This document shows, piece by piece, positions 1-64,000 of a DNA stretch of 64,000 nucleotides. This DNA comes from Actinomycetota bacterium (GTDB lineage Bacteria > Actinomycetota > Acidimicrobiia > Acidimicrobiales > Acidimicrobiaceae): NCBI GenBank assembly GCA_027320695.1, contig DAHVKW010000001.1, positions 10,993 to 74,992 on the forward strand. The letters are read 5' to 3'. The translations under genes were made by a program, and so were the position numbers. The notes under the pieces were generated by a model that was not told the origin of the DNA, did no database searches, and saw only the letters and a list, made by a program, of their open reading frames with translations. How positions within the stretch are numbered: the first letter of the stretch is position 1; the number at the start of each line of letters is the position of its first letter.

Positions 1-433
1 CGACCAGGGCTGAGGCGCCGTCGTAGAGCGACGCATTAGCAATTGGAAGGCCTGAAAGCCGCGATACCAGAGTTTGATACTCGAACAGAGCCTGAAGAAC
101 GCCTTGGGCAACTTCGGGCTGATAGGGCGTATACGCGGTCATGAACTCGGACCTGGAAGCCAAAGCCACGGTAGCAGAAGAGACGTCATGATCGTAAGCT
201 CCACCTCCGGCAAAGCAAACGAGGTCGCGCGAAACCGGAATATTCCTGCTGGCGTATAGTTCTATTTCGTCCAGCACGTCGGGCTCGGAAATACCCTCCG
301 GAAGATTCAGCCCCTCTTTCGCTAAGCGGATTGACGCTGGAATCTCATCAAAAAGATCCTCCACGGACGAGAATCCAAGAAAGCCGAGCATTTCTTTTAC
401 CTCGGCCGAAGTGTGCGGAATGAAACTTGTCAA
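1..433 (-). CDS. gcvPA: glycine dehydrogenase (aminomethyl-transferring) subunit 1, N-terminal part; the gene runs off the left edge
   Basis: Not in the ORF track because it is truncated, with a TTG start at 433. My minus-strand translation reads LTSFIPHTSAEVKEMLGFLGFSSVEDLFDEIPASIR...FAGGGAYDHDV...AYTPYQPEVAQGVLQALFEYQTL, a typical GcvPA N-terminus. It lies directly downstream of gcvT. Confidence 0.8.
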   Translation of the reverse strand, partial: MTSFIPHTSAEVKEMLGFLGFSSVEDLFDEIPASIRLAKEGLNLPEGISEPDVLDEIELYASRNIPVSRDLVCFAGGGAYDHDVSSATVALASRSEFMTAYTPYQPEVAQGVLQALFEYQTLVSRLSGLPIANASLYDGASALV

Positions 434-505
434 TTATTTCCACCTACTTGGTTGATCAGTTGTTGGGTTCGAGTTAATGGCCGTTGAGAAAGACTGACGC
501 CAACG

Positions 506-1567
506 CTATTTTGCATAGGCCTTCTTTACGAATGGAAGCTTGACGATTTCTACCGATATTTCCCTTCCCTTTGACTCTACGATTACGTGCTCGCCTGGTA
601 AACAATCAGGTTCGACGAATCCCATGGCAATGCCAACTTGAAGGACCGGCGAATAGCTCCCAGAGGTGGTAAATCCAATTTGGAGTCCGTTCCGAATGAT
701 TTTATGACCCTGCCTAAGAGGCTGTCTTGTACTGCCCCTGAGACCGATCAGCTTGCGCGCCAAGCCGTGCTCCATCTCTCTGACGAGAGCCTGCTTGCCC
801 AGAAACTGCGGTTTTGCGAAAGCTACCACCCAGCCAAGCCCTGCTTGGAGCGGAGTGATCCCCTCCCCAAGCTCATGTCCATATAGCGGCAACCCAGCCT
901 CGAGACGGAGGGTATCTCTTGCTCCGAGACCCGCCGGCGTCGCTCCGAGATGGACGAGTTCTTCCCACAAGGCGGGTGCCACTTCATTGGGAACAGAAAT
1001 TTCCACTCCGTCCTCTCCGGTATAGCCGGTTCCAGCAATGAAGATTCGCATCCCTCTATAAGTGCCTTCTGCGACCCCAAAGTGCGGAACTTCTGCGGCT
1101 TGGTGGAGCAAAGGGTGCGCCAGCGAGCGGGCACGGGGTCCCTGGAGCGCCAGCATTGCGCGATCTCCAGTCACATCAGTCCCAGGGATGGCAGCTAGCA
1201 CTCTTGAGGTATTTGAGGCGTTTGGCATTATTTGAAAGGCATTTGGGCCAGTCCACCAGACAATGATGTCGTCGGTCACTGCGCCAGTTGAATCGTCTAG
1301 GAGATGAGTATACTGCGCCCTGCCTGGTGATATCTTATCGAGGTCATTGGTCAGCGTCCTTTGAAGCAGGTCGAATGCTTGAGGTCCCTCGAGCCTGACC
1401 GTTCCCAGGTGGGATATGTCGAATATTGCCGCGTCATTTCGTGCGGCCATGTGTTCGGCCACGGTGCCGAGAGGATAGGAGAGGGGCATCTCCCAGCCAC
1501 CAAATTCCACCAATTTGGCGTTGAGCTGGCAATGGTTGTCATATAGGACGGTTCGCTTTAGTGTCAC
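506..1567 (-). CDS. gcvT: glycine cleavage system T protein (aminomethyltransferase)
   Basis: 353-aa ORF. LYDNHCQLNAKLVEFGGWEMPLSYP and the overall length are typical of GcvT. It is followed by gcvPA. Confidence 0.93.
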   Translation of the reverse strand: MTLKRTVLYDNHCQLNAKLVEFGGWEMPLSYPLGTVAEHMAARNDAAIFDISHLGTVRLEGPQAFDLLQRTLTNDLDKISPGRAQYTHLLDDSTGAVTDDIIVWWTGPNAFQIMPNASNTSRVLAAIPGTDVTGDRAMLALQGPRARSLAHPLLHQAAEVPHFGVAEGTYRGMRIFIAGTGYTGEDGVEISVPNEVAPALWEELVHLGATPAGLGARDTLRLEAGLPLYGHELGEGITPLQAGLGWVVAFAKPQFLGKQALVREMEHGLARKLIGLRGSTRQPLRQGHKIIRNGLQIGFTTSGSYSPVLQVGIAMGFVEPDCLPGEHVIVESKGREISVEIVKLPFVKKAYAK

Positions 1568-1728
1568 GTCCCTAACTTAGTGCTCTGGAAGAGTATTTTT
1601 GATCGCTTGGAATATTAGATACAACTGAGTTTAAAGAAACTGCAAACGAAGTCGTGAAAACACGCTGAAGATCTCATTCAATGACACTCGCGGTTCGCAA
1701 TATACTCAAAGCGGCTATCGCCTCAAGC

Positions 1729-2229
1729 CTATATCGCCAGCTTCTGCTGTCCAGGTACTGTAGTCTTTCGCGAATCCGATGCCGGTTCGGCATCCGGGCC
1801 GGCCTGGTATTTCATTGCCACAATCGCTGCATCTAGCTCGCTGACGATCTCTTGCAATGAAAGGACGGTCGACATTACAAGTTGACCGCCACGGAGAAGG
1901 TTTATCAGTTCCTCGCCAGTTCTCACAAGGACGGTTCCGGGCCCTACGACGAGAACATCGGCGTTTGAAAGATCTTCTTTTAGGTTCTCGCGGAGATATT
2001 CAACGGCCTTTCGGGCTGCCTGTAGCGATATGCCGCCAGATAGTAGGTGCTTTATAACTTTGAGTTCGAGTATGTCGCGATAGGAGTATGCCCTTTGCGT
2101 GCCCGAACCATGTGCGTCCGCTACCGAGGGACGGACCAAACCGGTGCGCGCCCAGTAATCAAGCTGTCGGTAGGTTATTCCGGCCAGCTTGCAGGCCTGC
2201 AGACCTCTAAAACCGAGGGACATTTCCAT
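1729..2229 (-). CDS. MerR family transcriptional regulator
   Basis: ORF 1729..2274. The preferred ATG at 2229 follows GGAGACGGA. The HTH LQACKLAGITYRQLDYWARTGLV...RAYSYRDILELKVI is MerR-type. The position matches the second MerR gene of the actinobacterial gcvH block. Confidence 0.85.
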   Translation of the reverse strand: MEMSLGFRGLQACKLAGITYRQLDYWARTGLVRPSVADAHGSGTQRAYSYRDILELKVIKHLLSGGISLQAARKAVEYLRENLKEDLSNADVLVVGPGTVLVRTGEELINLLRGGQLVMSTVLSLQEIVSELDAAIVAMKYQAGPDAEPASDSRKTTVPGQQKLAI

Positions 2230-2340
2230 TCCGTCTCCTACACTAACGTAGTTACATAATTGTAGTGAAGACAAGTATGGCAGATTTTTATGCTATGTTA
2301 TGCATGTAAAAAAAATTAACCCAGAAAAATCCTTAAGGCG

Positions 2341-2859
2341 TTATCCAGAAAAGTCTTCCGGCTTAAGGTCTTCAAGAAACTCTCTGAACTCGCCCACAAG
2401 TTGCTCGGGATTTTGCTCCTCATCTATGGTGCCCCTGTCTTCGTCAAGGATCTCGGCTGAAATTCCTTCAGTCTCAAGAAGATCGTCGGCTACATATATC
2501 GGAGCCGGGATTCTAATTGCAAGGGCTATTGCGTCGGATGGCCTGGCAGAGATATGGTAGGTCTTGTTCCCCCGAACGACGACAAGCTCAGCGAAATAGG
2601 TTGAGTCTCTGAGTTCTGTGATGATAATGCTTTTCAGGTGCGATTCGAGTTCTTCTATAACATTTTTGAGCAAATCATGCGTCATTGGCCTGGGAGTCTC
2701 GATTTCCTGTATTGCAAGAGCGATCGCGGTGGCTTCCGGAGCGCCGATGAATATTGGCAGTGTTCGCTTGGGTTTGGTCAACTCCTGGAGCAGAAGTACA
2801 GGGGTGTTGGAACGTAGGTCAACTCGTACCGCGGAAAGTTCAACCTCTATCATACGCAT
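2341..2859 (-). CDS. bifunctional nuclease family protein (DUF151)
   Basis: ORF 2341..2937. The ATG at 2859 follows GGAGGTGAGC. MRMIEVELSAVRVDL...LPIFIGAPEATAIALA...RPMTHDLL is the DUF151 signature. Confidence 0.85.
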   Translation of the reverse strand: MRMIEVELSAVRVDLRSNTPVLLLQELTKPKRTLPIFIGAPEATAIALAIQEIETPRPMTHDLLKNVIEELESHLKSIIITELRDSTYFAELVVVRGNKTYHISARPSDAIALAIRIPAPIYVADDLLETEGISAEILDEDRGTIDEEQNPEQLVGEFREFLEDLKPEDFSG

Positions 2860-2999
2860 GCTCACCTCCTGCCAACAGTTCTGGCGCTGAGGCCTGTTCC
2901 CAAAAATCAGCTCCAGCCCTTTATGATCTTTGATCACCTATTTCTAACTATAAACCTAATCAGCTTTAAAGGTGAATAGCTCGGAAGTGAAAACAGGAT

Positions 3000-4154
3000 T
3001 TATGACTGCAGGATTTTTTCTATCGCCCGCTCCAATAGCAGCGTTCTGAACTGGGCTCCCAATTCTCCCAACTGCGTCAGAGCGGTCTCGGCACGATTGC
3101 GAGATTTGGAAGACTTATTCGCCAGGATCGGCAGAATTACCTGTTCGAGAAAAGACGCTTCTCTTTCGGCTGACACTCGGTACATTTTTAGATGTCTTGC
3201 TTCAAGTCCAAATCTCGCAAATTCCTTGGCTAGCGAAGCCAGTTCTAGATCCGCGGCACAATAGATCTGCTGCCCACGCACGGAAGTTGGGTTCAAGAGG
3301 CCAAAGGTTGTCAAGTCTTCGACCTGGACCAGGCTCAAATCTGCAAGTTCTGCAATATTTCGGGCCGTAAACGAATTCTTTGGAAAACCGGATTCTGCCG
3401 CATCATTCGCCGACCCTTGGCTTTCGTCGGTCTCCTCCGATCTGTCGTGGAGTGCCCGTGTCTCTTCTAGCTTCTCAGCTAGCGCGGAGGCCGATGGCAG
3501 GGCGAACAATCGGGGCCGCTTTGCCGCAGGCAGTTTATCATCCAATGGACCGCTTTGAGTAGCAGAAACACCGGCATCATTTGGAGCGACATGCTGTGAC
3601 GCAGCATTAAATTTGCTGGCTTCAGGGGGTCTTGGTTCCGTACGGGGACTGGCCGTAGCGGTGCTTCGCCCTTCCGCGGGGCCAGCAGAAATTGGCATCG
3701 CTACGTGGCCAGGCTGACCATGAGCCGAACCCGTTTCGTGAGCGGAGCTACCTTTAGCCTCTACTTTACGATTAGCTTGATTTCGGCGGGCCTGATTGGC
3801 GCTTTCATCCAGCGGGTCCCCAAAGATATCCTTTTCAAATTTGGAACTTTTAGATCGCTGGTACTTGGCAAATCGACCTTTGCTTGGATCGAGAACGAAG
3901 ACTCCTGGCTCTTTCTCAGTAATTCGATCCTTGATCACTTTGAGCGGCAGGAATTGCTCTCTCTGCTGTCGCAGTACGAAGGTGAGCCTTTCGATATCAT
4001 GGGCGTAAAATTTTCTATAGCCATTTGTCGTTCGCTCTGGCGCAATTAACCCCTGTGTTTCTAGGAACCTGATCTTCGAGATGGTGACCTCTGGAAATTC
4101 CTCTTTGATAAAATCGAGGGTCTCGCCGATTGACCTGTATCCCCTATCGCCCAC
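3000..4154 (-). CDS. MerR family transcriptional regulator with a long low-complexity linker (FtsR-like position)
   Basis: ORF 3000..4205. N-terminal HTH: ISKIRFLETQGLIAPERTTNGYRKFYAHDIERLTFVLRQQRE. There is a second MerR-like segment near the C-terminus. The likely GTG start at 4154 follows GGGAGG; the exact start is uncertain. Confidence 0.8.
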   Translation of the reverse strand: MGDRGYRSIGETLDFIKEEFPEVTISKIRFLETQGLIAPERTTNGYRKFYAHDIERLTFVLRQQREQFLPLKVIKDRITEKEPGVFVLDPSKGRFAKYQRSKSSKFEKDIFGDPLDESANQARRNQANRKVEAKGSSAHETGSAHGQPGHVAMPISAGPAEGRSTATASPRTEPRPPEASKFNAASQHVAPNDAGVSATQSGPLDDKLPAAKRPRLFALPSASALAEKLEETRALHDRSEETDESQGSANDAAESGFPKNSFTARNIAELADLSLVQVEDLTTFGLLNPTSVRGQQIYCAADLELASLAKEFARFGLEARHLKMYRVSAEREASFLEQVILPILANKSSKSRNRAETALTQLGELGAQFRTLLLERAIEKILQS

Positions 4155-4629
4155 TTGTGCCACCCTCCCGTGACGGTGCGACGAAAATAAGTTTGTACTT
4201 TCCAACCTGCACTTCGTCGCCGGTTACGAGTTTTGCCTGGTCAATCCTTTGCTTATTGACATAGGTTCCGTTAAGGGAACCCGCATCCACGACGAAATAT
4301 TCTTCTTTGCGGATCATGAATTCAGCATGCCGCCTTGAGACCGTGATGTCGTCGAGAAAGATGTCAGAGTCTGGATGGCGTCCGACTCGGGTTACTTCCC
4401 TCTCCAGCACAAAGTAAGTGCCGGAACTCGGTCCACCTTTGACGACCAAGACAACCTGATCCGCTGGCGCGAGTAGAATGGCATGGTCGACAAACTCGTC
4501 CACGGCATCAATTGCTGGTTCGACCGACGCCAAGGTACCCGTGTCGTCGTCATCGTTCACTGGCCTGCCGCACGATGAACAAAAATTTGCGTCGCTTGGA
4601 TTCATGTATCCGCAATTACTGCACTGCAC
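4144..4629 (-). CDS. FHA domain protein with an N-terminal zinc ribbon (GarA/OdhI position)
   Basis: CSNCGYMNPSDANFCSSCG is a zinc ribbon. The FHA core reads VTRVGRHPDSDIFLDDITVSRRHAEF...GSLNGTYVNKQRI. It sits between gcvH and the MerR gene, as garA does in mycobacteria. Confidence 0.85.
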   Translation of the reverse strand: MQCSNCGYMNPSDANFCSSCGRPVNDDDDTGTLASVEPAIDAVDEFVDHAILLAPADQVVLVVKGGPSSGTYFVLEREVTRVGRHPDSDIFLDDITVSRRHAEFMIRKEEYFVVDAGSLNGTYVNKQRIDQAKLVTGDEVQVGKYKLIFVAPSREGGTSGR

Positions 4630-5022
4630 TTGGATTACACCATTTCTCGCAACCTAAACCTTAGGGTTAAGCACTAAAGATTACTCGCGTTTGTTATCTA
4701 AGTCCACTAATTTCCGGGCGGTAAGTCGCTTACCGCTAATTTCTGTTGCTGGATATCCGTAGTTATTACCTGCAAGTAAATCTATGTGGCGGGGCCTGAA
4801 TCTAATGTGGACCGAGAAGACCGGTCTATTGAGTGTTGTGGAACTTTTGGCAAAGTGTTAAAGCTGATCAGGAATTTCTGACCTGCACATTAGGACACGC
4901 AATGAAGATAAATGGGTGTAACGACTTGATCAGCAGGATTCGCATTATCTAAACTCTCCAAAGTCACCTGCCCCTCAGCAATTTAAATCTGGAAAATAAC
5001 GGATTGCCAACGAATTGCAAGG

Positions 5023-5403
5023 CTACTTCTCTATGAGCTCTTGGTAGTCTTTCGGTGAGAGCAGTTGGTTCAATTCCCCGGGGTCAGACATCTCCAGCAC
5101 AGCAATCCAGCCTTCGCCGTAGGGAGAAGAATTTATCAGTTCCGGATTGGTTGTGAGGGTTTTATTCACCGTGATTACGGTACCCGAAACTGGAGCGTAA
5201 ATGTCTGAAACAGATTTCGTCGACTCGACTTCGCTCAGCGTGCTGCTGGCGCTGACAATGTCATTGGGTGTCGGAAGTTGTACGAAGACCACGTCACCAA
5301 GTGCATCCTGAGCATAATCAGTAATCCCAATTACGACAGTCTTTCCTTCGACTCGCACCCATTCATGATCGCTTGTGAACAGCAGGTTTTCTGGTTGTGA
5401 CAT
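5023..5403 (-). CDS. gcvH: glycine cleavage system H protein
   Basis: 126 aa. It carries the lipoyl-lysine motif context LSEVESTKSVSDIYAPVSG and the typical FTSDHEWVRVEG N-terminus. Confidence 0.93.
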   Translation of the reverse strand: MSQPENLLFTSDHEWVRVEGKTVVIGITDYAQDALGDVVFVQLPTPNDIVSASSTLSEVESTKSVSDIYAPVSGTVITVNKTLTTNPELINSSPYGEGWIAVLEMSDPGELNQLLSPKDYQELIEK

Positions 5404-5491
5404 GTATAAAACGTTACTACTTTTAACGTTGGAACAAGACAGAAGTATGTATTAAACCCAGATTTAAGCGCCTTTGGACCAGCTGGGGTCT

Positions 5492-6091
5492 TTAGTTCCT
5501 AGAGGACAAATGAATCGACAGCAGTTTCCGGCTGTAGCTTGCCAACGCGATAAATAAAATCGCAAGCCCCGGAATCATAAACACATAGCCAAGCACCGTA
5601 AAGTAGCTTACGTAATCGGTTTTTGCTCCGGCAAAGACAAAAAAAGGCAGGCCGAACATCATTAGGAGCGTTCCAGCCTTGCCGTAATATACCACGTCAA
5701 GCCGCGTCTTATATCTAAGCGCGACGGTTCCCACTACCGCAGACACGGCAATCTCCCGAGCAAATATGACGATCAGAAGCCAAGTCGGGATTAGGTCCTG
5801 GTGGAAGGCCACAACGCCAGCTGCTATGAGTAAAAGCCGGTCAGCGGATGGGTCAATCACCTTGCCAAGGGTTGAGGTCTGGTGAAGTTTTCTGGCCAGG
5901 TAACCGTCAATCCAATCCGTCGCGCCGATTAGTCCCAGAAACAGGCCGCTCCATATCAGATGGGTTCGACCCCAGCCGAGAAATACAAATACAGGGATCA
6001 TCAAGATGCGAACCGTAGTGATGAAGTTTGGGAGCGTGACTATTCGGTCCTGAGACTGTGTGCTGTGGCCCAAATCGCTCTCCTTGGTCAT
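5492..6091 (-). CDS. CDP-alcohol phosphatidyltransferase (PgsA-like)
   Basis: The motif DWIDGYLARKLHQTSTLGKVIDPSADRLL fits D-x2-DG-x2-AR...G-x3-D-x3-D. The protein has multiple TM segments. Confidence 0.85.
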   Translation of the reverse strand: MTKESDLGHSTQSQDRIVTLPNFITTVRILMIPVFVFLGWGRTHLIWSGLFLGLIGATDWIDGYLARKLHQTSTLGKVIDPSADRLLLIAAGVVAFHQDLIPTWLLIVIFAREIAVSAVVGTVALRYKTRLDVVYYGKAGTLLMMFGLPFFVFAGAKTDYVSYFTVLGYVFMIPGLAILFIALASYSRKLLSIHLSSRN

Positions 6092-6166
6092 CCGTTGATG
6101 TACATACTAAATTCTGGCTAACATGGGCGCGACATCGGCTCAGCCTTAGTTTTGCGGTTGCTGACC

Positions 6167-6955
6167 CTAGATCTGAAATGTGGTACCAATCTCAGCTAGT
6201 TGAGAAACGCCGGTGAAATTCTCACGAACGATTCTCAGGATCTTTCCCTTGTCACCTGGATAGGCGATGTGAGTTATGGCAAGCGTTTTGACGCCCGCAC
6301 TCTTCGCAAACGTTGCAAGGGACTTCGCATCCAAGTGGAGCCCTTTGGGAAAGCTCTGGTCGCGCTCCACCCACGTCGACTCTCCCAGCAAAAGGTCAAC
6401 GTGGTCGGATGCAGCCGCGAGACCTTCGCTATAGTCCCCGTCGGCTCCGTAACACAGTGACGAAGAGCCGTCAGACACGCGCGTAACCAAAGTTGGCACT
6501 GGGTGGCTGGCGCGAAAAAATTGGAGATTCAGGCTGCCTACGGCGATATGGTCGCCAGGATTGACGGTGTTGATCGAGAATACCCCGGGGTCGATCCCTC
6601 TTGGAGTTATCAGGCGCGCAAGTGTTTTCAAAGCATCGCCGGTGCTAAATACGGGAATCGGGTGTATCGGTGGATTGGCATATTTGAGATAGTGGTACAT
6701 TCCGACGACGTCAGCAAAGTGGTCCACGTGGCCGTGACTAATAATTATTGCATCTAGCCCAGCGGGGTCTATCACCGGGTAGAGGTTAGTCAGAGAGCCG
6801 TTGCCGGCGTCAAAAAGTATCGAAGTCTGTCCTGAGCGTACAAGGTAGCTTGAGCAGGCCGAACCGGGAGCAGGATACGATCCTGCGCAACCAACGATGT
6901 CCAAGCGCAACTGAGTGCCTCCTTCATCCAGTTGTTTCAGCAACTGGTGATCCAT
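6167..6955 (-). CDS. MBL-fold metallo-hydrolase
   Basis: ISHGHVDHFADV is the HxHxDH motif. 262 aa. Confidence 0.8.
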   Translation of the reverse strand: MDHQLLKQLDEGGTQLRLDIVGCAGSYPAPGSACSSYLVRSGQTSILFDAGNGSLTNLYPVIDPAGLDAIIISHGHVDHFADVVGMYHYLKYANPPIHPIPVFSTGDALKTLARLITPRGIDPGVFSINTVNPGDHIAVGSLNLQFFRASHPVPTLVTRVSDGSSSLCYGADGDYSEGLAAASDHVDLLLGESTWVERDQSFPKGLHLDAKSLATFAKSAGVKTLAITHIAYPGDKGKILRIVRENFTGVSQLAEIGTTFQI

Positions 6956-7053
6956 GATAAAACAAGTCTTGCTCTTGCTCGAAGAGACTCAGCCTTTTGA
7001 GCTCTCAGAGAGTTTGAAACAGCGCCCGATATTTTGGCTCGGCGCGCCACAAT

Positions 7054-7635
7054 CTATTGATTTGTTGAATAATCGAGGTCCGCTCCCCTATTTTGTAGAT
7101 CTTCCAGCGCATCCAAGGAGCGTTCTTCTGAAACACCGGTGACGAGGTCGAGCAGGATCCTTGTTGGAAAGCCGTAATCCAGCGAATCGACTGCGCTTTG
7201 CGATACGCAGTAGTCGGTAGCTATCCCGCAGATGTCCACTGCTTCAATCTCTTTGCTTTCGAGCAGTTCGAGCAGGGACTCATTGGTTTGCGTGCGCCCA
7301 TCGAACGCGGAATAGGCACCCCGATACTCGCCTTTGAGCACAATTTGATCTATAAAGCTTATGTCTAATGCAGGGTGGAACTCACTTCCAGCGGTCCCTG
7401 CCACGCAGTGTGGAGGCCAGGTGCCTCTGAAATCAGGATGGGCAGAGAAATGATCGGCAGGCCGCCGATGGTTGTCCTTGCTCGCGACGACGAGGTCATA
7501 TTTGTTGGACAGTCTGCGCAGATATTCGGTGATTCGGTGGGCAACTTCTTCGCCATGCTTGACCTCCAGCGATCCGCCTTCGCAAAAGTCATTTTGCACA
7601 TCCACTATCAGAAGTGCTCTGCGGATGTCATTCAT
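7054..7635 (-). CDS. pncA: nicotinamidase / isochorismatase-family hydrolase
   Basis: ORF 7054..7686. The ATG at 7635 follows AAGGAG plus 6 nt. ALLIVDVQNDFCEGGSL, and later ICGIATDYCV carrying the catalytic Cys, are typical of PncA. Confidence 0.75.
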   Translation of the reverse strand: MNDIRRALLIVDVQNDFCEGGSLEVKHGEEVAHRITEYLRRLSNKYDLVVASKDNHRRPADHFSAHPDFRGTWPPHCVAGTAGSEFHPALDISFIDQIVLKGEYRGAYSAFDGRTQTNESLLELLESKEIEAVDICGIATDYCVSQSAVDSLDYGFPTRILLDLVTGVSEERSLDALEDLQNRGADLDYSTNQ

Positions 7636-7710
7636 CAGCCGCTCCTTTGAACAAGGCGCCAGGTGCCGCGTGCTCAATAATTTCACGAGCTCCGTTGCTA
7701 AAGTGTAGTT

Positions 7711-8469
7711 ATGTCTTTCGCTGCTGGATACCTGATTGCATTTGGTGGTGGAATAATCTCATTTCTTTCGCCTTGCGTGCTTCCTCTGGTTCCCGCCTAC
7801 CTTTCGGTAGTGACCGGCATCGATGTGGCCGAGTTAAAAGGCGACAATATGTCGCTGGCAAGAACGGCTAAAACTCTTCGAACGACGCTACTGTTCATTG
7901 TCGGATTTTCTGCAGTATTCATCGTGCTTGGGCTCGCCGCGACATCAGTTGGGAAAGCCTTGTACTCTGATCGAATTGCCCTGACCCGAATCTCGGGGAT
8001 CATTTTGATTGTCATGGGAAGCGTTCTTCTGGCATCACAATATCTTCGGATTCCCATACTCTATTCAGAGAAGAGATATTGGCCTAAATTGGGGACAATG
8101 GGACCTTTTGCTGCGCCTGTTGCAGGTATGGCATTTGGATTCGGATGGACTCCGTGTATTGGGCCGATACTGTCATCCGTCCTGGCCGTCGCCGCTACAC
8201 AAGGTCAAACGCTAAAAGGCGGGCTGCTATTGGCTGCCTATTCCCTTGGACTAGGCGTTCCGTTTTTGGCAGCGGGATTGGGACTTTCGAAACTGGAAGG
8301 TACCTTTAGCTGGATCAAGCGGCATTTTTCCGCAATCGCCACGATTTCATCCCTGTTTCTGGTCTTCTTTGGGATTTTGCTCGCATTGAATAGATTTATC
8401 ATTTTGACCCAGCAGTTGTCCGACCTGATGAACTATTTGGATCTGGGCCGCCTGATAACCGTGGGATGA
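7711..8469 (+). CDS. ccdA: cytochrome c biogenesis protein CcdA (DsbD family)
   Basis: FLSPCVLPLVPAYLS and a second FGWTPCIGPIL motif. The protein is polytopic. Confidence 0.85.
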   Translation: MSFAAGYLIAFGGGIISFLSPCVLPLVPAYLSVVTGIDVAELKGDNMSLARTAKTLRTTLLFIVGFSAVFIVLGLAATSVGKALYSDRIALTRISGIILIVMGSVLLASQYLRIPILYSEKRYWPKLGTMGPFAAPVAGMAFGFGWTPCIGPILSSVLAVAATQGQTLKGGLLLAAYSLGLGVPFLAAGLGLSKLEGTFSWIKRHFSAIATISSLFLVFFGILLALNRFIILTQQLSDLMNYLDLGRLITVG

Positions 8470-8669
8470 TGGAATAAGGTCCATTTTTGACCAATGGTCC
8501 GACCTCGAGTTGCGCTGCCCTCTCTATTTAATGGCCTTGTGCGAATTGCGCACTACGTTCCAGAGAACCCCGGGCAAATGCCGTGCCGTTGAATGTAGAG
8601 TCTTGGATACGCATTGTTTTCTGGCCGGAGCAGTGTTCATCGTAAGCGCTATGAGAAGTCGAGGTTCGA

Positions 8670-9419
8670 ATGACCCGCACGGTATCGCTATTTGTTTCCT
8701 GTTTCAATGACATGATGTTTCCCAAGACAGCTCGCGCCGCAGTCAAGGTCTTAAACAAGTTAAATGTCAAGGTTAGATTTCCTGATGAACAAACCTGTTG
8801 CGGCCAAATTCATTTCAACACAGGATACGCACCGATGGCCGTTTCGCTTGTCAAACATTTTGTCGAGAGTTTTAGGGGCTCCGATGAGGTGGTGGCGCTC
8901 TCTGCGTCGTGCACCGCAATGGTTCGCGAGCATTATCTAGAGCTTGCCTCTCGGACGCACGACAACGAACTTATTTCAAGAACCGAAGAGCTGGTTCCGA
9001 AGGTTTTTGAATTCTCCGAATACCTGACTGGGGTGCTGGGGGTTACAGATGTCGGAGCGTACTATCCGCACAAGGTTAGCTATCATCCGACCTGCCATTC
9101 TTTGAGGTCCCTGCACATTTACCACTCCGCGGTCGAGCTTTTGGGAGCAGTGAAAGGGTTGGAGCTTGTGGATCTTCCGTATGCGGAGCAATGCTGTGGC
9201 TTTGGCGGCACCTTTTCTGTGAAGAATTCTGCCATGTCAACCGCGATGCTTGCAGACAAAACGGCGAGCATTGTAAATGCGAGAGCAGAGACCGTGGTTG
9301 CTGTCGACAACTCGTGCCTGATGCACATATCTGGTGCTCTGCGTAAAAATGGTACCGGAGTTTCCGTGATGCATCTCGCAGAAGTTCTTGCCCAGGGTAT
9401 GGACGGGGGTGAAATCTGA
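8670..9419 (+). CDS. lutA: (Fe-S)-binding protein, lactate utilization protein A
   Basis: CCG-domain motifs EQTCCGQ and EQCCGFGG. VSLFVSCFNDMMFP is the typical N-terminus. It is first in the lutABC order. Confidence 0.85.
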   Translation: MTRTVSLFVSCFNDMMFPKTARAAVKVLNKLNVKVRFPDEQTCCGQIHFNTGYAPMAVSLVKHFVESFRGSDEVVALSASCTAMVREHYLELASRTHDNELISRTEELVPKVFEFSEYLTGVLGVTDVGAYYPHKVSYHPTCHSLRSLHIYHSAVELLGAVKGLELVDLPYAEQCCGFGGTFSVKNSAMSTAMLADKTASIVNARAETVVAVDNSCLMHISGALRKNGTGVSVMHLAEVLAQGMDGGEI

Positions 9420-9420
9420 G

Positions 9421-10836
9421 ATGGCAAAAGCCAAGACTGGGTTTCCTTTTACGTCGATTGAACAGATCAACAACAGCCAGCTGCGAGCAAATCTGAAATC
9501 AGCGACCTCGGCAATCAGGGAAAAGCGCGCCAAAGTGGTGGGAGAAAAACAGGATTGGGAGGAGTTGAGGAGAACGGGCGAGCGGATCAAGGACGAGGTG
9601 CTCTCAAGCCTTGATGAATACCTGCTCCAGCTCGAAGAATCGGTGACAAAAGTTGGTGGAATCGTCCATTGGGCTGCGGACTCCTCCGAGGCCAACCGCA
9701 TCATCCTTTCGCTAATTCAGGAACACGGCGAGAGCGAAGTCATCAAGGTCAAATCACTCACCACGGATGAGCTGGACCTAAACGAGTATCTCGCAAATCA
9801 CGGCGTCAGCGCTTTTGAGACCGACCTGGCCGAGCTGATTGTCCAGCTTGCCCATGACAAACCGTCCCACATACTCGTACCTGCCATCCATAAGAGCAGG
9901 TCTGAGATCAAGGAGCTTTTTGAGAATACCATCTCAAAAGGAAGGGTTTTAGGCGATGGGCCTGCTGAGCTAGCGGAGGCCTCCCGGCTCTATCTGAGAC
10001 AGAAGTTTCTTTCCAGCAAAGTGGCAGTTTCCGGAGTGAATTTCGCGGTGGCGGAGACTGGGACGGTTTGTATCGTCGAGTCCGAAGGCAATGGGCGCAT
10101 GTGCCTCACGCTTCCGAAAGTCCTGATAAGCGTGATGGGTATTGAAAAGGTGCTTCCCAAGCTGGATGACCTTGCCGTGTTCCTGGAACTGTTGCCGCGC
10201 TCCTCTACGGGTGAGCGGATGAATCCGTACACTTCAACCTGGACCGGCGTTCATCCAGGCGACGGACCAGAGGAATTTCATCTTGTGATTCTCGACAACC
10301 GAAGATCACACGTTTTAGCCGATCCGGTGGGTCGCCAAGCCTTGAGATGCATACGGTGCTCGGCTTGCCTAAACGTTTGCCCAGTTTACGAGAGATCCGG
10401 CGGCCACGCCTATGGTTCGGTCTACCCCGGCCCGATCGGGGCGATTCTCTCGCCTCAACTGTTTGCTACCGAAGCTTCACTTTCGCTCCCCTGGGCCTCG
10501 ACGCTCTGTGGCGCGTGTTACGAAGTGTGCCCCGTGCGCATTGATATTCCCCGGGTTCTCGTGCATCTACGCGAGAAGGTGATCTCTGAGGGCTATAAAT
10601 CAAAGTCGGAGGAAGCGTCATTTCGACTGATAGCTCTTGTCTTGAATGCTGGACGCAGATTCGATTTGATTCAGCAAGTTGCGACGCGACTCCGGCGGCC
10701 ACTGAACCGTCTTTTTTTGGCGGGATCACTGCCCGGCGTGCTTGGGAAGTGGCGCGCAGCGCGGCAGATTCCCGAGATCCCGAAAGAGACCTTTCGAATG
10801 TGGTGGAGAGCTAATGGGAGCGACAATGGAAACTAG
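9421..10836 (+). CDS. lutB: iron-sulfur lactate utilization protein B
   Basis: ORF 9388..10836. The ATG at 9421 lies 1 nt after the lutA stop. Ferredoxin-type cysteines: CIRCSACLNVCP and CGACYEVCP. Confidence 0.88.
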   Translation: MAKAKTGFPFTSIEQINNSQLRANLKSATSAIREKRAKVVGEKQDWEELRRTGERIKDEVLSSLDEYLLQLEESVTKVGGIVHWAADSSEANRIILSLIQEHGESEVIKVKSLTTDELDLNEYLANHGVSAFETDLAELIVQLAHDKPSHILVPAIHKSRSEIKELFENTISKGRVLGDGPAELAEASRLYLRQKFLSSKVAVSGVNFAVAETGTVCIVESEGNGRMCLTLPKVLISVMGIEKVLPKLDDLAVFLELLPRSSTGERMNPYTSTWTGVHPGDGPEEFHLVILDNRRSHVLADPVGRQALRCIRCSACLNVCPVYERSGGHAYGSVYPGPIGAILSPQLFATEASLSLPWASTLCGACYEVCPVRIDIPRVLVHLREKVISEGYKSKSEEASFRLIALVLNAGRRFDLIQQVATRLRRPLNRLFLAGSLPGVLGKWRAARQIPEIPKETFRMWWRANGSDNGN

Positions 10837-11497
10837 TGGCATTAAGTCATCGCGTGCAGCAATTTTGGAGTTGGTCAAGGCCGCCTTGCGAGAGAAATCG
10901 CCTTCTGCGCCATCAGCTTTAGCCGGGATTGCCACTCCGGGAGCCCCGGGGACACCTCCTTCGATTAGGAAACATCTCGAACAAAGCGTGGCAGATCTAT
11001 TCGAAGAAGTGCTGCTCGATTATAAAGCCACAGTCAGGAGATGCGCTGAGCATCAGGTTCCCAGTGTAATTGCTGAGCTTTTTGCTTCTCAAGAAATATC
11101 AAGCGCCGTCATACCTGACGGTTTGGACAGGAGTTGGATCGAACAAATTAAGGGCATAGAACTTGTCGTGGATGACGGTTTCAGGTCCACTGGGGAGCTC
11201 GCGTCGATCGATGCTGTGATCACAGGATGCGCCTGTGCGATTGCGGAGACCGGAACGCTTGTACTGTCGTGCCAGCCAGACGAAGGCCGGAGAGCTATCA
11301 CGCTTCTTCCTGATTTCCACTTCTGTGTTGTAAGATCATCGGTAATCATTCGAGGCGTTAATGATCTTTTCAAGCATGTCAGTGTCGCCAACCCGATCAC
11401 TCTGATCTCCGGTCCGTCGGCAACTTCGGATATCGAGCTTAAACGGGTAGAGGGCGTCCACGGTCCACGAAACCTTTTCGTGATCATTGTCAGTTAG
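10814..11497 (+). CDS. lutC: lactate utilization protein C
   Basis: ORF 10742..11497. The ATG at 10814 follows GGAGAG and overlaps the lutB end. The LUD-domain-like segment is DAVITGCACAIAETGTLVL. Third gene of lutABC. Confidence 0.8.
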   Translation: MGATMETSGIKSSRAAILELVKAALREKSPSAPSALAGIATPGAPGTPPSIRKHLEQSVADLFEEVLLDYKATVRRCAEHQVPSVIAELFASQEISSAVIPDGLDRSWIEQIKGIELVVDDGFRSTGELASIDAVITGCACAIAETGTLVLSCQPDEGRRAITLLPDFHFCVVRSSVIIRGVNDLFKHVSVANPITLISGPSATSDIELKRVEGVHGPRNLFVIIVS

Positions 11498-11705
11498 CGC
11501 TTCTGCCATGGCCTGCCAAAAGGAAAGTGCCAGGGGCGGTTTCGCATCCGGTCAGAATTTTCACAGATAGGGCCTCATTTAACTGCTGGAAAAGAATTGT
11601 TCATTTCTGACGTCGTTAAGTCGAAAATACAGGTCACAATTGTTCTGAGGGAAATAAAAGGTAGCAAGAAACGTAAAGCGCAATTTTGATCACTAAGGGG
11701 CAATT

Positions 11706-12242
11706 ATGATCGGCAAACGGTGGTTGTTGGTAGGCGTGGTTTTAATTCTCAGCAGCTGTGGATACTCCACGACTAGCGGCTCAGCTACAAATTCTTCAGC
11801 ATCGGGCAACTCTGCCCACGGTGTAGTGTCTTCCGTTTCCTCTATCAACTCGAAGTACGGCGAGATCCTTGCGTCGAGTTCGGGCCATACTTACTACATG
11901 TTCGAACCGGACACTTCCAAGACGTCAGCCTGTTACGGGGCATGCGCAGGAGTCTGGCCCCCGGTCACGGTCGCCGGGTCAGCAAGCCCACCGGTGACTG
12001 GAAATGCGAACAAGGCCTTGGTGGGAACGATTGTTCGTACCGACGGGACGAAGCAAGTGACCTACAACGGGCATCCTCTTTATACGTTCACTGGCGACAG
12101 CGGGCCAAATCTTACCAACGGGCAGGGCATCGACCATTTTGGAGGATATTGGTACGTTATGGGAGTCGATGGTTCGGTTATAACGTCGGCTGGGGGCGGA
12201 ACGTCTCCAAACTCCACCGGAGCGTCAGGCTCGCTGTACTGA
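11706..12242 (+). CDS. secreted lipoprotein (COG4315-like)
   Basis: Signal peptide with a lipobox (LILSSCG). The repeated motif is GHTYYMFEPD...CYGACAGVWPPV / GHPLYTFTGD. Confidence 0.75.
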   Translation: MIGKRWLLVGVVLILSSCGYSTTSGSATNSSASGNSAHGVVSSVSSINSKYGEILASSSGHTYYMFEPDTSKTSACYGACAGVWPPVTVAGSASPPVTGNANKALVGTIVRTDGTKQVTYNGHPLYTFTGDSGPNLTNGQGIDHFGGYWYVMGVDGSVITSAGGGTSPNSTGASGSLY

Positions 12243-12350
12243 AATCCCACTATTGCCCTGCTAAAAGTATCTAGATTGATAGGTCTCTCAGGTCAATGAG
12301 CCTATGGCCTGCGAGACCATGAGGTATTTTAAGGGATGCACTAAACTGGC

Positions 12351-12611
12351 TTGATGCTCAGTCTCATTGTTGCAATGTTGATTGCGGGCTTTGTTATTGG
12401 CGCGCTGGGGCGGCTGGTCGTTCCAGGCCCAAATCCCATGGGAATCTTTTCAACGATTCTGGTTGGTTTGGCTGGATCATTTGCGGGGGGTATCGTTGGG
12501 CGCATTATTTTTGGACCGCGTTACTCCTATGCGGTCGGTCTGTCGCTTATCGTGTCGGTTTTATGCACTGCGCTAATTGTTTATGTTCTGCAGCGGCCGA
12601 GACGCAGGTAG
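12351..12611 (+). CDS. GlsB/YeaQ/YmgE family membrane protein
   Basis: 86 aa with Gly-rich TM segments: IAGFVIGALGRLVVPG...GLAGSFAGGIVGR. Confidence 0.8.
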   Translation: MMLSLIVAMLIAGFVIGALGRLVVPGPNPMGIFSTILVGLAGSFAGGIVGRIIFGPRYSYAVGLSLIVSVLCTALIVYVLQRPRRR

Positions 12612-12689
12612 CACTGCGTGGGCGCGACAAAGCCGCGAGCCAGTAACCCACTTCGGGGATTAGTTACTTGGTTGTGACTATTGGACCTG

Positions 12690-13505
12690 TCAATTAACTA
12701 GCGACTTGGCCTTATGGAAAAGCCCGCTGTCCTCAGACCCGAGTGCAGTTCGTATTCTGACCGACATGACGGACTGCTTCTCCGGGTTGGCACCAATAGA
12801 ATTTCCGACGCCAAGATACCGCTCTATTACTTCGGGGTTCTTCAGCAGTTCCTGGCCAGTGCCACGTATGGTTATGTTTCCACGCTCGAGGAGAACTGCT
12901 CTGTCAGCGATGGAAAGCGCAATCTGTCCGTTCTGCTCGATCAAAAGGACTCCAACACCGCTCTTGGCGAGACTTGGGAGGATGTCAAAGATCGTCTGAA
13001 CCACAATCGGGGCGAGCCCAAGCGAAGGCTCGTCCATCAGCAGGTACTTGGGACCGGCCATGAGGCCCCTGCCTATCGCCAGCATCTGCTGTTGACCACC
13101 TGAAAGGGCCCCGGCTATGTTGTTCAGCCGCTCTTTTAGCGCTGGAAATATCTCAAGGACCTTCTCGAGGCGCTCGCCTGCTATCTGCTTGCTAGTTCTA
13201 TAGGCACCAAGGTCAAGGTTTTCAGCAACTGTCATAGTTGCAAAGACCTGTCTTCCTTCGGGAACGTGGGAGACCCCATGGGAAACCATACTCGATGGTC
13301 CAGCATTAGTAAGGTTCTTGCCATCAACGACAATTGACCCTGAGCGGGACCTGATCAACGAGGAGATCGTCCTTAGCAAGGTGGACTTCCCTGCTCCGTT
13401 GGCACCAATCACCGCGACAAGGGATCCGGGTGAAATCTCTAAATCAATGTCATGCAAAACATCCGGACCGTCATATCCTGAGGACAGATTTTTAATTTCA
13501 AGCAT
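12690..13505 (-). CDS. livF: branched-chain amino acid ABC transporter ATP-binding protein (LivF type)
   Basis: Walker A GANGAGKST, signature LSGGQQQML, Walker B LLMDEPS. It overlaps the upstream fused gene by 8 nt. Confidence 0.88.
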   Translation of the reverse strand: MLEIKNLSSGYDGPDVLHDIDLEISPGSLVAVIGANGAGKSTLLRTISSLIRSRSGSIVVDGKNLTNAGPSSMVSHGVSHVPEGRQVFATMTVAENLDLGAYRTSKQIAGERLEKVLEIFPALKERLNNIAGALSGGQQQMLAIGRGLMAGPKYLLMDEPSLGLAPIVVQTIFDILPSLAKSGVGVLLIEQNGQIALSIADRAVLLERGNITIRGTGQELLKNPEVIERYLGVGNSIGANPEKQSVMSVRIRTALGSEDSGLFHKAKSLVN

Positions 13506-16293
13506 CGGTTAACCGCACTTCCGTTGAGCCAAAATACGCAGAAATAACTGCTGGATTCTTCTGGATGTCCTCCGGAAGGCCACTTGCAATGACCCGGCCG
13601 ACATCCATCACTGTAACTTTTTGGGCAATTCCCATGACGAGCGCCATGTTATGGTCAACCACGAGAATGGTACGACCGGCGTCCCGAATTGCCAAAAGCA
13701 TCGATCCCAACTCTTCTGTCTCGGCGTCGTTCATACCGGCGCCAGGCTCATCAAGAAGGAGGACCTTGGATCCAGACATCAACGCCCTTGCGAGGTCGAG
13801 GTGTTTTTGCGCGGCAAGCGGAAGATTTCCTGCCGGCTCATAGGCTTGGTGTCCAAGGCCAAGAGCTACGAGAATGCTCATTGCCCTTTCCCGAAGCTCC
13901 TTTTCCTCCCTGCGCGCTCGAACTGTACCCACTCCGCAGGAAACAATTCCGCTCTGCGATAGCCGGGAACCGCCTAGCAAGACGTTGTCGACGACGGTCA
14001 ACTGCTCGAATACCCGAGAAGTCTGGAATGTACGGAATAATCCGAGTTCAGCTGCCTTATGCGGCCGCGTCACTGGGAGGACTTGATCCCAAAGTGTCAC
14101 AGTGCCGGCGTCGGGTATATAGAGATTGGTTATCAGGTTGAATAACGTTGACTTGCCAGCACCGTTGGGTCCGATTAGCGCGCCAATCGTGCCCTCTTCG
14201 AGATCGAAGCTCACCTCGCGAACTGCCATGACTCCACCGAAACTCTTGGAGAGGCCGGATATTCTGAGCGCGACTGCCGGCAGATGCCCGTCCGCCGTCT
14301 GAGCCGCGGGAGAATTGCTGACGGCCGAAGTTTGCACAACAGGTGCTGCCGGTACGGCTGGCTGCCCCGCCATAACTGCTTCTTCGAGCGTGACTGGCAC
14401 TGCCGCGGGAAGTTTGGCGCTGAGGCCAAAATGAACGCTCAGCCAGTTGATTCCTTTTATAGGCACTCCAACGATTCCGTCCGGCAAATAACGCAAGAAT
14501 GTGACCAGGAGCAGTCCGTCAACGACGGGCCCAACATTCGCCATTTGCTGAGATAGATTCGGCAGAAATGTAATGATTGTCACACCGATTAGAGGCCCGA
14601 GCCTGCTCACGGTGCCTCCAATTACAAGCATTGTGATCAGCTGAAGCGATACTCCTGAGCCGACCATGTCGGGTGAGAGGAAGTGAAAGAATCCGCTGTA
14701 GAGCGAGCCGGCAATCGATGCGATGGCTGCGCTCACAAGGAACACGGTAATCTTGGCCTTTCGCGTGTCAAGACCAATTGCGGAGATACCGACATCGTCC
14801 TCGTTCATGGCTTTGAGTAGGCGTCCTCTGTGGCTTTTTATAAGGCGGGAGCTGAAGTAGAGGGCTATGGCTACCAAAGCAAAGATGAGATAGAAGAACT
14901 TGGTGTCGGTGTTGAAGGTGTAGCCGTCGATTGAGAACGAGGGTATTCCTGATATTCCGGAGGGACCGCCGGTCGAGCCCATTCCAGTTGCAATGGCTGG
15001 GACAAAGATACCGAACGCCAAGGTTACGACGGCAAGATACATTCCTCTAACTCTGGATCCTGCCAGACCGAGGATAACAGCACATCCTAGAGAGAGCGCC
15101 ACGCCGGCCAGCAAGCCCCAGATAGGTGCAAGGTGATGATTGACCGTCAGAAGCGCGGAGGTGTAACCGCCGACGGCCATGAAGCCAGCTTGGCCAAGGC
15201 TGACCTGACCCGATACTCCAGTCAAGAGCTCGAGGCCAACTATGGAAAGTGCAAAGATGCCTACCAGATCGATGGTGTGAAGTGTCCCTGACGCCGAGAA
15301 CATCCTTGGCAAACCAAATAATAGAACAATTGCCAGGACTGCCCAACCTATCTTTGTCCAGCTGGCAGGGACCTTGAGCTTCAGTTCAGGCCTGCCACTC
15401 CGTTTGTCTGCCGTGTCCGCTCGACGCCCTTTGCGCCTTGAGAGGAGCCCTTCTGGCCTGACAATCAGTAGGACAATAAGAATTCCCAGACTTATCGCTG
15501 GGCCAAAGACGGAGGAAACATAGCCGGTTATCAATGCCGTCAAGATACCTAGCACCAGACCACCCGCAATGGCCCCGAAGACGGAGCCAAGTCCGCCTAT
15601 CGTCACAGCTATCAAGCCTTGGTTTGTGAAGTTCGCCATTGACGCAAAGTCGAGAGAGGTGGTCGGCGCCATGACCGCCCCGGCAATTACTCCTAATGCG
15701 GTTGCGAGTGCAAAGGCGATTATTACCACTCTGTCTACTGCCACACCCATCAGCTTGGTGGCGGTCGGGTTTTCCGCGGAAGCACGCAGCGATTGGCCAA
15801 ACCGTGTTTTGAATAGCAACCAGTAAAGAAGCGTCACGGCGACGGCAGCGGTTCCGATGATCCAGAAGTCCTGACTCACGATGTCGGCGCCAAACACAGT
15901 CACCGGTCGCGACCCGGAAAAGGAACGCAGCGTATACGGGTTGCTGCCCCAAATCAGGTACGCGATGCCTTGGAAAGCCGTGAGCAAACCACCCATCATC
16001 ATCAGCAAGCTGCTGTGTGAGATCCTCTCCATGGCAGGTCTTACGAGAACCCAGGTCAAGAGGCTCATGAGCCCCACTAGCAACACCAGGGCTACTAGGA
16101 ACGCAACACCCAGGCTGAAGTGGGCGTGCTGCGTCAAGCTGAACATGATCAAAGCGCCGGCGGTGACAAATGCTCCTTGCGTCAGATTTAGAATCCTCGT
16201 AACGCTAAAGACCAAGCTGAAACCAGCTGCCAAGAGTGCATAGATGCACCCTGTAACGATTCCACCAATAATGATATTGAGCGCTTCAGTCAC
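13498..16293 (-). CDS. fused LivH-LivM-LivG (permease / permease / ATPase) polypeptide, 931 aa
   Basis: A single uninterrupted ORF. The N-terminal part is LivH-like ([22 protein letters not shown]). The middle part is LivM-like ([27 protein letters not shown]). A Pro/Ala-rich linker follows, then the LivG ATPase ([22 protein letters not shown]). Confidence 0.85.
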
Positions 16294-17262
16294 GCTTTCA
16301 TCCCCAAATCACTCCAGAATCAAGAGGTACCAAACTGTACCTCAATTCGCTTCTCGATTATTCCGTTATAAAACTATTGCCTCAGCTAGCCGGGTGGAAG
16401 CTTCCAATCGGTGGGACTGAATCCGGTTCAGCCGACTTTTGGTTAGGCTGGTGCGCCATCATTCAAGTGCGATAGCTGGTGTTTCCTTTTCCTGCCACAA
16501 CATATCCACTGGCTTTTTGGCCGAAGTACGATCTAGATTTAGCTAAAACACTCCTTGACATCAACTATCTAAAAAATTAATTCTTGTGCACAGCAGGCAT
16601 CGCTGGCACGAGCGAGTTGCTATTAGGTAGACCAGTAAACACGCGCTGGTTGCAAAGACCCGCAAACAGCGAAGGCCAGACTTCACAGCTGAGTCTGGCG
16701 CGCTAGCGAATCGATACCCCACCGGTATGATCCGACGCCACGGCTTGCTGGTGTTTTAAAGCCAGCTGATTTCCCCTTCCCACCTTCTTCTCTTTTGAAC
16801 CGATCCCACAAATATCGATTTGACAAATCCAGAAACGCTGAACAGCGCAATTTCTGCGTTCCAATCCCCGTTCGAACTTACGTTGATTGCTGTAGATTCG
16901 GTCTTACGGACCTCCCTGTTAACTGTGTCAAATATAGCTCTTCCGTGAATTTCCAACAGAGTTGAAGAGATACTAATAGATGCTCGAGCGGAATGTTTGG
17001 ACTGTGGTAACAATTACATTGACTGCAAGTGCCTCGATCTGATTCTTTCGATATGCCCAACCTTCATTGTGATAACTGTCACACATTATATCTCAGCTAG
17101 TCAGTAAGTTTTCAGATTGTATCTTCTTCGGATCAGGGAAGATTCTCCCCCCGACCAATTTCGACTGGGACGTTCCCCGGCACGTGCAAAGGGTGCGCTT
17201 CAATTTCAAAGAGGGCAGAATCCAACTCACAGTCCGTACCTTTAACTCGAGCTATTTATTTG

Positions 17263-18477
17263 CTATTCAACGCTCTCGAACACTGCGGCAATACCCTGCC
17301 CGCCGCCAATGCACATGGTCTCCAAAGCGTACTTACTCCCCCGACGACGCATCTCGTTGAGCATTGTTGCGAGAATTCGACCACCGGTAGCGCCAATTGG
17401 GTGACCAATGGAAATTCCTGAGCCGTTCACGTTGGTTCGTTCAAAATCAGCTTTGGTAAATTTCCATTCTGCGGTCACTGCCAGAACCTGCGCTGCGAAG
17501 GCCTCGTTGAGCTCGATAAGATCCATGTCGGATAGTTTCAGGTTCGCTCTTGAAAGGGCTTTTTGAGTTGCCGGAACGGGACCAATGCCCATGGTTCGTG
17601 GATCAACGCCTGCGCTGGCCCACGAGATCAGCTTCGCAAGCGGGGTGAGCCCCAGTTCATGGGCTTTGTCCATTGTGGTGACGATGCATACCGAAGCTGC
17701 GTCGTTTTGGCCGCTGGCGTTTCCAGCAGTGACGGTTGACTCAGAATCAATTCCAAGCCGGATCGGCCGAAGTTTGGCCAACTGCTCCATGGTGGTGTCA
17801 GCCCTTGGGTGCTCGTCCGTATCGACAATAATCACTTCGCCCCGAGGCTTGGAGACTTCGATCGGCACCATTTCGTTGTCAAAACGGCCTTCCTGCTGAG
17901 CTCTGACGGCGCGCTGATGGGAGTGATAAGCCAGTTCGTCTTGTGCATCACGGGAAATGTTGTACTCGCGACGTAGGTTCTCGGCGGTTTCGATCATTCC
18001 TCCAGGAACCTCGAAGAAGCGTCCGCCCGAGGTCACCCTCCCTCTGGCGAGGCGATCATGCATCATGACTGCGTCGCCCTTCACGCCGTTGCGCAGTCCA
18101 AGGACATAGTGTTCGGCCTGAGACATACTCTCAGCGCCTCCTGCCAGAACGAGGTCAGCGACGCCGGTTTGAACCTCCATAGCCGCAATGGCTATCGCCT
18201 GCAGCCCTGAACCGCATCTTCTGTCAACTTGGAATCCCGGAACAGTTACCCCGAGACCTGCATTGAGAGCGGCGATCCGACCTAACGCGGGCGCTTCGCC
18301 ATTCGAATAGCCCTGACCAAAAATTACATCGTCAATGTCTTGCGAAGTGATGCCGGTTTTTTGAACTAGTGTCGAGATGACTGTGGCCGACATGTCCTCC
18401 ACTCGAACTGTGCTCAGTACCCCGCCGAAACGACCAACAGGGGTTCTAAGCGGCGAACAGATTACGGCGTCTCTCAT
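17263..18477 (-). CDS. pcaF: acetyl-CoA C-acyltransferase, probable 3-oxoadipyl-CoA thiolase
   Basis: Thiolase motifs: VDRRCGSGLQAI, NGSGISIGHPIGATG and CIGGGQG. It is divergent from pcaIJ. Confidence 0.85.
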   Translation of the reverse strand: MRDAVICSPLRTPVGRFGGVLSTVRVEDMSATVISTLVQKTGITSQDIDDVIFGQGYSNGEAPALGRIAALNAGLGVTVPGFQVDRRCGSGLQAIAIAAMEVQTGVADLVLAGGAESMSQAEHYVLGLRNGVKGDAVMMHDRLARGRVTSGGRFFEVPGGMIETAENLRREYNISRDAQDELAYHSHQRAVRAQQEGRFDNEMVPIEVSKPRGEVIIVDTDEHPRADTTMEQLAKLRPIRLGIDSESTVTAGNASGQNDAASVCIVTTMDKAHELGLTPLAKLISWASAGVDPRTMGIGPVPATQKALSRANLKLSDMDLIELNEAFAAQVLAVTAEWKFTKADFERTNVNGSGISIGHPIGATGGRILATMLNEMRRRGSKYALETMCIGGGQGIAAVFESVE

Positions 18478-18879
18478 AATCCCTCCAATTTTACCTTACA
18501 AGTATTCTTGTGTACAGAAATACATTAGTCTTATCAGAAACTTGAACCTTTCGGCCGATCTCCGAGTCTGCAGTGTAGAAATGTAGTCGTTTTATGGCTT
18601 CATTGCCAAAACCAATGTTTGTTCGAAGCCATCTGGACTTTTACTTTCTAGAAATTAGGGAAAATGGCTATGAAAGCCAAAACGATGAAAAAGTATGATT
18701 CGCTCTGCCGAAGGATGATTAGAAATAATTTAGGATAACTCAAAAATTATCTTGTTTGCAGATTATTGATAGCGCATAGTTAGAGGCCCGTCACTCCCCC
18801 GCATAGATTTAGTCGCGTGGTAGTAGATAATCTATCTAGTGGAGTCAACATGCGGCCGCATTGGCATTAAGGTAGGTTA

Positions 18880-19680
18880 ATGGCGGAGATCGTGTCATTG
18901 CAGGAGGCCATCGCTAGCCTCCTAAGGAATGGGGACACCGTAGCACTCGAGGGATTCACTCATCTAATCCCGATGTCTGCCGGACATGAAATAATTAGGC
19001 AGAAATTCAAGGAGTTGACAGTCGTCCGGCTAACTCCGGACTTGATTTCCGACCAGTTGATCGGCGCAGGCTGTGTGAGCAAGCTCGTTTTCTCGTGGGG
19101 AGGGAATCCTGGAGTCGGCTCGCTCCACCGATTCAGAGACGCAATTGAGCACGGCTGGCCGGGTCCTTTGGAAATCGACGAGCACAGTCACGCTGGCTTG
19201 ACAAACAGGTATGTCGCCGGCGCATCAGGACTCCCGTTTGCGGTTATGCGCGGATACCGAGGTACTGGACTAGATGAAGTTAGCTCTACGGTTGCTCCCA
19301 TCATCTGCCCCTTCACGGGCGAGGAGTTGAGAGCGGTGGCGGCCATCAATCCGGACCTGACAGTAATTCATGCGCAGCGCGCCGACCATAAAGGAAACGT
19401 TCAGCTTTGGGGCATCACGGGCGTGCAAAAAGAAGCAGTTCTGGCGGGCCGAAAATCACTAGTGACGGTAGAGGAAATAGTTGAAAAGCTTGACCCGCGG
19501 CCCGGCGACGTTATCCTTCCATCTTGGCTCGTTAGCGCGGTGGCGCTCTCACCCGGGGGGTCCAGGCCGTCTTACGCTGCTGGCTACTACCAACGGGATA
19601 ATGATTTTTATATTGCCTGGGACGAGATCAGCCGAGACCGCGATACGTTTCTCAGCTGGATGAAAGATAATGTTCTGTGA
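18880..19680 (+). CDS. pcaI: 3-oxoadipate CoA-transferase subunit A (CoA-transferase family I)
   Basis: 266-aa CoA-transferase A-subunit-like ORF. It is first in the pcaIJHGB-L order. Confidence 0.8.
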   Translation: MAEIVSLQEAIASLLRNGDTVALEGFTHLIPMSAGHEIIRQKFKELTVVRLTPDLISDQLIGAGCVSKLVFSWGGNPGVGSLHRFRDAIEHGWPGPLEIDEHSHAGLTNRYVAGASGLPFAVMRGYRGTGLDEVSSTVAPIICPFTGEELRAVAAINPDLTVIHAQRADHKGNVQLWGITGVQKEAVLAGRKSLVTVEEIVEKLDPRPGDVILPSWLVSAVALSPGGSRPSYAAGYYQRDNDFYIAWDEISRDRDTFLSWMKDNVL

Positions 19681-19729
19681 CGGCGCATTTCGGTTGGCAT
19701 GCAAAGGCGTGTACCGCCAATAGTCAAGG

Positions 19730-20497
19730 GTGACCATGGAAATGATAGAGCCATTTACTAGCGACGAAATGATGTCAATAGCCGCAGCGAGACAACTTAG
19801 CAATAATCAGGTCTGCTTTATTGGCATTGGCTTACCCTCCAAAGCAGCCAATCTTGCCAGGCGGCTCCATGCGCCCGATCTGATAATGATTTATGAAAGT
19901 GGGACTTTAGGCGCTAAGCCCACCCAACTCCCCCTTTCAATTGGTGACGGAGAATTGGCGGAGACGGCTGACACGATCGTGTCGGTACCTGAAATATTCA
20001 ATTATTTATTGCAACCCGGGAGAATCGACGTCGGGTTTTTAGGCGCCGCCCAGATAGACAAGTTCGCGAATCTCAATTCCACAGTGATCGGCGATTATTA
20101 CAAGCCTTCAGTTCGCCTTCCGGGCGCAGGTGGCGCACCCGAGATTGCCTCCTCCTCGAAGCGCGTAGTAGTCATGCTCAGGCAGTCAGCGAAGTCTTTC
20201 GTGGACAAGCTTCCATTCATAACTTCCGTGGGATTCGGAGCTGGACCAGGGGATCGTGAAAAGCTTGGCTTGAGGGGCGCGGGGCCGGTAATGGTGATTA
20301 CTGATCTGGGAATTTTCGAGCCTGATCCAGCTAGTAAAGAACTGGTCCTCACGCATATACATCCCAACATCGCAGTTGAAAACGTAATAGAATCAACTGG
20401 CTGGAACATCAAAATTGCAAATCAACTAATGGTTACAGATCCACCGACGGAAAAAGAACTCGAAGCTATCAGGTCGCTAGTTTCTGCCAGGAAATAG
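19730..20497 (+). CDS. pcaJ: 3-oxoadipate CoA-transferase subunit B
   Basis: B-subunit-like sequence with the IYESG active-site Glu context. It follows pcaI. Confidence 0.8.
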   Translation: MTMEMIEPFTSDEMMSIAAARQLSNNQVCFIGIGLPSKAANLARRLHAPDLIMIYESGTLGAKPTQLPLSIGDGELAETADTIVSVPEIFNYLLQPGRIDVGFLGAAQIDKFANLNSTVIGDYYKPSVRLPGAGGAPEIASSSKRVVVMLRQSAKSFVDKLPFITSVGFGAGPGDREKLGLRGAGPVMVITDLGIFEPDPASKELVLTHIHPNIAVENVIESTGWNIKIANQLMVTDPPTEKELEAIRSLVSARK

Positions 20498-20521
20498 CCT
20501 CATTTAACGAAAGGATGAATC

Positions 20522-21223
20522 ATGGCCAGCGCATTAATTCTCGCCAAGCCTGAGCATGAAGAGGATCCGCCTTTTCATCACAGTTCTTATCAAAGCACTG
20601 CTTTGCGGGGTCCTAATAAAGCTCCATTAATTCTCAGGCCAGGCAGAACCGAAAATCATGGGGCGGTATTCGGGGAAGACAGGATTCGTCCAAATGATGA
20701 TGATCTCACAAGGCAGCACCAAGGGGATCCCCTTGGTGAAAAGATAGTTGTGTCCGGGAGACTTCTGGGCTCGGACGGACGGCCGATACGAAATCAACTT
20801 GTCGAGATATGGCAGGCAAATGCTTCGGGTCGTTACGCGCATTCGCTCGACGACCATCCTGCACCGCTCGATCCAAACTTTACCGGCGGCGGCAGAACGT
20901 TAACCGACAATGAGGGCCGTTATCGATTTGTCACTATCAAGCCCGCTGCATACCCCTGGGGCAACCATCCCAATGCCTGGAGGCCAGCACATATTCATTT
21001 TTCGCTATTTGGCACTGCCTTCACTCAGCGTCTAATCACTCAGATGTATTTTCCAGGCGACCCCCTGATTGACGATGATCCGATTGCCAATTCGATTCGC
21101 GACAAGCGCGTGCTTGCCCGCCTTATCTCGGCGTTTGATTGGGATTTAACTATTCCAGGCACGGCACTCGGATATCGCTGGGACATAATTTTGGGTGGAT
21201 CCAACCCGACTCCGGAGGCGTGA
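20522..21223 (+). CDS. pcaH: protocatechuate 3,4-dioxygenase beta subunit
   Basis: VEIWQANASGRYAH...WRPAHIHFSLFG is the intradiol dioxygenase signature. Confidence 0.9.
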   Translation: MASALILAKPEHEEDPPFHHSSYQSTALRGPNKAPLILRPGRTENHGAVFGEDRIRPNDDDLTRQHQGDPLGEKIVVSGRLLGSDGRPIRNQLVEIWQANASGRYAHSLDDHPAPLDPNFTGGGRTLTDNEGRYRFVTIKPAAYPWGNHPNAWRPAHIHFSLFGTAFTQRLITQMYFPGDPLIDDDPIANSIRDKRVLARLISAFDWDLTIPGTALGYRWDIILGGSNPTPEA

Positions 21224-21789
21224 TGAATACTCAAAGCGGGCCCACCCCATCTCAAACAATCGGCCCATTTTTTAAATTTGGAACAGAGTGGTTAGCTGAC
21301 GAGCACATTGCTTCCGAGGATATCGAAGGTGCCATATTTCTCACCGGGGCTGTCTATGACGGCGCCGGCAATCCGGTTCCTGACGCCATGCTGGAAATCT
21401 GGCAGGCCGATGAAAATGGGAACTTCCCCCCTGACACTCTGGATTCCTGGACTGGGTTTGCAAGGAGACTCACAGATGCGAATGGCGAATACGCGATTCG
21501 CTCAGTTAAGCCCGGAGCGGTCGCTTCGGCGTCCGGGGAGCTCCAAGCACCCCATATTGCCATGGTTGTATTTGCCCGCGGACTTCTCAAGCCAGTTTTT
21601 ACGAGAGTCTATTTTGACGACGAGAGCGAAGCGAATGCCGACGATCCCTTGCTTAACGCATTAGAAGACTCAGATGCGCGTTCTAGCCTGCTCGCCAAGG
21701 GAGACGGCAACCGCAGTTACAGATTCGATGTCCGGCTCCAAGACTCCTTCAGGGGCCAAGAGACCCAGTTCTTTGCTTTTGAAAATTAG
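21223..21789 (+). CDS. pcaG: protocatechuate 3,4-dioxygenase alpha subunit
   Basis: ORF 21139..21789. The ATG at 21223 overlaps the pcaH stop (TGATG). TPSQTIGPFF and LEIWQADENG match PcaG. Confidence 0.88.
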   Translation: MNTQSGPTPSQTIGPFFKFGTEWLADEHIASEDIEGAIFLTGAVYDGAGNPVPDAMLEIWQADENGNFPPDTLDSWTGFARRLTDANGEYAIRSVKPGAVASASGELQAPHIAMVVFARGLLKPVFTRVYFDDESEANADDPLLNALEDSDARSSLLAKGDGNRSYRFDVRLQDSFRGQETQFFAFEN

Positions 21790-21821
21790 ATAAAGCCATT
21801 CTCGGGGGATTGAAATAATAG

Positions 21822-23198
21822 ATGCAAGGATCAGAGGGGTTATTTGAGCCTATTTTTGCGACTGATGAGATTGCGCCTATTCTTTCTCCGCAAAACTGGG
21901 TTCAGAAGATGGTCGATGTGGAATGCGCTCTGGCCGCCGCGGAGGCGGAATGCGGAGTTATTCCAGCGGCGGCCGCAGAGGCGATAGCCCGGCTAAGGGC
22001 AGATCACGGAATTGACCCAACTGAACTTGGCAGGGAGTCGCGAAGCGGCGGCACGCCGGTCATTTCACTGGTGCGAATTCTTACCGACAAGCTCCCGGAG
22101 TCAGCCCGTCCGTGGATCCACTATGGATCCACAAGCCAAGATATCCTTGACAGCGCGACAATGCTGGTAGCCAGGGAAGCGATTCCGGTGGTTTACTCAG
22201 ATTTGGTGCAGGTCGTGTCGCTGCTAGCGTCGTTAGCGGATCGGTATCGCTATACGCCAATGGTGGCCCGGACTCTCCAGCAGCACGCGCTGCCCACTAC
22301 CTTTGGCCTAAAGGCAGCCAGTTGGCTTGGAGGAGTGGTGTCCGCTTCCGCGCCATTAGAACGGATGTTCAATGACGAATTGGCCGTGCAGTTTGGCGGC
22401 GCCGGAGGAACCTTGGCTGCGCTGGGCGGCGATGGATTGCTGGTTGGCGAGAAGCTTGCATCCAATCTTGGCCTTAAATTTCCCTTGATGCCCTGGCACG
22501 CGCAGAGGGTGAGAGTTGCGGAGCTTGGATCGGCGTTCTCACTAATCGTTGGCGCATTGGCGAAGCTGGCCGGAGACATTGTCCTGGGCAATCAGGCGGA
22601 AGTTGGTGAGTTCTCAGAGTCTGGAGGCTCTGGCGGGGGCTCATCAGCTTTACCGCAAAAGGCGAATCCAGTTGGGGCGATCATAGTCAATTCCTGTTTC
22701 CGCAGGGCAATGGGACTGCTGCCGGTTCTCTATGGTTGCCTTTTGGCCGAGAATGAGCGTGGCGCTGGTGAGTGGCAGGCGGAGTGGCAGCCGCTCAGGG
22801 ATTTAATTTCCATCACTGCAACTGCCGCCAATAGGAGTGCGATCAGCCTAGCCAATCTGGAGATCGACGAATCGAAGATGCTGCGTAACCTCGAGTTGAG
22901 TCGTGGAAATGTAATGTCAGAAAGAATCCTGTTGGGACTGACTAGAAGTCTGGGACGGACCGTCGCTCACAACTTGGTTCGCGAAGCTACTATGCGCAGC
23001 AGCGCAAATCAAACGCCCCTTCTTACCGAGCTTCGCAAGGAAGCGGCGTTCCGGCAAAGCTTCACCGAAGATGAGGCGCTGGCGCTGTTTGATCCAATTT
23101 CCTACCTTGGTTCAGCTCAGAGCTTCATAGATGGAGCCTTGGCGCAGGCGCAAAGCGTGTTGCCAAGATGGCAAGCGATCGCGGATCGCCATAATTAA
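21822..23198 (+). CDS. pcaB: 3-carboxy-cis,cis-muconate cycloisomerase
   Basis: Fumarate-lyase superfamily with the GSSALPQKANP signature. It follows pcaHG. Confidence 0.85.
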   Translation: MQGSEGLFEPIFATDEIAPILSPQNWVQKMVDVECALAAAEAECGVIPAAAAEAIARLRADHGIDPTELGRESRSGGTPVISLVRILTDKLPESARPWIHYGSTSQDILDSATMLVAREAIPVVYSDLVQVVSLLASLADRYRYTPMVARTLQQHALPTTFGLKAASWLGGVVSASAPLERMFNDELAVQFGGAGGTLAALGGDGLLVGEKLASNLGLKFPLMPWHAQRVRVAELGSAFSLIVGALAKLAGDIVLGNQAEVGEFSESGGSGGGSSALPQKANPVGAIIVNSCFRRAMGLLPVLYGCLLAENERGAGEWQAEWQPLRDLISITATAANRSAISLANLEIDESKMLRNLELSRGNVMSERILLGLTRSLGRTVAHNLVREATMRSSANQTPLLTELRKEAAFRQSFTEDEALALFDPISYLGSAQSFIDGALAQAQSVLPRWQAIADRHN

Positions 23199-23211
23199 AG
23201 TTGAGGAATCG

Positions 23212-24375
23212 ATGGAGCTCATGCAGGTAGAAGTAAACGCAGCGAGATTCCGGGTCCGAATTGACGGACCAGAAGGGTCTCCCTGGTTGCTATTGCTGAA
23301 TTCGCTTGGCACCACGTATGAGATGTGGGATGAACAGATACCCCTCCTCTCGGGCCATTTCCGGATTATACGCTATGATCAGCGGGGACACGGCGGGAGT
23401 ACAGCACCGCCTGGACCTTACTCTATCGACGAGCTAGGCAGAGACGCTTTGGGGATACTTGATGCGGTCGGCGCCGCTAGAGCCTCGTTGTGCGGATTGT
23501 CGCTTGGCGGGACGATATCAATGTGGCTGGCGGCAAACGCTCCCGATCGTATTGAGAAAATGGTCATCTCCTGCACATCCGCCAACTATGCTCCGCCTGA
23601 ATTTTGGATTGAACGCGCGTCTGTGGTGAGATCAAATGGTACCTCCGGGCTATACGACAGCCTTCTAGAACGCTGGTTTACCGGACAAATCGACGCTCGG
23701 AATCCTGGAGCCAAAGCTTTAGTCGCCTCGATGCTAAGTTCTTGCGATCCCCAAGGCTATGCAAGCGTATGCGAGGTCTTGGCAAGCGCTGACTTGCGGG
23801 CGGAACTGCCGAGCATTAGTGTTCCAACCCTCGTCATTGCCGCATCGTTTGATCGAGCAACTCCTCCGGCGACGGCGCTTTCCATTTGCGAAGCAATACC
23901 CGGTTCATCGCTCGTGGTAATACCTGACGCTTCCCACTTGGCGAATCTCGAGCAGCCCGATTTCTTCGTGGATGCCGTTATGGAACATTTGGTTGGCTCT
24001 CCCAGGGCCCGAGGAATGACGGTTCGAACCCAGGTGTTGGGAAGCGATTACGTTGCTGGCGCAAATGCCCGGAAGACTGATTTTACTGCTCCATTTCAGG
24101 ATTTCATATCTAGGTATGCCTGGGGAGAGGTTTGGACAAGACCAGGTCTGGATCGCCGCTCAAGGAGCATGATAACGCTCGCCATTCTGGTTTCGCTGGG
24201 TCATTTCAACGAGTTCTCCTTCCACGTCCCCGCTGCTCTCAGAAATGGATTGACGAGGGAAGAGATCTCAGAGGTGTTGATACAGTGCGCGGTGTACGCT
24301 GGGGTACCGGCCGCGAACTCAGCATTTGCCAAAGCCAACGAAATATTACAGTCACTTGATCAAAGTGCCGGATAA
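23212..24375 (+). CDS. pcaL: fused 3-oxoadipate enol-lactonase / 4-carboxymuconolactone decarboxylase (PcaL type)
   Basis: ORF 23131..24375; the ATG at 23212 follows the pcaB stop. The N-terminal half is an alpha/beta hydrolase (CGLSLGG). The C-terminal half is a CMD domain (YAWGEVWTRPGLDRRSRSMITLA...CAVYAGVPAA). Confidence 0.85.
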   Translation: MELMQVEVNAARFRVRIDGPEGSPWLLLLNSLGTTYEMWDEQIPLLSGHFRIIRYDQRGHGGSTAPPGPYSIDELGRDALGILDAVGAARASLCGLSLGGTISMWLAANAPDRIEKMVISCTSANYAPPEFWIERASVVRSNGTSGLYDSLLERWFTGQIDARNPGAKALVASMLSSCDPQGYASVCEVLASADLRAELPSISVPTLVIAASFDRATPPATALSICEAIPGSSLVVIPDASHLANLEQPDFFVDAVMEHLVGSPRARGMTVRTQVLGSDYVAGANARKTDFTAPFQDFISRYAWGEVWTRPGLDRRSRSMITLAILVSLGHFNEFSFHVPAALRNGLTREEISEVLIQCAVYAGVPAANSAFAKANEILQSLDQSAG

Positions 24376-24393
24376 CGCGAGGGAGTTCAAAAA

Positions 24394-25140
24394 ATGACCA
24401 ACGAGGCGGTATTGAAGTTTCGCGCCGAGCGGGAAAAGATCGCACTGGCGTGCCGCATTATGGCCATGGAAGGTATCGTCGAAGCGACACTCGGCCATAT
24501 ATCAATGAGGGTCGGCGAGAATTTGATGCTGATCCGCAGCCGAGGGCCAGAGGATTGCGGCCTGTTCTTTGCAACTCCCGAAGAGATCTGTCTTTTTGAC
24601 TTTTCAGGCAATCCCAAGGAAGCAGACCGAGGATTTTCAAAGCCCGTGGAGCTCCCGCTGCACGGCGAAACGCTGCGAAATAGGCCTGAAGCGAATGTGG
24701 TGCTACATGCGCACCCTCCTGCCGTCCTTCTGGCAGCACTGTCGGACCTTGATTTGCGGCCGAGCTTCGGTGCGTTTAACATACCAGCCGCCCTGCTGGC
24801 CGCAGATGGAATACCAGTGTTTCCGCGATCGGTGCTGATCTTGAACACCGAGGTTGCGCTGGACATGCTGGATTCGCTCGGGAGTCATAAGGCTTGCGTG
24901 CTAAAAGGTCACGGGATCACTGTGATCGGAGACAGCGTGGAGCAGACGCTTCTTCGAGCGTTGAATCTGAACACGATAGCCAAGGTAGCGCTGGAAGTTG
25001 CACAGGCCGGCGGCGAAATTGCTGGCATACCCGACCAAGACCTAGACATGCTCCCGGACCTTGGAGGGAACTTCAACGACATTGGCGGATGGCGGTACTA
25101 CTTGGCGAAACTGCGTCGCGCCGGATTTGATAAGTGGTAG
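24394..25140 (+). CDS. class II aldolase/adducin family protein, copy A
   Basis: 248 aa. GHISMRV...ELPLHGE...HAHPPA are the class II aldolase metal-site motifs. It starts 18 nt after pcaL. Confidence 0.8.
   Translation: MTNEAVLKFRAEREKIALACRIMAMEGIVEATLGHISMRVGENLMLIRSRGPEDCGLFFATPEEICLFDFSGNPKEADRGFSKPVELPLHGETLRNRPEANVVLHAHPPAVLLAALSDLDLRPSFGAFNIPAALLAADGIPVFPRSVLILNTEVALDMLDSLGSHKACVLKGHGITVIGDSVEQTLLRALNLNTIAKVALEVAQAGGEIAGIPDQDLDMLPDLGGNFNDIGGWRYYLAKLRRAGFDKW
24493..24701. repeat. 209-bp near-identical tract, copy 1, shared with 25316..25524
   Basis: Hand alignment gives 3 mismatches (24504, 24549, 24689; each a in copy 1 and t in copy 2). The flanking gene sequence is clearly diverged. 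Confidence 0.9.
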
Positions 25141-25213
25141 GCGACGCTTACCGAATGGATTTTCAACTACAACTCCTATAGCAAACGAATGTTAGCTTAG
25201 AAAGGCATACCAG

Positions 25214-25957
25214 ATGAGTTCTGAAGGTTCGGGTTTGGAGCTTTATGATGAGCGGAGCCGGATTGCAACCGCTTGCAGAATCATGGCCATGGAAGGAATC
25301 GTGGAAGGGACTTTAGGCCATATATCTATGAGGGTCGGCGAGAATTTGATGCTGATCCGCAGCCGAGGGCCTGAGGATTGCGGCCTGTTCTTTGCAACTC
25401 CCGAAGAGATCTGTCTTTTTGACTTTTCAGGCAATCCCAAGGAAGCAGACCGAGGATTTTCAAAGCCCGTGGAGCTCCCGCTGCACGGCGAAACGCTGCG
25501 AAATAGGCCTGTAGCGAATGTGGTTGTTCATGCCCATCCACCAGCCGTGCTGGCCGCCACGCTAGCCAACCTTGACCTCGTTCCCGCATTCGGATCGTTC
25601 AACATTCCTGCGAATCAGCTTGCTTTTGAAGGCATACCGGTATATCCCCGATCGATTTTGATCTCGACAAAGGAGATCGCGGACGAAATGCTCGCCACCA
25701 TGGGAGACCATAGGGCGTGCATATTGAAGGGCCATGGAATTACGGTTACCGGCCATTCATTGGAGTCCGCTCTGCTCAGCGCGCTCAATGTCAATACGCT
25801 TGCTCAGGTTGCTTTGGAGATTGCAAAAACCGGTTCAAGGGCGGTGCCAATTCCCGAAGAAGACCAGGCGATGGTGCCCAGGGTCAGCAAATTTAGCCCC
25901 GATGCCGGATGGAGATTTTACGAGGCAAAACTTCGCCGCTACGGCTTCGACAAATAG
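25214..25957 (+). CDS. class II aldolase/adducin family protein, copy B
   Basis: 247-aa paralogue of copy A with the same motifs. Confidence 0.8.
   Translation: MSSEGSGLELYDERSRIATACRIMAMEGIVEGTLGHISMRVGENLMLIRSRGPEDCGLFFATPEEICLFDFSGNPKEADRGFSKPVELPLHGETLRNRPVANVVVHAHPPAVLAATLANLDLVPAFGSFNIPANQLAFEGIPVYPRSILISTKEIADEMLATMGDHRACILKGHGITVTGHSLESALLSALNVNTLAQVALEIAKTGSRAVPIPEEDQAMVPRVSKFSPDAGWRFYEAKLRRYGFDK
25316..25524. repeat. 209-bp near-identical tract, copy 2, shared with 24493..24701
   Basis: Same alignment as copy 1, at an offset of 823 bp. Confidence 0.9.
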
Positions 25958-25982
25958 GCGAGATAATAGTCCGCAGTTGGAG

Positions 25983-27149
25983 TCACGACCTTGGGGAGCG
26001 GCGGGATGCAGGTGTTAACACGTCCCTAGCTGCCAACACAGGTAATCCCAGTACCCCGCCTACGAGAAATAAGGCTCCCGTCATTCCTAGGGTGTTGAGC
26101 AACATTGCCGTAAAGAAAGGTGCGATCAGCAACGCCCCGGCCCGGAAGCTCCCTGCAACGGCGATTGCGTCGCCCTTGTGCTGCTGAGAGACTCCATGTG
26201 CAGCCAGGACAGGTCCCAGCGTCTGCAAGAGACCCGCGCCAATTCCTCCGATAGCCAAAAGCACCACGGTAATTATCACCGACCGGGCGGTAACGCCTAC
26301 CAAGGCCGTGCCGGCTGCCGCCCCAACTACCCCCAACGCGAAAACTTTTACCGGCGAGCGCTTATTAAGGAATCCTGTTATCCCTGCGCCGGCAACACTC
26401 GCGGAATTTGCAATTGCCACCATCAGACCGACCATGAAGTAGCTCTCTCCGACTGACTTCAAAACAACTGGAACGTATGAGTTCAATATTCCCCGCCAAG
26501 ATCCTGCGGTCAGGCCAGCCCATGAGCCGAGTCTTACTTCACGCTGGTTCCAAATGTCGCGGGTCATTTTTGGGCCTTCTTTGGAAAATGGAGGCTCTTT
26601 TCTCAGTGTCATTGCTGGAATCGCTGCCAGAACTGCAACGAATCCAGCGCAATAAAAAGCTGTCGAGAGTGAGTAGCGTGCCAAAAAGCCCGCCAGGAGA
26701 GGCCCGACGAGAAGGCCGGCGCTCGAGAGGAAGTTCACCGCAGCCATTCGGCCCACCGACGGGCCGTCTTGGCGAACCACATGTGTGGAGGCAGCGGTCC
26801 AAAACACCCCTCGTGCAAGCCCTTGAATCAATTCGGATATTACGAAGACAACAACGAAGGCCGACCAAGCCACGAGAAATCCTGAGATTGCCATGCCAAT
26901 ACAAGCGCAGGCGACTAGCAGTTTGTCACTAACGTAGCGCATCGCTTTAGCGGATGCCATCCTGGATACCAGCTGGGTCACCGCTGACAGAGCGGTGAGT
27001 ATGCCAATATCAGGTTTCGAATACCCGGCAGCTAGGGCCAGCAGTGGGAGCAATACCGCCTGTATTCCCATTGACAAGGAATAGACGAGGGCGGTTAACG
27101 ACAGAACGTTGTTGTCTCTAAGTACCGGGGATGAGGCCTTCCCTACCAC
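25983..27149 (-). CDS. MFS transporter
   Basis: 388 aa, about 12 TM segments, Gly/Ala-rich helices typical of MFS. Confidence 0.8.
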   Translation of the reverse strand: MVGKASSPVLRDNNVLSLTALVYSLSMGIQAVLLPLLALAAGYSKPDIGILTALSAVTQLVSRMASAKAMRYVSDKLLVACACIGMAISGFLVAWSAFVVVFVISELIQGLARGVFWTAASTHVVRQDGPSVGRMAAVNFLSSAGLLVGPLLAGFLARYSLSTAFYCAGFVAVLAAIPAMTLRKEPPFSKEGPKMTRDIWNQREVRLGSWAGLTAGSWRGILNSYVPVVLKSVGESYFMVGLMVAIANSASVAGAGITGFLNKRSPVKVFALGVVGAAAGTALVGVTARSVIITVVLLAIGGIGAGLLQTLGPVLAAHGVSQQHKGDAIAVAGSFRAGALLIAPFFTAMLLNTLGMTGALFLVGGVLGLPVLAARDVLTPASRRSPRS

Positions 27150-27728
27150 TGTTGCTCAATTTCACACATTATCAACCATCTAACTGTTCGGAGCAAATTG
27201 CAATTTACGGGATGTTCGGCATATCCCGCCCAGAAATGAAGTGCAAGAATAAATCTACAACACCTTCGTCCGGGCAGGCCAGGTGCTGCGCGTCGCTGTC
27301 GAAAGCGTGCAGAACCCCCCAGCAGATGCTGGGAGCATCGGGACGAATTGATCGCCTCGGCCTATTACGCCACCTTGACAAACTGACGGTATCGAGGCGA
27401 CATCTTCCTTTCTTAGTTCTTGATGTGACAATCTCAAATTCCTTTTTCATTCATCCCCCATTTGCACAAAGGAGTACATCGTTCTCAGTGCATCGCCTGA
27501 ATGCGAAGCTCAACTCGCAAGGTAACAAGCACCATTGCATCTCTCCTTGTATCTTTGCCTCATTTAATTTGCTTAGAACTTTGTTGGACTCTTCAATCCC
27601 GCGAGTCCGCTATTACCGTCGGCCGGATCATTTTCGCCGCCCCAGCCAGACTTGAGCTGACATATTGCGAATCCAGTGCGCGTGGCTGCCTCGGCGGGTA
27701 GGGCCTCCGTGGCGACATCGTTGGGAAA

Positions 27729-29516
27729 TCAATTCGCCGAGACTCCGTAAATCTCTTCCGCACGCTGAGGCGAAAGGAGACCGTCATCCAGGTCTGCCAG
27801 AACGGCATCTCTGTCGCGTAGTTCCGCAGGCCCAAAACCGCCGCCGCCCATTCCCCTTACGTAAACCACGTCGCCGCCTCTGATTTTCAAGCCCAAAGCT
27901 GACGGCTGCTGCGCTAGAAGTTCTTCGGCACCATTCAGCTCCTCGTACAACGGGACCTCGCTATGCAATCGCTGCAAAATGTCGGTGCCCCTTTTAATGA
28001 CAATCCTGGATGGCGTGCCATCTTCGCCGCCACCAAAGCCGTTGGCGCCAACGTCGCGGCCGATATAAAAGCTGAGATCACTTGCGCTATCGACTCCGTA
28101 AAGGCACCGCGACCAGTAGCCCGCTCTGCCGCCTCTAAACTGGCCCGCGCCCTCCGAATCTGCAAGCAGTCCTCTGGATAGGTAAAGCACCGGGTAACGA
28201 TATTCGTATGATTCGATGGACGGAAGTGCAGTGTTGGTCGAGCCCGCTATATTCGATACATCTATACCGTCTCCATTGGACCGCGCCCCTCCCCCATGCA
28301 TTGAAGCATCTCCCCGAACTGTGTACCATCTGCCAAGCTGATCAGTTCCCGACCATTGAACGTCGGTGAATCCCCAGCCCCACTGCGCCATTGCGTAGCC
28401 CTGTCTAGGGGTGTTCATCAGGGCCTGTGTCAGCAGAGCCATGGTGATACCCTGGACACGCCACCCACTGATTGTCGACGCCCCGGAACAAGGCGCGGGA
28501 GGTTTGCAGTTTATTACAGTGCCACTTGGTATACGGACATCCACCAGTTTGAAGGTACCGGCGTTAACCGTCAGATCCGGAAATATTTGGCAAGCAAGGA
28601 TATTGTGAAGATTGGCTACTGCACATGGCAGCGCGCAGTTAATAAATGTCTTGGCCTCGTCGTCGGTGCCTTCGAAATCAAATAGCAGTCTTTCTTCGCT
28701 TACCGTTAGCCTGGCTCTAATGGTGTATGTCTTGTCGTAGTCAAGATATTCGACCGCTTCATAGACGCCGGGACGCAAGCTCGAAATTCGTTCGCGAGCC
28801 TGTTCTTCGGCAAGCTGAATGCTGCTTTCGAAGGTCTGAGCCAAAGCTAGGGTGCCGTATCGTTCAGCTAAAACCAGAATCTTTTCCGCGGCCGCGAAAT
28901 TAGCAGAGATCTGGGCTTTCAAATCGAGCGACTGGTATCGCGGCATTCTCACATTGTCAAGGAATAGGTTGAATATGTCATCTCGAATCTTTCCATTTTC
29001 GACGATTCGAGTAGGTTTGAAGATGATTCCTTCCTGATGCCAGTCGGTCGCAAGCGGAGCCCGCCCCGGTGTCATGGCTCCGACGTCGACATGATGCGTT
29101 GCGTTGCCCACCCACGCCACCAGTTCCCCGTTATGGTGGATCGGCATCATTACGGCCAAGTCAAGAATATGCAGCGCACCTGAATGGGGGTCGTTGACTA
29201 AATACATGTCACCGGGACGGATGTCGTCGTCGAATCGGTTCATGCAGCTTTGCAGCATGTAAGAGAGGGTGGTGCCATGCCTAGGCATCCAGGTGGAGTA
29301 CACGACTGTGCGCCCCTGTGCATCGGAGATATTGAACCCGAGATCACGTCCTTCAACCACGCCCGGACTGACTGCGCAGCGCTGCAGTACCAGTCCACCC
29401 TCGTAACCGATCTGCAAAAGTCGATTCGATATGATCTCTGTGAGAATCGGATCGGTTCTCATCTGCTCATTGGCTCCTGTTTCAGTAGTCGACAAAGTTT
29501 CTTCAACGAACTTCAT
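27729..29516 (-). CDS. hydantoinase B / oxoprolinase family protein
   Basis: 595 aa. DPILTEIISNRLLQI...GDMYLVNDPHSGALHILD is the HyuB family signature. No HyuA partner gene lies adjacent. Confidence 0.85.
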   Translation of the reverse strand: MKFVEETLSTTETGANEQMRTDPILTEIISNRLLQIGYEGGLVLQRCAVSPGVVEGRDLGFNISDAQGRTVVYSTWMPRHGTTLSYMLQSCMNRFDDDIRPGDMYLVNDPHSGALHILDLAVMMPIHHNGELVAWVGNATHHVDVGAMTPGRAPLATDWHQEGIIFKPTRIVENGKIRDDIFNLFLDNVRMPRYQSLDLKAQISANFAAAEKILVLAERYGTLALAQTFESSIQLAEEQARERISSLRPGVYEAVEYLDYDKTYTIRARLTVSEERLLFDFEGTDDEAKTFINCALPCAVANLHNILACQIFPDLTVNAGTFKLVDVRIPSGTVINCKPPAPCSGASTISGWRVQGITMALLTQALMNTPRQGYAMAQWGWGFTDVQWSGTDQLGRWYTVRGDASMHGGGARSNGDGIDVSNIAGSTNTALPSIESYEYRYPVLYLSRGLLADSEGAGQFRGGRAGYWSRCLYGVDSASDLSFYIGRDVGANGFGGGEDGTPSRIVIKRGTDILQRLHSEVPLYEELNGAEELLAQQPSALGLKIRGGDVVYVRGMGGGGFGPAELRDRDAVLADLDDGLLSPQRAEEIYGVSAN

Positions 29517-30182
29517 TCCTCATAGGTTCCTCGCGCAAAATAATTAAAACTAAAAGCCATCAACGACGCTTATGTGGCCAGCTCCATAGAGCGGATTTAA
29601 AAACAGCCCGTTGTGAATTGCAGCTTGGTGAGGCCGCGGGCACAATTCAAATTGGAACCGCTTTTTCGCCAAGGTCTGCGGGTGGGAAATGCGAGCAAGT
29701 TCAATCACAGTTTTTGATAAAAATGTGATGTCGGATTATCACTGAGCTGTCACCTGTGCACGCCATACTCAGCTAAGTTTCCGGCTGGTCAACTCCTCAT
29801 TCATTTTCCCAACAAGAAGCGTAGCGGTGGACTGATGGTTAGTCAATAATCTGCCGGTAATTCGAACTGTGTGCGCACGAGGTTTTCGTGCCAGTTTCAT
29901 TGGGTCGTATCAGCCATAATTGTGGCGTTGCGTTGCGTTTCCGGGCCTAATTTGCGCGGACAAGCTCGCGCGCCGTACGAAGACCTCAGCCTCAATCGGC
30001 CTGACTCGCAGCGTGATATGAACGAAACCGCAGCGTGATTTATTGTTTCGAGTTTCAAATTTTGGGATTAAACGTGATAAGTTTTTATTTATAGATTATC
30101 GGACTATACGTAATAATTTATCGGCCTAAACGTAGGTGAACAGCGGGCTGTTTTAGGCTTATTGGAGGCGAAGTATTATCCG

Positions 30183-30202
30183 GTTCGAGTGGATTTTGTC
30201 AA
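30183..30202 (+). promoter_or_regulatory. shared upstream box GTTCGAGTGGATTTTGTCAA, copy 1, upstream of the GntR gene
   Basis: Nearly the same box recurs at 31902..31923, upstream of the bicupin gene. Confidence 0.35.
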
Positions 30203-30206
30203 GAGG

Positions 30207-30225
30207 ATACGTGCGAAGCACATAT
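30207..30225. promoter_or_regulatory. imperfect inverted repeat ATACGTGC-GAA-GCACATAT, candidate GntR autoregulatory operator
   Basis: 8-3-8 inverted repeat with one mismatch and a GT..AC core. It lies 55 nt upstream of the GntR start. Confidence 0.3.
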
Positions 30226-30279
30226 TTAGTGTCGCATGCAACTAAGGTATCTGAAATGCATGCGCAGAAGGACCGATAG

Positions 30280-31062
30280 GTGGCGAGTAATCCAACTCCG
30301 GCGCGCCGCACGAGCAATCTTGGGCAAGAATTGTTCAGTCCTGTCACCTCTGCGAGAATTTCCGCAACGATAGTAAACCAGATCAGAGCTCTGATACATC
30401 AGGGCCAGCTTTCCCCTGGCGACAGACTTCCGTCCGAGAGGGAGTTATGCACCTCATTCGGGGTCAGCAGAATTACCATTCGTGACGCTTTGCGAGTCCT
30501 TGAATCTTCAGGTCTAATCGAGATTCGGGTCGGCGCACATGGAGGCGCGTACGTAACGGCGCCAACCAGCAGCAACATAATCTCAGGAATTACTGACATG
30601 CTTGCAATGTCATCGCTCTCGGCAGCGGAGATCACTGAAGCTAGGATCATATTTGAACTTGGGATCATTGAGCTTGTTTGCGAACGAGCAAAAGAGGAAG
30701 ATTTCGAGGAGTTGGAGGAGATTCTGGAGCGATCACGTGCTTCGCTGGAAACTAACAGCTACAACACGGATCTTTCGGCGGAATTTCACGTTCGTCTCGC
30801 CAAGAGCGCTCACAACCGGACGTTGAATCTAATTATCGAGTCGTTTCAGGGTCCACTACGCTATTCCCTGCTCGAAGCAAAGCATGCGGCTCCGGCGATG
30901 GGCCATCCGGGCGTCCTCGAGCACCAGGAACTCTTGAAGGCACTGCAGAACAGGGATCCCGTCGCTGCCAGAGATGTCCTTTACAGGCACCTGAGTCGCA
31001 CATATCACCGGCTGATCCATGATGAAGCTGAGGCGGCAGCGGAGGAAGCTCCGCAGCCCTAG
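30280..31062 (+). CDS. GntR/FadR family transcriptional regulator
   Basis: The wHTH reads GDRLPSERELCTSFGVSRITIRDALRVLESSGLIEIRVG. The C-terminal half is an FCD-like helical domain. Confidence 0.85.
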   Translation: MASNPTPARRTSNLGQELFSPVTSARISATIVNQIRALIHQGQLSPGDRLPSERELCTSFGVSRITIRDALRVLESSGLIEIRVGAHGGAYVTAPTSSNIISGITDMLAMSSLSAAEITEARIIFELGIIELVCERAKEEDFEELEEILERSRASLETNSYNTDLSAEFHVRLAKSAHNRTLNLIIESFQGPLRYSLLEAKHAAPAMGHPGVLEHQELLKALQNRDPVAARDVLYRHLSRTYHRLIHDEAEAAAEEAPQP

Positions 31063-31118
31063 GCATGCCATGGACTGCCCGCTTCTGGTGATGCCTAGCA
31101 ATCAGAATTAGAAGTGGA

Positions 31119-31823
31119 TCATGAAGGTTTTCTAGCCATGATTAGGAAGGTGTAATAGGCCTGCCAAGCGGTCTGGACTTCGTTGAACTCTGCTTCCAAC
31201 AAGGCCGAAACATGGTCGCTGATCGCAGGAGCCGGCTTATCGTGGTGGTGTCCAGAAGTGCTGCTCGCCTTCGAGCTTCTCGCGAACAACGACTTTCGCG
31301 CTGATCTGAAGGTTTCGTCCCAATAATGGCCCATGTATGCGTGGTCGAGATTAACCACCCACCCTCCTGGCCGGACTAGCTGTGAAACCTCGCCATAAAA
31401 GGTTTTCAGTTCGCCCGGAGTTAGATGATGCGTAGCTCGCGAACATAGCACCACGTCGAGTCCGACAGGCAGCTCCATCGCGGAGATGTGGTGCATGTCC
31501 CCTTGTACCCATGTGATTCGCGAAGCATATGCCGCAAGTCCCTCTCTGGCGGCATCCTCCATTGTTTGGGATGCATCCTGCCAGATTCCGGTCGAGCTGG
31601 GAAATTTATCCAGGAAGATCTTCAAAAAGGTGCCTGGCCCTGAGGCTATATCGGCAACCTTGGAAACTTCCCCTGAAGTTGCAACTATGGAGGCGGCGAT
31701 TCTTCGCGGAAAGTCCAGCATCTCTCCCGCCACGTCCGCCGTGAGCCAGCTTTGTGCTTCGTCTTCTGTCCATTGTTTTGCCACAGAGCCCTCGAATGTC
31801 TTGCCCGGTACAGAATTTGCCAC
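31119..31823 (-). CDS. class I SAM-dependent methyltransferase
   Basis: Motif I is VADIASGPGTF. 234 aa. Confidence 0.75.
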   Translation of the reverse strand: MANSVPGKTFEGSVAKQWTEDEAQSWLTADVAGEMLDFPRRIAASIVATSGEVSKVADIASGPGTFLKIFLDKFPSSTGIWQDASQTMEDAAREGLAAYASRITWVQGDMHHISAMELPVGLDVVLCSRATHHLTPGELKTFYGEVSQLVRPGGWVVNLDHAYMGHYWDETFRSARKSLFARSSKASSTSGHHHDKPAPAISDHVSALLEAEFNEVQTAWQAYYTFLIMARKPS

Positions 31824-31901
31824 TCAAATGTTGATGATTAGCAGCAACATTCTCTGTTAAAGAAGCATATGCAACTAATGTATAATAATATAACACCAAT
31901 A

Positions 31902-31923
31902 GTTCGAGAGTGGATTTTGTAAA
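31902..31923 (+). promoter_or_regulatory. shared upstream box GTTCGAGAGTGGATTTTGTAAA, copy 2, upstream of the bicupin gene
   Basis: Matches 30183..30202 except for a 2-nt insertion and one substitution. It lies 40 nt upstream of the ATG at 31963. Confidence 0.35.
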
Positions 31924-31962
31924 CATCGCGAGACTCTCAGCTTCGTTCAATTAGGAGGAACC

Positions 31963-32964
31963 ATGGGGAAAGACGGGCGCGTATTTGTGCGCGGAATGAC
32001 ATCGCAAACATACGGACTTTCAGGATTTCGCGATCTGCAGCTGGAACTGGACAGGGTTAGAAGCGACACCGTAGTTACCGATGATGCAACCGTTGGCCAC
32101 TCTGGGGATTCCGAAGAGTCTCGCACTTGGTGGAAGATTGGTCCCGGGGATGATGATTTTCTCACCCAAACTCTCCAAGTTCACTTCGTTGAGCTGTTTC
32201 CTGGTGGTTCCAACCATGGCCACGGACATCAGAACGAGGCGCTTTTTTACATCCTTGAGGGCAAGGGATACGAGATTCATGACGACAAGCGCTACGACTG
32301 GGCGAAAGGCGATCTGGTTGTAGTACACGACGACTCGGTTCACCGCCACTTCAACGATTCTAAAACCGAGCGCGCGCTCTGCATCATTTTCAAGGCAAAA
32401 TCGCAGTGGATGTTCCTGGGCATGATCCAGCAGGGTCGAAGTGGCCCCTTTGAAAAAGAGGGCTTCGGACCGCGTATCGAGTGGGGCCAGGTGTGGCTAG
32501 ACGATGTTGAAAGCCGGAAAAAAGTAGTCCATTCGTCCGACTGCAAATGGGAAGATGTGCCCGGTGGAAGAATCCGAGTCATGTCGTCCCCGGAGCGGAC
32601 AGACGTCAGAGCTTTCAGCGTCGACGTGTACGAGCAGGAAGTGAATCCAAACTCGGAAAGCGAAGCTCACTGGCATATGGCGGACGAAGTTGTGTATGTC
32701 TTGTCCGGGAGCGGGAAAAGCATTCAATGGCAGGTTGAAGCAGAAATTGCCGAGAAGTACTATGCCCATGTTGCCGAAACTCCAAGAACCTTCGACATCA
32801 ATGTAGGCGATGTTCTCTACATTCCCCAGAACACTATTCATCAGTACGTGAATAGTTCCAATGAGCCTCTGGTATTTCTCTCGGCTCAAAACCGCATGTT
32901 CAAGTTACTGGGCTATAAGGATGAAGTCCATGTGAAGCTGGATAAAGGCCGTCCCGTCTTCTAA
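31963..32964 (+). CDS. bicupin protein (dioxygenase-like)
   Basis: AGGAGG plus 4 nt, then ATG. Two cupin modules: GGSNHGHGHQNEALFYILEGKGY...GDLVVVHDDSVHRHFN, and a second with HWHMADEVVYVLSGSG. Confidence 0.7.
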   Translation: MGKDGRVFVRGMTSQTYGLSGFRDLQLELDRVRSDTVVTDDATVGHSGDSEESRTWWKIGPGDDDFLTQTLQVHFVELFPGGSNHGHGHQNEALFYILEGKGYEIHDDKRYDWAKGDLVVVHDDSVHRHFNDSKTERALCIIFKAKSQWMFLGMIQQGRSGPFEKEGFGPRIEWGQVWLDDVESRKKVVHSSDCKWEDVPGGRIRVMSSPERTDVRAFSVDVYEQEVNPNSESEAHWHMADEVVYVLSGSGKSIQWQVEAEIAEKYYAHVAETPRTFDINVGDVLYIPQNTIHQYVNSSNEPLVFLSAQNRMFKLLGYKDEVHVKLDKGRPVF

Positions 32965-33055
32965 ACAAAGGGTACGATCCAGCCAGCCCAATCGTGTAAC
33001 CGGCCACGCTTTTAACAGCGTGGCCGGAATTTTTAGGGCCTCGCTTTCGTGGCGA

Positions 33056-33541
33056 TTAAAGAGTCCGACAAAGATCGTTTGCATTTCGCATTTTGGATTT
33101 GACCTGGGATGCAATTAAGGACAGCGATATGCCAAGCAACCACAGATCCTTGGCCATTGCGATCCCTTGGCTGGTCGGTCGCAGACTCTTCTCACCCCTC
33201 ATTCCTGGAATGCGAAGGTAAAGGCCAACAAGTCCGGCTGAAAAGGGCAGCATGACTGTTCCAGCGACCGCGTCCGGAATCAGGGGAATCAACAAAAGTG
33301 TCCCGAGGAGAACTTCAAGGGATCCGAACAATTTGGCGAAGCGTGTCGATCCCACTACATCGAGAATTGGATAGGCGGTAACTGCCATTCCAAACACGTG
33401 TTCAAGGTAGTCGTCCTCGCCATTCAATTTGTTTAAACCCGAGTTCAAGATGAATGCTCCTGCCGTAAACCGGATTGGATAGTTCTGCATTTGCGAATGC
33501 CTAAAAAACATTTTGCGCCCTTTCCCAGTTTGATGATTCAT
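33056..33541 (-). CDS. hypothetical membrane protein (possibly DoxX-like)
   Basis: 161 aa with 3-4 hydrophobic segments. I see only weak resemblance to DoxX (FILNSGLNKL). Confidence 0.45.
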   Translation of the reverse strand: MNHQTGKGRKMFFRHSQMQNYPIRFTAGAFILNSGLNKLNGEDDYLEHVFGMAVTAYPILDVVGSTRFAKLFGSLEVLLGTLLLIPLIPDAVAGTVMLPFSAGLVGLYLRIPGMRGEKSLRPTSQGIAMAKDLWLLGISLSLIASQVKSKMRNANDLCRTL

Positions 33542-33609
33542 CTCTACACACGATACAAATCTCGCGACCGCTGATCAAGCTGGATGTAAGGTCGTGGTGA
33601 TCGACCCTT

Positions 33610-35358
33610 TCACACGCCCTGCGCCACTGCAATATTTCTTCGCCTGGGTTGCGGCGCGAAGGGTTTCAGGTTGTCAATCCCCCATCGATGGCAGAAATCG
33701 CCAAACTCTTCTCCGTCGTTAGCATGCGCGGCGTACAAAAGCACGATGGGCTCCAGCGCGGCGACAACTCCTTCTGAGGCAACATCGGTTGCATATATTT
33801 CACCGAGTCGGTTGCCGGCCCTGTCGGCGCATAAATAGATGTCGTATGAATGCTTAGACCTACCCACTATGCCTATCTCTGCGAGGTATGGCCGAGCGCA
33901 TCCATTTGGGCAGCCAGTCATCCGTATCTCGATGTCGAGGTGTGAAAGGCCAAGGTCGTCAAGTAGCTGGTTGAAGGTCAGAAGGAACGTTGGGAGAAAC
34001 CTTTCTGACTCAGTCAGCGCGAGACCGCAGGTAGGCAACGCCGGGCATGCAAATGCCGAACGCGATATGGAGGTATAGTCCTCGGCTAGTTTTATTCCGA
34101 ACGAAGTCAAGATCGCGATGATTTCGTCGCGCGCAATTTCAGGGATATCGGTGAGAATGACATCCTCCTTCGCCGTGAATCGCACCGATAAGTTGAACTT
34201 GGTTACCAGGTCCCTGATGGCGGTCCTATGGGCTCCGCTGGCCGTGTCGGCAATTCGGCCGCTCGGCACTTTAATGCCATATGCGAGATGATCTTTGGAC
34301 TGCTCGATCCAGCCCAAGTGATCGCAGCTGTTGGAGAACTCCAAACTGTCGAGCCTTTTAAGCACCAGCCCCGAGCGCCTCTCGGACTCCATGCGCAACC
34401 TGTCGGTACCCCACTCCTCAACTAGATATTTGAATCTGGCGTGAGAGCGGTCAGCACGGTTCCCATGATCTCGCTGAATCGAAATAACTGTGTCAATTAC
34501 CTCGAATAAGTCGCTTCTTGGCACTGTAGCAAATGGCTTTGCCAGAAGAGGCTTCGTCGTGTCGTCGGAATACGATCGTCCCAGGCCACCCCCAGCCAGA
34601 ATGTGAATGAAGTTGGGGTCAGTTTCGTCGATAACCAACGCAAGGTCGCAAGACAACACATCAATGCAGTTGTCGAGGGTCGTCGTAAGGCCGATCTTGA
34701 ACTTCCGGGGAAGATATGACGAACCATACAAGGGCTCAATTGTATCGGCGGAAACGGCGGCCTGAAGATTAGGAACCTTTTCACCGTCCAGCCAGATCTC
34801 GTAGTAGGCGCTCGAGGCAGGCTTGTAGCGTTTCGATATCTGATTGGCTAGTTCGCCCAGGCCGAGTGTTTCAATTTCCGGCGCAGGAGAGGGGCATGCG
34901 GTGACATTTCTCACCACGTCGCCACACCCGCCATAAGTGGAGAGGAGTACCTGGTTTACTTTTTGAATAAGCGCTTTAATATTTTGCTTGGTAACGAAGT
35001 GAAACTGGATTCCTTGCCGCGTTGTGACTCTGAGGGTCTGATTTCCAAACGCATCTGCGAGTTGGTCCGCCGCCAGGTACTGTTCAGGTGACAGGCGGCC
35101 TCCTGGAATTGCTAGACGGATCATGCAAATATGTTCGACGTCAAGCCCGACGCGTTTTCTGTCAGCTCTGACGTCGCGATTATCCTGATTATAGATACCG
35201 TGGAATTTCAATAGCTGTTCAGATTCGCCCGAGAAGTTGGGCAAGCCGTTTGAAAGTTCTTCGACAATGCTTCCTCTCAATTCATTGCTTGACTGTTTTA
35301 TCAGTTCTACCTTCGATTCTGTGCCTTGGTCCTTTGGTTGTGATGTCCTAAAAGTCAT
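33610..35358 (-). CDS. cysI: assimilatory sulfite reductase hemoprotein (CysI/Sir family)
   Basis: KVELIKQSSNELRGSIVEEL...LLKFHGIYNQDNRD is the typical N-terminus. Siroheme/4Fe-4S cysteines: CPALPTCGLA...TGCPNGCARP. It is the last gene of the cys operon. Confidence 0.88.
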   Translation of the reverse strand: MTFRTSQPKDQGTESKVELIKQSSNELRGSIVEELSNGLPNFSGESEQLLKFHGIYNQDNRDVRADRKRVGLDVEHICMIRLAIPGGRLSPEQYLAADQLADAFGNQTLRVTTRQGIQFHFVTKQNIKALIQKVNQVLLSTYGGCGDVVRNVTACPSPAPEIETLGLGELANQISKRYKPASSAYYEIWLDGEKVPNLQAAVSADTIEPLYGSSYLPRKFKIGLTTTLDNCIDVLSCDLALVIDETDPNFIHILAGGGLGRSYSDDTTKPLLAKPFATVPRSDLFEVIDTVISIQRDHGNRADRSHARFKYLVEEWGTDRLRMESERRSGLVLKRLDSLEFSNSCDHLGWIEQSKDHLAYGIKVPSGRIADTASGAHRTAIRDLVTKFNLSVRFTAKEDVILTDIPEIARDEIIAILTSFGIKLAEDYTSISRSAFACPALPTCGLALTESERFLPTFLLTFNQLLDDLGLSHLDIEIRMTGCPNGCARPYLAEIGIVGRSKHSYDIYLCADRAGNRLGEIYATDVASEGVVAALEPIVLLYAAHANDGEEFGDFCHRWGIDNLKPFAPQPRRRNIAVAQGV

Positions 35359-35456
35359 GTTGTTCTCCTGTCACCTTTGTGCTTTGAATTGGAAAATGTT
35401 GAAACTCTCTTTGGCGCCGGCACTCGCTTGGGCCTGGCTTGGATGCTTCGTTGCCG

Positions 35457-36623
35457 TCACGTTTGGTAAGCGCGCCTCAAGACCTCTGCTACTTCGGGTC
35501 GTGAAAATTCCGGGGGCAAACCTTCACCGTTTGCCAGTAGTTCGCGCACTTTAGTGCCTGACAGCGAAACGTGGAATTCGGGACCATGGGGGCACGTCCT
35601 CTTTGACGCTACCTGGCGACAGACTGAGCAAAAGAAACTGTGTTCGAACTTCAATATGTGAATATCGAGTTCTCCCTGAGGTAGCGTGTCGAAAATCTCC
35701 TGCGCTGCGTAGGTTGAGTAGTAATTTCCCACTCCCGCATGATCTCGCCCCACAATGAAGTGAGTGCATCCGTAGTTCTTTCTCGATATAGCATGCAAAA
35801 TCGCTTCTTTAGGTCCCGCATAGCGCATTGCAGCGGGGTATACACCCAGAAGGGTCCTGTCACTCGGGTAGTATCTTTCTAGCAGCACTGAGTATGCCTC
35901 CATTCGCGCCGGAACTGGCACATCGTCACTCTTTGTCTGGCCTACCAATGGGTTTAAGTAAAGACCGTCCACTACCTCAAGAGCGATTTTATGGAGATAT
36001 TCGTGGGCTCTGTGAACAGGATTCCGAGTCTGAAATGCGGCCACCGATTTCCAGTTTCTGTCAGCGAAGGCCTTCCTCGTCTGAACCGGGGTTAGATATT
36101 CGGGCCCCTCATAGCCACGGATTGTTTCATGGAGCGACAACATGCCCGTGAGAGCCCTATCGCCGCCGGAATAGAGAATTTTGACGCCGGGGTGGTCCTG
36201 CGATGCGGTCGCATAAATTTTTGACGCCTCCAATTCGAGGTCGAGTTTGAAGATTTCGTCGATTTCGAGAGTTGCTACGTGGTTCAGATCATGCGTCAGC
36301 TCGAGATACCTTGCCGTCGGGTCTATCTGGCCCGAGAGAAACTGGAAGACTATCGGAATCGGCCAGAGAGTTCCGTCGGTCAAATGCATCGATTCGATGA
36401 CCGAAAAATAGTCTGACTTGCCCATAAACGTTTCGAGCGGCGAGTATGCTCCGATGGCGATCATTTCGAGATCCGCATATTGCCGCGGCGTAAGCTCTAA
36501 GGACACCGCGCGAGACCGCTTCTGCCGAGGAACGATAGAAAGTCCCTTTAGAGTCCCGCCATGAGGAGCGTTGAGATCTTGTGGATTCATGAATGCATCT
36601 TCCCTTTTGTAGTGTGTACTCAA
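35457..36623 (-). CDS. sat: sulfate adenylyltransferase (homo-oligomeric ATP sulfurylase)
   Basis: AFQTRNPVHRAHEYL and GRDHAGVG motifs. Confidence 0.9.
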   Translation of the reverse strand: MSTHYKREDAFMNPQDLNAPHGGTLKGLSIVPRQKRSRAVSLELTPRQYADLEMIAIGAYSPLETFMGKSDYFSVIESMHLTDGTLWPIPIVFQFLSGQIDPTARYLELTHDLNHVATLEIDEIFKLDLELEASKIYATASQDHPGVKILYSGGDRALTGMLSLHETIRGYEGPEYLTPVQTRKAFADRNWKSVAAFQTRNPVHRAHEYLHKIALEVVDGLYLNPLVGQTKSDDVPVPARMEAYSVLLERYYPSDRTLLGVYPAAMRYAGPKEAILHAISRKNYGCTHFIVGRDHAGVGNYYSTYAAQEIFDTLPQGELDIHILKFEHSFFCSVCRQVASKRTCPHGPEFHVSLSGTKVRELLANGEGLPPEFSRPEVAEVLRRAYQT

Positions 36624-36687
36624 CCCGGCCGCGATAAGGTCGGCGAACTTCGCCTATCGAAGTAGCTGCCAGAATTCGTTAGCTCGA

Positions 36688-37323
36688 TCAGAGTGATCCC
36701 CATAGGCCGCATTCGGTTCTTCCCTGCCCATTGAACCGCCCGGAGCGCTGGTCGTCCCCAGGGCGAACCGCCTTTGTGCATGGCCAACACCCCATCGAGA
36801 GAAATCCGCTGAGGTACAGGGGATGGATTTCAAGATGTCGCGCTTTTGCGTATTTCTCCAGTTCCAGGCGAGAAAGGTTTACCAGAGGGTTGATGTGGGT
36901 AGGAGAACCCTCCTCGACAATCTGTAATTGCGACCTTCCTCGGGCACTGTCCCTGGTCCTGGCATTGATCAGGGCAGAGGGTTTGAGTATCGACAGGTAC
37001 TCGCTTAGCGGCGCGATCTTATTTATCTGGCAGCACTTGACGGGATCGGTCTCAAATAGAAATCCGCTTTCGGTATTAGACCGCAATTTCACGAATGAAA
37101 TGCGGCTATATCTCGCCTCCAAACTCTGCCAAAAGTGCAAGGTTTCTGGAAAATGGTAACCGGTGTCGACAAAGATCAGCTTTCCAGCAAATCCCGCTCG
37201 CGAGGCTATATCCAATAAGACCGTGCCGGAAAGATTCAGGCCCGTGGTCATGACTACGTCGTCGTAGTTTGCAAGTGACCAGCGGATGATTTCCTCGGCT
37301 TCGCTGGTGTCAATTCCGGTCAA
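36688..37323 (-). CDS. cysH: adenylyl-sulfate / phosphoadenylyl-sulfate reductase (thioredoxin), with the Fe-S cluster cysteine pattern
   Basis: It carries KCCQINKIAPL, GCWPCT and the C-terminal ECGLW. The CC...CxxC pattern is the one found in APS-type reductases. Confidence 0.88.
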   Translation of the reverse strand: MTGIDTSEAEEIIRWSLANYDDVVMTTGLNLSGTVLLDIASRAGFAGKLIFVDTGYHFPETLHFWQSLEARYSRISFVKLRSNTESGFLFETDPVKCCQINKIAPLSEYLSILKPSALINARTRDSARGRSQLQIVEEGSPTHINPLVNLSRLELEKYAKARHLEIHPLYLSGFLSMGCWPCTKAVRPGDDQRSGRFNGQGRTECGLWGSL

Positions 37324-37858
37324 CTATGCCCTCCTTTGCAAGGAGAGTGAGCACTTCTTCTACCGATCCGGAAATCTGCGTTCCATCAGTGTCCAAGCGA
37401 AGAGCCGGAAATTCAGGCCGTTCATATGGATCATCAACGCCGGTCAGGTTCTTTACTTCGCCCAGCTGCGCACGTCGGTAAAGGCCCTTGGTGTCCCGCC
37501 GCTCCAACACTGGCAAGGGCGCGTCAACAAAGATCTCAAATCCCCTCGCAAACGAACCAATGGCACCGTTTCGCGAGTCACGGTATGGGCTTATTGCGGA
37601 GACGAGCACGACGATGCCATTTTTGGCGAGAAGGTTTGCAACGAAGGCGATGCGTTGAACCTGGAGATCGCGATCTTTTTTCGAGAACCCAAGATCGCTC
37701 GATAGTGTTGCCCTCACCTCGTCGCCGTCAAGCAGCTCCGTTTTTACGCCGTGTTTCAATAGATCTGCTTGAACTTCTTTAGCTATCGTGGTTTTCCCTG
37801 CTCCGGAAAGTCCGGTGAACCAGAGAACCGGGGCGTGATCTGCCATAAAATCCTCCAT
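37310..37858 (-). CDS. cysC: adenylylsulfate kinase
   Basis: VLWFTGLSGAGKTTIA P-loop. 182 aa. It overlaps cysH by 14 nt. Confidence 0.9.
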   Translation of the reverse strand: MEDFMADHAPVLWFTGLSGAGKTTIAKEVQADLLKHGVKTELLDGDEVRATLSSDLGFSKKDRDLQVQRIAFVANLLAKNGIVVLVSAISPYRDSRNGAIGSFARGFEIFVDAPLPVLERRDTKGLYRRAQLGEVKNLTGVDDPYERPEFPALRLDTDGTQISGSVEEVLTLLAKEGIVDRN

Positions 37859-37887
37859 TAGAGTAATTATGAGTGTTCAGTACCTGG

Positions 37888-38610
37888 TCAGGAGTTAGAT
37901 TGGCTTCTTGACAATCGGCCATCTAACAAATTGTTAGTGAATGGGGTTACAGGCCAGGTCTCATGCTCGTCAGGTTGGACGCCGGGTGCGAATGCCAAGC
38001 CAAACGATGGAGTCCCATGGTCCTTGATGCTTGTGTGCGCCGGCTTTGTTCCTGCGAGCTGTCGAGACCTGACACGGTTTTCTAGGGCAGTCCAGTCGAA
38101 ATCAAATGTTGAGCGGCCGCTAGCCTTAAGCAGCGCTCTGGATGCGACAAAGGCATCGAGTACCAATAAGTCCTCAATACCGACCTGGCTCGCCAACCGC
38201 GTGCTGAGCCTCGAGGCAAAGGCTGGAGAGGCGCCATTGGTCGATACGGCAATTTCAATATGCGGATCGATTCGTCTTACGGCTACGTGGCAGAAACTCG
38301 ATGTTGGCTTTTCATCCAAAGTATTCAACAGAAACCCAAACTTTCTGGACTTCTTGAAGAGCCACTCGTTTATCGCTCTGTCTCTATCTGTGGCGATAAC
38401 CAGAAAGACGTCTCTGAAATTGCGGGCGCGCAGCTTCGGTTGGTAGGAGAAATTGACGCCCTCGAGCCGGGTTCCCAAGGTGGGGTCCGAGGTAGAAACA
38501 AGGGTCACCTTCGCTCCCTCGTTCGACAATGACTTGGATCTGGAGACTGCTTCAGAACCCGAGCCAACTATCAGCACAGTCCTACCCTTTAAGTTAAGGG
38601 AGATCATCAT
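37888..38610 (-). CDS. precorrin-2 dehydrogenase / sirohydrochlorin ferrochelatase (CysG N-domain / SirC type)
   Basis: LKGRTVLIVGSGSEAVSRSKSL is a Rossmann motif. 240 aa. It heads the sulfite reductase operon. Confidence 0.8.
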   Translation of the reverse strand: MMISLNLKGRTVLIVGSGSEAVSRSKSLSNEGAKVTLVSTSDPTLGTRLEGVNFSYQPKLRARNFRDVFLVIATDRDRAINEWLFKKSRKFGFLLNTLDEKPTSSFCHVAVRRIDPHIEIAVSTNGASPAFASRLSTRLASQVGIEDLLVLDAFVASRALLKASGRSTFDFDWTALENRVRSRQLAGTKPAHTSIKDHGTPSFGLAFAPGVQPDEHETWPVTPFTNNLLDGRLSRSQSNS

Positions 38611-38768
38611 GCCCGCAATCCCCCACGATCAAAAGCTTTTGCTGACGTGCCTGGGGTGCAAAGTGCTGCGTTCGGGACGATTAGCTCGGTGAATGCATGG
38701 CAAGCGGCCTGTGCAAAGGAAGCTAAACTCCTGGTCGATGCTTCTGCTTCTAATCTTGAAATTGGCAT
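38607..38768 (-). CDS. 53-aa hypothetical protein translationally coupled to the siroheme gene
   Basis: Below the ORF-track cutoff. GGGGAGAG lies 4 nt upstream of the ATG at 38768. Its TGA stop overlaps the downstream ATG (ATGA at 38607..38610). I see no recognisable family. Confidence 0.35.
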   Translation of the reverse strand: MPISRLEAEASTRSLASFAQAACHAFTELIVPNAALCTPGTSAKAFDRGGLRA

Positions 38769-39219
38769 ATTCTCTCCCCTTTTTGACTTATAGAGACACT
38801 CTAAAGGCTAAATCTTAAATCCTGACTAATCTGATCAGAATTTAAAAGAATAGTTTTATTGTGGTTCTGTGACCACTACCGAATGGCACCTGTGGGGAAC
38901 ATTGGTTTCCTAGATGCGACAGCACCCAGCTGAAGCTGTTTTCGCCTTGAGAAGCTTCCTGGCACTCAATGAACGTGTACCATCGGTACCATAAAAACAT
39001 TGCATATTGCGCATTCAAATAACTTTCTAGTTCGATTGGAATTCAGCCGACGCTTTGCTAAGGAAGGGCCCGGCCGTGCTGGCTCCTCCTTTAGTCGGCA
39101 AGCCCACCTATTCCTGGAAAGGAAGCCCCTGTCGCCCGCCAGACACTGGAGCGCCACATCTTCCCATTTGCGAGCAAGCGGCGTAAACTCTCACATTCGA
39201 GGAGCTGCATGGAGCTGCA

Positions 39220-40056
39220 ATGAACAATCCTGAAAGGCTCGATGCCCGCTCCGGCTCAAAGCCGAGGCGTCTTCTTCCAAAACTCCAGCCGGTGAGCATG
39301 AACCCACACCATCCAAAGGACAGCTGGCCGCGGATTCTCCTTGTGCACGGAACTATGGACAGGGCAAGCTCGTTCAAAAGAGTGGCAAGACACCTCAGTG
39401 AGTTTGAGGTGGTCTCTTACGATCGGCGCGGATACGGCAACTCGCAGTTTCAGGATTCGGATGGCAACCCGAAAAAAGTCTCTTGGCAGATCCATCTTGA
39501 CGATCTCGCGGAAATGATTGATGAAGGACCAACCGTAGTCTTCGGCCACTCCTATGGAGGCACCCTGGCGCTACTGGCGGCCGAACGCCATGTCGAAAAT
39601 CTTCTCGGTGTTGTTACTTTCGAATCGCCTCTTTCCTGGTGGCAAGGATGGTCCCGTTGGTCCGCGCACTCCATGGATCCTAACGACGACATCGATACAG
39701 CCTGGGCCGAACAGGAAGCCAGAAGGTTCATGATCGCCCAAATCGGCGAGGACACCTGGAAGAGGCTGCCGTCCTCCACGAAGGCGCAGCGGGAGTCGGA
39801 AGGTGTGACCATGGTTTCCGAGATGAGTTCTATGGCGAACCTTTTCCCCGTTCTTGACCCGGCACAAATTGCAGTGCCCACATTGGTCGCACGCTCTGAA
39901 AATGCACCGGAGAGGCATGTGAAGGGCAGCATCTATCTCGCGGAAAATATCCCGCACTCCCGGCTCGAAATAGTCTCGAACACGAGCCATGGAATCCATT
40001 TGCGCAGGCCGGAGAAGGTCGGCGATCTCGTTCGCACCCTCATAGCCGCCTGCTAG
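39220..40056 (+). CDS. alpha/beta hydrolase
   Basis: ILLVHGTMDR oxyanion region and the GHSYGG nucleophile elbow. The true start may be the internal MNPHH. Confidence 0.75.
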   Translation: MNNPERLDARSGSKPRRLLPKLQPVSMNPHHPKDSWPRILLVHGTMDRASSFKRVARHLSEFEVVSYDRRGYGNSQFQDSDGNPKKVSWQIHLDDLAEMIDEGPTVVFGHSYGGTLALLAAERHVENLLGVVTFESPLSWWQGWSRWSAHSMDPNDDIDTAWAEQEARRFMIAQIGEDTWKRLPSSTKAQRESEGVTMVSEMSSMANLFPVLDPAQIAVPTLVARSENAPERHVKGSIYLAENIPHSRLEIVSNTSHGIHLRRPEKVGDLVRTLIAAC

Positions 40057-40505
40057 CAGGCGTCGGATCTAGCGCTTCCGTGTTGGCCACTTCCTAGCGC
40101 CGCTTGTTGAGAGCTCGTCATGTACCGTGCTGACACGGCTTGCACAATCTGCAAATTATAGGTTCTTGACCCGGATCGACTACCAGCTGCTTTCTCCGAC
40201 GGTACTTGCACTGGCAATCGCGAAAGCGCAGATTTTGGGTGTTGCCGCTTCGGATGGATTGGATAAAAACATCGATGCGAAAGCAGCTGAAATGGGTTAG
40301 AAAGATCTACCTTCGTTAAACCCCTGGTTTGAGCCCTCGAAGTCGAGTTGAAGATACGGCTGAGTCGTCAGCTGGGGATAAGTCTTAGGATGACGTTTCC
40401 AAAGTGCGACGACATCGCTTTCCAGGCAGCAATTCATAACAGATTATGGCCGTGGACCTGGCATTGACATTTCGCGTTCTACGGGTTCGAAGCGATTTAT
40501 GTACG

Positions 40506-40547
40506 GCGATGACCCGGGGGTTGCTTACAAAACCCCCGGGTCATCGC
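40506..40547. terminator. perfect 17-bp stem / 8-nt loop hairpin between the convergent hydrolase and tctA genes
   Basis: GCGATGACCCGGGGGTT-gcttacaa-AACCCCCGGGTCATCGC. It lies 78 nt downstream of the tctA stop. There is no U-tract on either strand. Confidence 0.45.
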
Positions 40548-40624
40548 GAATCAATAGTCGAGGCCAACTGGCTTACAATTGCAAAGCCCCTAGATGGCTT
40601 CTCCTCCTGTATCGATCGGCTTTG

Positions 40625-42709
40625 CTAAATCATGCCGTGGAACGTCAAATGGAACAAGGATACGAATGCGTATGCCAATATTCCCGTGACAGCTGTCGCG
40701 ATAACGGCGAAAACCGCACGTTTCCTGAGGCTTTCAATGTCTTTGTTTACCATTGCATAGATAAATGTCATCAGGGGTACTCCGATCTTGAATCCAAGAA
40801 CAAGCGACGCTGCTGCCGTCCCGGCGAACCAGAGAAGACCAATGAACTCTCGAATGTTCTGATGACGGCGGTCCTTCCAGGATTCCGGCTCGTTATCGTG
40901 TTCCATTCGGGTCATCACCGCGACCGCTGAAGGTTCAGCTCCTGTCGGCTCGCTTGAAGTCTCGATTGCAGGCTCAGACACGTCGGCATTGTGGCCGGGC
41001 AAATCTAATCCATCGGTGTGTCTCGAATGCAGCCATACTGGAAAGTCCCTGCTCAAGCGATACAGAGAAGCAATCGCAGCGAGAATGCCGACTACCACTG
41101 GAATTTGCCCTGCCTGGGATGGATAGCCCAGACCAACGATGAAATAGGTAATAGAAAATGCAGCCATTACGGCGTCAAAGATCCATTCCATAAGTGGATG
41201 TTTCGCCGCCAAGCGCATAGCGGTGTTCTTGTTCTTGTGCCACCTCATGCCTGCGGAGAACACGAGATAGATTGCAACCAGCAAGAATACGTCGGCCAAT
41301 GGGCTCTTGGTTACAAAATTCCAGCCATAGAGCGAATATGTCAGGTGAACGTTATCGTCGAAGGTGCCACCTAGCACTAGTCCGATAGCGGCTGCAGCGA
41401 CGGAATAACCCAAATCCCGAACCACAACTCCAAGGATGCTGAATACAACCAGGAGGTAAATCCCCATTGTGGTATTAACGTCGGCAAAGCTGCCAAGTAC
41501 AGCTAGGGCGATTATGAAGGGAAACATGTAAGGACCCTTGATCCCGGTAATGCGAGAGAGCTGCGGTGCCAGCAAAAGCCCGACAACGCACGACAGCAGC
41601 CCTGCGATTGCCATTATCCACATCATCGAGTACGGAAGTGTAGGTGATCCCTTCAGAAGCGTCGGTCCGGGCTCAAGGCCAAGGATTGTCAGCGCGGCAA
41701 TAAAAATGACCATCCCGAGCCCCGATGGAAGCCCCAATGCTACCGCCGGAATTATTGATCCAACCTCTTTGGACAGCGACGAACCTTCCGCCGACATTAA
41801 TCCCTCTGGAACGCCCGTTCCAAACTCATCCCTGCGTCGGGAAACTCTTTGCCCCACGCCGTAGGAGATGAAGTTTGCGGTGAACCCACCTATTCCGGGG
41901 ATAAGACCCAGAACTGTTGCGATTATTGCCGATCGGGCCACATGATGCCACTTACTGAAGGTCTCAGCGATTCCTGCTCGGACCTGGGCCTGAAATCCTT
42001 TCCCAAGCTGCGCCTGGTCAAATGTCGCGACCGCCTTTTGGGACCCGTACATTTTAACCATTTGAGTTATCGCGAATACGCCCAGCGCAAATGGGACAAC
42101 CCCAATCCCGCTATAAAGAGTTGGCATTTGCATGGTGAACCGTTCGACACCGGTAACAGGATCAGATCCAACAAAGGAAAGCATCAAACCGAGAAGACCG
42201 GATATGAAGACCTTTGAGAGCGGTATATTTCCAGTTTGCGCAATCAGGACGATTGCCAGAATGATGATCGCCATGTACTCCGGCGGATGAAATATTGTCG
42301 CGAGTGGCCCTGCTAGCTGGATCAGGCCGATGAATATGATGCACGCTATCCAGCCACCCATCCAAGTAGATGTGGCTGAAATGGCAAGCGCTTTACCGGC
42401 TTCCCCTCTTTTGGCCATAGGAAATCCGTCCAGTGTGGTCGGGAAGGATTCCGGCGCTCCAGGCGAATTCAATACTATGGCTGTAATCGAGGCGGAAAAA
42501 TATACTCCGGACTGTGTAGCCAGCATCATTGAGACGGTTTGGAGAACGCTCATATGGTAGACGAACGGCAGCATAAGAGTAAGAACCAGGACAACGCCTA
42601 GTCCGGGCAGCATGCCAACGAACATGCCTATTGCCATGCCAAATAGCAGTAAGAGCAATACCGGGGCCGTCCCAAGATTGGTTAGCCCGGTAAATAAATG
42701 TGCGATCAT
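40625..42709 (-). CDS. tripartite tricarboxylate transporter permease, TctA fused to a TctB-like C-terminal 4-TM module
   Basis: 694 aa. The first roughly 500 aa are TctA-like (GMFVGMLPGLG..., GTVLGLIPGIGG-like repeats). Four further TM helices follow, interrupted by an acidic loop of about 50 aa. The start overlaps the upstream stop by 4 nt. Confidence 0.8.
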   Translation of the reverse strand: MIAHLFTGLTNLGTAPVLLLLLFGMAIGMFVGMLPGLGVVLVLTLMLPFVYHMSVLQTVSMMLATQSGVYFSASITAIVLNSPGAPESFPTTLDGFPMAKRGEAGKALAISATSTWMGGWIACIIFIGLIQLAGPLATIFHPPEYMAIIILAIVLIAQTGNIPLSKVFISGLLGLMLSFVGSDPVTGVERFTMQMPTLYSGIGVVPFALGVFAITQMVKMYGSQKAVATFDQAQLGKGFQAQVRAGIAETFSKWHHVARSAIIATVLGLIPGIGGFTANFISYGVGQRVSRRRDEFGTGVPEGLMSAEGSSLSKEVGSIIPAVALGLPSGLGMVIFIAALTILGLEPGPTLLKGSPTLPYSMMWIMAIAGLLSCVVGLLLAPQLSRITGIKGPYMFPFIIALAVLGSFADVNTTMGIYLLVVFSILGVVVRDLGYSVAAAAIGLVLGGTFDDNVHLTYSLYGWNFVTKSPLADVFLLVAIYLVFSAGMRWHKNKNTAMRLAAKHPLMEWIFDAVMAAFSITYFIVGLGYPSQAGQIPVVVGILAAIASLYRLSRDFPVWLHSRHTDGLDLPGHNADVSEPAIETSSEPTGAEPSAVAVMTRMEHDNEPESWKDRRHQNIREFIGLLWFAGTAAASLVLGFKIGVPLMTFIYAMVNKDIESLRKRAVFAVIATAVTGILAYAFVSLFHLTFHGMI

Positions 42710-44838
42710 CTAGTGTGTCCCCCTAGTGATTGGATAGTAGTTTTGAACCCATTTGCTGCATGTCTGTGATTTGGTAATTTATGATCTCGATCCAGCAGGC
42801 CTTTGTATAGCCTGAGAAGTTTTTCTGGTAGCGAACTGACATCTTCCAGTATCTCCACTTTTGCAGATGCTAACTCCGAAACATACTCCTCCCCAGCAGG
42901 ATCGACGGTAAGAACATACGGCTCTATGCCACCAGCGCTCAGTTCCCAGAGCGCCTTGTCACTATCGGCAAGCGCGTACGACTGTGACTCGGCCTCTCCG
43001 TAGCTTGTTCCGTAGTCAATGTCGAACGGTCGTCCGTCTGTGAGAATAAGAAGCACCTTGGTTTGCGATTGCAACTTCGAAAGCACCATCCCGCAGTGTC
43101 TTACTGCCGCACCAAGACGGGTCGCGTGAATTGGCTTGATTGCCGAGGCTCGGGAGACCACCATTCCAGACATTGGCTCGCTAAAGCCTTTGATTTCGCT
43201 GAGCACTACCCGTTCCCGTCCGGTTCCGGAAAAAGTCCAAACGCTAAAGGCGTCACCGACGGCATCCAGAGCGCTTGTACACAAAAGCGAACTTATCATC
43301 TCGATGTCGAGTATGCGTGGTGGCCGAAGCGTTGGGTTCGGCGAGATATCCCGCGGCAAGGCCGACTCAATCGGTTCGGCATCCTCCACTCTTTCCGCCG
43401 TGGATGCGCTTACATCAATAAGAAGCAGTACGGAAATGTCTCGCCGGGCCCGTCTCAAGTCTTGATATACGAAATCATTCGTTCCAGCACCTGTGCGAAA
43501 ATCTATCAGAGCACCGACCGCTGCATCGTAGTCGATGTCAGGCCCATCGGGAGCGCGCCGTTCCACTTCAAAGGCCTGAGATAACGGGACGTCCATTGCT
43601 CGCCTAAGGCGCCGTAACTCCTTCGCATATCGGATTTGGAGTACACTTCGTTCAAGAGCTCCCCCGCCAGGTGCTGATAGCTGAACGACCCTGCACCAGT
43701 CCCTGCGGTATTGGCCTTGGTACTTGTCCCATTCGGGATACAAGAACGTTTTGGCTCCCATTGGACGGAGCGAGCCCTCTTCATGGCTGTGGAGATGTCT
43801 CGAGACATCGTGGTGATCGTGAGGAAGGGGCTCAGGCGGTCCGGAAACAGCGCTTTTAGTGGTCAAAATCTCGCCGCCCTCTCCAACTTCAGATATGCTG
43901 CGCATATGGTAAAGGGCCTGATGGTCAGGCCCTGAAGCCGACGGAGCTCTGACTAGAAAGGATCCAATCGATCCGCGGTAGGAGATATCCGGCAGAGAAA
44001 TCAGCAGAACGTCGTCGCCTTCGAGCCGAACGCGGCCTTCCTCGGGCCATTGACTCGGCCACAAGGAACTGATCGACTTCGTAGAATCGGATGCGTCAAG
44101 AACCTTCGTGCCCGATTTGCCAAGTACGCCCAGATTCGGAAGCAAATTTACGACGCTATACATTTGAACGCAGGCGGCGGCAATATCCTCAACCGAAGCT
44201 TCGAGGAGATTTAGGGAGTCGTAAATCATTAACGTTTCCCTGGCTGCCTCTGCGATCGCCTCGGGCACCTCATTGATTCTCGGATCCATGCTTCGCCTGA
44301 GCGCGAATTCAACCACAGCTCCACGCGGGGGAAGCCCATTCCAATCTGGTCGAGAAAGAAGCTCCGAGCTGATTGCAGACTCTAGCTGATCTTTTAGCCC
44401 AGGATAAATGAGGGGCAAACGCGCATCAATTCTTGCGTCTTCAAGAGTCTCGAAAATTAACTTCGCCAGCGGAATGTCTGAAAAGGCGGCAAAAAAGACT
44501 TCAAGGTCGCTTGCCCCCTCGTCGCTTGGCGTCAGGGTATTCCGCAAGAGAGTATTAGCTACCCTTTCGATTTGGAAATCATACGTCCCCAATTGGAGAT
44601 GTAGGGAACGGTGAGCAAGCGCAAGCCGGTAAAAGCTGCGCTTTGAGATCCCAGCTGTTGCTCGTGGCAAACGGATGGTGGTGGGCGTGTCCGGGTAGTG
44701 CGCTGGGTCCTCGGGAGCATACTGCTCTATAGTCACATCGTTCCCGCTTAGCGCTCTAAAGTAGAGCTCAAAAGGACGAGTTTGGACGTCCTCGCCCACA
44801 ATTTCGCGATTAACTGTGTTGGCGACATTTGCCATCAT
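42706..44838 (-). CDS. CbbO/NorD-like protein with a C-terminal VWA domain
   Basis: 710 aa. The N-terminal region reads YRLALAHRSLHLQLGTYDF, as in NorD/CbbO. The VWA MIDAS motifs are LLIDVSAST and LILTDGRPFD. It overlaps both neighbours by 4 nt. Confidence 0.8.
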   Translation of the reverse strand: MMANVANTVNREIVGEDVQTRPFELYFRALSGNDVTIEQYAPEDPAHYPDTPTTIRLPRATAGISKRSFYRLALAHRSLHLQLGTYDFQIERVANTLLRNTLTPSDEGASDLEVFFAAFSDIPLAKLIFETLEDARIDARLPLIYPGLKDQLESAISSELLSRPDWNGLPPRGAVVEFALRRSMDPRINEVPEAIAEAARETLMIYDSLNLLEASVEDIAAACVQMYSVVNLLPNLGVLGKSGTKVLDASDSTKSISSLWPSQWPEEGRVRLEGDDVLLISLPDISYRGSIGSFLVRAPSASGPDHQALYHMRSISEVGEGGEILTTKSAVSGPPEPLPHDHHDVSRHLHSHEEGSLRPMGAKTFLYPEWDKYQGQYRRDWCRVVQLSAPGGGALERSVLQIRYAKELRRLRRAMDVPLSQAFEVERRAPDGPDIDYDAAVGALIDFRTGAGTNDFVYQDLRRARRDISVLLLIDVSASTAERVEDAEPIESALPRDISPNPTLRPPRILDIEMISSLLCTSALDAVGDAFSVWTFSGTGRERVVLSEIKGFSEPMSGMVVSRASAIKPIHATRLGAAVRHCGMVLSKLQSQTKVLLILTDGRPFDIDYGTSYGEAESQSYALADSDKALWELSAGGIEPYVLTVDPAGEEYVSELASAKVEILEDVSSLPEKLLRLYKGLLDRDHKLPNHRHAANGFKTTIQSLGGHTR

Positions 44839-45686
44839 GTATCGCTGTCGCCAAAGTACGCGGTAATGACCTCAACTATCGCTTCCCGGGAAACCGAGTC
44901 GTCCGTGACAACGTCAGCAATCGCAGCTATGCAGGCTCTTTGAGGAGAAACTCCCCTTGCGATCAGACGTGAAGCGTATACCAGAAGCCGAGTGCTGGGT
45001 CCTTCGATTAGGTAGTCGTTATTAAGGTTTCTCAAGTTCGCCGCCAGCGCGCTCAAACGCTCTGCCACAGCCGGTTCAGCACCGCCTTCGTAAATCAATA
45101 TCTCGCTCTCGAGCTCAACTGTCGGATAGCTGAACTCAATTGCTACGAACCTCTGGCGAGTTGAGTGCTTGAGATCCTTGATGCTTGTCTGGTAGCCAGG
45201 ATTGTATGAAACTACCAGCAAAAAGGAAGGGTGCGCTTCGATCAGCGTGTCGAGTTTAGCTATCGGCAGGAAGCGGCGGTGATCGGTGAGGGAATGAACT
45301 ACCACCATAACGTCCTTGCGGGCCTCCACCACCTCGTCGAGGTAGCAGATTCCGCCGTTTCTCACCGTATGGGTGAGCGGACCGTCGACCCAGCGGGTTC
45401 CATCTTTTTCAAGAATGAATCTTCCCAGAAGGTCTGAGGCGCTGAGGTCCTCCTGACAGCTCACCGTCGTCAGACTGACTTTCTCGCCCGCTTCATTGTT
45501 GGAAAGCCGTGAGGCCATGTACTCCAGAAAACGAGTTTTCCCGGTACCAGTCGGACCTTTGAGCAAGACAGGAGTCCTGTCAGCGTAGGCCGCTTCGAAT
45601 AACCCCACTTCGTCGCCGACCGCCAGGTAGAATGGCTGATCGACGTGAGAGCTACCGATTGAGCCTGGGCTATTTTCTTTGATCAT
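44835..45686 (-). CDS. CbbQ/NirQ/NorQ/GpvN family AAA+ ATPase
   Basis: 283 aa. Walker A LLKGPTGTGKT and Walker B ICYLDEVVEA. The length and C-terminal region are typical of CbbQ. Confidence 0.88.
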   Translation of the reverse strand: MIKENSPGSIGSSHVDQPFYLAVGDEVGLFEAAYADRTPVLLKGPTGTGKTRFLEYMASRLSNNEAGEKVSLTTVSCQEDLSASDLLGRFILEKDGTRWVDGPLTHTVRNGGICYLDEVVEARKDVMVVVHSLTDHRRFLPIAKLDTLIEAHPSFLLVVSYNPGYQTSIKDLKHSTRQRFVAIEFSYPTVELESEILIYEGGAEPAVAERLSALAANLRNLNNDYLIEGPSTRLLVYASRLIARGVSPQRACIAAIADVVTDDSVSREAIVEVITAYFGDSDT

Positions 45687-47179
45687 GAGAGTCGATCATC
45701 CACATTTGTAGCAAATTCGCCGTTTTGGTCCCGCTCAATCCAGGAGATAGGGTCATGGGCGTAGTCCTTGAAATAGTCGCCAGGGTAGTTGATTCCAGGC
45801 ACGGCTGGAATCCAATCGTATTCAAGAAGGCTCGTGTTCCCCAGAGCAAGCGCAAGCCTGACCACATCTGGTTCATCAAGCACCTTCAAACGCCCCTTGT
45901 CTATCAAAGAATACCACTCGCCCGTACTGCGCTTTTTGATTTGGTAGGTGGCGAATACGTTATGCACATGAGGAAAATGCATGGTTGGCAGATGGTTCTC
46001 CTTGGCATATTTCAAGAAGGTCTGATCCCAGTGCTCCGCGCCAAACCCAAAGTGTATTACCCCAGCTTGAGCCCTTTCGGGAAGGTTGGTCCAGGAGTCG
46101 TTGTAGTTCCACAATGTCTCGATCTGGCGATAGCTCTTTGGATTGGTCCCAATCGACGCGTCGTTGAAGTAGTGCCAACCAGGGTACGGAAATCCCGGAT
46201 AGTGGTAGTCCTTGTACTTCTCTACGACTTCACGCCATAGCTCGCCGTACCTGCCTCCGCCAACGATCTTGCTGATCTGGCCAGACTCAATATGAACTTC
46301 GATGTGCGGGAAATATCCGGTGTGATTGCTGACTCCGGCAACGACCCCGTTCAGGGTCTGGTAGAGAGAATCAGCCTGCTGTATGAATGTTTCTACGGGA
46401 TGGCCAAACCGTATTCCCTGAATTGTTGATCCTATGATGTGCCCGGATTGGAACGCACCTTGGACCCAAAGAGCAGCTTGCTCTTCTGTCACCTTCCAGC
46501 CAATGTCGGTACCTTCAGGACTGGTTATCCGTATCTCCGAGGCATCGCTGAACGCCTGGACCACCTTTAGGTCAACTGTGCGCCAAATTTCGTCCGGATA
46601 GCTATTGGCCCGTGAAATGAAATCTTCATAAGTGGCGTACATCCAATTATTGCGAACTCTTTGGCCAGCGGCGCGCTTCCAGTGGCGCCTGCCGGCCTCG
46701 CCAGCTAACACGGCCGTATATCCTGGGCGATCCTCCAAATAATTCTTTAGAGTCGCCGCGGCGACGTTGAATTCAACTCCGCTTTCGACCATGGGCGGCA
46801 AACGGTCAGTTATTTCTCGCCAACCTTCAGCAGCGCTATAGGTTTTGACCTCCATCCCAAGATCAGTGACATCAATTCTGTCCACGCTTTCAGCGCCTTC
46901 TTCAAGAAGTGCCCTGCGGACTGCCTCGTAGACGGCGTCATTTTGGTGAGGATAAGTGATGATCAGGATCTTGTCTCCGGGAATAGTGGGTCCTAGCGCC
47001 GCTCGGCCATAGCGCCTCCTTGCCACGGATCTCGCCAAGGGCATCAATTCTTCGACATCGTTGCACCGTTCCTGACGAAGATAGAACGGGTGGCGTGGCG
47101 CAGGATAGGACATCCCCGGCAGCGCAGCTGGAGTACCAGGAGCGAATTCTTCAAGTTTGCGTTGATCTTTAAGTGACAT
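45683..47179 (-). CDS. hypothetical enzyme, probably aminopeptidase-T (M29) / NicX-like fold
   Basis: The 498-aa ORF is certain. The family call is by eye only: GDKILIITYP...AVRRALLEEGAE, IRITSPEGTDIGWKV, IEVHIESGQISKIVGGG, GVIHFGFG and HFPHVH resemble the M29/NicX architecture. Confidence 0.5.
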   Translation of the reverse strand: MSLKDQRKLEEFAPGTPAALPGMSYPAPRHPFYLRQERCNDVEELMPLARSVARRRYGRAALGPTIPGDKILIITYPHQNDAVYEAVRRALLEEGAESVDRIDVTDLGMEVKTYSAAEGWREITDRLPPMVESGVEFNVAAATLKNYLEDRPGYTAVLAGEAGRRHWKRAAGQRVRNNWMYATYEDFISRANSYPDEIWRTVDLKVVQAFSDASEIRITSPEGTDIGWKVTEEQAALWVQGAFQSGHIIGSTIQGIRFGHPVETFIQQADSLYQTLNGVVAGVSNHTGYFPHIEVHIESGQISKIVGGGRYGELWREVVEKYKDYHYPGFPYPGWHYFNDASIGTNPKSYRQIETLWNYNDSWTNLPERAQAGVIHFGFGAEHWDQTFLKYAKENHLPTMHFPHVHNVFATYQIKKRSTGEWYSLIDKGRLKVLDEPDVVRLALALGNTSLLEYDWIPAVPGINYPGDYFKDYAHDPISWIERDQNGEFATNVDDRLS

Positions 47180-47336
47180 CTTTACCTATCTCTCGGTTGG
47201 CGTCGGGTTCTAACACTGAGCCGGGAATAAACAATTGCAGGTGGGCTGAAACGCGGCGCTCGACAGATTGCGAGTCAGCTAGGAAGCGGTTATGCACAAT
47301 TCGATTCATTTTGGATCGCAGAAGTCAACTAGACTG

Positions 47337-47372
47337 AAAAAGCAAAGCGCACCACCTCGGTCTGCACTTTGC
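47337..47372 (-). terminator. intrinsic-terminator-like hairpin plus T5 in the leader of the 498-aa gene
   Basis: GCAAAGTGC-(13 nt)-GCGCTTTGC, 9 bp including one G-U, followed by TTTTT. It lies about 160 nt upstream of the ATG at 47179. Confidence 0.4.
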
Positions 47373-47512
47373 CATCAAAGCGACCTTTGTCAGATCCACC
47401 GCCAAAATGAAACAAGTTCCATACCCCACATCGATTCCGGACAAAGCAAATAAGCGCACAGAAACGTATCCGTAGCAGTCCTGCCAACAGCACGATCCTG
47501 ATATATCGGACC

Positions 47513-47540
47513 ATTATACCGAAACTAGTAAGCCAGTCAA
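47513..47540 (-). promoter_or_regulatory. sigma-70-like promoter TTGACT-16 nt-TATAAT
   Basis: -35 at complement(47535..47540) and -10 at complement(47513..47518). Both hexamers are at or near consensus. Confidence 0.4.
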
Positions 47541-47562
47541 GGGGATGAGCCATATTTGCGAG

Positions 47563-47946
47563 TCATTTGTCACATGCGTACTCAGTAATGGCTCCTTCCC
47601 TTACGATAATTCGGGCGGATTCGCCAATGGCAGCCGCCGAGGCTACTGGATAATCCGAAGGGTTGGCAAATCGTGGAATCGCCACTTCGGCCGCGAGATT
47701 GTCCATTGCTAGGTTGACGGGATCGTTCGACGCCAAGGCGCGAAATTCAGCGAGCGCCTTCTTGTCGCGGCTGCCCACTAAAATGCCTCCGCGAAGTAGG
47801 CAGTTCCTAGCGATACTTGGCTTCGCCGCTAGGGCAGGGACTGCGGGCATCGGCTCGCCTTCTGCAACCTCTTGATCCATCTCCTGCTCTTCATTATTGC
47901 GATGACTCCAGGGGAAGGTATCTTCCTCTGCTCCGGTGAGGATCAA
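47563..47946 (-). CDS. hypothetical small protein (start uncertain)
   Basis: 127-aa ORF in operon position after the TPP enzyme, with an acidic N-terminus. I recognise no family. Alternative ATG starts lie further in. Confidence 0.45.
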   Translation of the reverse strand: MILTGAEEDTFPWSHRNNEEQEMDQEVAEGEPMPAVPALAAKPSIARNCLLRGGILVGSRDKKALAEFRALASNDPVNLAMDNLAAEVAIPRFANPSDYPVASAAAIGESARIIVREGAITEYACDK

Positions 47947-47986
47947 CTAGAAGATGAGGAATGCTGCTAAGAGGTCTCAAAAACAC

Positions 47987-49789
47987 TCAACGAGTTGTAT
48001 GCACGTGGACAACAGCCACGTCGCCGCGCAAGGCTTGATTGAGCCCGGATCTTAGCGCGCCCATGAGATCGTTGGGATCGTCGATTGGACCCGCGGTCCA
48101 GCATCCGTAGGATTTGGCCAGGGCGGCCAGATCCACCTGAGGATCGCTGATTCGCATGCCAATCCAGGAGTTCTCCGGCGGACGGCCCCGGTGCCGTGCA
48201 ACTCGCGCCTGGTGGGGCTCATCGTTATAGAACGAACTGTTGTCGTTTATCACCATGAGCATAGGTATCCCGTAATGCACCGCAGTCCAAAGGGCTGAGG
48301 AAGCCATCAGGAAGTCTCCGTCACCTATGATGCCCACGCCGAGTTTGCCTTGGTCCATAGCTGCAAGGGCGCCACCGACCATCGCGCCGGGACCATATCC
48401 GACGCCTCCACCCCCGGAGTCGCCAAAATATTGGCCGGCCCCTGTGAACTTCCAGATCCCTTCCGGCCAGCTTCTTGTATTTCTAAGGAGCAACAGGCAG
48501 TCGGTGTCTTTGACCGTTTGCCACAGTTCAGCGACGAGCCGGTGCTGGGATATTGGCATATCATTCCAATGGGCCCCAATATTTGCTTCCCGCAATTCTC
48601 TTGCCGCACTGATTCTTTCTGCTATCAGCTGATTTCGTCCGGCAACTTCGCTCCCGCGAGCCATTATCCGTACCGCGCTTAGCAGTTCCTTGAGTCCTTG
48701 CACTGGATCGCAGAGCAGTTGTATGCTGCGCGGCTTAATCATGCCAGATGAGTTGCTCCACGACCTTGCCCCAAAGTCGCCCATGGAAAGATCAATGATA
48801 CTGCTGGTATTTGCGGAGGTTCCATCATCTGGCATAGAACGGTCCATCAAGGATGGAAGGTCCACAACGTCGACTGAGAGTATCGTGTCGGTATCTGCCA
48901 ATACGCTGGGGTCCAGATTGCAGTTATTTGGATGGTCAGTGGGAAAAGCCACTGTGTTGCGGTCATCCATATAGGCCGCTCCGAGAAGCTCAACCAACTC
49001 AACCAGCAAATCCGTCGCCTGCCTGTTTCGGCCGATCCGACCACCGATAATTGCCGGCAATCGTGAATTGCAGAGCATCTCCGCCGCCTTGTGGACAGCC
49101 TCTAGGTCAGGCGCTATCGGAGGATGGGGTTGAAAAAGACCGATTTCCAAGCCTTCGACGGAATCAAGCGATACTTCCTCTTCCTGGAGAGCACAGTCGA
49201 GCGAGACGTAGGTAGGCCCGTATGGAGCGGAATTCGCGATTTGATGCGCCTTAATGAGGCTGAAAACGAAAGCCGAAGAAGGGCTTGGCTCATCATCCCA
49301 CTTGACGTAGGACCGGATCAGCTCGGCTTGAGTATCCGCAGAATGGATCCAATCTATGGGCCTTCGCTTGAAACGGTCTCTAGGTCCGCTACCACCGAGA
49401 ATAACCAACGGAACCTGATCCAGAAATGCATCGTAAACAGCCATTGATGCATGCATGAGCCCCACAAGATCATGAATTGCGGCTGCCGCAGGCTGGCCGC
49501 TTACCTTGGCATAACCATGCGCAAGAGAAACAGCGATTTCCTCGTGCAAACACAGAAGGAGCTTTGGATCTTCATTACCGTGGTAATTCACAATCGAATC
49601 ATGAAGTCCCCTGAAGCTCGACCCTGGATTAATTGCGATATACCTGTAACCGAGTTCGCCCAGCAGATCCACGGTAGCATCGGATCCGTGGGTTGGAATT
49701 TTCTTAAATGAATCCAGGGCTATCGGATTCTCAGTTGTCGCCATCCGCCATTTGTTTGACTTTACATCAGATTCTTCGCCGCTCATCAC
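47987..49789 (-). CDS. thiamine pyrophosphate-dependent enzyme (acetolactate synthase / benzoylformate decarboxylase superfamily)
   Basis: The TPP motif is IIGDGDFLM...VINDNSSFYN. The N-terminal PYR domain reads YIAINPGSSFRGLHDS...LHEEIAVSLAHGYA. Confidence 0.85.
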   Translation of the reverse strand: MMSGEESDVKSNKWRMATTENPIALDSFKKIPTHGSDATVDLLGELGYRYIAINPGSSFRGLHDSIVNYHGNEDPKLLLCLHEEIAVSLAHGYAKVSGQPAAAAIHDLVGLMHASMAVYDAFLDQVPLVILGGSGPRDRFKRRPIDWIHSADTQAELIRSYVKWDDEPSPSSAFVFSLIKAHQIANSAPYGPTYVSLDCALQEEEVSLDSVEGLEIGLFQPHPPIAPDLEAVHKAAEMLCNSRLPAIIGGRIGRNRQATDLLVELVELLGAAYMDDRNTVAFPTDHPNNCNLDPSVLADTDTILSVDVVDLPSLMDRSMPDDGTSANTSSIIDLSMGDFGARSWSNSSGMIKPRSIQLLCDPVQGLKELLSAVRIMARGSEVAGRNQLIAERISAARELREANIGAHWNDMPISQHRLVAELWQTVKDTDCLLLLRNTRSWPEGIWKFTGAGQYFGDSGGGGVGYGPGAMVGGALAAMDQGKLGVGIIGDGDFLMASSALWTAVHYGIPMLMVINDNSSFYNDEPHQARVARHRGRPPENSWIGMRISDPQVDLAALAKSYGCWTAGPIDDPNDLMGALRSGLNQALRGDVAVVHVHTTR

Positions 49790-49817
49790 TACCTCTTCCC
49801 CCCAGTTGCGAACACGA

Positions 49818-50729
49818 CTAAATTAATGCAGCCGCAAACAAGTCTTCTGACGTCAGTTTCTCCGGATTCAATGCCAACTCTTTCCTATCGGACAGCGCCT
49901 TCAATGGCAAACGGCGCAACTGGCGTCCATCCCATCCAGCACAGGCTTTAGCGAGTTCGCGGTGCATTTCAGCATTCTTGGCCAGCGGCTTTATTGCTGG
50001 CCAGATTTCGGACAGCTCGTCAAGCGACAGAGCAATGATTTTGGAGGCTGTCTCCACGTCAGGAATCTCCAGCGAAAGAACAAGATCTGCGCGCGACGTG
50101 AACGCCTCGTCAATCGCTCCGGGAAAGTTTGTAGTAGCCACCACCAATACGTTGGGACACCGCTTCATCAGTCTGTCCATGCCTTCAAGCACGGCGTCGC
50201 TCGCCCTGTGGACATCAATGGGGTTCGCTTCGAAAGATGCGGATGAACGTCGTACGGCAAAACTCTCCACTTCGTCAATAACTACGACGAGATGGGGGTA
50301 TCGAAGTGACAATTCTGGAAGCGAGTTGTCGAGCAGCCTCGCAACGTTTCTCTGGCTTTCTCCGAGCATTTCGCTGGGAAGGACGTGCGGATTTACCTCT
50401 ATGAGACAGGTATCCCCTTTTTCGGCCAGTTCTTTGGAAACAATTTCAGCCAGGCCAGTGGCCAACGTGGTCTTACCGGTCCCTGGAGGGCCGGACAATA
50501 TTACGAGCCGTTGCAACGCGCCAGGCAGCGCATAAAACTCCTTTTCGTGTGCCAATGCAAGGAGGGCATGCGAAAGCAGGCGAGATTTGATCCTCTCGTC
50601 GACAATGATCCGGTCCCAGTTGCGGGTACCGCCCTCGTCCGGCAATATCCGTTGCGCCGAAACTCCATGTATCGGCGCGGAATGGTGATGGTGGTCTACG
50701 GCCAAGTTGGCCGCCTTACCTCGGGCCAC
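49818..50729 (-). CDS. TRIP13/Pch2-like AAA+ ATPase
   Basis: Walker A SGPPGTGKTT and Walker B VVVIDEVES. TTNFPGAIDEAFTSRADLVLSLEIPD and the C-terminal GRQLRRLP closely recall the TRIP13 motifs IDVAFVDRADIKQYIGPP and GRVLRKLP, as I remember them. Confidence 0.6.
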   Translation of the reverse strand: MARGKAANLAVDHHHHSAPIHGVSAQRILPDEGGTRNWDRIIVDERIKSRLLSHALLALAHEKEFYALPGALQRLVILSGPPGTGKTTLATGLAEIVSKELAEKGDTCLIEVNPHVLPSEMLGESQRNVARLLDNSLPELSLRYPHLVVVIDEVESFAVRRSSASFEANPIDVHRASDAVLEGMDRLMKRCPNVLVVATTNFPGAIDEAFTSRADLVLSLEIPDVETASKIIALSLDELSEIWPAIKPLAKNAEMHRELAKACAGWDGRQLRRLPLKALSDRKELALNPEKLTSEDLFAAALI

Positions 50730-51763
50730 ACGATCGTGCTGAGATCTCCAGCTTGGGCATTCCTTATCCGGTCTGGTGGTTCTTCGAATAGCACCAATGG
50801 ATCACAGAGAGCGCGCATCGTTTCGAGAACGGTGTCGAACATGTGGATCCGAACGACTCGGGCACTGTCATCTGGGTTGTCGTTTATGTGCTGGTGCCAC
50901 AGGAAATGATCAACGATTATCAAATCGCCTTTTTTCCAGGGGTGGTTCTCACCGTTATCGGGTTCCGTACCAAGAAATGAATGACCGGTTCCATCTACCA
51001 CATAGAGCCAGGCTTCGCCGGGATGACGATGCATTGACTGCGCACGACCCGGCCCGATTTCAAACATTGCCATGGTTATCCCCGATGCTTGGTATCCCGT
51101 GGCTTTGTCGAGCAGGAATGTGGTGCGGGTACCCCGGGGAGTTTGCAAAAACTCGAGTTCATCCCAACTGGTGTGGAGGCGTCCACTTCTGCGCGCCTCT
51201 TGTTCAGCCGCCAAGCGGCGTACGCGCCTGGAATATGGATCGTTTCCGGACACGCCTTGAGTGAACTGCGGACGCGGAGGAAGTTGCGCAAAAGGCGTGT
51301 CGCCACCGTCTTCAAGAATTGCGAAACCAAGGATCTCCATAAACGGCTCGCTTGAGAAGGTCATATATCTCGCAGTTACTTCACCTTCATTGCCATGCCT
51401 GTGCCAGGCCCATGCGGGGAGATGCAGACTGTCCCCCGGACCCCAGTTGATGCGAACTCCATCGATTTCAGTCCATCCAAAACCGGCTACGCAAAACATC
51501 ATGGCATCCCATGAATGGCGGTGGACCTTCGAAGTCACACCACTTGGTATCTCATGTGCAGCTCCATCCATGGTTCGTGTTGGCTTGTCTGCGTCGGGGC
51601 CGATATAGGCTCCCGAAACAAGTCCCCGGTCAGTTTGATGCATTTCGACATCTTCAAGCTTTATTACGGTTCGCTGATTCAAGCGCCAATCTTCTAAAAA
51701 TTGCGCGCGGCGCTTCTTTTGGACTTCATAATGGCTCGTTGCAGTTCTCGTCACATTGGTCAT
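50696..51763 (-). CDS. gentisate 1,2-dioxygenase-like bicupin
   Basis: ORF 50696..51877; the preferred ATG is at 51763. KVHRHSWDAMMFCVAGFGWTEIDGVRINWGPGDSLHLPAWAWHRHGNEG matches the GDO-type cupin motif. A second cupin carries HRHPGEAWLYVVDGTG. Confidence 0.75.
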   Translation of the reverse strand: MTNVTRTATSHYEVQKKRRAQFLEDWRLNQRTVIKLEDVEMHQTDRGLVSGAYIGPDADKPTRTMDGAAHEIPSGVTSKVHRHSWDAMMFCVAGFGWTEIDGVRINWGPGDSLHLPAWAWHRHGNEGEVTARYMTFSSEPFMEILGFAILEDGGDTPFAQLPPRPQFTQGVSGNDPYSRRVRRLAAEQEARRSGRLHTSWDELEFLQTPRGTRTTFLLDKATGYQASGITMAMFEIGPGRAQSMHRHPGEAWLYVVDGTGHSFLGTEPDNGENHPWKKGDLIIVDHFLWHQHINDNPDDSARVVRIHMFDTVLETMRALCDPLVLFEEPPDRIRNAQAGDLSTIVWPEVRRPTWP

Positions 51764-52245
51764 AAAAAATACATCCCCTCTGTAAAGTTCCAACCTCCCG
51801 GCCTGGTATGGCAAGTAATTGCCGCTACCAAGCTGACCAACACTGCGTGGATTACTTTTGCGCCGGTCGCATCCCAACGTTTCAGCCTAGTCAGTCAGGA
51901 TTGATTCGGGATATTAGTCTAACTGTCATACCCATTGAAATCAGTGACAAGTTGTTCCAAAAAATACCGTCAATCTTTTAATTTACGACGATGGCTGGCA
52001 TAATTCCCTCAATCCAGTTGATTGGCGCGAAATATAATCTGCACACTTGCAAACGACTGACTACCCCCGTGGAGGGCTGCGCATGGGCAAGGAGATTATC
52101 ATAGGAATTGCGCTGCAAATGCCACTGCAGATTTTGTTGTGACAGATGGCGAACTAAGTGGTACAAATATTAAAGGGACGAACGTCATAAGTTGACAGTG
52201 TCTGATTTGTGAGTACCTTAGACGGTCGGTTAGGGAACAACAGGA

Positions 52246-53004
52246 GTGGATGTGGATAATAAGAAGAAGCCGGATTCATCCAATCTGGATCATGGCATGA
52301 ACCAGATGTTTAGTCCAATAACCACAGTTCGAATCTCTTCAATAATTGTTGATCGAGTGAGAGCCCTAATTCGGGAAGGCAAGCTCAAGCCAGGTGACAG
52401 GCTCCCTACTGAAAGGGAGCTATGCAGCTCCTTTGGCATTGGAAGGGCAACCGTAAGAGATGCGCTTCGTATTCTCGAGACAATTGGGTTGATCGAAGTG
52501 AGGGTGGGCTCACGCGGTGGAGCCTTTGTGACGGCGCCAACTTCGGTGCAAATTGGTGCTGGCCTTAATGACATGCTTGCAGCTGCGGCAATATCAGCTG
52601 CCGAAGTGCGCGAAGCACGCCTCACCTTTGAACTCGGCCTCATCGATCTAATTTGCGAAAGAATCACCGACGAGGATCTAGCATCGCTGACCGATATCTG
52701 TGATCGATCAAAGGCCGCCTTGGAAGACGACAACTACACTCTCAACCTGTCTCTGGAATTTCACACGGCCCTCGCCCATTGTGCCCACAACAGGGCCCTT
52801 GACATGATTGTTGAAACCTTCCAGGTTTCTCTTGAGATGTTCGAGCGTCCCGTCAAGCAGGGTGGACCCACTCACGAGACACCTGGGGTCCAGGAACACA
52901 TTGACATAGTTGAGGCAATAAAATCCAAGAATGCAACCCTGGCTAAGGCCATTATGGAACTCCACCGGAGCAGGACACCGAAACTCCTGAGGTTGATCGC
53001 TTAG
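52246..53004 (+). CDS. GntR/FadR family transcriptional regulator (paralogue of 30280..31062)
   Basis: GDRLPTERELCSSFGIGRATVRDALRILETIGLIEVRVG. It is divergent from the dioxygenase operon. Confidence 0.85.
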   Translation: MDVDNKKKPDSSNLDHGMNQMFSPITTVRISSIIVDRVRALIREGKLKPGDRLPTERELCSSFGIGRATVRDALRILETIGLIEVRVGSRGGAFVTAPTSVQIGAGLNDMLAAAAISAAEVREARLTFELGLIDLICERITDEDLASLTDICDRSKAALEDDNYTLNLSLEFHTALAHCAHNRALDMIVETFQVSLEMFERPVKQGGPTHETPGVQEHIDIVEAIKSKNATLAKAIMELHRSRTPKLLRLIA

Positions 53005-53050
53005 ATAACCAGGCTATATCCAAGTCGACGAGGCCTCGGAGTCTCGAACA

Positions 53051-53908
53051 CTAATTGCCTACGCAAAGCTTGAGGCAGCGATAGGCGAAAACCTCCGACA
53101 TGTCGGTCTTGTACTGCGCTGTGCCTCGCTCGTCGTCCTGAGGGTTGACTGCATCACGCGCAAACAGAGCCGCACTGCGTAGCGCAGATTCATCGGCGGT
53201 TGTTCCCACCAGAGCCTCTGCGGCCCGCGATGAGATGATGGGAGTTGCCCCGACTCCGCAAAGGACCACCCTTGCCGCGTTGATGGTCTTGCCATCATCT
53301 GCAAAAGTGAGAGATGAGCCCACCCCAACAGTCGGGTAATCCCCTTCTGAAGTCGGCGCGAAGCGCAGATACGCCGACCGGCGAGCCGAAATTACGGGAA
53401 TCACGACCTTCGTGATAAGTTCGTCCGGGCCGAGCACGGTCTCGAGGAATCCTTTATAAAACTGGGCAAGGCTTACTTCTCGCGCGGAAGACGTGCTTCG
53501 CAACGACACCCTCGCATCCACTGCGATCAGAGCCGGAGGAATATCCTGGCGGGGATCAGCGTGGGCTATAGCGCCCCCTAATGTAGCCATTGCTCGTACC
53601 CGAGCATTTCCAATAACCCCTGCGGCTGCACTCAGACCCGGTAGAAGACGGGCAATTTCTAGGTTGCCAGCTATTTCTGCCACAGATGTCATTGCTCCAA
53701 TACTTATCTCAGAGGATGAAATCGTAATCCCTTGGAGCTCAGTCAGTTTGCCTAGCCAGACCACCCGAGAGGGTTCGATCAAACGTGTTTTGTACAACAG
53801 AGCCGTCGAGGTTCCGCCTCCGAGATAGATGGAATCCTCTTTGGCAATCGCCTGCAATGCCTCATCAACTGAGGTTGGAATCAGAAATTCGGTATCAGTC
53901 GATTGCAA
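53051..53908 (-). CDS. molybdenum hydroxylase FAD-binding (medium) subunit
   Basis: ORF 53051..54016. The likely TTG start at 53908 follows GGAGGAATACG. IYLGGGTSTAL is the FAD-binding motif. The length of about 285 aa is CoxM/XdhB-like. Confidence 0.85.
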   Translation of the reverse strand: MQSTDTEFLIPTSVDEALQAIAKEDSIYLGGGTSTALLYKTRLIEPSRVVWLGKLTELQGITISSSEISIGAMTSVAEIAGNLEIARLLPGLSAAAGVIGNARVRAMATLGGAIAHADPRQDIPPALIAVDARVSLRSTSSAREVSLAQFYKGFLETVLGPDELITKVVIPVISARRSAYLRFAPTSEGDYPTVGVGSSLTFADDGKTINAARVVLCGVGATPIISSRAAEALVGTTADESALRSAALFARDAVNPQDDERGTAQYKTDMSEVFAYRCLKLCVGN

Positions 53909-54341
53909 CGTATTCCTCCACCGCGCTAAGGATTGTTTGATAGCCTGTGCAACGGCAAAGGTTGCCGGCCATGTACTTCTTGATTTCCTCCTTGGAGGAG
54001 GCTGCCACCGAATCAATCGCGGCTGCGGCCACTATCTGCCCAGGGGTACAAATTCCGCACTGCATCCCCTCATTTTCTACGAATAACCCAATAAGTTCCG
54101 GCTTCTTCTCGGCGAGGCCTTCGATAGTCCATACGTCTTTGTCCGAAAGCGTACCGACTAGGCAGATGCAGGAACTTACCGGAGATCCGTTCACCATGAT
54201 GGTGCAGGCGCCGCAGACGCCCACGCCGCATCCCTCTTTAGTTCCCGTAAGGGACAGACCCCTTATCACATCTAGAGCAAGTGACATTGGATCTGCGTCA
54301 AGTTCAATGCCCTTGCCGTTCAAGCTAAAAGTGATTTTCAC
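53895..54341 (-). CDS. molybdenum hydroxylase (2Fe-2S) small subunit
   Basis: CGVGVCGACT and CGICTPG...CRCTGY cysteine motifs. Confidence 0.9.
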   Translation of the reverse strand: MKITFSLNGKGIELDADPMSLALDVIRGLSLTGTKEGCGVGVCGACTIMVNGSPVSSCICLVGTLSDKDVWTIEGLAEKKPELIGLFVENEGMQCGICTPGQIVAAAAIDSVAASSKEEIKKYMAGNLCRCTGYQTILSAVEEYVAID

Positions 54342-56443
54342 TTAGACTTACCTTCCTTCATCGCCCAATAAATAGCTTCAGCTTTTATTGGGAGTTTCCT
54401 GAGCCGTGCACCGGTAGCGTCAGCAACCGCGTTTGCCACAGCCGCACCAGTGGGACAGTTCGCGAGTTCGCCAACCGCCTTAATGTTGTTAGGTCCAACG
54501 CCATGGCCGCCTCGAAGCAGGACGGTGGTCAGCTTGGGAATATCCGCAGCATTGGGAATCTTGAAGTCGCCCATTGTCAGCGCCCAAACTCGTCCTTCAT
54601 CCTCGAGCAGATCTTCCATCACCGCGAAACCAAACCCCATGACCGTGCCGCCATCAATCTGCATCTGGTGCGCCTTCTCGTTCACTATTTCGGCCACATC
54701 GACAGCAGATATGATTTCAAGTACCTTTAGTTGGCCAGTGGCAGGATCGACTGCGACCCGAGCCAGCTGAACGGAATATGCACCACTGGGAGCATCGGAA
54801 CCTTCAGCCGTGGTTATTTCTACTATGTCCTGGTCCCCTGGCAGTTGCTTCCAAAGCTCGATAGCGTTCGCCACTGCAACTGTCACACCCAGGCTCACCC
54901 GACTGCCGCCAACTCCTGCATCGGTCGGAAGCGAAGAAGTTGATACCTGCTTGACTTCGATTTGATCGGCATTGAGCCCAAGACCGCTGCGAAGCATCTC
55001 ACGTACAACTGTTTGGCCACCAGCCCCATTTTCGGGGATAGGGACTTCGGCAATGATGTTCCCCCCTTGACCTCTTCGCAGTCTCAGACTAGTTTTTGGG
55101 ACAGCCGCCATGCTTCTCGCGTAAACAGCGACACCTTCGCCATAGAGCCAGCCTTTCGGAATCGGAAGGTCATTTGGCTGCGAGATCGCCAATGCCAGCG
55201 CCTCTTTGCCGCGGTACTCGATCCACGTATCACCGTAAGGATTGACGTCACCTTCGCTGAGAAGGTTTATTTCGCGTATCTTGATCGGGCCAATGCCTGA
55301 CCGACGTCCTAACTCATCCAGGGCAGATTCAAATGCGAAAGCTGCCTGAGGTGATCCAGGTGCCCTCATATGGCCTTTGGGCTGGTTGTTGGTATATACA
55401 ATCTTGGATTCAACAAAAAACTCTGGAACTCGGTATGCGATGGCCGCATCTACGATTCCGTGAAGGTTTACTGTAGGCACTGGCTTGAAGCCAGCGTACG
55501 CGCCTCCGTCAAGGAGAGCCTCGACAATGCCGCCAAGCAACTTGCCCTCTCCGTCGATTCCTAGACGCACGCGTATCTCCGACGCGTGCCGGCCGTCAGT
55601 TGATAGCAGATCATCTCCATAACGGAGTGTCATCTTTATCGGCCGATTCATCAAGATCGATAATGCCGTGCACAGAGGCGCGTCGCCAGGCGCACCTTTG
55701 CCACCAAAATCACCACCGAGAATCGTTGGCATTATTTCAATCTTTTGGGCATTGAGAGAAAATACCTTTGCCAAGACCTCCCGCAGTCGATAGGGACTCT
55801 TGTTCGTGGCCCATACCGTAAGTGTTCCATCGCTTTTATAATCAACTACGCAGGACTGCGGCTCGAGGTATCCCTGATGGTCGCCAGGCGTCGTGTAGGT
55901 CTCATCCACAATGTGCTCGGCGTTTCTCAAAGCAGCTTCGGCTGCTTCACGTGAGCCGTGAGCGTCTACCGACTGGATATTGCTACCGGACTGCGGCGTG
56001 GCGACGGCACCGAGGTATTCCCAGGGCTTCTCGTGGACGAGCGGAGCGCCCGGGACGATTGCTTCGCGCGCTGTGGCGACAACTGGAAGCTCTTTATAGT
56101 CGACTTCAATCAGTTCGGCCGCCGCCTCGGCAATTTCCCGTGAGGCCCCCACCACAGCTACGATCGGGTCCCCTACCCGTCGGACTCGGTCGCTCGCCAA
56201 AATAGGTACGTCAAAAACTCGTCTTCCATAAAGGTTCGTCGCGACCGGAAGGTCCTTTGCGGTAAAGACTCCGAGAACTCCTTCCATCTTTTCCGCGACA
56301 GAAGTGTCAATGCTCTCTATCAAAGCCGAAGGATAATCGCTCCTCTTTACAGCTGCGTAGGCCATTCCCTCGAGCACGACGTCGGCAGTATATTTAATTG
56401 CGCCCGTAGCCTTTGCAACCGCGTCAATACGACGTTCTGACAT
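54338..56443 (-). CDS. molybdopterin-binding large subunit of a xanthine dehydrogenase family hydroxylase
   Basis: 701 aa with GGDFGGKG and GHMRAPG motifs of the generic hydroxylase type. The CODH loop AYRCSFR is absent. Confidence 0.9.
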   Translation of the reverse strand: MSERRIDAVAKATGAIKYTADVVLEGMAYAAVKRSDYPSALIESIDTSVAEKMEGVLGVFTAKDLPVATNLYGRRVFDVPILASDRVRRVGDPIVAVVGASREIAEAAAELIEVDYKELPVVATAREAIVPGAPLVHEKPWEYLGAVATPQSGSNIQSVDAHGSREAAEAALRNAEHIVDETYTTPGDHQGYLEPQSCVVDYKSDGTLTVWATNKSPYRLREVLAKVFSLNAQKIEIMPTILGGDFGGKGAPGDAPLCTALSILMNRPIKMTLRYGDDLLSTDGRHASEIRVRLGIDGEGKLLGGIVEALLDGGAYAGFKPVPTVNLHGIVDAAIAYRVPEFFVESKIVYTNNQPKGHMRAPGSPQAAFAFESALDELGRRSGIGPIKIREINLLSEGDVNPYGDTWIEYRGKEALALAISQPNDLPIPKGWLYGEGVAVYARSMAAVPKTSLRLRRGQGGNIIAEVPIPENGAGGQTVVREMLRSGLGLNADQIEVKQVSTSSLPTDAGVGGSRVSLGVTVAVANAIELWKQLPGDQDIVEITTAEGSDAPSGAYSVQLARVAVDPATGQLKVLEIISAVDVAEIVNEKAHQMQIDGGTVMGFGFAVMEDLLEDEGRVWALTMGDFKIPNAADIPKLTTVLLRGGHGVGPNNIKAVGELANCPTGAAVANAVADATGARLRKLPIKAEAIYWAMKEGKSK

Positions 56444-57312
56444 ATTCCACCCTCTGTTTTACCTGTTACCTATAAAACGAATACACCATTATTTATGCAT
56501 CACAAAACCGCAACGTAACCCCAAGCGGCAACTGCCTTTACGAACCGATTCTATCGGGATGACACCGTAGGTGACTGGAGCATTACAGTTCTACAAACCT
56601 AACCAAGTGTCCGCTACGTCAACACAGTATCAGACTATAAAACGAAGCAAAGGACAAACGGTATCGAACCCCAAATGTTTATAGTAGCAATCACACTCTC
56701 ATTTGCTCCTGAAATACGGCAAGGAACAGAAAAATATTCTTGTAATGAGGTTGGCTTCTAAGTCTGTTTGCGACAAGCATGGCCTTGGGAAATAAACGGT
56801 CGCGGGTAGCCTCTGAAAGACACTGCATCCAGCCTAGCTCTAGCGGACTTAGTTATTGCGGCAGGCATTGGATGACAAAGTGGCGTAGGTCCTTCCACTA
56901 TTCAATGCCAATGTTTGCGGAACTTTTTGCGCAATTTGCAGGGGTGCCAAATCGACCGGCCGGTCCAAAATAAGGGATCCCATTTCCAGCCTCATGTCAC
57001 GGGGAGTTCCAACGCCCGCTTGTAGCCGCCGATATTCTGAGACTCGCCCATGAATAGGCTGATAGCGGCGAGTTCCACTGAATCGAGCATATCGACTCAA
57101 GATCAACGCCCCAAGGTAAGGCTCGAGAGGACTATTTGCCACATTTCGACCGTAAAGGAATTGTGCTATTTTGCAGGACCATCAAGAGTCCACTTCAACT
57201 GCGAATTGGTAAAACTAGATGATGTTCAGGTTTCAGCCCGACCCGTTTTTAAATTTCGTGAAATCTGCATTGGATAAAGAATGAGGGCTAAAGCTAACTT
57301 TTTAAACTGTGA

Positions 57313-57356
57313 ACCCATACGACGTGCAGAGAAATAGTGCTGCAGGTCGTATGGGT
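57313..57356 (-). terminator. long hairpin 34 nt downstream of the tctC stop
   Basis: ACCCATACGAC pairs with GTCGTATGGGT (11 bp), plus an inner 5-bp TGCAG/CTGCA stem. The trailing U-tract is weak. Confidence 0.45.
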
Positions 57357-57389
57357 AATTCACTGTTCTAGATATTGTTAATCTTTCTG

Positions 57390-58505
57390 CTAACTTCCAT
57401 TTACGTAAGTAGAGATTGCCGATGAGTTTTTGACGGCTGTGACTACCTCGCTCTGGATGGTTGCTCCCGGAACAAAGTTCAGAGGAACACCTTCTTTCTC
57501 AGCTTGGGCTATCGTTGACGATTCAGCTACCACCTTGGCCAGAGCGTCACGAAGAACCGCCAGCCTCGCAGCTGGGATTCCGGGAGGCCCGGCAAGATCA
57601 TAAGTCAGCGCGCCCAGAGCCAAGGCTTCCTTCACTGCGCCCGACTGAGTTGCGCTAAGGTTTGCCGAACTCAATGCAGAGCTCAATGTTACGGAACCCT
57701 TCACTGCGGACTGTAGGTTTGCAAGCGTAGGTTGGAACGTTACAAGAAGCGCTTTGGCTTGACCGCCATCGAGCATGGAACGCATAGGTGGAAGGTTTTC
57801 AAACAAATATTGGCCATCTCCCGCCAGGAAACCTTGCTTCAGGGTCGACGTTGATGTGAATCCGGTTACAAAGGTGTGCGGGATGTTGAACGCCCCAAGA
57901 ACCACCCTATTGAACATGTCACCAGTACCATTGCGGACATCTACCACCTTGATGGGTGTCTTGATGGTAAGCAGCTGGCTGAAGCTCGTCACACCGGATT
58001 TGGGTGAAGTCAGGAAGACGCTGGGCGAGGTACCTGGCTGTCCAACATAGCTAAGCTTGGATAGGTCAAAATTTTGGCCAGGCTTCTTTTCAACGAGACT
58101 CGCCAGATCACCGCCAGTGTTTACCATTCCGAGCGTCAATCCGTCAGCAGATGCAGCCGCCATTTGGTTGGTACCAACAACTGTTCCGCCACCGTTGACG
58201 TTCTCGACGTTTACGGTTGCCCCGAGCGCCGCAGACAGACCAGGTGCGATAAGTCTTGCATACTGGTCGTAGCCACCTCCTGGATTGTCAGGAGCAATTA
58301 GGGTGATCGTCTTACCCTTGAAAAACGCAGCCGCGGCGGCGCTGGCCGAGGTTGTGGCCGTTGTTCCGCCGGTTGTTCCGGTGGAGGAGGAACTAGATCC
58401 ACAAGCAGCCAAAACCATGCCGGCGGTAGCTGCCGTAATGCCAATAAGTGCTGATTTATTCCTAGTTAATTTATTGTTTCTAACAACTGACCTTCTAAAT
58501 TTCAC
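57390..58505 (-). CDS. tctC: tripartite tricarboxylate transporter substrate-binding lipoprotein (TctC/Bug family)
   Basis: Lipobox LAACGSSS followed by a Ser/Thr/Gly-rich linker. PDNPGGGYDQYARL is the Bug-family motif. Confidence 0.85.
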   Translation of the reverse strand: MKFRRSVVRNNKLTRNKSALIGITAATAGMVLAACGSSSSSTGTTGGTTATTSASAAAAAFFKGKTITLIAPDNPGGGYDQYARLIAPGLSAALGATVNVENVNGGGTVVGTNQMAAASADGLTLGMVNTGGDLASLVEKKPGQNFDLSKLSYVGQPGTSPSVFLTSPKSGVTSFSQLLTIKTPIKVVDVRNGTGDMFNRVVLGAFNIPHTFVTGFTSTSTLKQGFLAGDGQYLFENLPPMRSMLDGGQAKALLVTFQPTLANLQSAVKGSVTLSSALSSANLSATQSGAVKEALALGALTYDLAGPPGIPAARLAVLRDALAKVVAESSTIAQAEKEGVPLNFVPGATIQSEVVTAVKNSSAISTYVNGS

Positions 58506-59815
58506 TGCTTCACTCCTTTGTTTTATTACAGTTACATATTTGGTGGCTAGAGCCGAGATTTATTTCGCCGGTCACGCCCTGTTAGCGCGAACTGGCAATC
58601 TCACGTTTCCCGATGATTACCCCCATTCGTCTCAGATTCTCTTTCACAAAATTTACGTATAGTTTTTCGACTCGATCACAGAATTGATTGTTTAGCACAT
58701 CGCCTGGATGCTGATGGGCTCTCCAAAGGAACAACTATGACCCGATCTATGTGCTCACAAAAAAGCCCCCAGTAGATCCCGTCAGCTTCCGCACCGGATA
58801 CTCCGGTCCACGAACATCAGTCGGCTACCCATTGAATACTCCAAACTTCGCTAACCCCCTTAGTCAAAGCGTCCCCATTGTATCAGACAGTGATATCCAA
58901 GAAATGTCAATAGGTAAAAAAGACCTATGGTAATACCCTTTTTATCCGACCGGGTACCACACTAGCCTAGATATCCTGGCACCTGCCCTCTTTTAGATCT
59001 CGAGGATTTCAAATGCCGCGAAGACATGGGACGAGTTGATTACGACTGCGAGTTAGATTTCGATTCGTCAGGTTTGAGGCAGGCGAACGGCCGCCGCCAC
59101 CTTACGCTGCGCGCACTAGCCTCGATGCCTCACTGAACTCCGCAGGCTCTCCGTTCGGGCATGACCTTCTGAGCATCGTGTTTTGTAGGTTTGAGTAAAG
59201 ACCCGCTGAGCCAATTCTGGTAGAAGCGAGGTCTTGGCGTGTCATAGGGATCAGTAGTTTGGCTCTTTTAGCCAGCACCTAAGGATGCAATTTGCCTTCT
59301 TATCGAAATGGCGGCGAAGCTTCTGTCCGCATATCGCTATCTGAGGTCAAATCAAATTGAAGGAAGGCTCTTGTTGTGGGCAGGGAGCTTGCTGGGCCTG
59401 CTCCAAAGCTTGGGTTCTCTTCAAAGCAGTCTTGCCATGGCGTTTACCGGGCGAACTGCGACTCCGACCAGCCGGGTTGTGAACGTATTTGGCACGTGAA
59501 CCGCTCGACGGATCTCTTTCGGAGAATTTGATCATCGGTCCTAGCAGCCTATGACACTTTCTAATCGGTCGACCCATAGGACCCAAGACTCTGAGGCATC
59601 GCTGCAATTGTTAGAAGACCTTTAGCTGCTGCAGGAATTCAATCATCGGACATGACATCGCTGCTAAGAAGCTTTGGAGATGGTACAGTCGCTTTTAGTG
59701 CCCCTTTGTTAATGGGTTCGGCCTGTCTCGATATGCCCGCTCAGAAGGCACTATTTCTTTGCTCGGAGACTCTAGGGAAGATTAGCTTCAATCATTTGAA
59801 CATAAGGAGTTGGAT

Positions 59816-60904
59816 ATGCTCGTGCTCAGCAATGACGACGTTAAATCGGTTCTCGATATGGAGGGAACTATGTCGGCCCTGAGGATTGGGTACGATGATC
59901 TACACCGCGGTGAAGCGACCTATGGACCCCGGATCGATTATTACCTGCCTACTGGGCGTGACACGGACTACTACCAGTGGGGCAATATGGTGGGGGCGTC
60001 TTCAACCTTCGGAGTCGTTGCCGTGCGGATGAAATCAGATATAGCATCGTGGCCAGAGGGAAAAACTCAGGAAAAATTCTGTGTCAGGCCAGGCCTATTT
60101 TGCGGCCTGGTGATGCTCTTTAGCGCTTCTGATGGCGCGCCGCTAGCAATGATCCAGGATGGATATCTTCAGCACATGCGCGTTGGCGGCTCAATGGGAA
60201 TTGGGGTCGACCTGCTCGCCAGACAAGACGCGACATCGGTTGGCATACTCGGATCCGGCGGAATGGCCCGATCATTCTTGGAAGCCTTCGTTCTGGCAAG
60301 ACCTATTGACAGCGTAAAGGTCTTCAGCCCAACCCGAGGAAATAGAGAAGCCTACGCGAAGGAGATGTCCGGGAAACTCGGAATCCAAGTCGAACCAGTT
60401 GGCAGTGCAGAAGAGGCTGTCAGTAGCGCCTTGATCGTAGCTAGTGCTACAGACTCGATGGTTCCGACATTTGACCCCAAGTGGTTGAGACCTGGTGCCC
60501 ATGTGGTTTGCGTAACACGAAGGGAACTCGGCGAGGCATTGATTTCCCGGGCAGACATAATTGTGCAGCTCGGAATAAATACTGTTCCATTTGGGACACC
60601 GGTGCCAATGATCGAATGGAAGGCGGGAGGGATTTCCTCATTCGTAGCGGGAAGCCCGCGCGACAGAGCACGGATACCAGATGCTCGTGCTGCATCCACG
60701 GGGGAATATCCCTTAATGCTTGACGTTGAGCGAGGAACGGCGCCTGGTCGAAGCACAGCTGAGCAAATAACTCTATTCGTCGGAACCGGCACGCAAGGAT
60801 TACAGTTCGCTGCGGTAGGAGGGCGCGTTTATCAGGAGGCTGTAAAAAAGGGTCTTGGCCATACGCTGCCCCTTGATTGGTTTCTTCAGGATATTCGGGA
60901 CTAG
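59816..60904 (+). CDS. ornithine cyclodeaminase / mu-crystallin family protein
   Basis: ORF from 59810; the ATG at 59816 lies 6 nt after AAGGAG. MLVLSNDDVKSVLDM is the typical N-terminus. The Rossmann motif is VGILGSGGMA. Confidence 0.8.
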   Translation: MLVLSNDDVKSVLDMEGTMSALRIGYDDLHRGEATYGPRIDYYLPTGRDTDYYQWGNMVGASSTFGVVAVRMKSDIASWPEGKTQEKFCVRPGLFCGLVMLFSASDGAPLAMIQDGYLQHMRVGGSMGIGVDLLARQDATSVGILGSGGMARSFLEAFVLARPIDSVKVFSPTRGNREAYAKEMSGKLGIQVEPVGSAEEAVSSALIVASATDSMVPTFDPKWLRPGAHVVCVTRRELGEALISRADIIVQLGINTVPFGTPVPMIEWKAGGISSFVAGSPRDRARIPDARAASTGEYPLMLDVERGTAPGRSTAEQITLFVGTGTQGLQFAAVGGRVYQEAVKKGLGHTLPLDWFLQDIRD

Positions 60905-61263
60905 AAGGCAATTTTTGCCGGGCCCAACGTCGAGAATGCTCTAATTTGACAGTGCTGCGAAGCAGCTCAGCAAATTGATTAGACCGTGGTCCTAGTACTG
61001 CTTCATGGTCCAGGTTGCGGTCACGCTGCCATTCGCGACGAGAATTTGATCATCGAATACAACATCGATGCCCCTGAAGCTGGCATATGCCACCGTCACT
61101 TTTAGCTCCCCGTTGTAAGTAAGTTTCGCCTGTCTGACTGACGACCGTTCCGCTCGCTCCGAGGAAAGCATTTCCTTGTTGGGAGACTTTCAGGAACCAT
61201 AGCTTCGTTGTTTTGAGGTCGGAACTCTAATGTGCAATTTTCAGTGGCGTGGCCGAGTACCTG

Positions 61264-61854
61264 TCATATGGAATCGGCTTTCAGAGCTTCAGCGCACAGA
61301 CCACGAAAACGTTGGAACAAGTTGCCGTCTGTGCCGAGCAGCTCCTCTAGCCAACGATACGTTTCGACGATGTCGACCGTATTTGCCAACAGCATCTTTT
61401 CGATATCGACCCAGTCCTGGGGTCGGTTGAAAAGGACTTTGAATACCGTCAGGTGTGCTGCCGAAATTATCGGTATTTTGTAATCTTTGACCCTAAAAGC
61501 ATGGTCGCTGGTAGCTTTTGCGACCGCCTCGTGAAAGGCGTGCTCAGGAAAAAATAGATTTATCGATATGCCTTCCCTTGGCACGCCACACCATAGGCGG
61601 ATTTGCCCTTGTTTTGCGCATAGCGCAATGTCCGTAGCGCTCCATCGGATGCTCCGTGGAAGAGCGTTGAAGACTTCTCCAATGCGACTTTTGGAGACGC
61701 TGATGCTGATATCGATGTCATCTGCGGCTCACGGCTCAGCCGTATAATAAGCGAGCGCTAAAGCTCCACCGAATCCGTGAGATATTTTTGCTTTCGTCAA
61801 GTCGTCGTTGATCTCAACAATTAGTTCTACCAGCGACGTAAATTCACTCGGCAT
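61264..61854 (-). pseudogene. nucleotidyltransferase-fold gene (toxin-antitoxin type) interrupted by an in-frame TGA
   Basis: The ATG at 61854 overlaps the upstream HTH gene by 11 nt (ATGCCGAGTGA). The frame reads ...HGFGGALALAYYTAEP-TGA-AADDIDISISV... with the stop at complement(61729..61731), then continues into ORF 61264..61584. Confidence 0.55.
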
Positions 61855-62194
61855 TGATCAACTCATGGAAAGTCCCAGGCAGATCTCTTGGGCTTCGACG
61901 AATAGTCCCCACCAATATCGCATCGCTAAGGTCTAGCAACTGGGCCAGGGTAATCCCATTATGGTCATTAGCTTCCACAACACCAGTGAGCGAGAGACTG
62001 ACCCCCAAGGCATTGCAGAGTTTTGCAAACTGTCCGACGGTTGGATCATGCTTGCCATGCAGGTAGTTGCTAATTCGCCCTTCAGAAACGCCTGTCTTTT
62101 GCGCAAGCTGCCTAGCAGTCATGTTAGAACGCTGTAATGCTAGCCTGAGCAAATAGCTTGCTGTGGTCGGTTTCCGTTCCTCTGAAGCCCGCAT
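61844..62194 (-). CDS. XRE-family helix-turn-helix protein (putative antitoxin/regulator)
   Basis: TARQLAQKTGVSEGRISNYLHGKHDPTVGQFAKLCNALG is an XRE HTH. Confidence 0.8.
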   Translation of the reverse strand: MRASEERKPTTASYLLRLALQRSNMTARQLAQKTGVSEGRISNYLHGKHDPTVGQFAKLCNALGVSLSLTGVVEANDHNGITLAQLLDLSDAILVGTIRRSPRDLPGTFHELINAE

Positions 62195-62600
62195 GCTTAG
62201 ATGTTATCACATATGATAATTATTTGTCATTGCAGGCCGTCTTCGGTCGATGAGCCAGGTCTATTTCAAATTGCTTTTTTGTGCCGCTTGACCGTGCTGA
62301 TCAAACCGTAGCCGCATATTGCGCTGAGATCATTCAACAGAGGGATAGCAGAAGGAATTACCAATCGCTATCCGCAGGATCAGGCGGTCCGAGATCTAGG
62401 GTCCACTTCAATCGCTCTGCCATAACTCTTTATTCAGTAACCTAAAGAATCTCCAAAGTTCGATTTCCTACTCCCTTGTACTGGGTACAGTACTCCGCTT
62501 TCAAACGAAATCAGGGCCAGTTGTCGCAAAAGGAACTAATTAATGAGCTGCCAAGTGTGCGACGGCACCTTTACCCAGGCACGAAGTAAGCTAGCTGAAG

Positions 62601-63440
62601 ATGCGAGTGGTACAAATTAACTCGGACAGCCTGGGTGCGACGCAGGTTCAGCAATCACGGATCGTTACCCGTGGCAATACTGCACAGACAAAGACGGCTG
62701 ACAGCAGCCGGCACTCGAGTGAGCGGCGCTGGAGATGGATTCTTCGGCGGGCAATGCTCCCAGCTTTAGCCCTGATCATTGCTTTTGCCATAGCAGGTGC
62801 CGGATATGAGCTTTCTCTGCCGAGCGTCGCCAATGCTCCGACCCGAGTAGCACAGATCCTGAGTGCTCACCACGGAAAGACTGCTGGGCTGCCACTTCCG
62901 CCCAAGTTGGCCGAGGCGATCGTCAGCGTTGAAGATGAGCACTTTTACTCCAATGTGTTCATCAACGTCGCCGATGGTGCCGGTCGCGCTGCCATTGCCG
63001 CGCTCAAACGAAGAGGTGACCCCGGAGGCAGCACCATCGAGCAGCAGCTTGCAAAACAACTTTATCCTCACGGTCCAGGGCTGGCAGGCATGCTCTCGGA
63101 GATAGGCCTTGGCGTGAAGCTTGCACTTTCGTATTCCAAACCAGCCATTCTGGCCATGTACCTGAATGCGATCTACTATGGCAACGGTTACTGGGGTGAC
63201 GTTGCAGCTGCGCAAGGATACTTTGGCGTGATGCCGAACCAGCTCACCTGGGCGGAGGCATCCATGCTTGCAGGTCTCCCACAGTCTCCGTCAGCATACG
63301 ACCCGCTTCAACACTTAACACTTGCCAAGCAGCGGCAACTTCATGTTCTCAATCAACTAGTCGTTAACCACGTGATGACCACCAGCCAGGCCCAAGCCAC
63401 TTACCAAGCTCCGCTACCGCTTCGCCACGCGTCCCTTTGA
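62601..63440 (+). CDS. monofunctional peptidoglycan glycosyltransferase (GT51)
   Basis: An N-terminal TM anchor, then the SVEDEHFY, GGSTIEQQLAKQLY and RKxxE-like GT51 motifs. Confidence 0.8.
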   Translation: MRVVQINSDSLGATQVQQSRIVTRGNTAQTKTADSSRHSSERRWRWILRRAMLPALALIIAFAIAGAGYELSLPSVANAPTRVAQILSAHHGKTAGLPLPPKLAEAIVSVEDEHFYSNVFINVADGAGRAAIAALKRRGDPGGSTIEQQLAKQLYPHGPGLAGMLSEIGLGVKLALSYSKPAILAMYLNAIYYGNGYWGDVAAAQGYFGVMPNQLTWAEASMLAGLPQSPSAYDPLQHLTLAKQRQLHVLNQLVVNHVMTTSQAQATYQAPLPLRHASL

Positions 63441-63584
63441 GATCTGGACCAAAATCCGAAGGATGAAGATTTAAAAATACCAGCAGAGAACGTTTCTCAA
63501 ATGCGGCATCAACTACCCGGTAAAGCGGCTATCTTGTAGTTCCTCTTCACAGGCCATTTCTGGAACCCGTGACCTGCTATTTCG

Positions 63585-63662
63585 TGGTCGGGCTGAGAGG
63601 ATTTGAACCTCCGACCTCTTGACCCCCAGTCAAGCGCGCTAACCAAACTGCGCCACAGCCCG
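63585..63662 (-). tRNA. tRNA-Pro (anticodon GGG), CCA encoded
   Basis: I folded it by hand. Acceptor stem CGGGCTG/CAGCCCG, D stem GCGC/GCGC, anticodon stem CTTGA/TCAAG with loop CTGGGGG, T stem GGAGG/CCTCT with loop TTCAAAT, then discriminator A and CCA. Confidence 0.9.
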
Positions 63663-63744
63663 AATTGCCTTTTCGATGTTAACCACATTTTGCGGTACAC
63701 CGTGCTAATTGAATCGAATTATCGCATATTGCAAACAAAGCATT

Positions 63745-63948
63745 CTAATGTCCGATGGATTTCAGAATCCAAAGTATCAACTGTATGAACCGATACAGTA
63801 AGTAGATTACGGTTGCGACAATCAAAAGTTTGAAATGCCATGGCGCCTTTTTTGGAGGAGCAATGATGGCGCCGCAGGTAGGGCACTCCCCTTTTCGGCC
63901 AACCGAGTCGGATTCTTGAAACCGAGCACAATTCTCACAGAACGGCAT
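63745..63948 (-). CDS. small zinc-ribbon membrane protein (hypothetical)
   Basis: CENC...CPTC zinc ribbon followed by one TM helix (LLIVATVIYLLYRFIQLILWIL). The start is ambiguous (TTG at 63960 or ATG at 63948). Confidence 0.4.
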   Translation of the reverse strand: MPFCENCARFQESDSVGRKGECPTCGAIIAPPKKAPWHFKLLIVATVIYLLYRFIQLILWILKSIGH

Positions 63949-64000
63949 CGAAGTCACCAAATGAATCCCTAAAGTAACAAAATCGGTTTAACAACATTTA

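Follow-up and report, generated by a model that had tools for sequence, protein, structure and literature searches.

A CbbQ/NorQ-type ATPase and a NorD-like adaptor conserved next to an M29/NicX-fold protein: a proposed enzyme/activase module

The closest described counterparts of the genes analyzed here are NorQ/NorD, which insert FeB into cytochrome c-dependent NO reductase (PDB 9qh4-9qhg), and CbbQ/CbbO, the Rubisco activase of chemoautotrophs (PDB 5c3c and 6l1q). To our knowledge, a CbbQ/NorQ-type ATPase with a NorD-like adaptor is known only as a helper of Rubisco and nitric oxide reductase. A MoxR/VWA pair, CoxD/CoxE, matures Mo-Cu CODH, and CobS/CobT and ChlI/ChlD serve as motors for CobN and ChlH, respectively. 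Among metalloenzymes, NicX/Hpo is a 2,5-dihydroxypyridine 5,6-dioxygenase (PDB 7cn3 and 7cup; Pfam PF26233), and we know of no member of the NicX family that requires an AAA+/VWA pair.

In a 64,000-nucleotide stretch of DNA from an Actinomycetota bacterium (the window), an ATPase and adaptor of this type are encoded together with a 498-aa protein of M29/NicX fold, for which an earlier note had proposed that they act as an activase or metal-insertion factor for a new client class. Our analysis supports this proposal, all of its testable predictions having held; synteny combined with analogy suggests the client and the insertion role. On balance, our analysis favors a dedicated enzyme/activase module lying in a catabolic island, in which a Q6-D1 remodeller would mature or reactivate the metal site of the 498-aa protein; we regard this as probable, with appreciable room for other readings. 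The conserved unit with an M29/NicX-fold enzyme points to a third client class of this chaperone machine, which, if our reading is true, would extend its use beyond Rubisco and NO reductase. No published description of such a module was found in the literature.

Gene layout

The ORF list and translations reveal a run of four minus-strand genes encoding proteins of 498, 283, 710 and 694 aa, preceded by a promoter-like site.

45683-47179, minus strand: X498 (498 aa), an uncharacterized M29/NicX-fold enzyme, the proposed client of Q283 and D710
44835-45686, minus strand: Q283 (283 aa), a CbbQ/NorQ-type MoxR AAA+ ATPase
42706-44838, minus strand: D710 (710 aa), a NorD/CbbO-type adaptor
40625-42709, minus strand: TctA-TctB fusion permease of the TTT family (694 aa; Pfam TctA 1.3e-99, TctB 2.5e-5)
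47513-47540, minus strand: promoter-like TTGACT-16-TATAAT (11 of 12 consensus matches), located ~335 nt before the ATG of X498

All three junctions (45683-45686, 44835-44838 and 42706-42709) consist of ATGA on the coding strand, exactly as the earlier note had reported, which couples X-Q-D-TctA and thus links the permease translationally to D710. Pfam likewise bears out the TTT assignment of the fourth gene. The promoter-like site is a consensus match only, shuffled sequence yielding an equal number of sites. Around the module, the island encodes a transporter, a GntR regulator, bicupin dioxygenases, a TPP enzyme and hydrolases. The transporter slot is variable: most of the other loci have an ABC importer, upstream of X, instead of TctA-TctB.

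The ATPase and its adaptor

Q283 is clearly a CbbQ/NorQ-type AAA+ ATPase, as had been claimed. It matches Pfam AAA_5 (8e-30) and CbbQ_C (1.9e-22), and among PDB sequences it is closest to CbbQ (1.3e-87 to 5c3c and 5e-87 to 6l1q), with NorQ at 5e-79 (9qh4), sharing with the latter a MoxR-type AAA+ architecture of about 270-283 aa that includes CbbQ_C. The match to CobS is weak (TIGR01650, 3.8e-7). The Walker A, Walker B and helix-2 insert motifs are all intact, and the insert fits the consensus (GRxLL/IxxxxT) of the NorQ element that grips the VWA finger (PMC13036017).

45534-45557, minus strand: Q283 Walker A, GPTGTGKT, residues 44-51 (from translation)
45330-45344, minus strand: Q283 Walker B, YLDEV, residues 115-119 (from translation)
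45396-45425, minus strand: Q283 helix-2 insert, GRFILEKDGT

According to AF2 domain confidences, D710 is composed of a helical N-domain (residues ~20-245), a disordered linker (~250-355), and a finger plus VWA part (~364-686). Residues 364-679 align with NorD (9qhd_G, E = 6e-27, PDB phmmer), and the fold resembles the NorD VWA (Foldseek 9e-21, target TM 0.76). It is this similarity to NorD, rather than Pfam, that identifies the VWA domain: the description of D710 as CbbO/NorD-like with a VWA/MIDAS domain is upheld by the NorD match and by an intact MIDAS (D475-x-S477-x-S479, T573 and D601), whereas no Pfam VWA profile passes threshold, VWA_2 scoring E = 0.053. The segment equivalent to the finger, which corresponds to residues 403-448 in Paracoccus denitrificans NorD (PMC13036017), is predicted by AF2 to form a strand-helix-strand.

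43402-43416, minus strand: D710 MIDAS motif DVSAS (residues 475-479), with D475, S477 and S479 invariant in 36 homologues
43027-43041, minus strand: D710 MIDAS Asp601 in TDGRP (residues 600-604), invariant in 36 homologues
43438-43581, minus strand: D710 finger-equivalent segment, residues 420-467, in continuous phmmer alignment with the P. denitrificans NorD finger

D710 thus shares with NorD (adaptors of about 640-710 aa) the order of N-domain, disordered linker, finger and VWA/MIDAS with a DxSxS-T-D pattern, but it has an extra insertion of ~20 residues after DxSxS. For its N-terminal half, similarity was detected neither to the solved NorD chains nor to CbbO (765 aa), which aligns with only the C-terminal 45-48% of the protein. 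The N-domain is not specific to the module, having remote homologues in other uncharacterized NorD-like proteins. With CbbQ/CbbO, the pair would share a Q6O1-type AAA+/VWA architecture and a soluble enzyme as client, and it could plausibly work, here too, by reactivating an active site that has become inhibited.

In view of the strong similarity of Q283 to CbbQ, the pair could in principle act in trans on a Rubisco or cNOR encoded elsewhere in the genome, a reading to which we give hardly any credence. The triad is kept across many genomes, among them those of Amycolatopsis, Actinoplanes, Pseudonocardia and other heterotrophic actinomycetes, and the divergent N-terminal half of D710 also speaks against such a role. 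As the earlier note had stated for the known clients, a domain search of the large ORFs of the window found neither Rubisco nor a NorB domain, nor were Rubisco or nor genes present in any inspected flank, L083 and L084 included.

Fold and candidate metal site of X498

X498 has no match in Pfam, NCBIfam or PDB sequences, the Peptidase_M29 and NicX profiles included; some of its homologues, which form 138 clusters, show faint Pfam NicX matches. Its AlphaFold (AF2) model (pLDDT 92.6, pTM 0.92) nevertheless reveals an M29/NicX fold, the only significant PDB matches being PepS, AmpT, AmpS and NicX (Foldseek, E 1e-11 to 3e-8). The M29 proteins give the best E-values (1e-11 to 6e-9), whereas NicX (1.6e-9) gives the highest target TM of all matches (0.57-0.58). 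The M29/NicX likeness that had been noticed by eye therefore stands for fold and motifs, but not at the level of Pfam families. Translation yields IRITSPEGTDIGW for residues 216-228 and confirms all the motifs previously named in Q283, D710 and X498, including the two that follow.

46040-46063, minus strand: X498 GVIH376FGFG, residues 373-380, resembling by motif similarity the H-V-G-W-G around the Hpo Fe ligand
45962-45979, minus strand: X498 H401-F-P-H404-V-H406, residues 401-406, with H404-x-H406 in place of the NicX/Hpo H-x-D

These motifs are part of a conserved His cluster (H247, H286, H376, H401, H404 and H406), which is accompanied by conserved E368, D/E340 and D225. Among X homologues, H401 and H404 do not vary, H406 reaches 91-100% conservation, and H376 is found in 100% of those linked to Q/D and 96% of the unlinked ones. 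Residues specific to the linked clade adjoin the His motifs (N339, D340, H383, W384, M400, F402 and P403, the last being an insertion found only in that clade). In Hpo, H-V-G-W-G surrounds the Fe ligand His257 (His265 in NicX), as seen from mutagenic primers (PMC3831237). X498 and Hpo/NicX share the succession H-[VF]-G-[WF]-G then H-x-[DH], with HFGFG and HVH in the former against HVGWG and HLD in the latter. H376, H404 and H406 are hence candidate primary ligands, in what would be a three-His version of the two-His-one-Asp site of NicX, the mapping onto NicX/M29 resting on motif similarity and conservation rather than structural superposition.

Strict membership in either family was rejected. 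Compared with NicX (~350 aa), X498 is longer and only 12% identical, it has a His for the Asp of H-x-D and additional invariant histidines (H247, H286 and H401), and the H-X52-H-X-D spacing is not kept, H404-x-H406 following H376 27 residues on. As for M29, X498 has a His-dominated set of residues where that family has its catalytic and metal-binding EEHYHD. AAA+ rings often pair with peptidases, and the best Foldseek E-values are to M29 enzymes, so one might picture X498 as an M29-like peptidase to which Q283 and D710 deliver or unfold protein or peptide substrates. We find this very improbable, not only because the M29 profile match and catalytic set are missing, but also because the neighboring genes (transporters, GntR, dioxygenases, aldolases and amidohydrolases) speak of small-molecule catabolism and because, in NorQ, it is the VWA finger that fills the pore, not a threaded substrate (PMC13036017). 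Like NicX, X498 has a catabolic context with alpha/beta hydrolases. We propose that it is a soluble His-rich metalloenzyme of M29/NicX fold, with Fe(II) as the most likely metal and an imported acid, probably N-containing or aromatic, as the most likely substrate.

Conservation of the triad and a proposed mechanism

X-Q-D adjacency occurs in 65 of 67 informative loci (60 complete and five with Q at a contig end), drawn from Actinomycetota as well as Betaproteobacteria; the flanks vary, and two gene orders are seen, X-Q-D and Q-D-X. This recurrence in two phyla indicates that the adjacency is more than chance, and the co-occurrence of the pair with the 498-aa family elsewhere, on which the earlier note had made its hypothesis depend, is thus borne out. 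The three proteins also co-diverge, their pairwise-identity matrices correlating at 0.87 for X-Q and 0.86 for X-D. Two linked-clade loci lack local Q/D despite more than 3.5 kb of flank, L024 (76% identity) and L072 (58%, one side only), which speaks against the module. Eight distant X homologues (30-47% identity) keep the His cluster with no Q/D nearby, and this fits Q/D as an accessory factor better than as an obligatory catalytic partner, in parallel with cNOR versus qNOR (PMC9976466). Some NO reductases (qNOR and Thermus thermophilus cNOR) likewise do without chaperones.

Strict synteny would be just as compatible with an enzyme of three stoichiometric subunits. We considered a chelatase-like complex, which the synteny and co-divergence would also suit, in which X498 would be the catalytic or substrate-binding subunit and Q283/D710 would act as a motor at each turnover, for instance moving metal into or out of a small-molecule ligand. 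As in CobNST and ChlHID, the class I chelatases, the genes for an AAA+ motor and a VWA/MIDAS subunit stand together with that for a third subunit, which handles the substrate, and Q283 does match CobS weakly. In addition, most loci have an adjacent ABC importer (SBP_bac_1/6/11 type, combining a TOBE ATPase with a fused double permease), an architecture that also serves Fe(III) uptake. We nonetheless judge this reading unlikely, since X498 is a 55-kDa M29/NicX-fold protein unlike the 140-kDa CobN/ChlH, Q283 is far nearer CbbQ/NorQ than CobS, and the transporter in the window is a TTT carboxylate-type permease rather than an iron-type ABC system. Moreover, the Q/D-free homologues with their His cluster argue that the chemistry of X has no intrinsic need of a motor.

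Another island enzyme (the Mo-hydroxylase, a bicupin dioxygenase or the TPP enzyme) might instead be the client, X498 being a mere neighbor. Genes for the L, S and M subunits of the Mo-hydroxylase are located 6-9 kb upstream, and no XdhC or CoxDEF maturation gene is visible near them; CoxD/CoxE offers a precedent for a MoxR/VWA pair maturing a Mo enzyme, and 30 of 77 loci have a bicupin alongside the module. However, a Mo-hydroxylase large subunit lies within 10 kb in just six of the 77, which disfavors the alternative client named in the earlier note, and neither frequency compares with that of X adjoining Q/D. Translational coupling is to X498 and not to the genes of these enzymes, X-Q-D-TctA is set apart by an 800-nt gap and the promoter-like site from a bicupin-AAA-TPP unit, and the bicupin already has an AAA partner of its own. 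We consider this possibility improbable.

Returning to the dedicated module, six Q283 subunits would form a ring, by analogy with NorQD and CbbQO, holding one D710 through its VWA finger, gripped by the helix-2 inserts, and through its C-terminal part. D710 would then dock on X498 via the MIDAS-bound cation and the N-domain or linker, with an acidic surface residue of X498 providing the sixth MIDAS ligand (clade-specific candidates being D106, D125, D150 and D196). ATP hydrolysis may twist or stretch D710 and so open X498 transiently, allowing the active-site metal to be inserted or an oxidized or inhibited site to be reset. As in NorQD, the chaperone genes adjoin that of the client, for which a His-rich non-haem metal site is proposed here, but X498 is a soluble M29/NicX-fold protein rather than a membrane haem-copper oxidase, and its context is catabolic instead of denitrification.

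Operon structure and the AAA+/VWA pair

X498, a 498-aa protein with an M29/NicX fold, is encoded by the first of four consecutive minus-strand genes, the others encoding Q283 (an AAA+ ATPase of the CbbQ/NorQ type), D710 (a VWA adaptor of the NorD/CbbO type) and a TTT-family permease.

Genes of the X498 operon
45683-47179, minus strand, X498, 498 aa
44835-45686, minus strand, Q283, 283 aa
42706-44838, minus strand, D710, 710 aa
40625-42709, minus strand, TctA-TctB fusion permease, 694 aa (Pfam TctA, 1.3e-99)

All the junctions in this series are 4-nt ATGA stop/start overlaps on the coding strand, at exactly the coordinates reported in the earlier note, and the motifs quoted there for Q283, D710, and X498 are all found at the expected residues upon translation. 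The gap that separates X498 from the upstream TPP-enzyme gene (47180-47986) is unusually long at ~800 nt, and the same gap spans about 530 to 2000 nt in the close relatives L004, L008, L002, and L076. It contains a sigma-70-like promoter-like site (TTGACT-16-TATAAT at 47540-47513) matching the consensus at 11/12 positions, whose distance of ~335 nt from the X498 ATG implies a long leader; no RNA family in Rfam matches the gap at E ≤ 1. Because of this gap and the promoter-like site, X-Q-D-TctAB probably forms a transcription unit of its own. ORF127, a reading frame within the gap (47563-47946), was treated as spurious since it matches no family and is uncalled in a near-identical contig of a JGI metagenome, in which X498 is 99% identical. 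A 98% relative is found in an Actinomycetota MAG.

Q283 is a member of the CbbQ/NorQ subfamily of MoxR AAA+ ATPases, which agrees with the earlier assignment. It consists of an AAA_5 domain (8e-30) followed by a CbbQ_C lid domain (1.9e-22), both exceeding the curated Pfam cut-offs, and it aligns end to end (residues 11-279) with solved structures of CbbQ (5c3c, 1.3e-87; 6l1q, 5e-87) and NorQ (9qh4, 5e-79). Walker A (GPTGTGKT, residues 44-51) and Walker B (YLDEV, 115-119) are both intact. The helix-2 insert, which in NorQ grips the VWA finger of NorD through the consensus GRxLL/IxxxxT (PMC13036017), is present as GRFILEKDGT at residues 88-97, with an Ile at the first Leu position.

As for D710, no Pfam or NCBIfam family is matched above threshold, the Pfam VWA models falling below it, and residues 364-679 match solved NorD chains (6e-27 for 9qhd_G, and 5.5e-26). 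An AlphaFold (AF2) model built on 36 homologs predicts three regions, namely a confident helical N-domain (residues ~20-245, pLDDT 80-95), a disordered linker (residues 296-353, pLDDT below 50), and a C-terminal VWA region (pLDDT 70-93). The best Foldseek matches of the latter are NorD VWA structures (9e-21, target TM 0.76), with the midasin MIDAS domain next. In the MIDAS motif DxSxS-T-D, D475, S477, S479, and D601 do not vary within the family, and T573 is at least 90% conserved. The earlier description of D710 as a NorD/CbbO-like protein with a C-terminal VWA/MIDAS domain is therefore sound in both sequence and fold. Residues ~420-467, a candidate finger segment predicted to fold as strand-helix-strand, align without gaps with residues 403-448 of Paracoccus denitrificans NorD, the published finger region (PMC13036017). 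CbbO proteins align only with the C-terminal 45-48% of D710, and its N-domain has no detectable similarity to the solved NorD chains. This N-domain is not unique to the module: an exhaustive search found remote homologs (27-40% identity) in 260 representative proteins, among them uncharacterized NorD-like proteins of 650-760 aa and 900-1130 aa.

Another orphan Q/D pair was seen in L088 (7178-11036) and L089 (2981-6839), where a 268-aa CbbQ-like gene is followed by one for a 1011-aa NorD-like VWA protein that shares 26% identity with D710 across 93% of its length. The pair adjoins a MnmA-like tRNA methyltransferase gene and is convergent with a Hydantoinase_B gene, a family also represented in the window (27729-29516, minus strand); no Rubisco gene, nor gene, or X homolog lies near it.

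Conservation of the triad and its genomic surroundings

Scanning one genome per species, we found at least 333 loci encoding X498 relatives, and the best 77 of these were fetched with up to 10 kb per side and searched with the proteins of the window. Q and D homologs both adjoin X in 60 loci, and Q lies at a contig end in five more, so that the association holds in 65 of 67 informative loci. The co-occurrence of the 498-aa family with a Q/D pair, which the earlier note had proposed to look for in other genomes, is thus widespread. Exceptions were counted only where at least 3.5 kb was available on both sides of X, and just two loci are free of Q/D (L024, and L078, whose X has 47% identity). 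Carriers belong to the Actinomycetota (Amycolatopsis, Actinoplanes/Paractinoplanes, Pseudonocardia, Phytohabitans, and many MAGs) and the Betaproteobacteria (Herbaspirillum, Oxalobacteraceae, Thiobacillus, and Burkholderiales). The usual gene order is X-Q-D, with Q-D-X in L058, L059, L070, and L077. Over 50 loci, the pairwise-identity matrices correlate at 0.87 (X-Q), 0.86 (X-D), and 0.93 (Q-D), X being the most conserved protein (mean identity 78%), followed by Q (64%) and D (46%). X, Q, and D are adjacent, co-diverge, and are translationally coupled; these are observations, unlike the role of X498 as the client of Q283/D710, that is, the protein remodeled by the pair, which we infer.

In L016, L048, L052, and L074, two tandem X498 paralogs (~850 bits each) lie ahead of just one Q-D pair, which hints either at a hetero-oligomeric client or at one chaperone serving two clients. 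Two database proteins, P0073 (604 aa) and P0094 (423 aa), combine an X-like portion with the beginning of an AAA_5 domain, and are probably frameshift or read-through gene calls over the X/Q overlap rather than true fusions.

The conserved neighbor of D710 is X498, not norCB or cbbLS/cbbM. No COX1/NorB or RuBisCO domain was found in the large ORFs of the window, which bears out the earlier statement that Rubisco and nor are absent from it, and L083 and L084 have none in their flanks. That the pair acts in trans as an activase for a Rubisco or NOR encoded elsewhere is highly improbable, since this would fit poorly with the conservation of Q/D alongside X in the fetched loci, those of heterotrophic actinomycetes among them.

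In most loci, an ABC importer lies directly upstream of X (an SBP_bac_1-type binding protein, a fused double permease, and a TOBE_2 ATPase), in place of which the lineage of the window has the TTT permease downstream of the triad. Recurrent neighbors of the module are bicupins, LigXa-like Rieske oxygenases, a PanB-like protein, alpha/beta hydrolases, TPP enzymes, HpcH aldolase, TauD, amidohydrolases, and GntR-FCD regulators.

Other genes in and around the putative catabolic island of the window
57390-58505, minus strand, TctC-type binding protein
50696-51877, minus strand, gentisate-1,2-dioxygenase-like bicupin, 393 aa, its end overlapping the AAA gene by 34 nt
49818-50729, minus strand, classic-clade AAA ATPase, 303 aa (PF00004; best PDB matches TRIP13/Pch2, 3.6e-29, then Cdc48)
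33610-38610, minus strand, sulfate-assimilation block, immediately downstream of the island
31963-32964, plus strand, second bicupin, 333 aa (Cupin_2 and Cupin_1)
30280-31062, GntR-FCD regulator, adjoining the second bicupin

The gene order is TctC, Mo-hydroxylase L/S/M, GntR (on the plus strand), bicupin, AAA, TPP enzyme, X, Q, D, and TctAB. The TctC gene lies ~15 kb from the TctA/B fusion permease, beyond the Mo-hydroxylase genes, and this placement suggests that the entire minus-strand stretch from 40.6 to 58.5 kb is one catabolic island. The sulfate-assimilation block (sulfite/nitrite reductase, ATP sulfurylase, PAPS reductase, APS kinase, and a sirohaem synthase-like protein) marks its boundary and is unrelated to the X-Q-D finding. 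Could another enzyme of the island be the client of Q/D? The earlier note had named the Mo-hydroxylase as an alternative client. Among the best 77 of at least 333 loci, however, a Mo-hydroxylase lies within 10 kb of the module in only 6, and a bicupin related to the 333-aa protein in 30. On this co-occurrence the Mo-hydroxylase was rejected, and a client elsewhere in the island is improbable. The overlapping bicupin and AAA genes recur as a pair in 11 fetched loci (L001, L002, L004, L008, L010, L011, L021, L022, L025, L026, and L076), and may be a further case of a dioxygenase that has an ATPase of its own.

Fold and conserved residues of X498

At the sequence level, X498 was placed by neither Pfam, NCBIfam, phmmer against the PDB, nor a 40-sequence profile against the PDB. 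The Pfam NicX profile (PF26233) matches neither X498 nor three of its homologs even at E ≤ 10, and some homologs have "faint" precomputed matches to it. The AlphaFold model of X498 is of high confidence (pLDDT 92.6, pTM 0.92), and in the PDB Foldseek finds exactly eight significant matches to it, all of one fold, the next being at E = 0.07. These are the M29 aminopeptidases PepS, AmpT, and AmpS (1e-11 to 6e-9) and NicX (1.6e-9 to 3e-8, including 7cn3_A at 1.6e-9 and 7cup_E at 1.8e-9), which has the highest target TM (0.57-0.58). By comparison with NicX, X498 has the two-domain AmpS-like fold, and since only M29 aminopeptidases and NicX are matched, the assignment made by eye in the earlier note was right at the level of the fold.

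NicX is an Fe(II) ring-cleavage dioxygenase, and Hpo, a 2,5-DHP dioxygenase of the NicX type, has the Fe-ligand signature H-X52-H-X-D (PMC3831237), with the ligands lying, according to published mutagenic primers, in N-E-S-H257-V-G-W-G and A-C-H310-L-D312-I-P (PMC3831237). Across 40 X homologs, down to 30% identity, the polar residues that are kept are D225, H247, N285, H286, D/E340, E368, H376, H401, H404, and H406. Two X498 motifs are G-V-I-H376-F-G-F-G and F-P-H404-V-H406, in which H404-V-H406 comes 27 residues after H376. When residues are matched by motif rather than by superposition, the position of the NicX Asp is a His in 91-100% of X homologs; this correspondence and the conservation suggest that the 2-His-1-Asp triad of NicX may have become a 3-His set in X498. 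X498 also differs from NicX in its length (498 versus ~350 aa), with 12% identity, and in having extra invariant His residues and not keeping the H-X52-H-X-D spacing. From M29 peptidases, whose catalytic/metal set is EEHYHD (PMC7023490), it differs by the lack of this set and of a Pfam Peptidase_M29 match; among the Pfam searches that the earlier note had suggested, only those of Q283 for AAA_5 and CbbQ_C succeeded, VWA being below threshold in D710.

Given its length, the 12% identity, and the lost signatures, X498 is no strict member of NicX or M29. Judging from sequence and predicted fold, it represents a putative third branch of the AmpS/NicX fold, not described before, whose proposed metal motif consists of His alone. 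The loss of the M29 residues also makes it very improbable that X498 acts as a peptidase fed by its AAA+ partner, a role that would in addition fit the catabolic context poorly. A search of every fetched locus for weak relatives by HMM gave nothing better than E ~1, and tblastn found no X498 homolog among 72,556 plasmids.

Eight distant X homologs (30-47% identity), encoded by Streptomyces umbrinus, Streptosporangium, Acidobacteria, and various MAGs, lack Q/D genes within 8-10 kb. Their contexts are also catabolic (hydantoinases, amidohydrolases, acyl-CoA enzymes, or P450), and they retain the His cluster, which implies that the chemistry of the fold does not intrinsically need the ATPase. Dependence on Q/D appears to be a property of one X subclade of at least ~55% identity, much as chaperone dependence is subclade limited in cNOR versus qNOR and in some Rubisco forms only. 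Residues specific to the Q/D-linked clade lie beside the His motifs (N339, D340, which is Glu in the unlinked clade, H383, W384, M400, F402, and the inserted P403). A second group, of acidic or charged character, falls in the N-terminal domain (D106, D125, R126, D150, H166, R169, and D196) and supplies candidates for MIDAS docking. The existence of X homologs without Q/D also weakens the reading of X498-Q283-D710 as a single ATP-driven enzyme of three subunits, as in chelatases. Compatible as it is with the synteny, this seems unlikely to us, since Q283 is much nearer CbbQ/NorQ than CobS, and the third gene encodes a 498-aa M29/NicX-fold protein, with no CobN-like ORF in the operon.

A candidate third client class

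In the reviews and primary papers searched, the only clients named for CbbQ/CbbO-like pairs are Rubisco (inhibitor release) and cNOR (FeB insertion), with RavA-ViaA, CoxD/E, and the chelatases named as more distant related systems. We lean, if only moderately, toward a third client class for CbbQ/NorQ-NorD, namely a soluble, His-rich metalloenzyme with an M29/NicX fold whose gene lies in catabolic islands of Actinomycetota and Betaproteobacteria, and for which a complex of six Q283 and one D710 (Q6-D1) would be needed to load or reset the active-site metal. The mechanism that we propose is modeled on NorQD and CbbQO (PMC9976466, PMC13036017). The Q283 hexamer would hold one D710 via the finger and the C-terminal part of D, and D710 would dock onto X498 with its N-domain or linker and with its MIDAS cation, whose coordination an acidic residue of X would complete. 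ATP-driven rotation would then stretch D710 and pry open X498, in which a metal would be inserted or an oxidized or inhibited site reset. The metal would most plausibly be Fe(II), because an Fe(II) dioxygenase ranks first among the fold relatives by TM-score and non-heme iron is what the closest chaperone analog inserts into a His-rich site.

No published description of an X-Q-D module was found in the open-access literature, and in databases all X and D homologs are labeled "hypothetical protein" or "VWA domain-containing protein," or carry the name "NorD" from automatic annotation. What would be new here is the pairing of a known remodeling machine with a new class of client, for which the genomic evidence of coupling is strong. 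If correct, "finger-in-pore, twist-and-open" metal insertion would be a general and portable maturation device, and an easily expressed soluble model client could replace the membrane-bound cNOR. How the remodeler recognizes and opens its client is still debated (PMC13036017), and a small soluble client would make the rules of recognition (the MIDAS acidic residue, the roles of N-domain and linker) directly testable, likewise insertion versus reactivation. It would also offer a first lead to the function of a family annotated as "hypothetical protein" and present at no fewer than 333 loci in species-representative genomes, and heterologous expression of such catabolic enzymes may fail unless the Q/D genes are co-expressed.

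Genes for a Pyr_redox_2 reductase and a small Fer4 ferredoxin lie near X in the Q/D-linked locus L084 (19416-20778) and directly downstream of X in the unlinked locus L087 (9821-11236). This pair could supply electrons to X or provide for its reductive reactivation.

Follow-up and report, generated by a model that had tools for sequence, protein, structure and literature searches.

The ATPase gene and its family

The window, by which we mean the whole stretch of DNA analysed (64,000 nucleotides), carries on its minus strand an ORF at 49818..50729 that was assigned to the Trip13/Pch2 family of AAA+ ATPases by profile, PDB and fold matches. Read from GTG 50729, this ORF encodes 303 aa. A second possible start, TTG 50705, has GAGGTAAGG just before it and gives a protein of 295 aa with the N-terminus MAVDHHHHS, and several homologues begin alike; judging from the sequence, it is the likelier start codon. 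Initiated there, the ATPase gene would overlap by 10 nt with the gene upstream, which encodes a bicupin and whose stop codon (TAG, 50696-50698) falls inside the ATPase gene, and the two genes are probably translationally coupled. On the other side, a gene for a TPP-dependent enzyme (47987..49789, minus strand) begins 28 nt past the ATPase stop.

The protein consists of a single classical AAA+ module, in which Walker A and B, sensor 1, one Arg finger and the sensor-2 Arg were all located and found to be invariant. Walker A (GPPGTGKT, residues 80-87, 50469..50492; all motifs lie on the minus strand) was invariant in alignments A1 and A2, as were D152 and E153 of Walker B (VVVIDE, residues 148-153, 50271..50288) in our comparisons. 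Sensor 1 (TTN) occupies residues 199-201, the Arg finger (SRAD) residues 212-215 and sensor 2 (GWDGR, within GWDGRQLRRLP) residues 265-269 (49923..49937), the last inside a weak match to AAA_lid_TRIP13_C at residues 252-280. The pore loop 1 region (EMLGES, 50355..50372) is devoid of aromatic residues, with Met-Leu-Gly in place of aromatic-hydrophobic-Gly; the stretch MLGESQRN is invariant within the close clade (A1), wider relatives show ELLGES or DLLGET variants, and elsewhere the loop reads ALG or SHG (CBASS relatives) or KWF (eukaryotic TRIP13). The pore loop 2 region (50208..50261) has at its C-terminal end the invariant NPxDVHRA, the His of which is residue 174. Close to the N-terminus lies a His4 tract (DHHHHS, 50682..50693) at residues 13-16, or 5-8 when counted from TTG 50705. 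The ATPase gave a dN/dS of 0.044 and the bicupin one of 0.032, the pair with L003 being unusable owing to an indel. Judged by its motifs, the ATPase is catalytically intact.

When searched against the PADLOC models, the ATPase matched the TRIP13 model PDLC00915 over its full length (residues 20-301) with an E-value of 2.3e-89 and 298 bits, the next-best family reaching only about 1e-15; true CBASS Trip13 proteins score 387-393 bits on this model. The best PDB sequence matches (phmmer) were PCH-2 (4xgu, 3.6e-29) and then TRIP13 (6lk0, 5vq9), with Cdc48 lower, and in a Foldseek search with an AF2 model (pLDDT 83) ranks 1-13 were all PCH-2/TRIP13 and ranks 14-17 E. coli Trip13. Two segments that the first-pass annotation had singled out as characteristic of TRIP13 both align with human TRIP13 (PDB 6lk0), namely TTNFPGAIDEAFTSRADL with TSNITEKIDVAFVDRADI and GWDGRQLRRLP with GLSGRVLRKLP. 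By profile, sequence and fold, with a similarity far above chance, the ATPase is a Trip13/Pch2-family remodeller, in agreement with the identity proposed in that annotation.

A generic classical AAA+ identity (Cdc48-, FtsH- or Vps4-like), with no particular affinity to Trip13, could draw on the Cdc48 scores in the PDB sequence search, which are not much below those of TRIP13, and on Pfam, where the generic AAA domain (PF00004, E 2.4e-19) was the best match and, next to a marginal AAA_5 hit (22.9 bits, cut-off 22, E 9e-5), the sole domain above cut-off; CbbQ_C gave no match. This identity is nevertheless very improbable and was rejected, being contradicted by the distance between the PADLOC scores of TRIP13 and the next family, by the Foldseek ranking and by the 38-44% identity to true CBASS Trip13. 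The latter relatives occupy canonical Trip13-HORMA-HORMA-cyclase operons, and in a rough NJ tree the bicupin-linked ATPases fall next to their clade. We regard the bicupin-linked proteins as a large clade neighbouring the Trip13 (Cap6) encoded in type III CBASS operons with two HORMA genes. A CbbQ/NorQ-NorD pair is also present within the same operon (42706-45686), its true CbbQ-type gene being a separate ORF (44835-45686).

The conserved bicupin-ATPase gene pair

The ATPase had been labelled an orphan embedded in a catabolic operon. Its operon setting, with the overlap and spacing given above, was confirmed, but the label does not hold, since the gentisate-dioxygenase-like gene (the bicupin) is a strictly conserved partner. 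Among ATPase relatives with upstream DNA to hand, which span several phyla and go down to ~40% identity, the bicupin gene was found directly upstream in 27 genome loci (L001-L026, L029) and, in contig look-ups, immediately 5' in 11 out of 11, including ~40%-identical Chloroflexi-type relatives. Counted from the bicupin, the ATPase gene lay directly downstream in 65 of 73 metagenome loci, the remaining eight having no adjacent ATPase. An assembly artefact is excluded because the pairing recurs in independent isolates and MAGs. Mycolicibacterium wolinskyi ATCC 700010, Streptomyces brasiliensis and Kibdelosporangium aridum are among its bearers. Every neighbour except the bicupin differs from locus to locus, and the conserved unit is the bicupin-ATPase pair, not the wider operon. 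The TPP-dependent enzyme, which shares the operon in the present lineage alone, was considered as a partner of the ATPase and rejected because just a minority of related loci carry its gene. The neighbourhoods are catabolic clusters rich in enzymes and transporters, in which GntR or IclR regulators are frequent.

Models of HORMA proteins, cyclases and effectors matched neither the neighbouring ORFs nor ~6,300 aa of other window ORFs, the ORFs at 9388-10836, 12690-16293, 17263-18477, 19730-20497, 25983-27149 and 33610-37858 lying outside every library scan and further ORFs in 18880-29516 having gone through the Pfam scan only. PADLOC over the concatenated window ORFs likewise returned nothing beyond generic HTH and methyltransferase-like matches. 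The Pfam bacHORMA and PADLOC HORMA models did match neighbours of the CBASS-type Trip13 genes of Sphingomonas fennica (L028) and Bradyrhizobium (L030), and not the window ORFs. Three candidate HORMA proteins, i.e. a 127-aa ORF (47563-47946), a 498-aa ORF and the bicupin itself, gave no HORMA or cyclase match in Pfam or PADLOC. The first of these, put forward earlier as a possible HORMA, is missing even from the closest syntenic loci, and we dropped it. Neither the scanned window ORFs nor ~100 related loci contained a HORMA gene; the partner slot is taken by the bicupin. The first-pass annotation, which had seen no HORMA, CD-NTase or effector partner, was correct in this respect for the scanned ORFs.

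It had also offered two explanations, a role in remodelling or activating a metabolic enzyme or a remnant of a defence module, of which the evidence favours the former. A decaying or captured remnant of a type III CBASS defence operon, with no present function in this operon, would be in keeping with CBASS Trip13 proteins being the closest characterised relatives. We give this hardly any credence, given a dN/dS of 0.044, catalytic motifs that are all invariant, a bicupin-ATPase pair kept in ~100 loci across Actinomycetota, Acidobacteriota, Burkholderiales and Chloroflexi-type contigs, and scanned ORFs that yield no HORMA, cyclase or effector. Moreover, the plasmid relatives (n = 12) are all ≤45% identical, and the three neighbourhoods inspected (3/3) were CBASS-type.

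The bicupin gene (50696..51763, minus strand), whose product we propose as the client of the ATPase, encodes 355 aa from ATG 51763 (~350 aa across loci) with two Cupin_2 domains. Its best Foldseek matches were gentisate and salicylate 1,2-dioxygenases (3bu7, 2phd, 2d40), which it resembles in fold and in the HxH...H motif of the N-terminal barrel. It differs from them in being only 18-21% identical and far under equivalog cut-offs (53.7 bits for TIGR02272, cut-off 442; 72 bits for the MabB model, cut-off 650), in keeping metal motifs in both barrels and in a Thr-alternating tail that is unique to the bicupin family. The metal motifs of the N-terminal cupin (HRHSWDA ... WAWHRHGN, 51389..51523, minus strand) include the invariant residues H81, H83, D86 and H121, and those of the C-terminal cupin (HRHPGEAW ... 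DHFLWHQHIN, 50882..51031, minus strand) are nearly invariant, L007 having HSN for HRH. As for the substrate, the NCBIfam matches are weak and the gene contexts point to no single reaction. The contexts are suggestive of a role in breaking down N-heterocycles or aromatic acids; among the genes found there are an XDH-like hydroxylase, an isochorismatase-like hydrolase, amidohydrolases, a luciferase-like monooxygenase, an M20 peptidase and TctC/ABC uptake systems.

Resetting conformational switches is the known job of this ATPase family, and the bicupin might accordingly be pictured as a ligand-sensing switch that replaces the HORMA protein and toggles a regulator or pathway enzyme, with the ATPase resetting it as part of a signalling module. 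The GntR or IclR regulators common among the neighbours and the absence of an equivalog-level match to characterised dioxygenases would suit such a switch. It seems improbable to us, as both cupin metal sites show enzyme-like conservation, the clusters are catabolic and rich in enzymes and transporters, and no fixed third partner that could serve as the target occurs among the neighbours.

The bicupin tail and a proposed remodelling mechanism

The bicupin begins with an alternating-Thr tail, MTNVTRTATSHY (51728..51763, minus strand), which we propose as a tag for engagement by the ATPase pore. Across the family this tail has a fixed length of 10 residues, with Thr/Ser at positions 3 (85%), 5 (97%) and 7 (100%) and His at position 11 (100%). 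It was predicted to be disordered (AF2 pLDDT <50), and the N-terminal helix of the bicupin is of low confidence in the AF2 model. The tail is retained in the most distant bicupin-ATPase pairs, and Thr/Ser at positions 5 and 7 were present in 88 of 88 ATPase-linked bicupins. Of six distinct bicupins without an ATPase, three have a degraded tail that has lost these residues, whereas half of the eight loci with no adjacent ATPase retain the tail; a second bicupin paralogue has no such tail. An alternating-Thr N-terminus was also seen in the HORMA2 proteins of all four CBASS loci compared (4/4).

In Ec Pch2, His173 of pore loop 2 makes hydrogen bonds to alternating Ser/Thr residues at the N-terminus of HORMA, and the set of motifs located in the ATPase is the one reported for two-HORMA and eukaryotic Pch2 (Ye et al., bioRxiv 10.1101/694695). 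His174 in NPxDVHRA is invariant and common to the bicupin-linked and the two-HORMA CBASS Trip13 clades; from its spacing, rather than from a structural alignment, we infer that it would be the equivalent of Ec Pch2 His173.

That the two proteins interact we infer from gene order and sequence patterns, and on this basis we hypothesized that the ATPase hexamer docks on the bicupin and that its central pore would grip the disordered N-terminal tail (T-x-T-x-T ... H-Y), in a manner modelled on the way CBASS Trip13 holds the Ser/Thr-alternating N-terminus of HORMA. An ATP-powered pull could then extract the N-terminal helix, leaving the N-terminal cupin barrel partly unfolded. What this would achieve is less certain: the bicupin would be reset, most plausibly by opening its buried site so that the correct metal could enter or an oxidised or wrong one be swapped out, making the ATPase a bicupin activase or metallochaperone. 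Metal may be handed off at the His4 tract of the present protein and, in other lineages, at their long His-rich tails. We consider it fairly probable that threading of the tail by the hexamer unfolds part of the bicupin and thereby resets it, most plausibly for loading or repair of its buried metal. A pore loop 1 free of aromatic residues, and the tails kept by half of the bicupin loci with no adjacent ATPase, weigh against this mechanism. Cupins can trap their metal on folding, as reported in the MncA study, the PDB entry of which (2vqa) was among the fold matches of the bicupin.

The metal step is supported in part, by His-rich tails on the ATPases of three lineages and by NicO neighbours in one; the metal ligands of the cupins are, in addition, invariant. 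An N-terminal His4 was present in 19 of the 20 closest ATPase homologues, and around 85 of the next 100 homologues carry C-terminal tails with 6-17 His; over the three lineages, the His-rich extensions arose at different termini (C- or N-). A gene for a NicO-family Ni/Co transporter stands beside the pair in 15 loci, all of them in the His-tailed lineage. The His tracts are missing from actinomycete and Chloroflexi-type lineages. Given that they are absent in roughly half of the loci and that NicO is confined to one lineage, metal loading would either not be general or be independent of both.

The same pairing and tail evidence would also serve for a more general remodelling without a metal role, in which the ATPase removes a tightly bound inhibitor or dead-end product, or controls assembly or disassembly of the bicupin oligomer, the His tracts being incidental; the analogue would be Rubisco activase, which acts on the N-terminus of RbcL by pulling. 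The lineages without His-rich tails and NicO, about half of the total, fit this explanation, and the low-confidence N-terminal helix of the bicupin could be an oligomer contact. We regard such a role as possible, if rather unlikely, because the independent gain of His-rich extensions at different termini in three lineages and the Ni/Co-transporter genes at 15 loci would then need another explanation.

Relation to known ATPase systems

TRIP13/Pch2 is regarded as a dedicated remodeller of HORMA proteins, both in the checkpoints of eukaryotes and in CBASS immunity of bacteria. Literature searches that combined TRIP13 or Pch2 with cupins, bicupins or dioxygenases brought up no relevant paper, and bacterial Trip13 has been described in HORMA/CD-NTase operons only (Ye et al. 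10.1101/694695; Tromer et al. PMC6601020). The nearest known system is the Trip13 (Cap6) of two-HORMA type III CBASS, for example in P. aeruginosa ATCC27853; in addition to L028 and L030, our comparison included the CBASS-type loci on plasmids of Polaromonas JS666 (L173) and Rhodococcus opacus (L174). Besides their sequence identity, CBASS Trip13 and the ATPase share the PADLOC model, a length of ~300 aa without the eukaryote-type N-domain, a single Arg finger with a sensor-2 Arg, an NPxDVHRATDA after pore loop 2 that is invariant in both, and a presumed client with an alternating-Thr N-terminal tail. Unlike in CBASS, no HORMA, CD-NTase or effector accompanies the ATPase, a bicupin is encoded upstream instead, the context is chromosomal and catabolic rather than mobile or defensive, pore loop 1 reads MLGESQRN as opposed to xxGKSQ, and several ATPase lineages carry His-rich extensions. 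A plasmid search for a catabolic context was unsuccessful, its 12 relatives all being <45% identical and the three inspected representing CBASS operons.

Eukaryotic TRIP13/PCH-2 (4xgu, 5vq9, 6f0x) provides the best PDB matches and has the AAA+ core motifs and the lid motif G-x-x-GR-x-LR-x-LP in common with the ATPase, which differs in having no N-terminal adaptor-binding domain of ~100-130 residues, in Met-Leu replacing the pore-loop Trp-Phe and in its proposed non-HORMA client. AAA+ activases (Rca, CbbX, CbbQ/CbbO, NorQ/NorD) remodel metalloenzymes by inserting the metal or by exerting a pull on a terminal peptide, and they resemble the present pair in that an AAA+ gene is conserved beside that of its client (here a proposed one), a metabolic metalloenzyme; however, they belong to other AAA+ clades (MoxR/AAA_5, Rca type) and have other clients, and there is no VWA partner here. 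A His tract on or beside an NTPase that adjoins a metalloenzyme gene, at some loci with a Ni/Co transporter as a neighbour, recalls the His-rich metallochaperones (HypB, UreE/UreG, CooJ/CooC, COG0523). The latter comprise GTPases/ATPases of the G3E or MinD type and small metal carriers, not unfoldases, whereas the ATPase is a classical AAA+ protein, and His tracts are not universal among bicupin-linked ATPases.

Tentatively, and with more reservation than for the mechanism itself, we suggest that the bicupin may be the first non-HORMA client of TRIP13/Pch2: a widespread bacterial bicupin activase would read a HORMA-like alternating-Thr tag on a metalloenzyme, partly unfold its barrel and load, exchange or repair a kinetically trapped metal, in a clade perhaps at least as large as that of CBASS. 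If so, the TRIP13/Pch2 family would have a wider client range, the alternating Ser/Thr N-terminal pore tag could move between unrelated folds, and cupin dioxygenases, enzymes in wide use for the breakdown of aromatics and N-heterocycles, would gain a new class of ATP-driven activase or metal-loading factor; there would also be implications for the history of the HORMA-Trip13 module. In practice, bicupins expressed in heterologous hosts may fail without the co-encoded ATPase. Finders of defence systems may likewise flag bicupin-linked ATPases as TRIP13, the PADLOC model matching at E ~1e-90.

A Trip13-family ATPase paired with a bicupin

The ATPase gene (49818..50729, minus strand) encodes 303 aa from its GTG and carries the Walker A (GPPGTGKT, residues 80-87), Walker B (VVVIDE, residues 148-153), sensor 1 (TTN), arginine finger (SRAD) and sensor 2 (GWDGR) motifs. 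The two segments singled out as TRIP13-like in the first-pass annotation both align to human TRIP13 as stated there. The PADLOC TRIP13 model PDLC00915 matched the full-length protein (E 2.3e-89; next families only ~1e-15), while phmmer against PDB sequences ranked C. elegans PCH-2 and human and mouse TRIP13 at the top, with Cdc48 lower. Using the AF2 model (pLDDT 83), Foldseek returned PCH-2/TRIP13 as the 13 best matches, followed by E. coli MS115-1 Trip13 and then by spastin, katanin and Vps4. Moreover, relatives with 38-44% identity occupy canonical type III CBASS operons, in the order Trip13, two HORMA genes and a SMODS cyclase (loci L028 and L030, and Polaromonas and Rhodococcus plasmids), often with an HTH and ImmA/IrrE peptidase pair upstream. 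Given these matches and relatives, the ATPase is a true member of the Trip13/Pch2 family by sequence and fold, nearest to the two-HORMA type, all of whose motifs are reported to occur in eukaryotic TRIP13 as well (Ye et al., bioRxiv 10.1101/694695). Genuine CBASS Trip13 proteins scored 387-393 bits with PDLC00915, versus 264-322 for the window ATPase and its kin. In a rough neighbour-joining tree built from representatives of 50%-identity clusters, the bicupin-linked ATPases sit next to the CBASS clade, whose pore loop reads xxGKSQ, and eukaryotic TRIP13 lies outside both. The bicupin-linked group is large, as thousands of 90%-identity clusters match, and some members already carry the pipeline label 'pachytene checkpoint protein 2'.

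The gene had initially been read as an orphan, which its neighbourhoods contradict. In 11/11 look-ups (homologues from 91% to ~40% identity) the ATPase comes immediately after the bicupin, a protein of 348-355 aa that has two Cupin_2 domains (50696..51763, minus strand, in the window). A one-genome-per-species scan recovered an orthologous bicupin immediately upstream at every locus of at least 49% identity with upstream DNA (L001-L026, ~24 loci once duplicates are removed), and the divergent locus L029 is arranged likewise. In a search from the bicupin side, 73 metagenome loci extended far enough beyond the bicupin, and in 65 of them the ATPase was the next gene downstream. Organisms with the pair include Streptomyces, Amycolatopsis, Kibdelosporangium, Mycolicibacterium wolinskyi, Acidimicrobiia, Acidobacteriota and Burkholderiales. 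All other neighbours differ among loci, although three layouts recur. The window's own comprises an XDH-like hydroxylase, GntR, the pair and a TPP enzyme; one in actinomycetes runs from a solute-binding protein through the pair to an isochorismatase-like hydrolase, another bicupin and an ABC importer; and one in Proteobacteria and Acidobacteriota has NicO and a solute-binding protein divergent from the pair, with TctC after it. In distant relatives a fourth context was seen, with a luciferase-like monooxygenase ahead of the pair and an M20 peptidase or MFS transporter behind it.

The proposal that the gene is the remnant of a defence module is likewise at odds with the data, as dN/dS between the window and a 91%-identical relative is 0.044 for the ATPase (0.032 for the bicupin), the catalytic residues are invariant in homologue alignments and the pair is conserved across phyla. 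Between phyla, conservation is higher for the bicupin (58-73% identity) than for the ATPase (50-56%). The absence of HORMA, cyclase and effector partners was borne out, since the corresponding models had no match in the neighbours or in ~6,300 aa encoded by other ORFs of the window; with these defining partners tested for and absent, the ATPase does not belong to a type III CBASS system. A 127-aa TTG ORF (47563-47946, minus strand), considered earlier as a HORMA candidate, had no Pfam, NCBIfam or PADLOC match and, as no tblastn match was found in the closest syntenic loci either, may not be a gene.

At the nucleotide level, the ATPase gene overlaps the bicupin stop codon (TAG 50696-50698) and the TPP-enzyme gene (47987..49789, minus strand) lies 28 nt downstream, both as first annotated. 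An alternative start, TTG 50705, is preceded by GAGGTAAGG and yields the N-terminus MAVDHHHHS..., as in several homologues; it is probably the true start, and the overlap would then be 10 nt. For the bicupin, ATG 51763 is the likeliest start, which makes it 355 aa long, in line with its homologues.

The alternating-Thr tail of the bicupin

The best fold matches of the bicupin are gentisate and salicylate 1,2-dioxygenases, and HxH...H metal motifs are kept in both barrels. Disorder is predicted for its first ten residues, yet these are among its most conserved features: exactly ten residues precede an invariant His11-Tyr12 in 103/118 sequences, with Thr/Ser at positions 3 (85%), 5 (97%) and 7 (100%) and His at positions 11 (100%) and 13 (70%). 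Examples of the tail are MTNVTRTATSHY and MSTKTHTLTTHYH. The pattern is kept in the most distant pairs, with a shifted register in two, and is absent from a co-occurring second bicupin paralogue. As judged from sequence, it is the pattern found on HORMA N-termini, where Ser/Thr at every second position are each hydrogen-bonded by the pore-loop-2 His173 ladder of the Trip13 spiral (Ye et al., bioRxiv 10.1101/694695). All four HORMA2 proteins of the fetched CBASS loci also begin with it (e.g. MGTSTFTFTRTHTATF, MSTSTSTTTYTRTHTATH), in long runs (L028, 9318-9821; L030, about 9340; the Polaromonas plasmid L173, 7373-7873; the Rhodococcus plasmid L174, 7303-7809). These runs extend the Ser/Thr periodicity, described for one-HORMA operons (Ye et al., bioRxiv 10.1101/694695), to two-HORMA CBASS operons. 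On the ATPase side, an invariant His in NPxDVHRATDA, just past pore loop 2, is common to bicupin-linked and CBASS ATPases; it lies at +88 from the Walker A lysine, and Ec Pch2 His173, at +86, is a candidate equivalent by spacing only.

ATPase-linked bicupins have Ser/Thr at positions 5 and 7 in 88/88 cases. Among orthologues lacking an adjacent ATPase (L132, L133, L136, L140, L143, L145, L146 and L159), the tail is degraded or truncated in three of six distinct sequences (MTSRATPQVTHY, MTTTHY and MASPATTKV), a signal that tail and ATPase presence may co-vary (p ~ 1.5e-4, calculated by hand and uncorrected for shared ancestry). At two of these loci, L132 and L145, the TPP-enzyme gene is the one that comes straight after the bicupin.

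The key papers place bacterial Trip13 solely in HORMA operons (Ye et al., bioRxiv 10.1101/694695; Tromer et al., PMC6601020). Full-text literature searches returned nothing relevant that linked TRIP13 or Pch2 to cupins, bicupins or dioxygenases, and no description of the bicupin-ATPase pairing. Both the gene pairing and the tail motif in common are firm findings that would surprise a specialist.

Possible purposes of the proposed remodelling

His-rich extensions occur independently on the ATPase in three lineages. The Acidimicrobiia clade that includes the window protein has DHHHH at the N-terminus (19/20 closest homologues), the Proteobacteria/Acidobacteriota clade has a C-terminal tail of ~55 residues with 6-17 His (...ELMHDHDHGHG..HTHTHQHDDD), and locus L172 has an N-terminal HGHGHDH. 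In the Proteobacteria/Acidobacteriota clade, genes for a NicO/HoxN-family Ni/Co transporter and a solute-binding protein adjoin the pair at at least 15 loci. Cupins bury their metal on folding, as the MncA study is reported to have established; its PDB entry, 2vqa, is among the fold matches of the bicupin. As the metal is thus buried, an unfoldase that transiently opens the cupin barrel would be a sensible route to loading, exchanging or repairing it, although this is the least certain part of our reading. A serious rival is that the ATPase gives the bicupin a more general reset, such as inhibitor release or oligomer control, for which Rubisco activase is the model, since both His tails and NicO are missing from the actinomycete and Chloroflexi-type lineages and eight bicupin loci lack an adjacent ATPase. 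The proposed remodelling mechanism is directly testable. In function, the ATPase is reminiscent of AAA+ enzyme activases and of His-rich metallochaperones, though it falls outside both families.

In the ATPase C-termini of L005-L018 and L151-L167, a conserved non-His linker, GGVEWAGGxAPxxRELFPDVPxEL, precedes the His-rich tail and suggests a docking element.

Other genes of the operon and window

The same operon holds a second putative activase set (42706-47179, minus strand), made up of a 498-aa NicX-like protein (with a faint PF26233 match on the L003 orthologue), a CbbQ/NorQ-type MoxR AAA+ protein (AAA_5 and CbbQ_C) and a 710-aa NorD-like VWA protein (PDB 9qhd, E 6e-27); the related locus L003 has all three conserved. 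Because CbbQ/NorQ-type and NorD-like proteins adjoin the NicX-like protein in the ATPase's operon, ATP-driven metalloenzyme activation may occur twice in the pathway. The operon ends with a fused 694-aa TctA-TctB transporter (40625-42709, minus strand), and a binding protein with weak similarity to TctC is encoded upstream (57390-58505, minus strand); TctC frequently adjoins the pair in other phyla.

Elsewhere, a second bicupin (31963-32964, plus strand; Cupin_2 and Cupin_1, 333 aa) lacks the Thr tail and shares 63% identity with the additional bicupin found alongside the ATPase pair at 34 related loci. Next to it lies a GntR protein (30280-31062, plus strand) paralogous to the regulator at 52246-53004. 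A protocatechuate/beta-ketoadipate-type gene set (18880-24375, plus strand) makes the window, by its predicted gene content, an aromatic-catabolism island; among its products are a CoA transferase, two Dioxygenase_C subunits, a Lyase_1 cycloisomerase-like protein and an alpha/beta-hydrolase-CMD fusion. Tandem class II aldolase paralogues (24394-25140 and 25214-25957, plus strand) are 71% identical overall, with an almost 100% identical block of ~80 residues between diverged flanks that looks like gene conversion. A putative sulfate-assimilation set (33610-38610, minus strand), assigned by visual inspection and from its analogy to the Pfam-annotated locus L004, would comprise sulfite reductase, ATP sulfurylase, PAPS reductase and APS kinase; in L004 such a set adjoins the pair.
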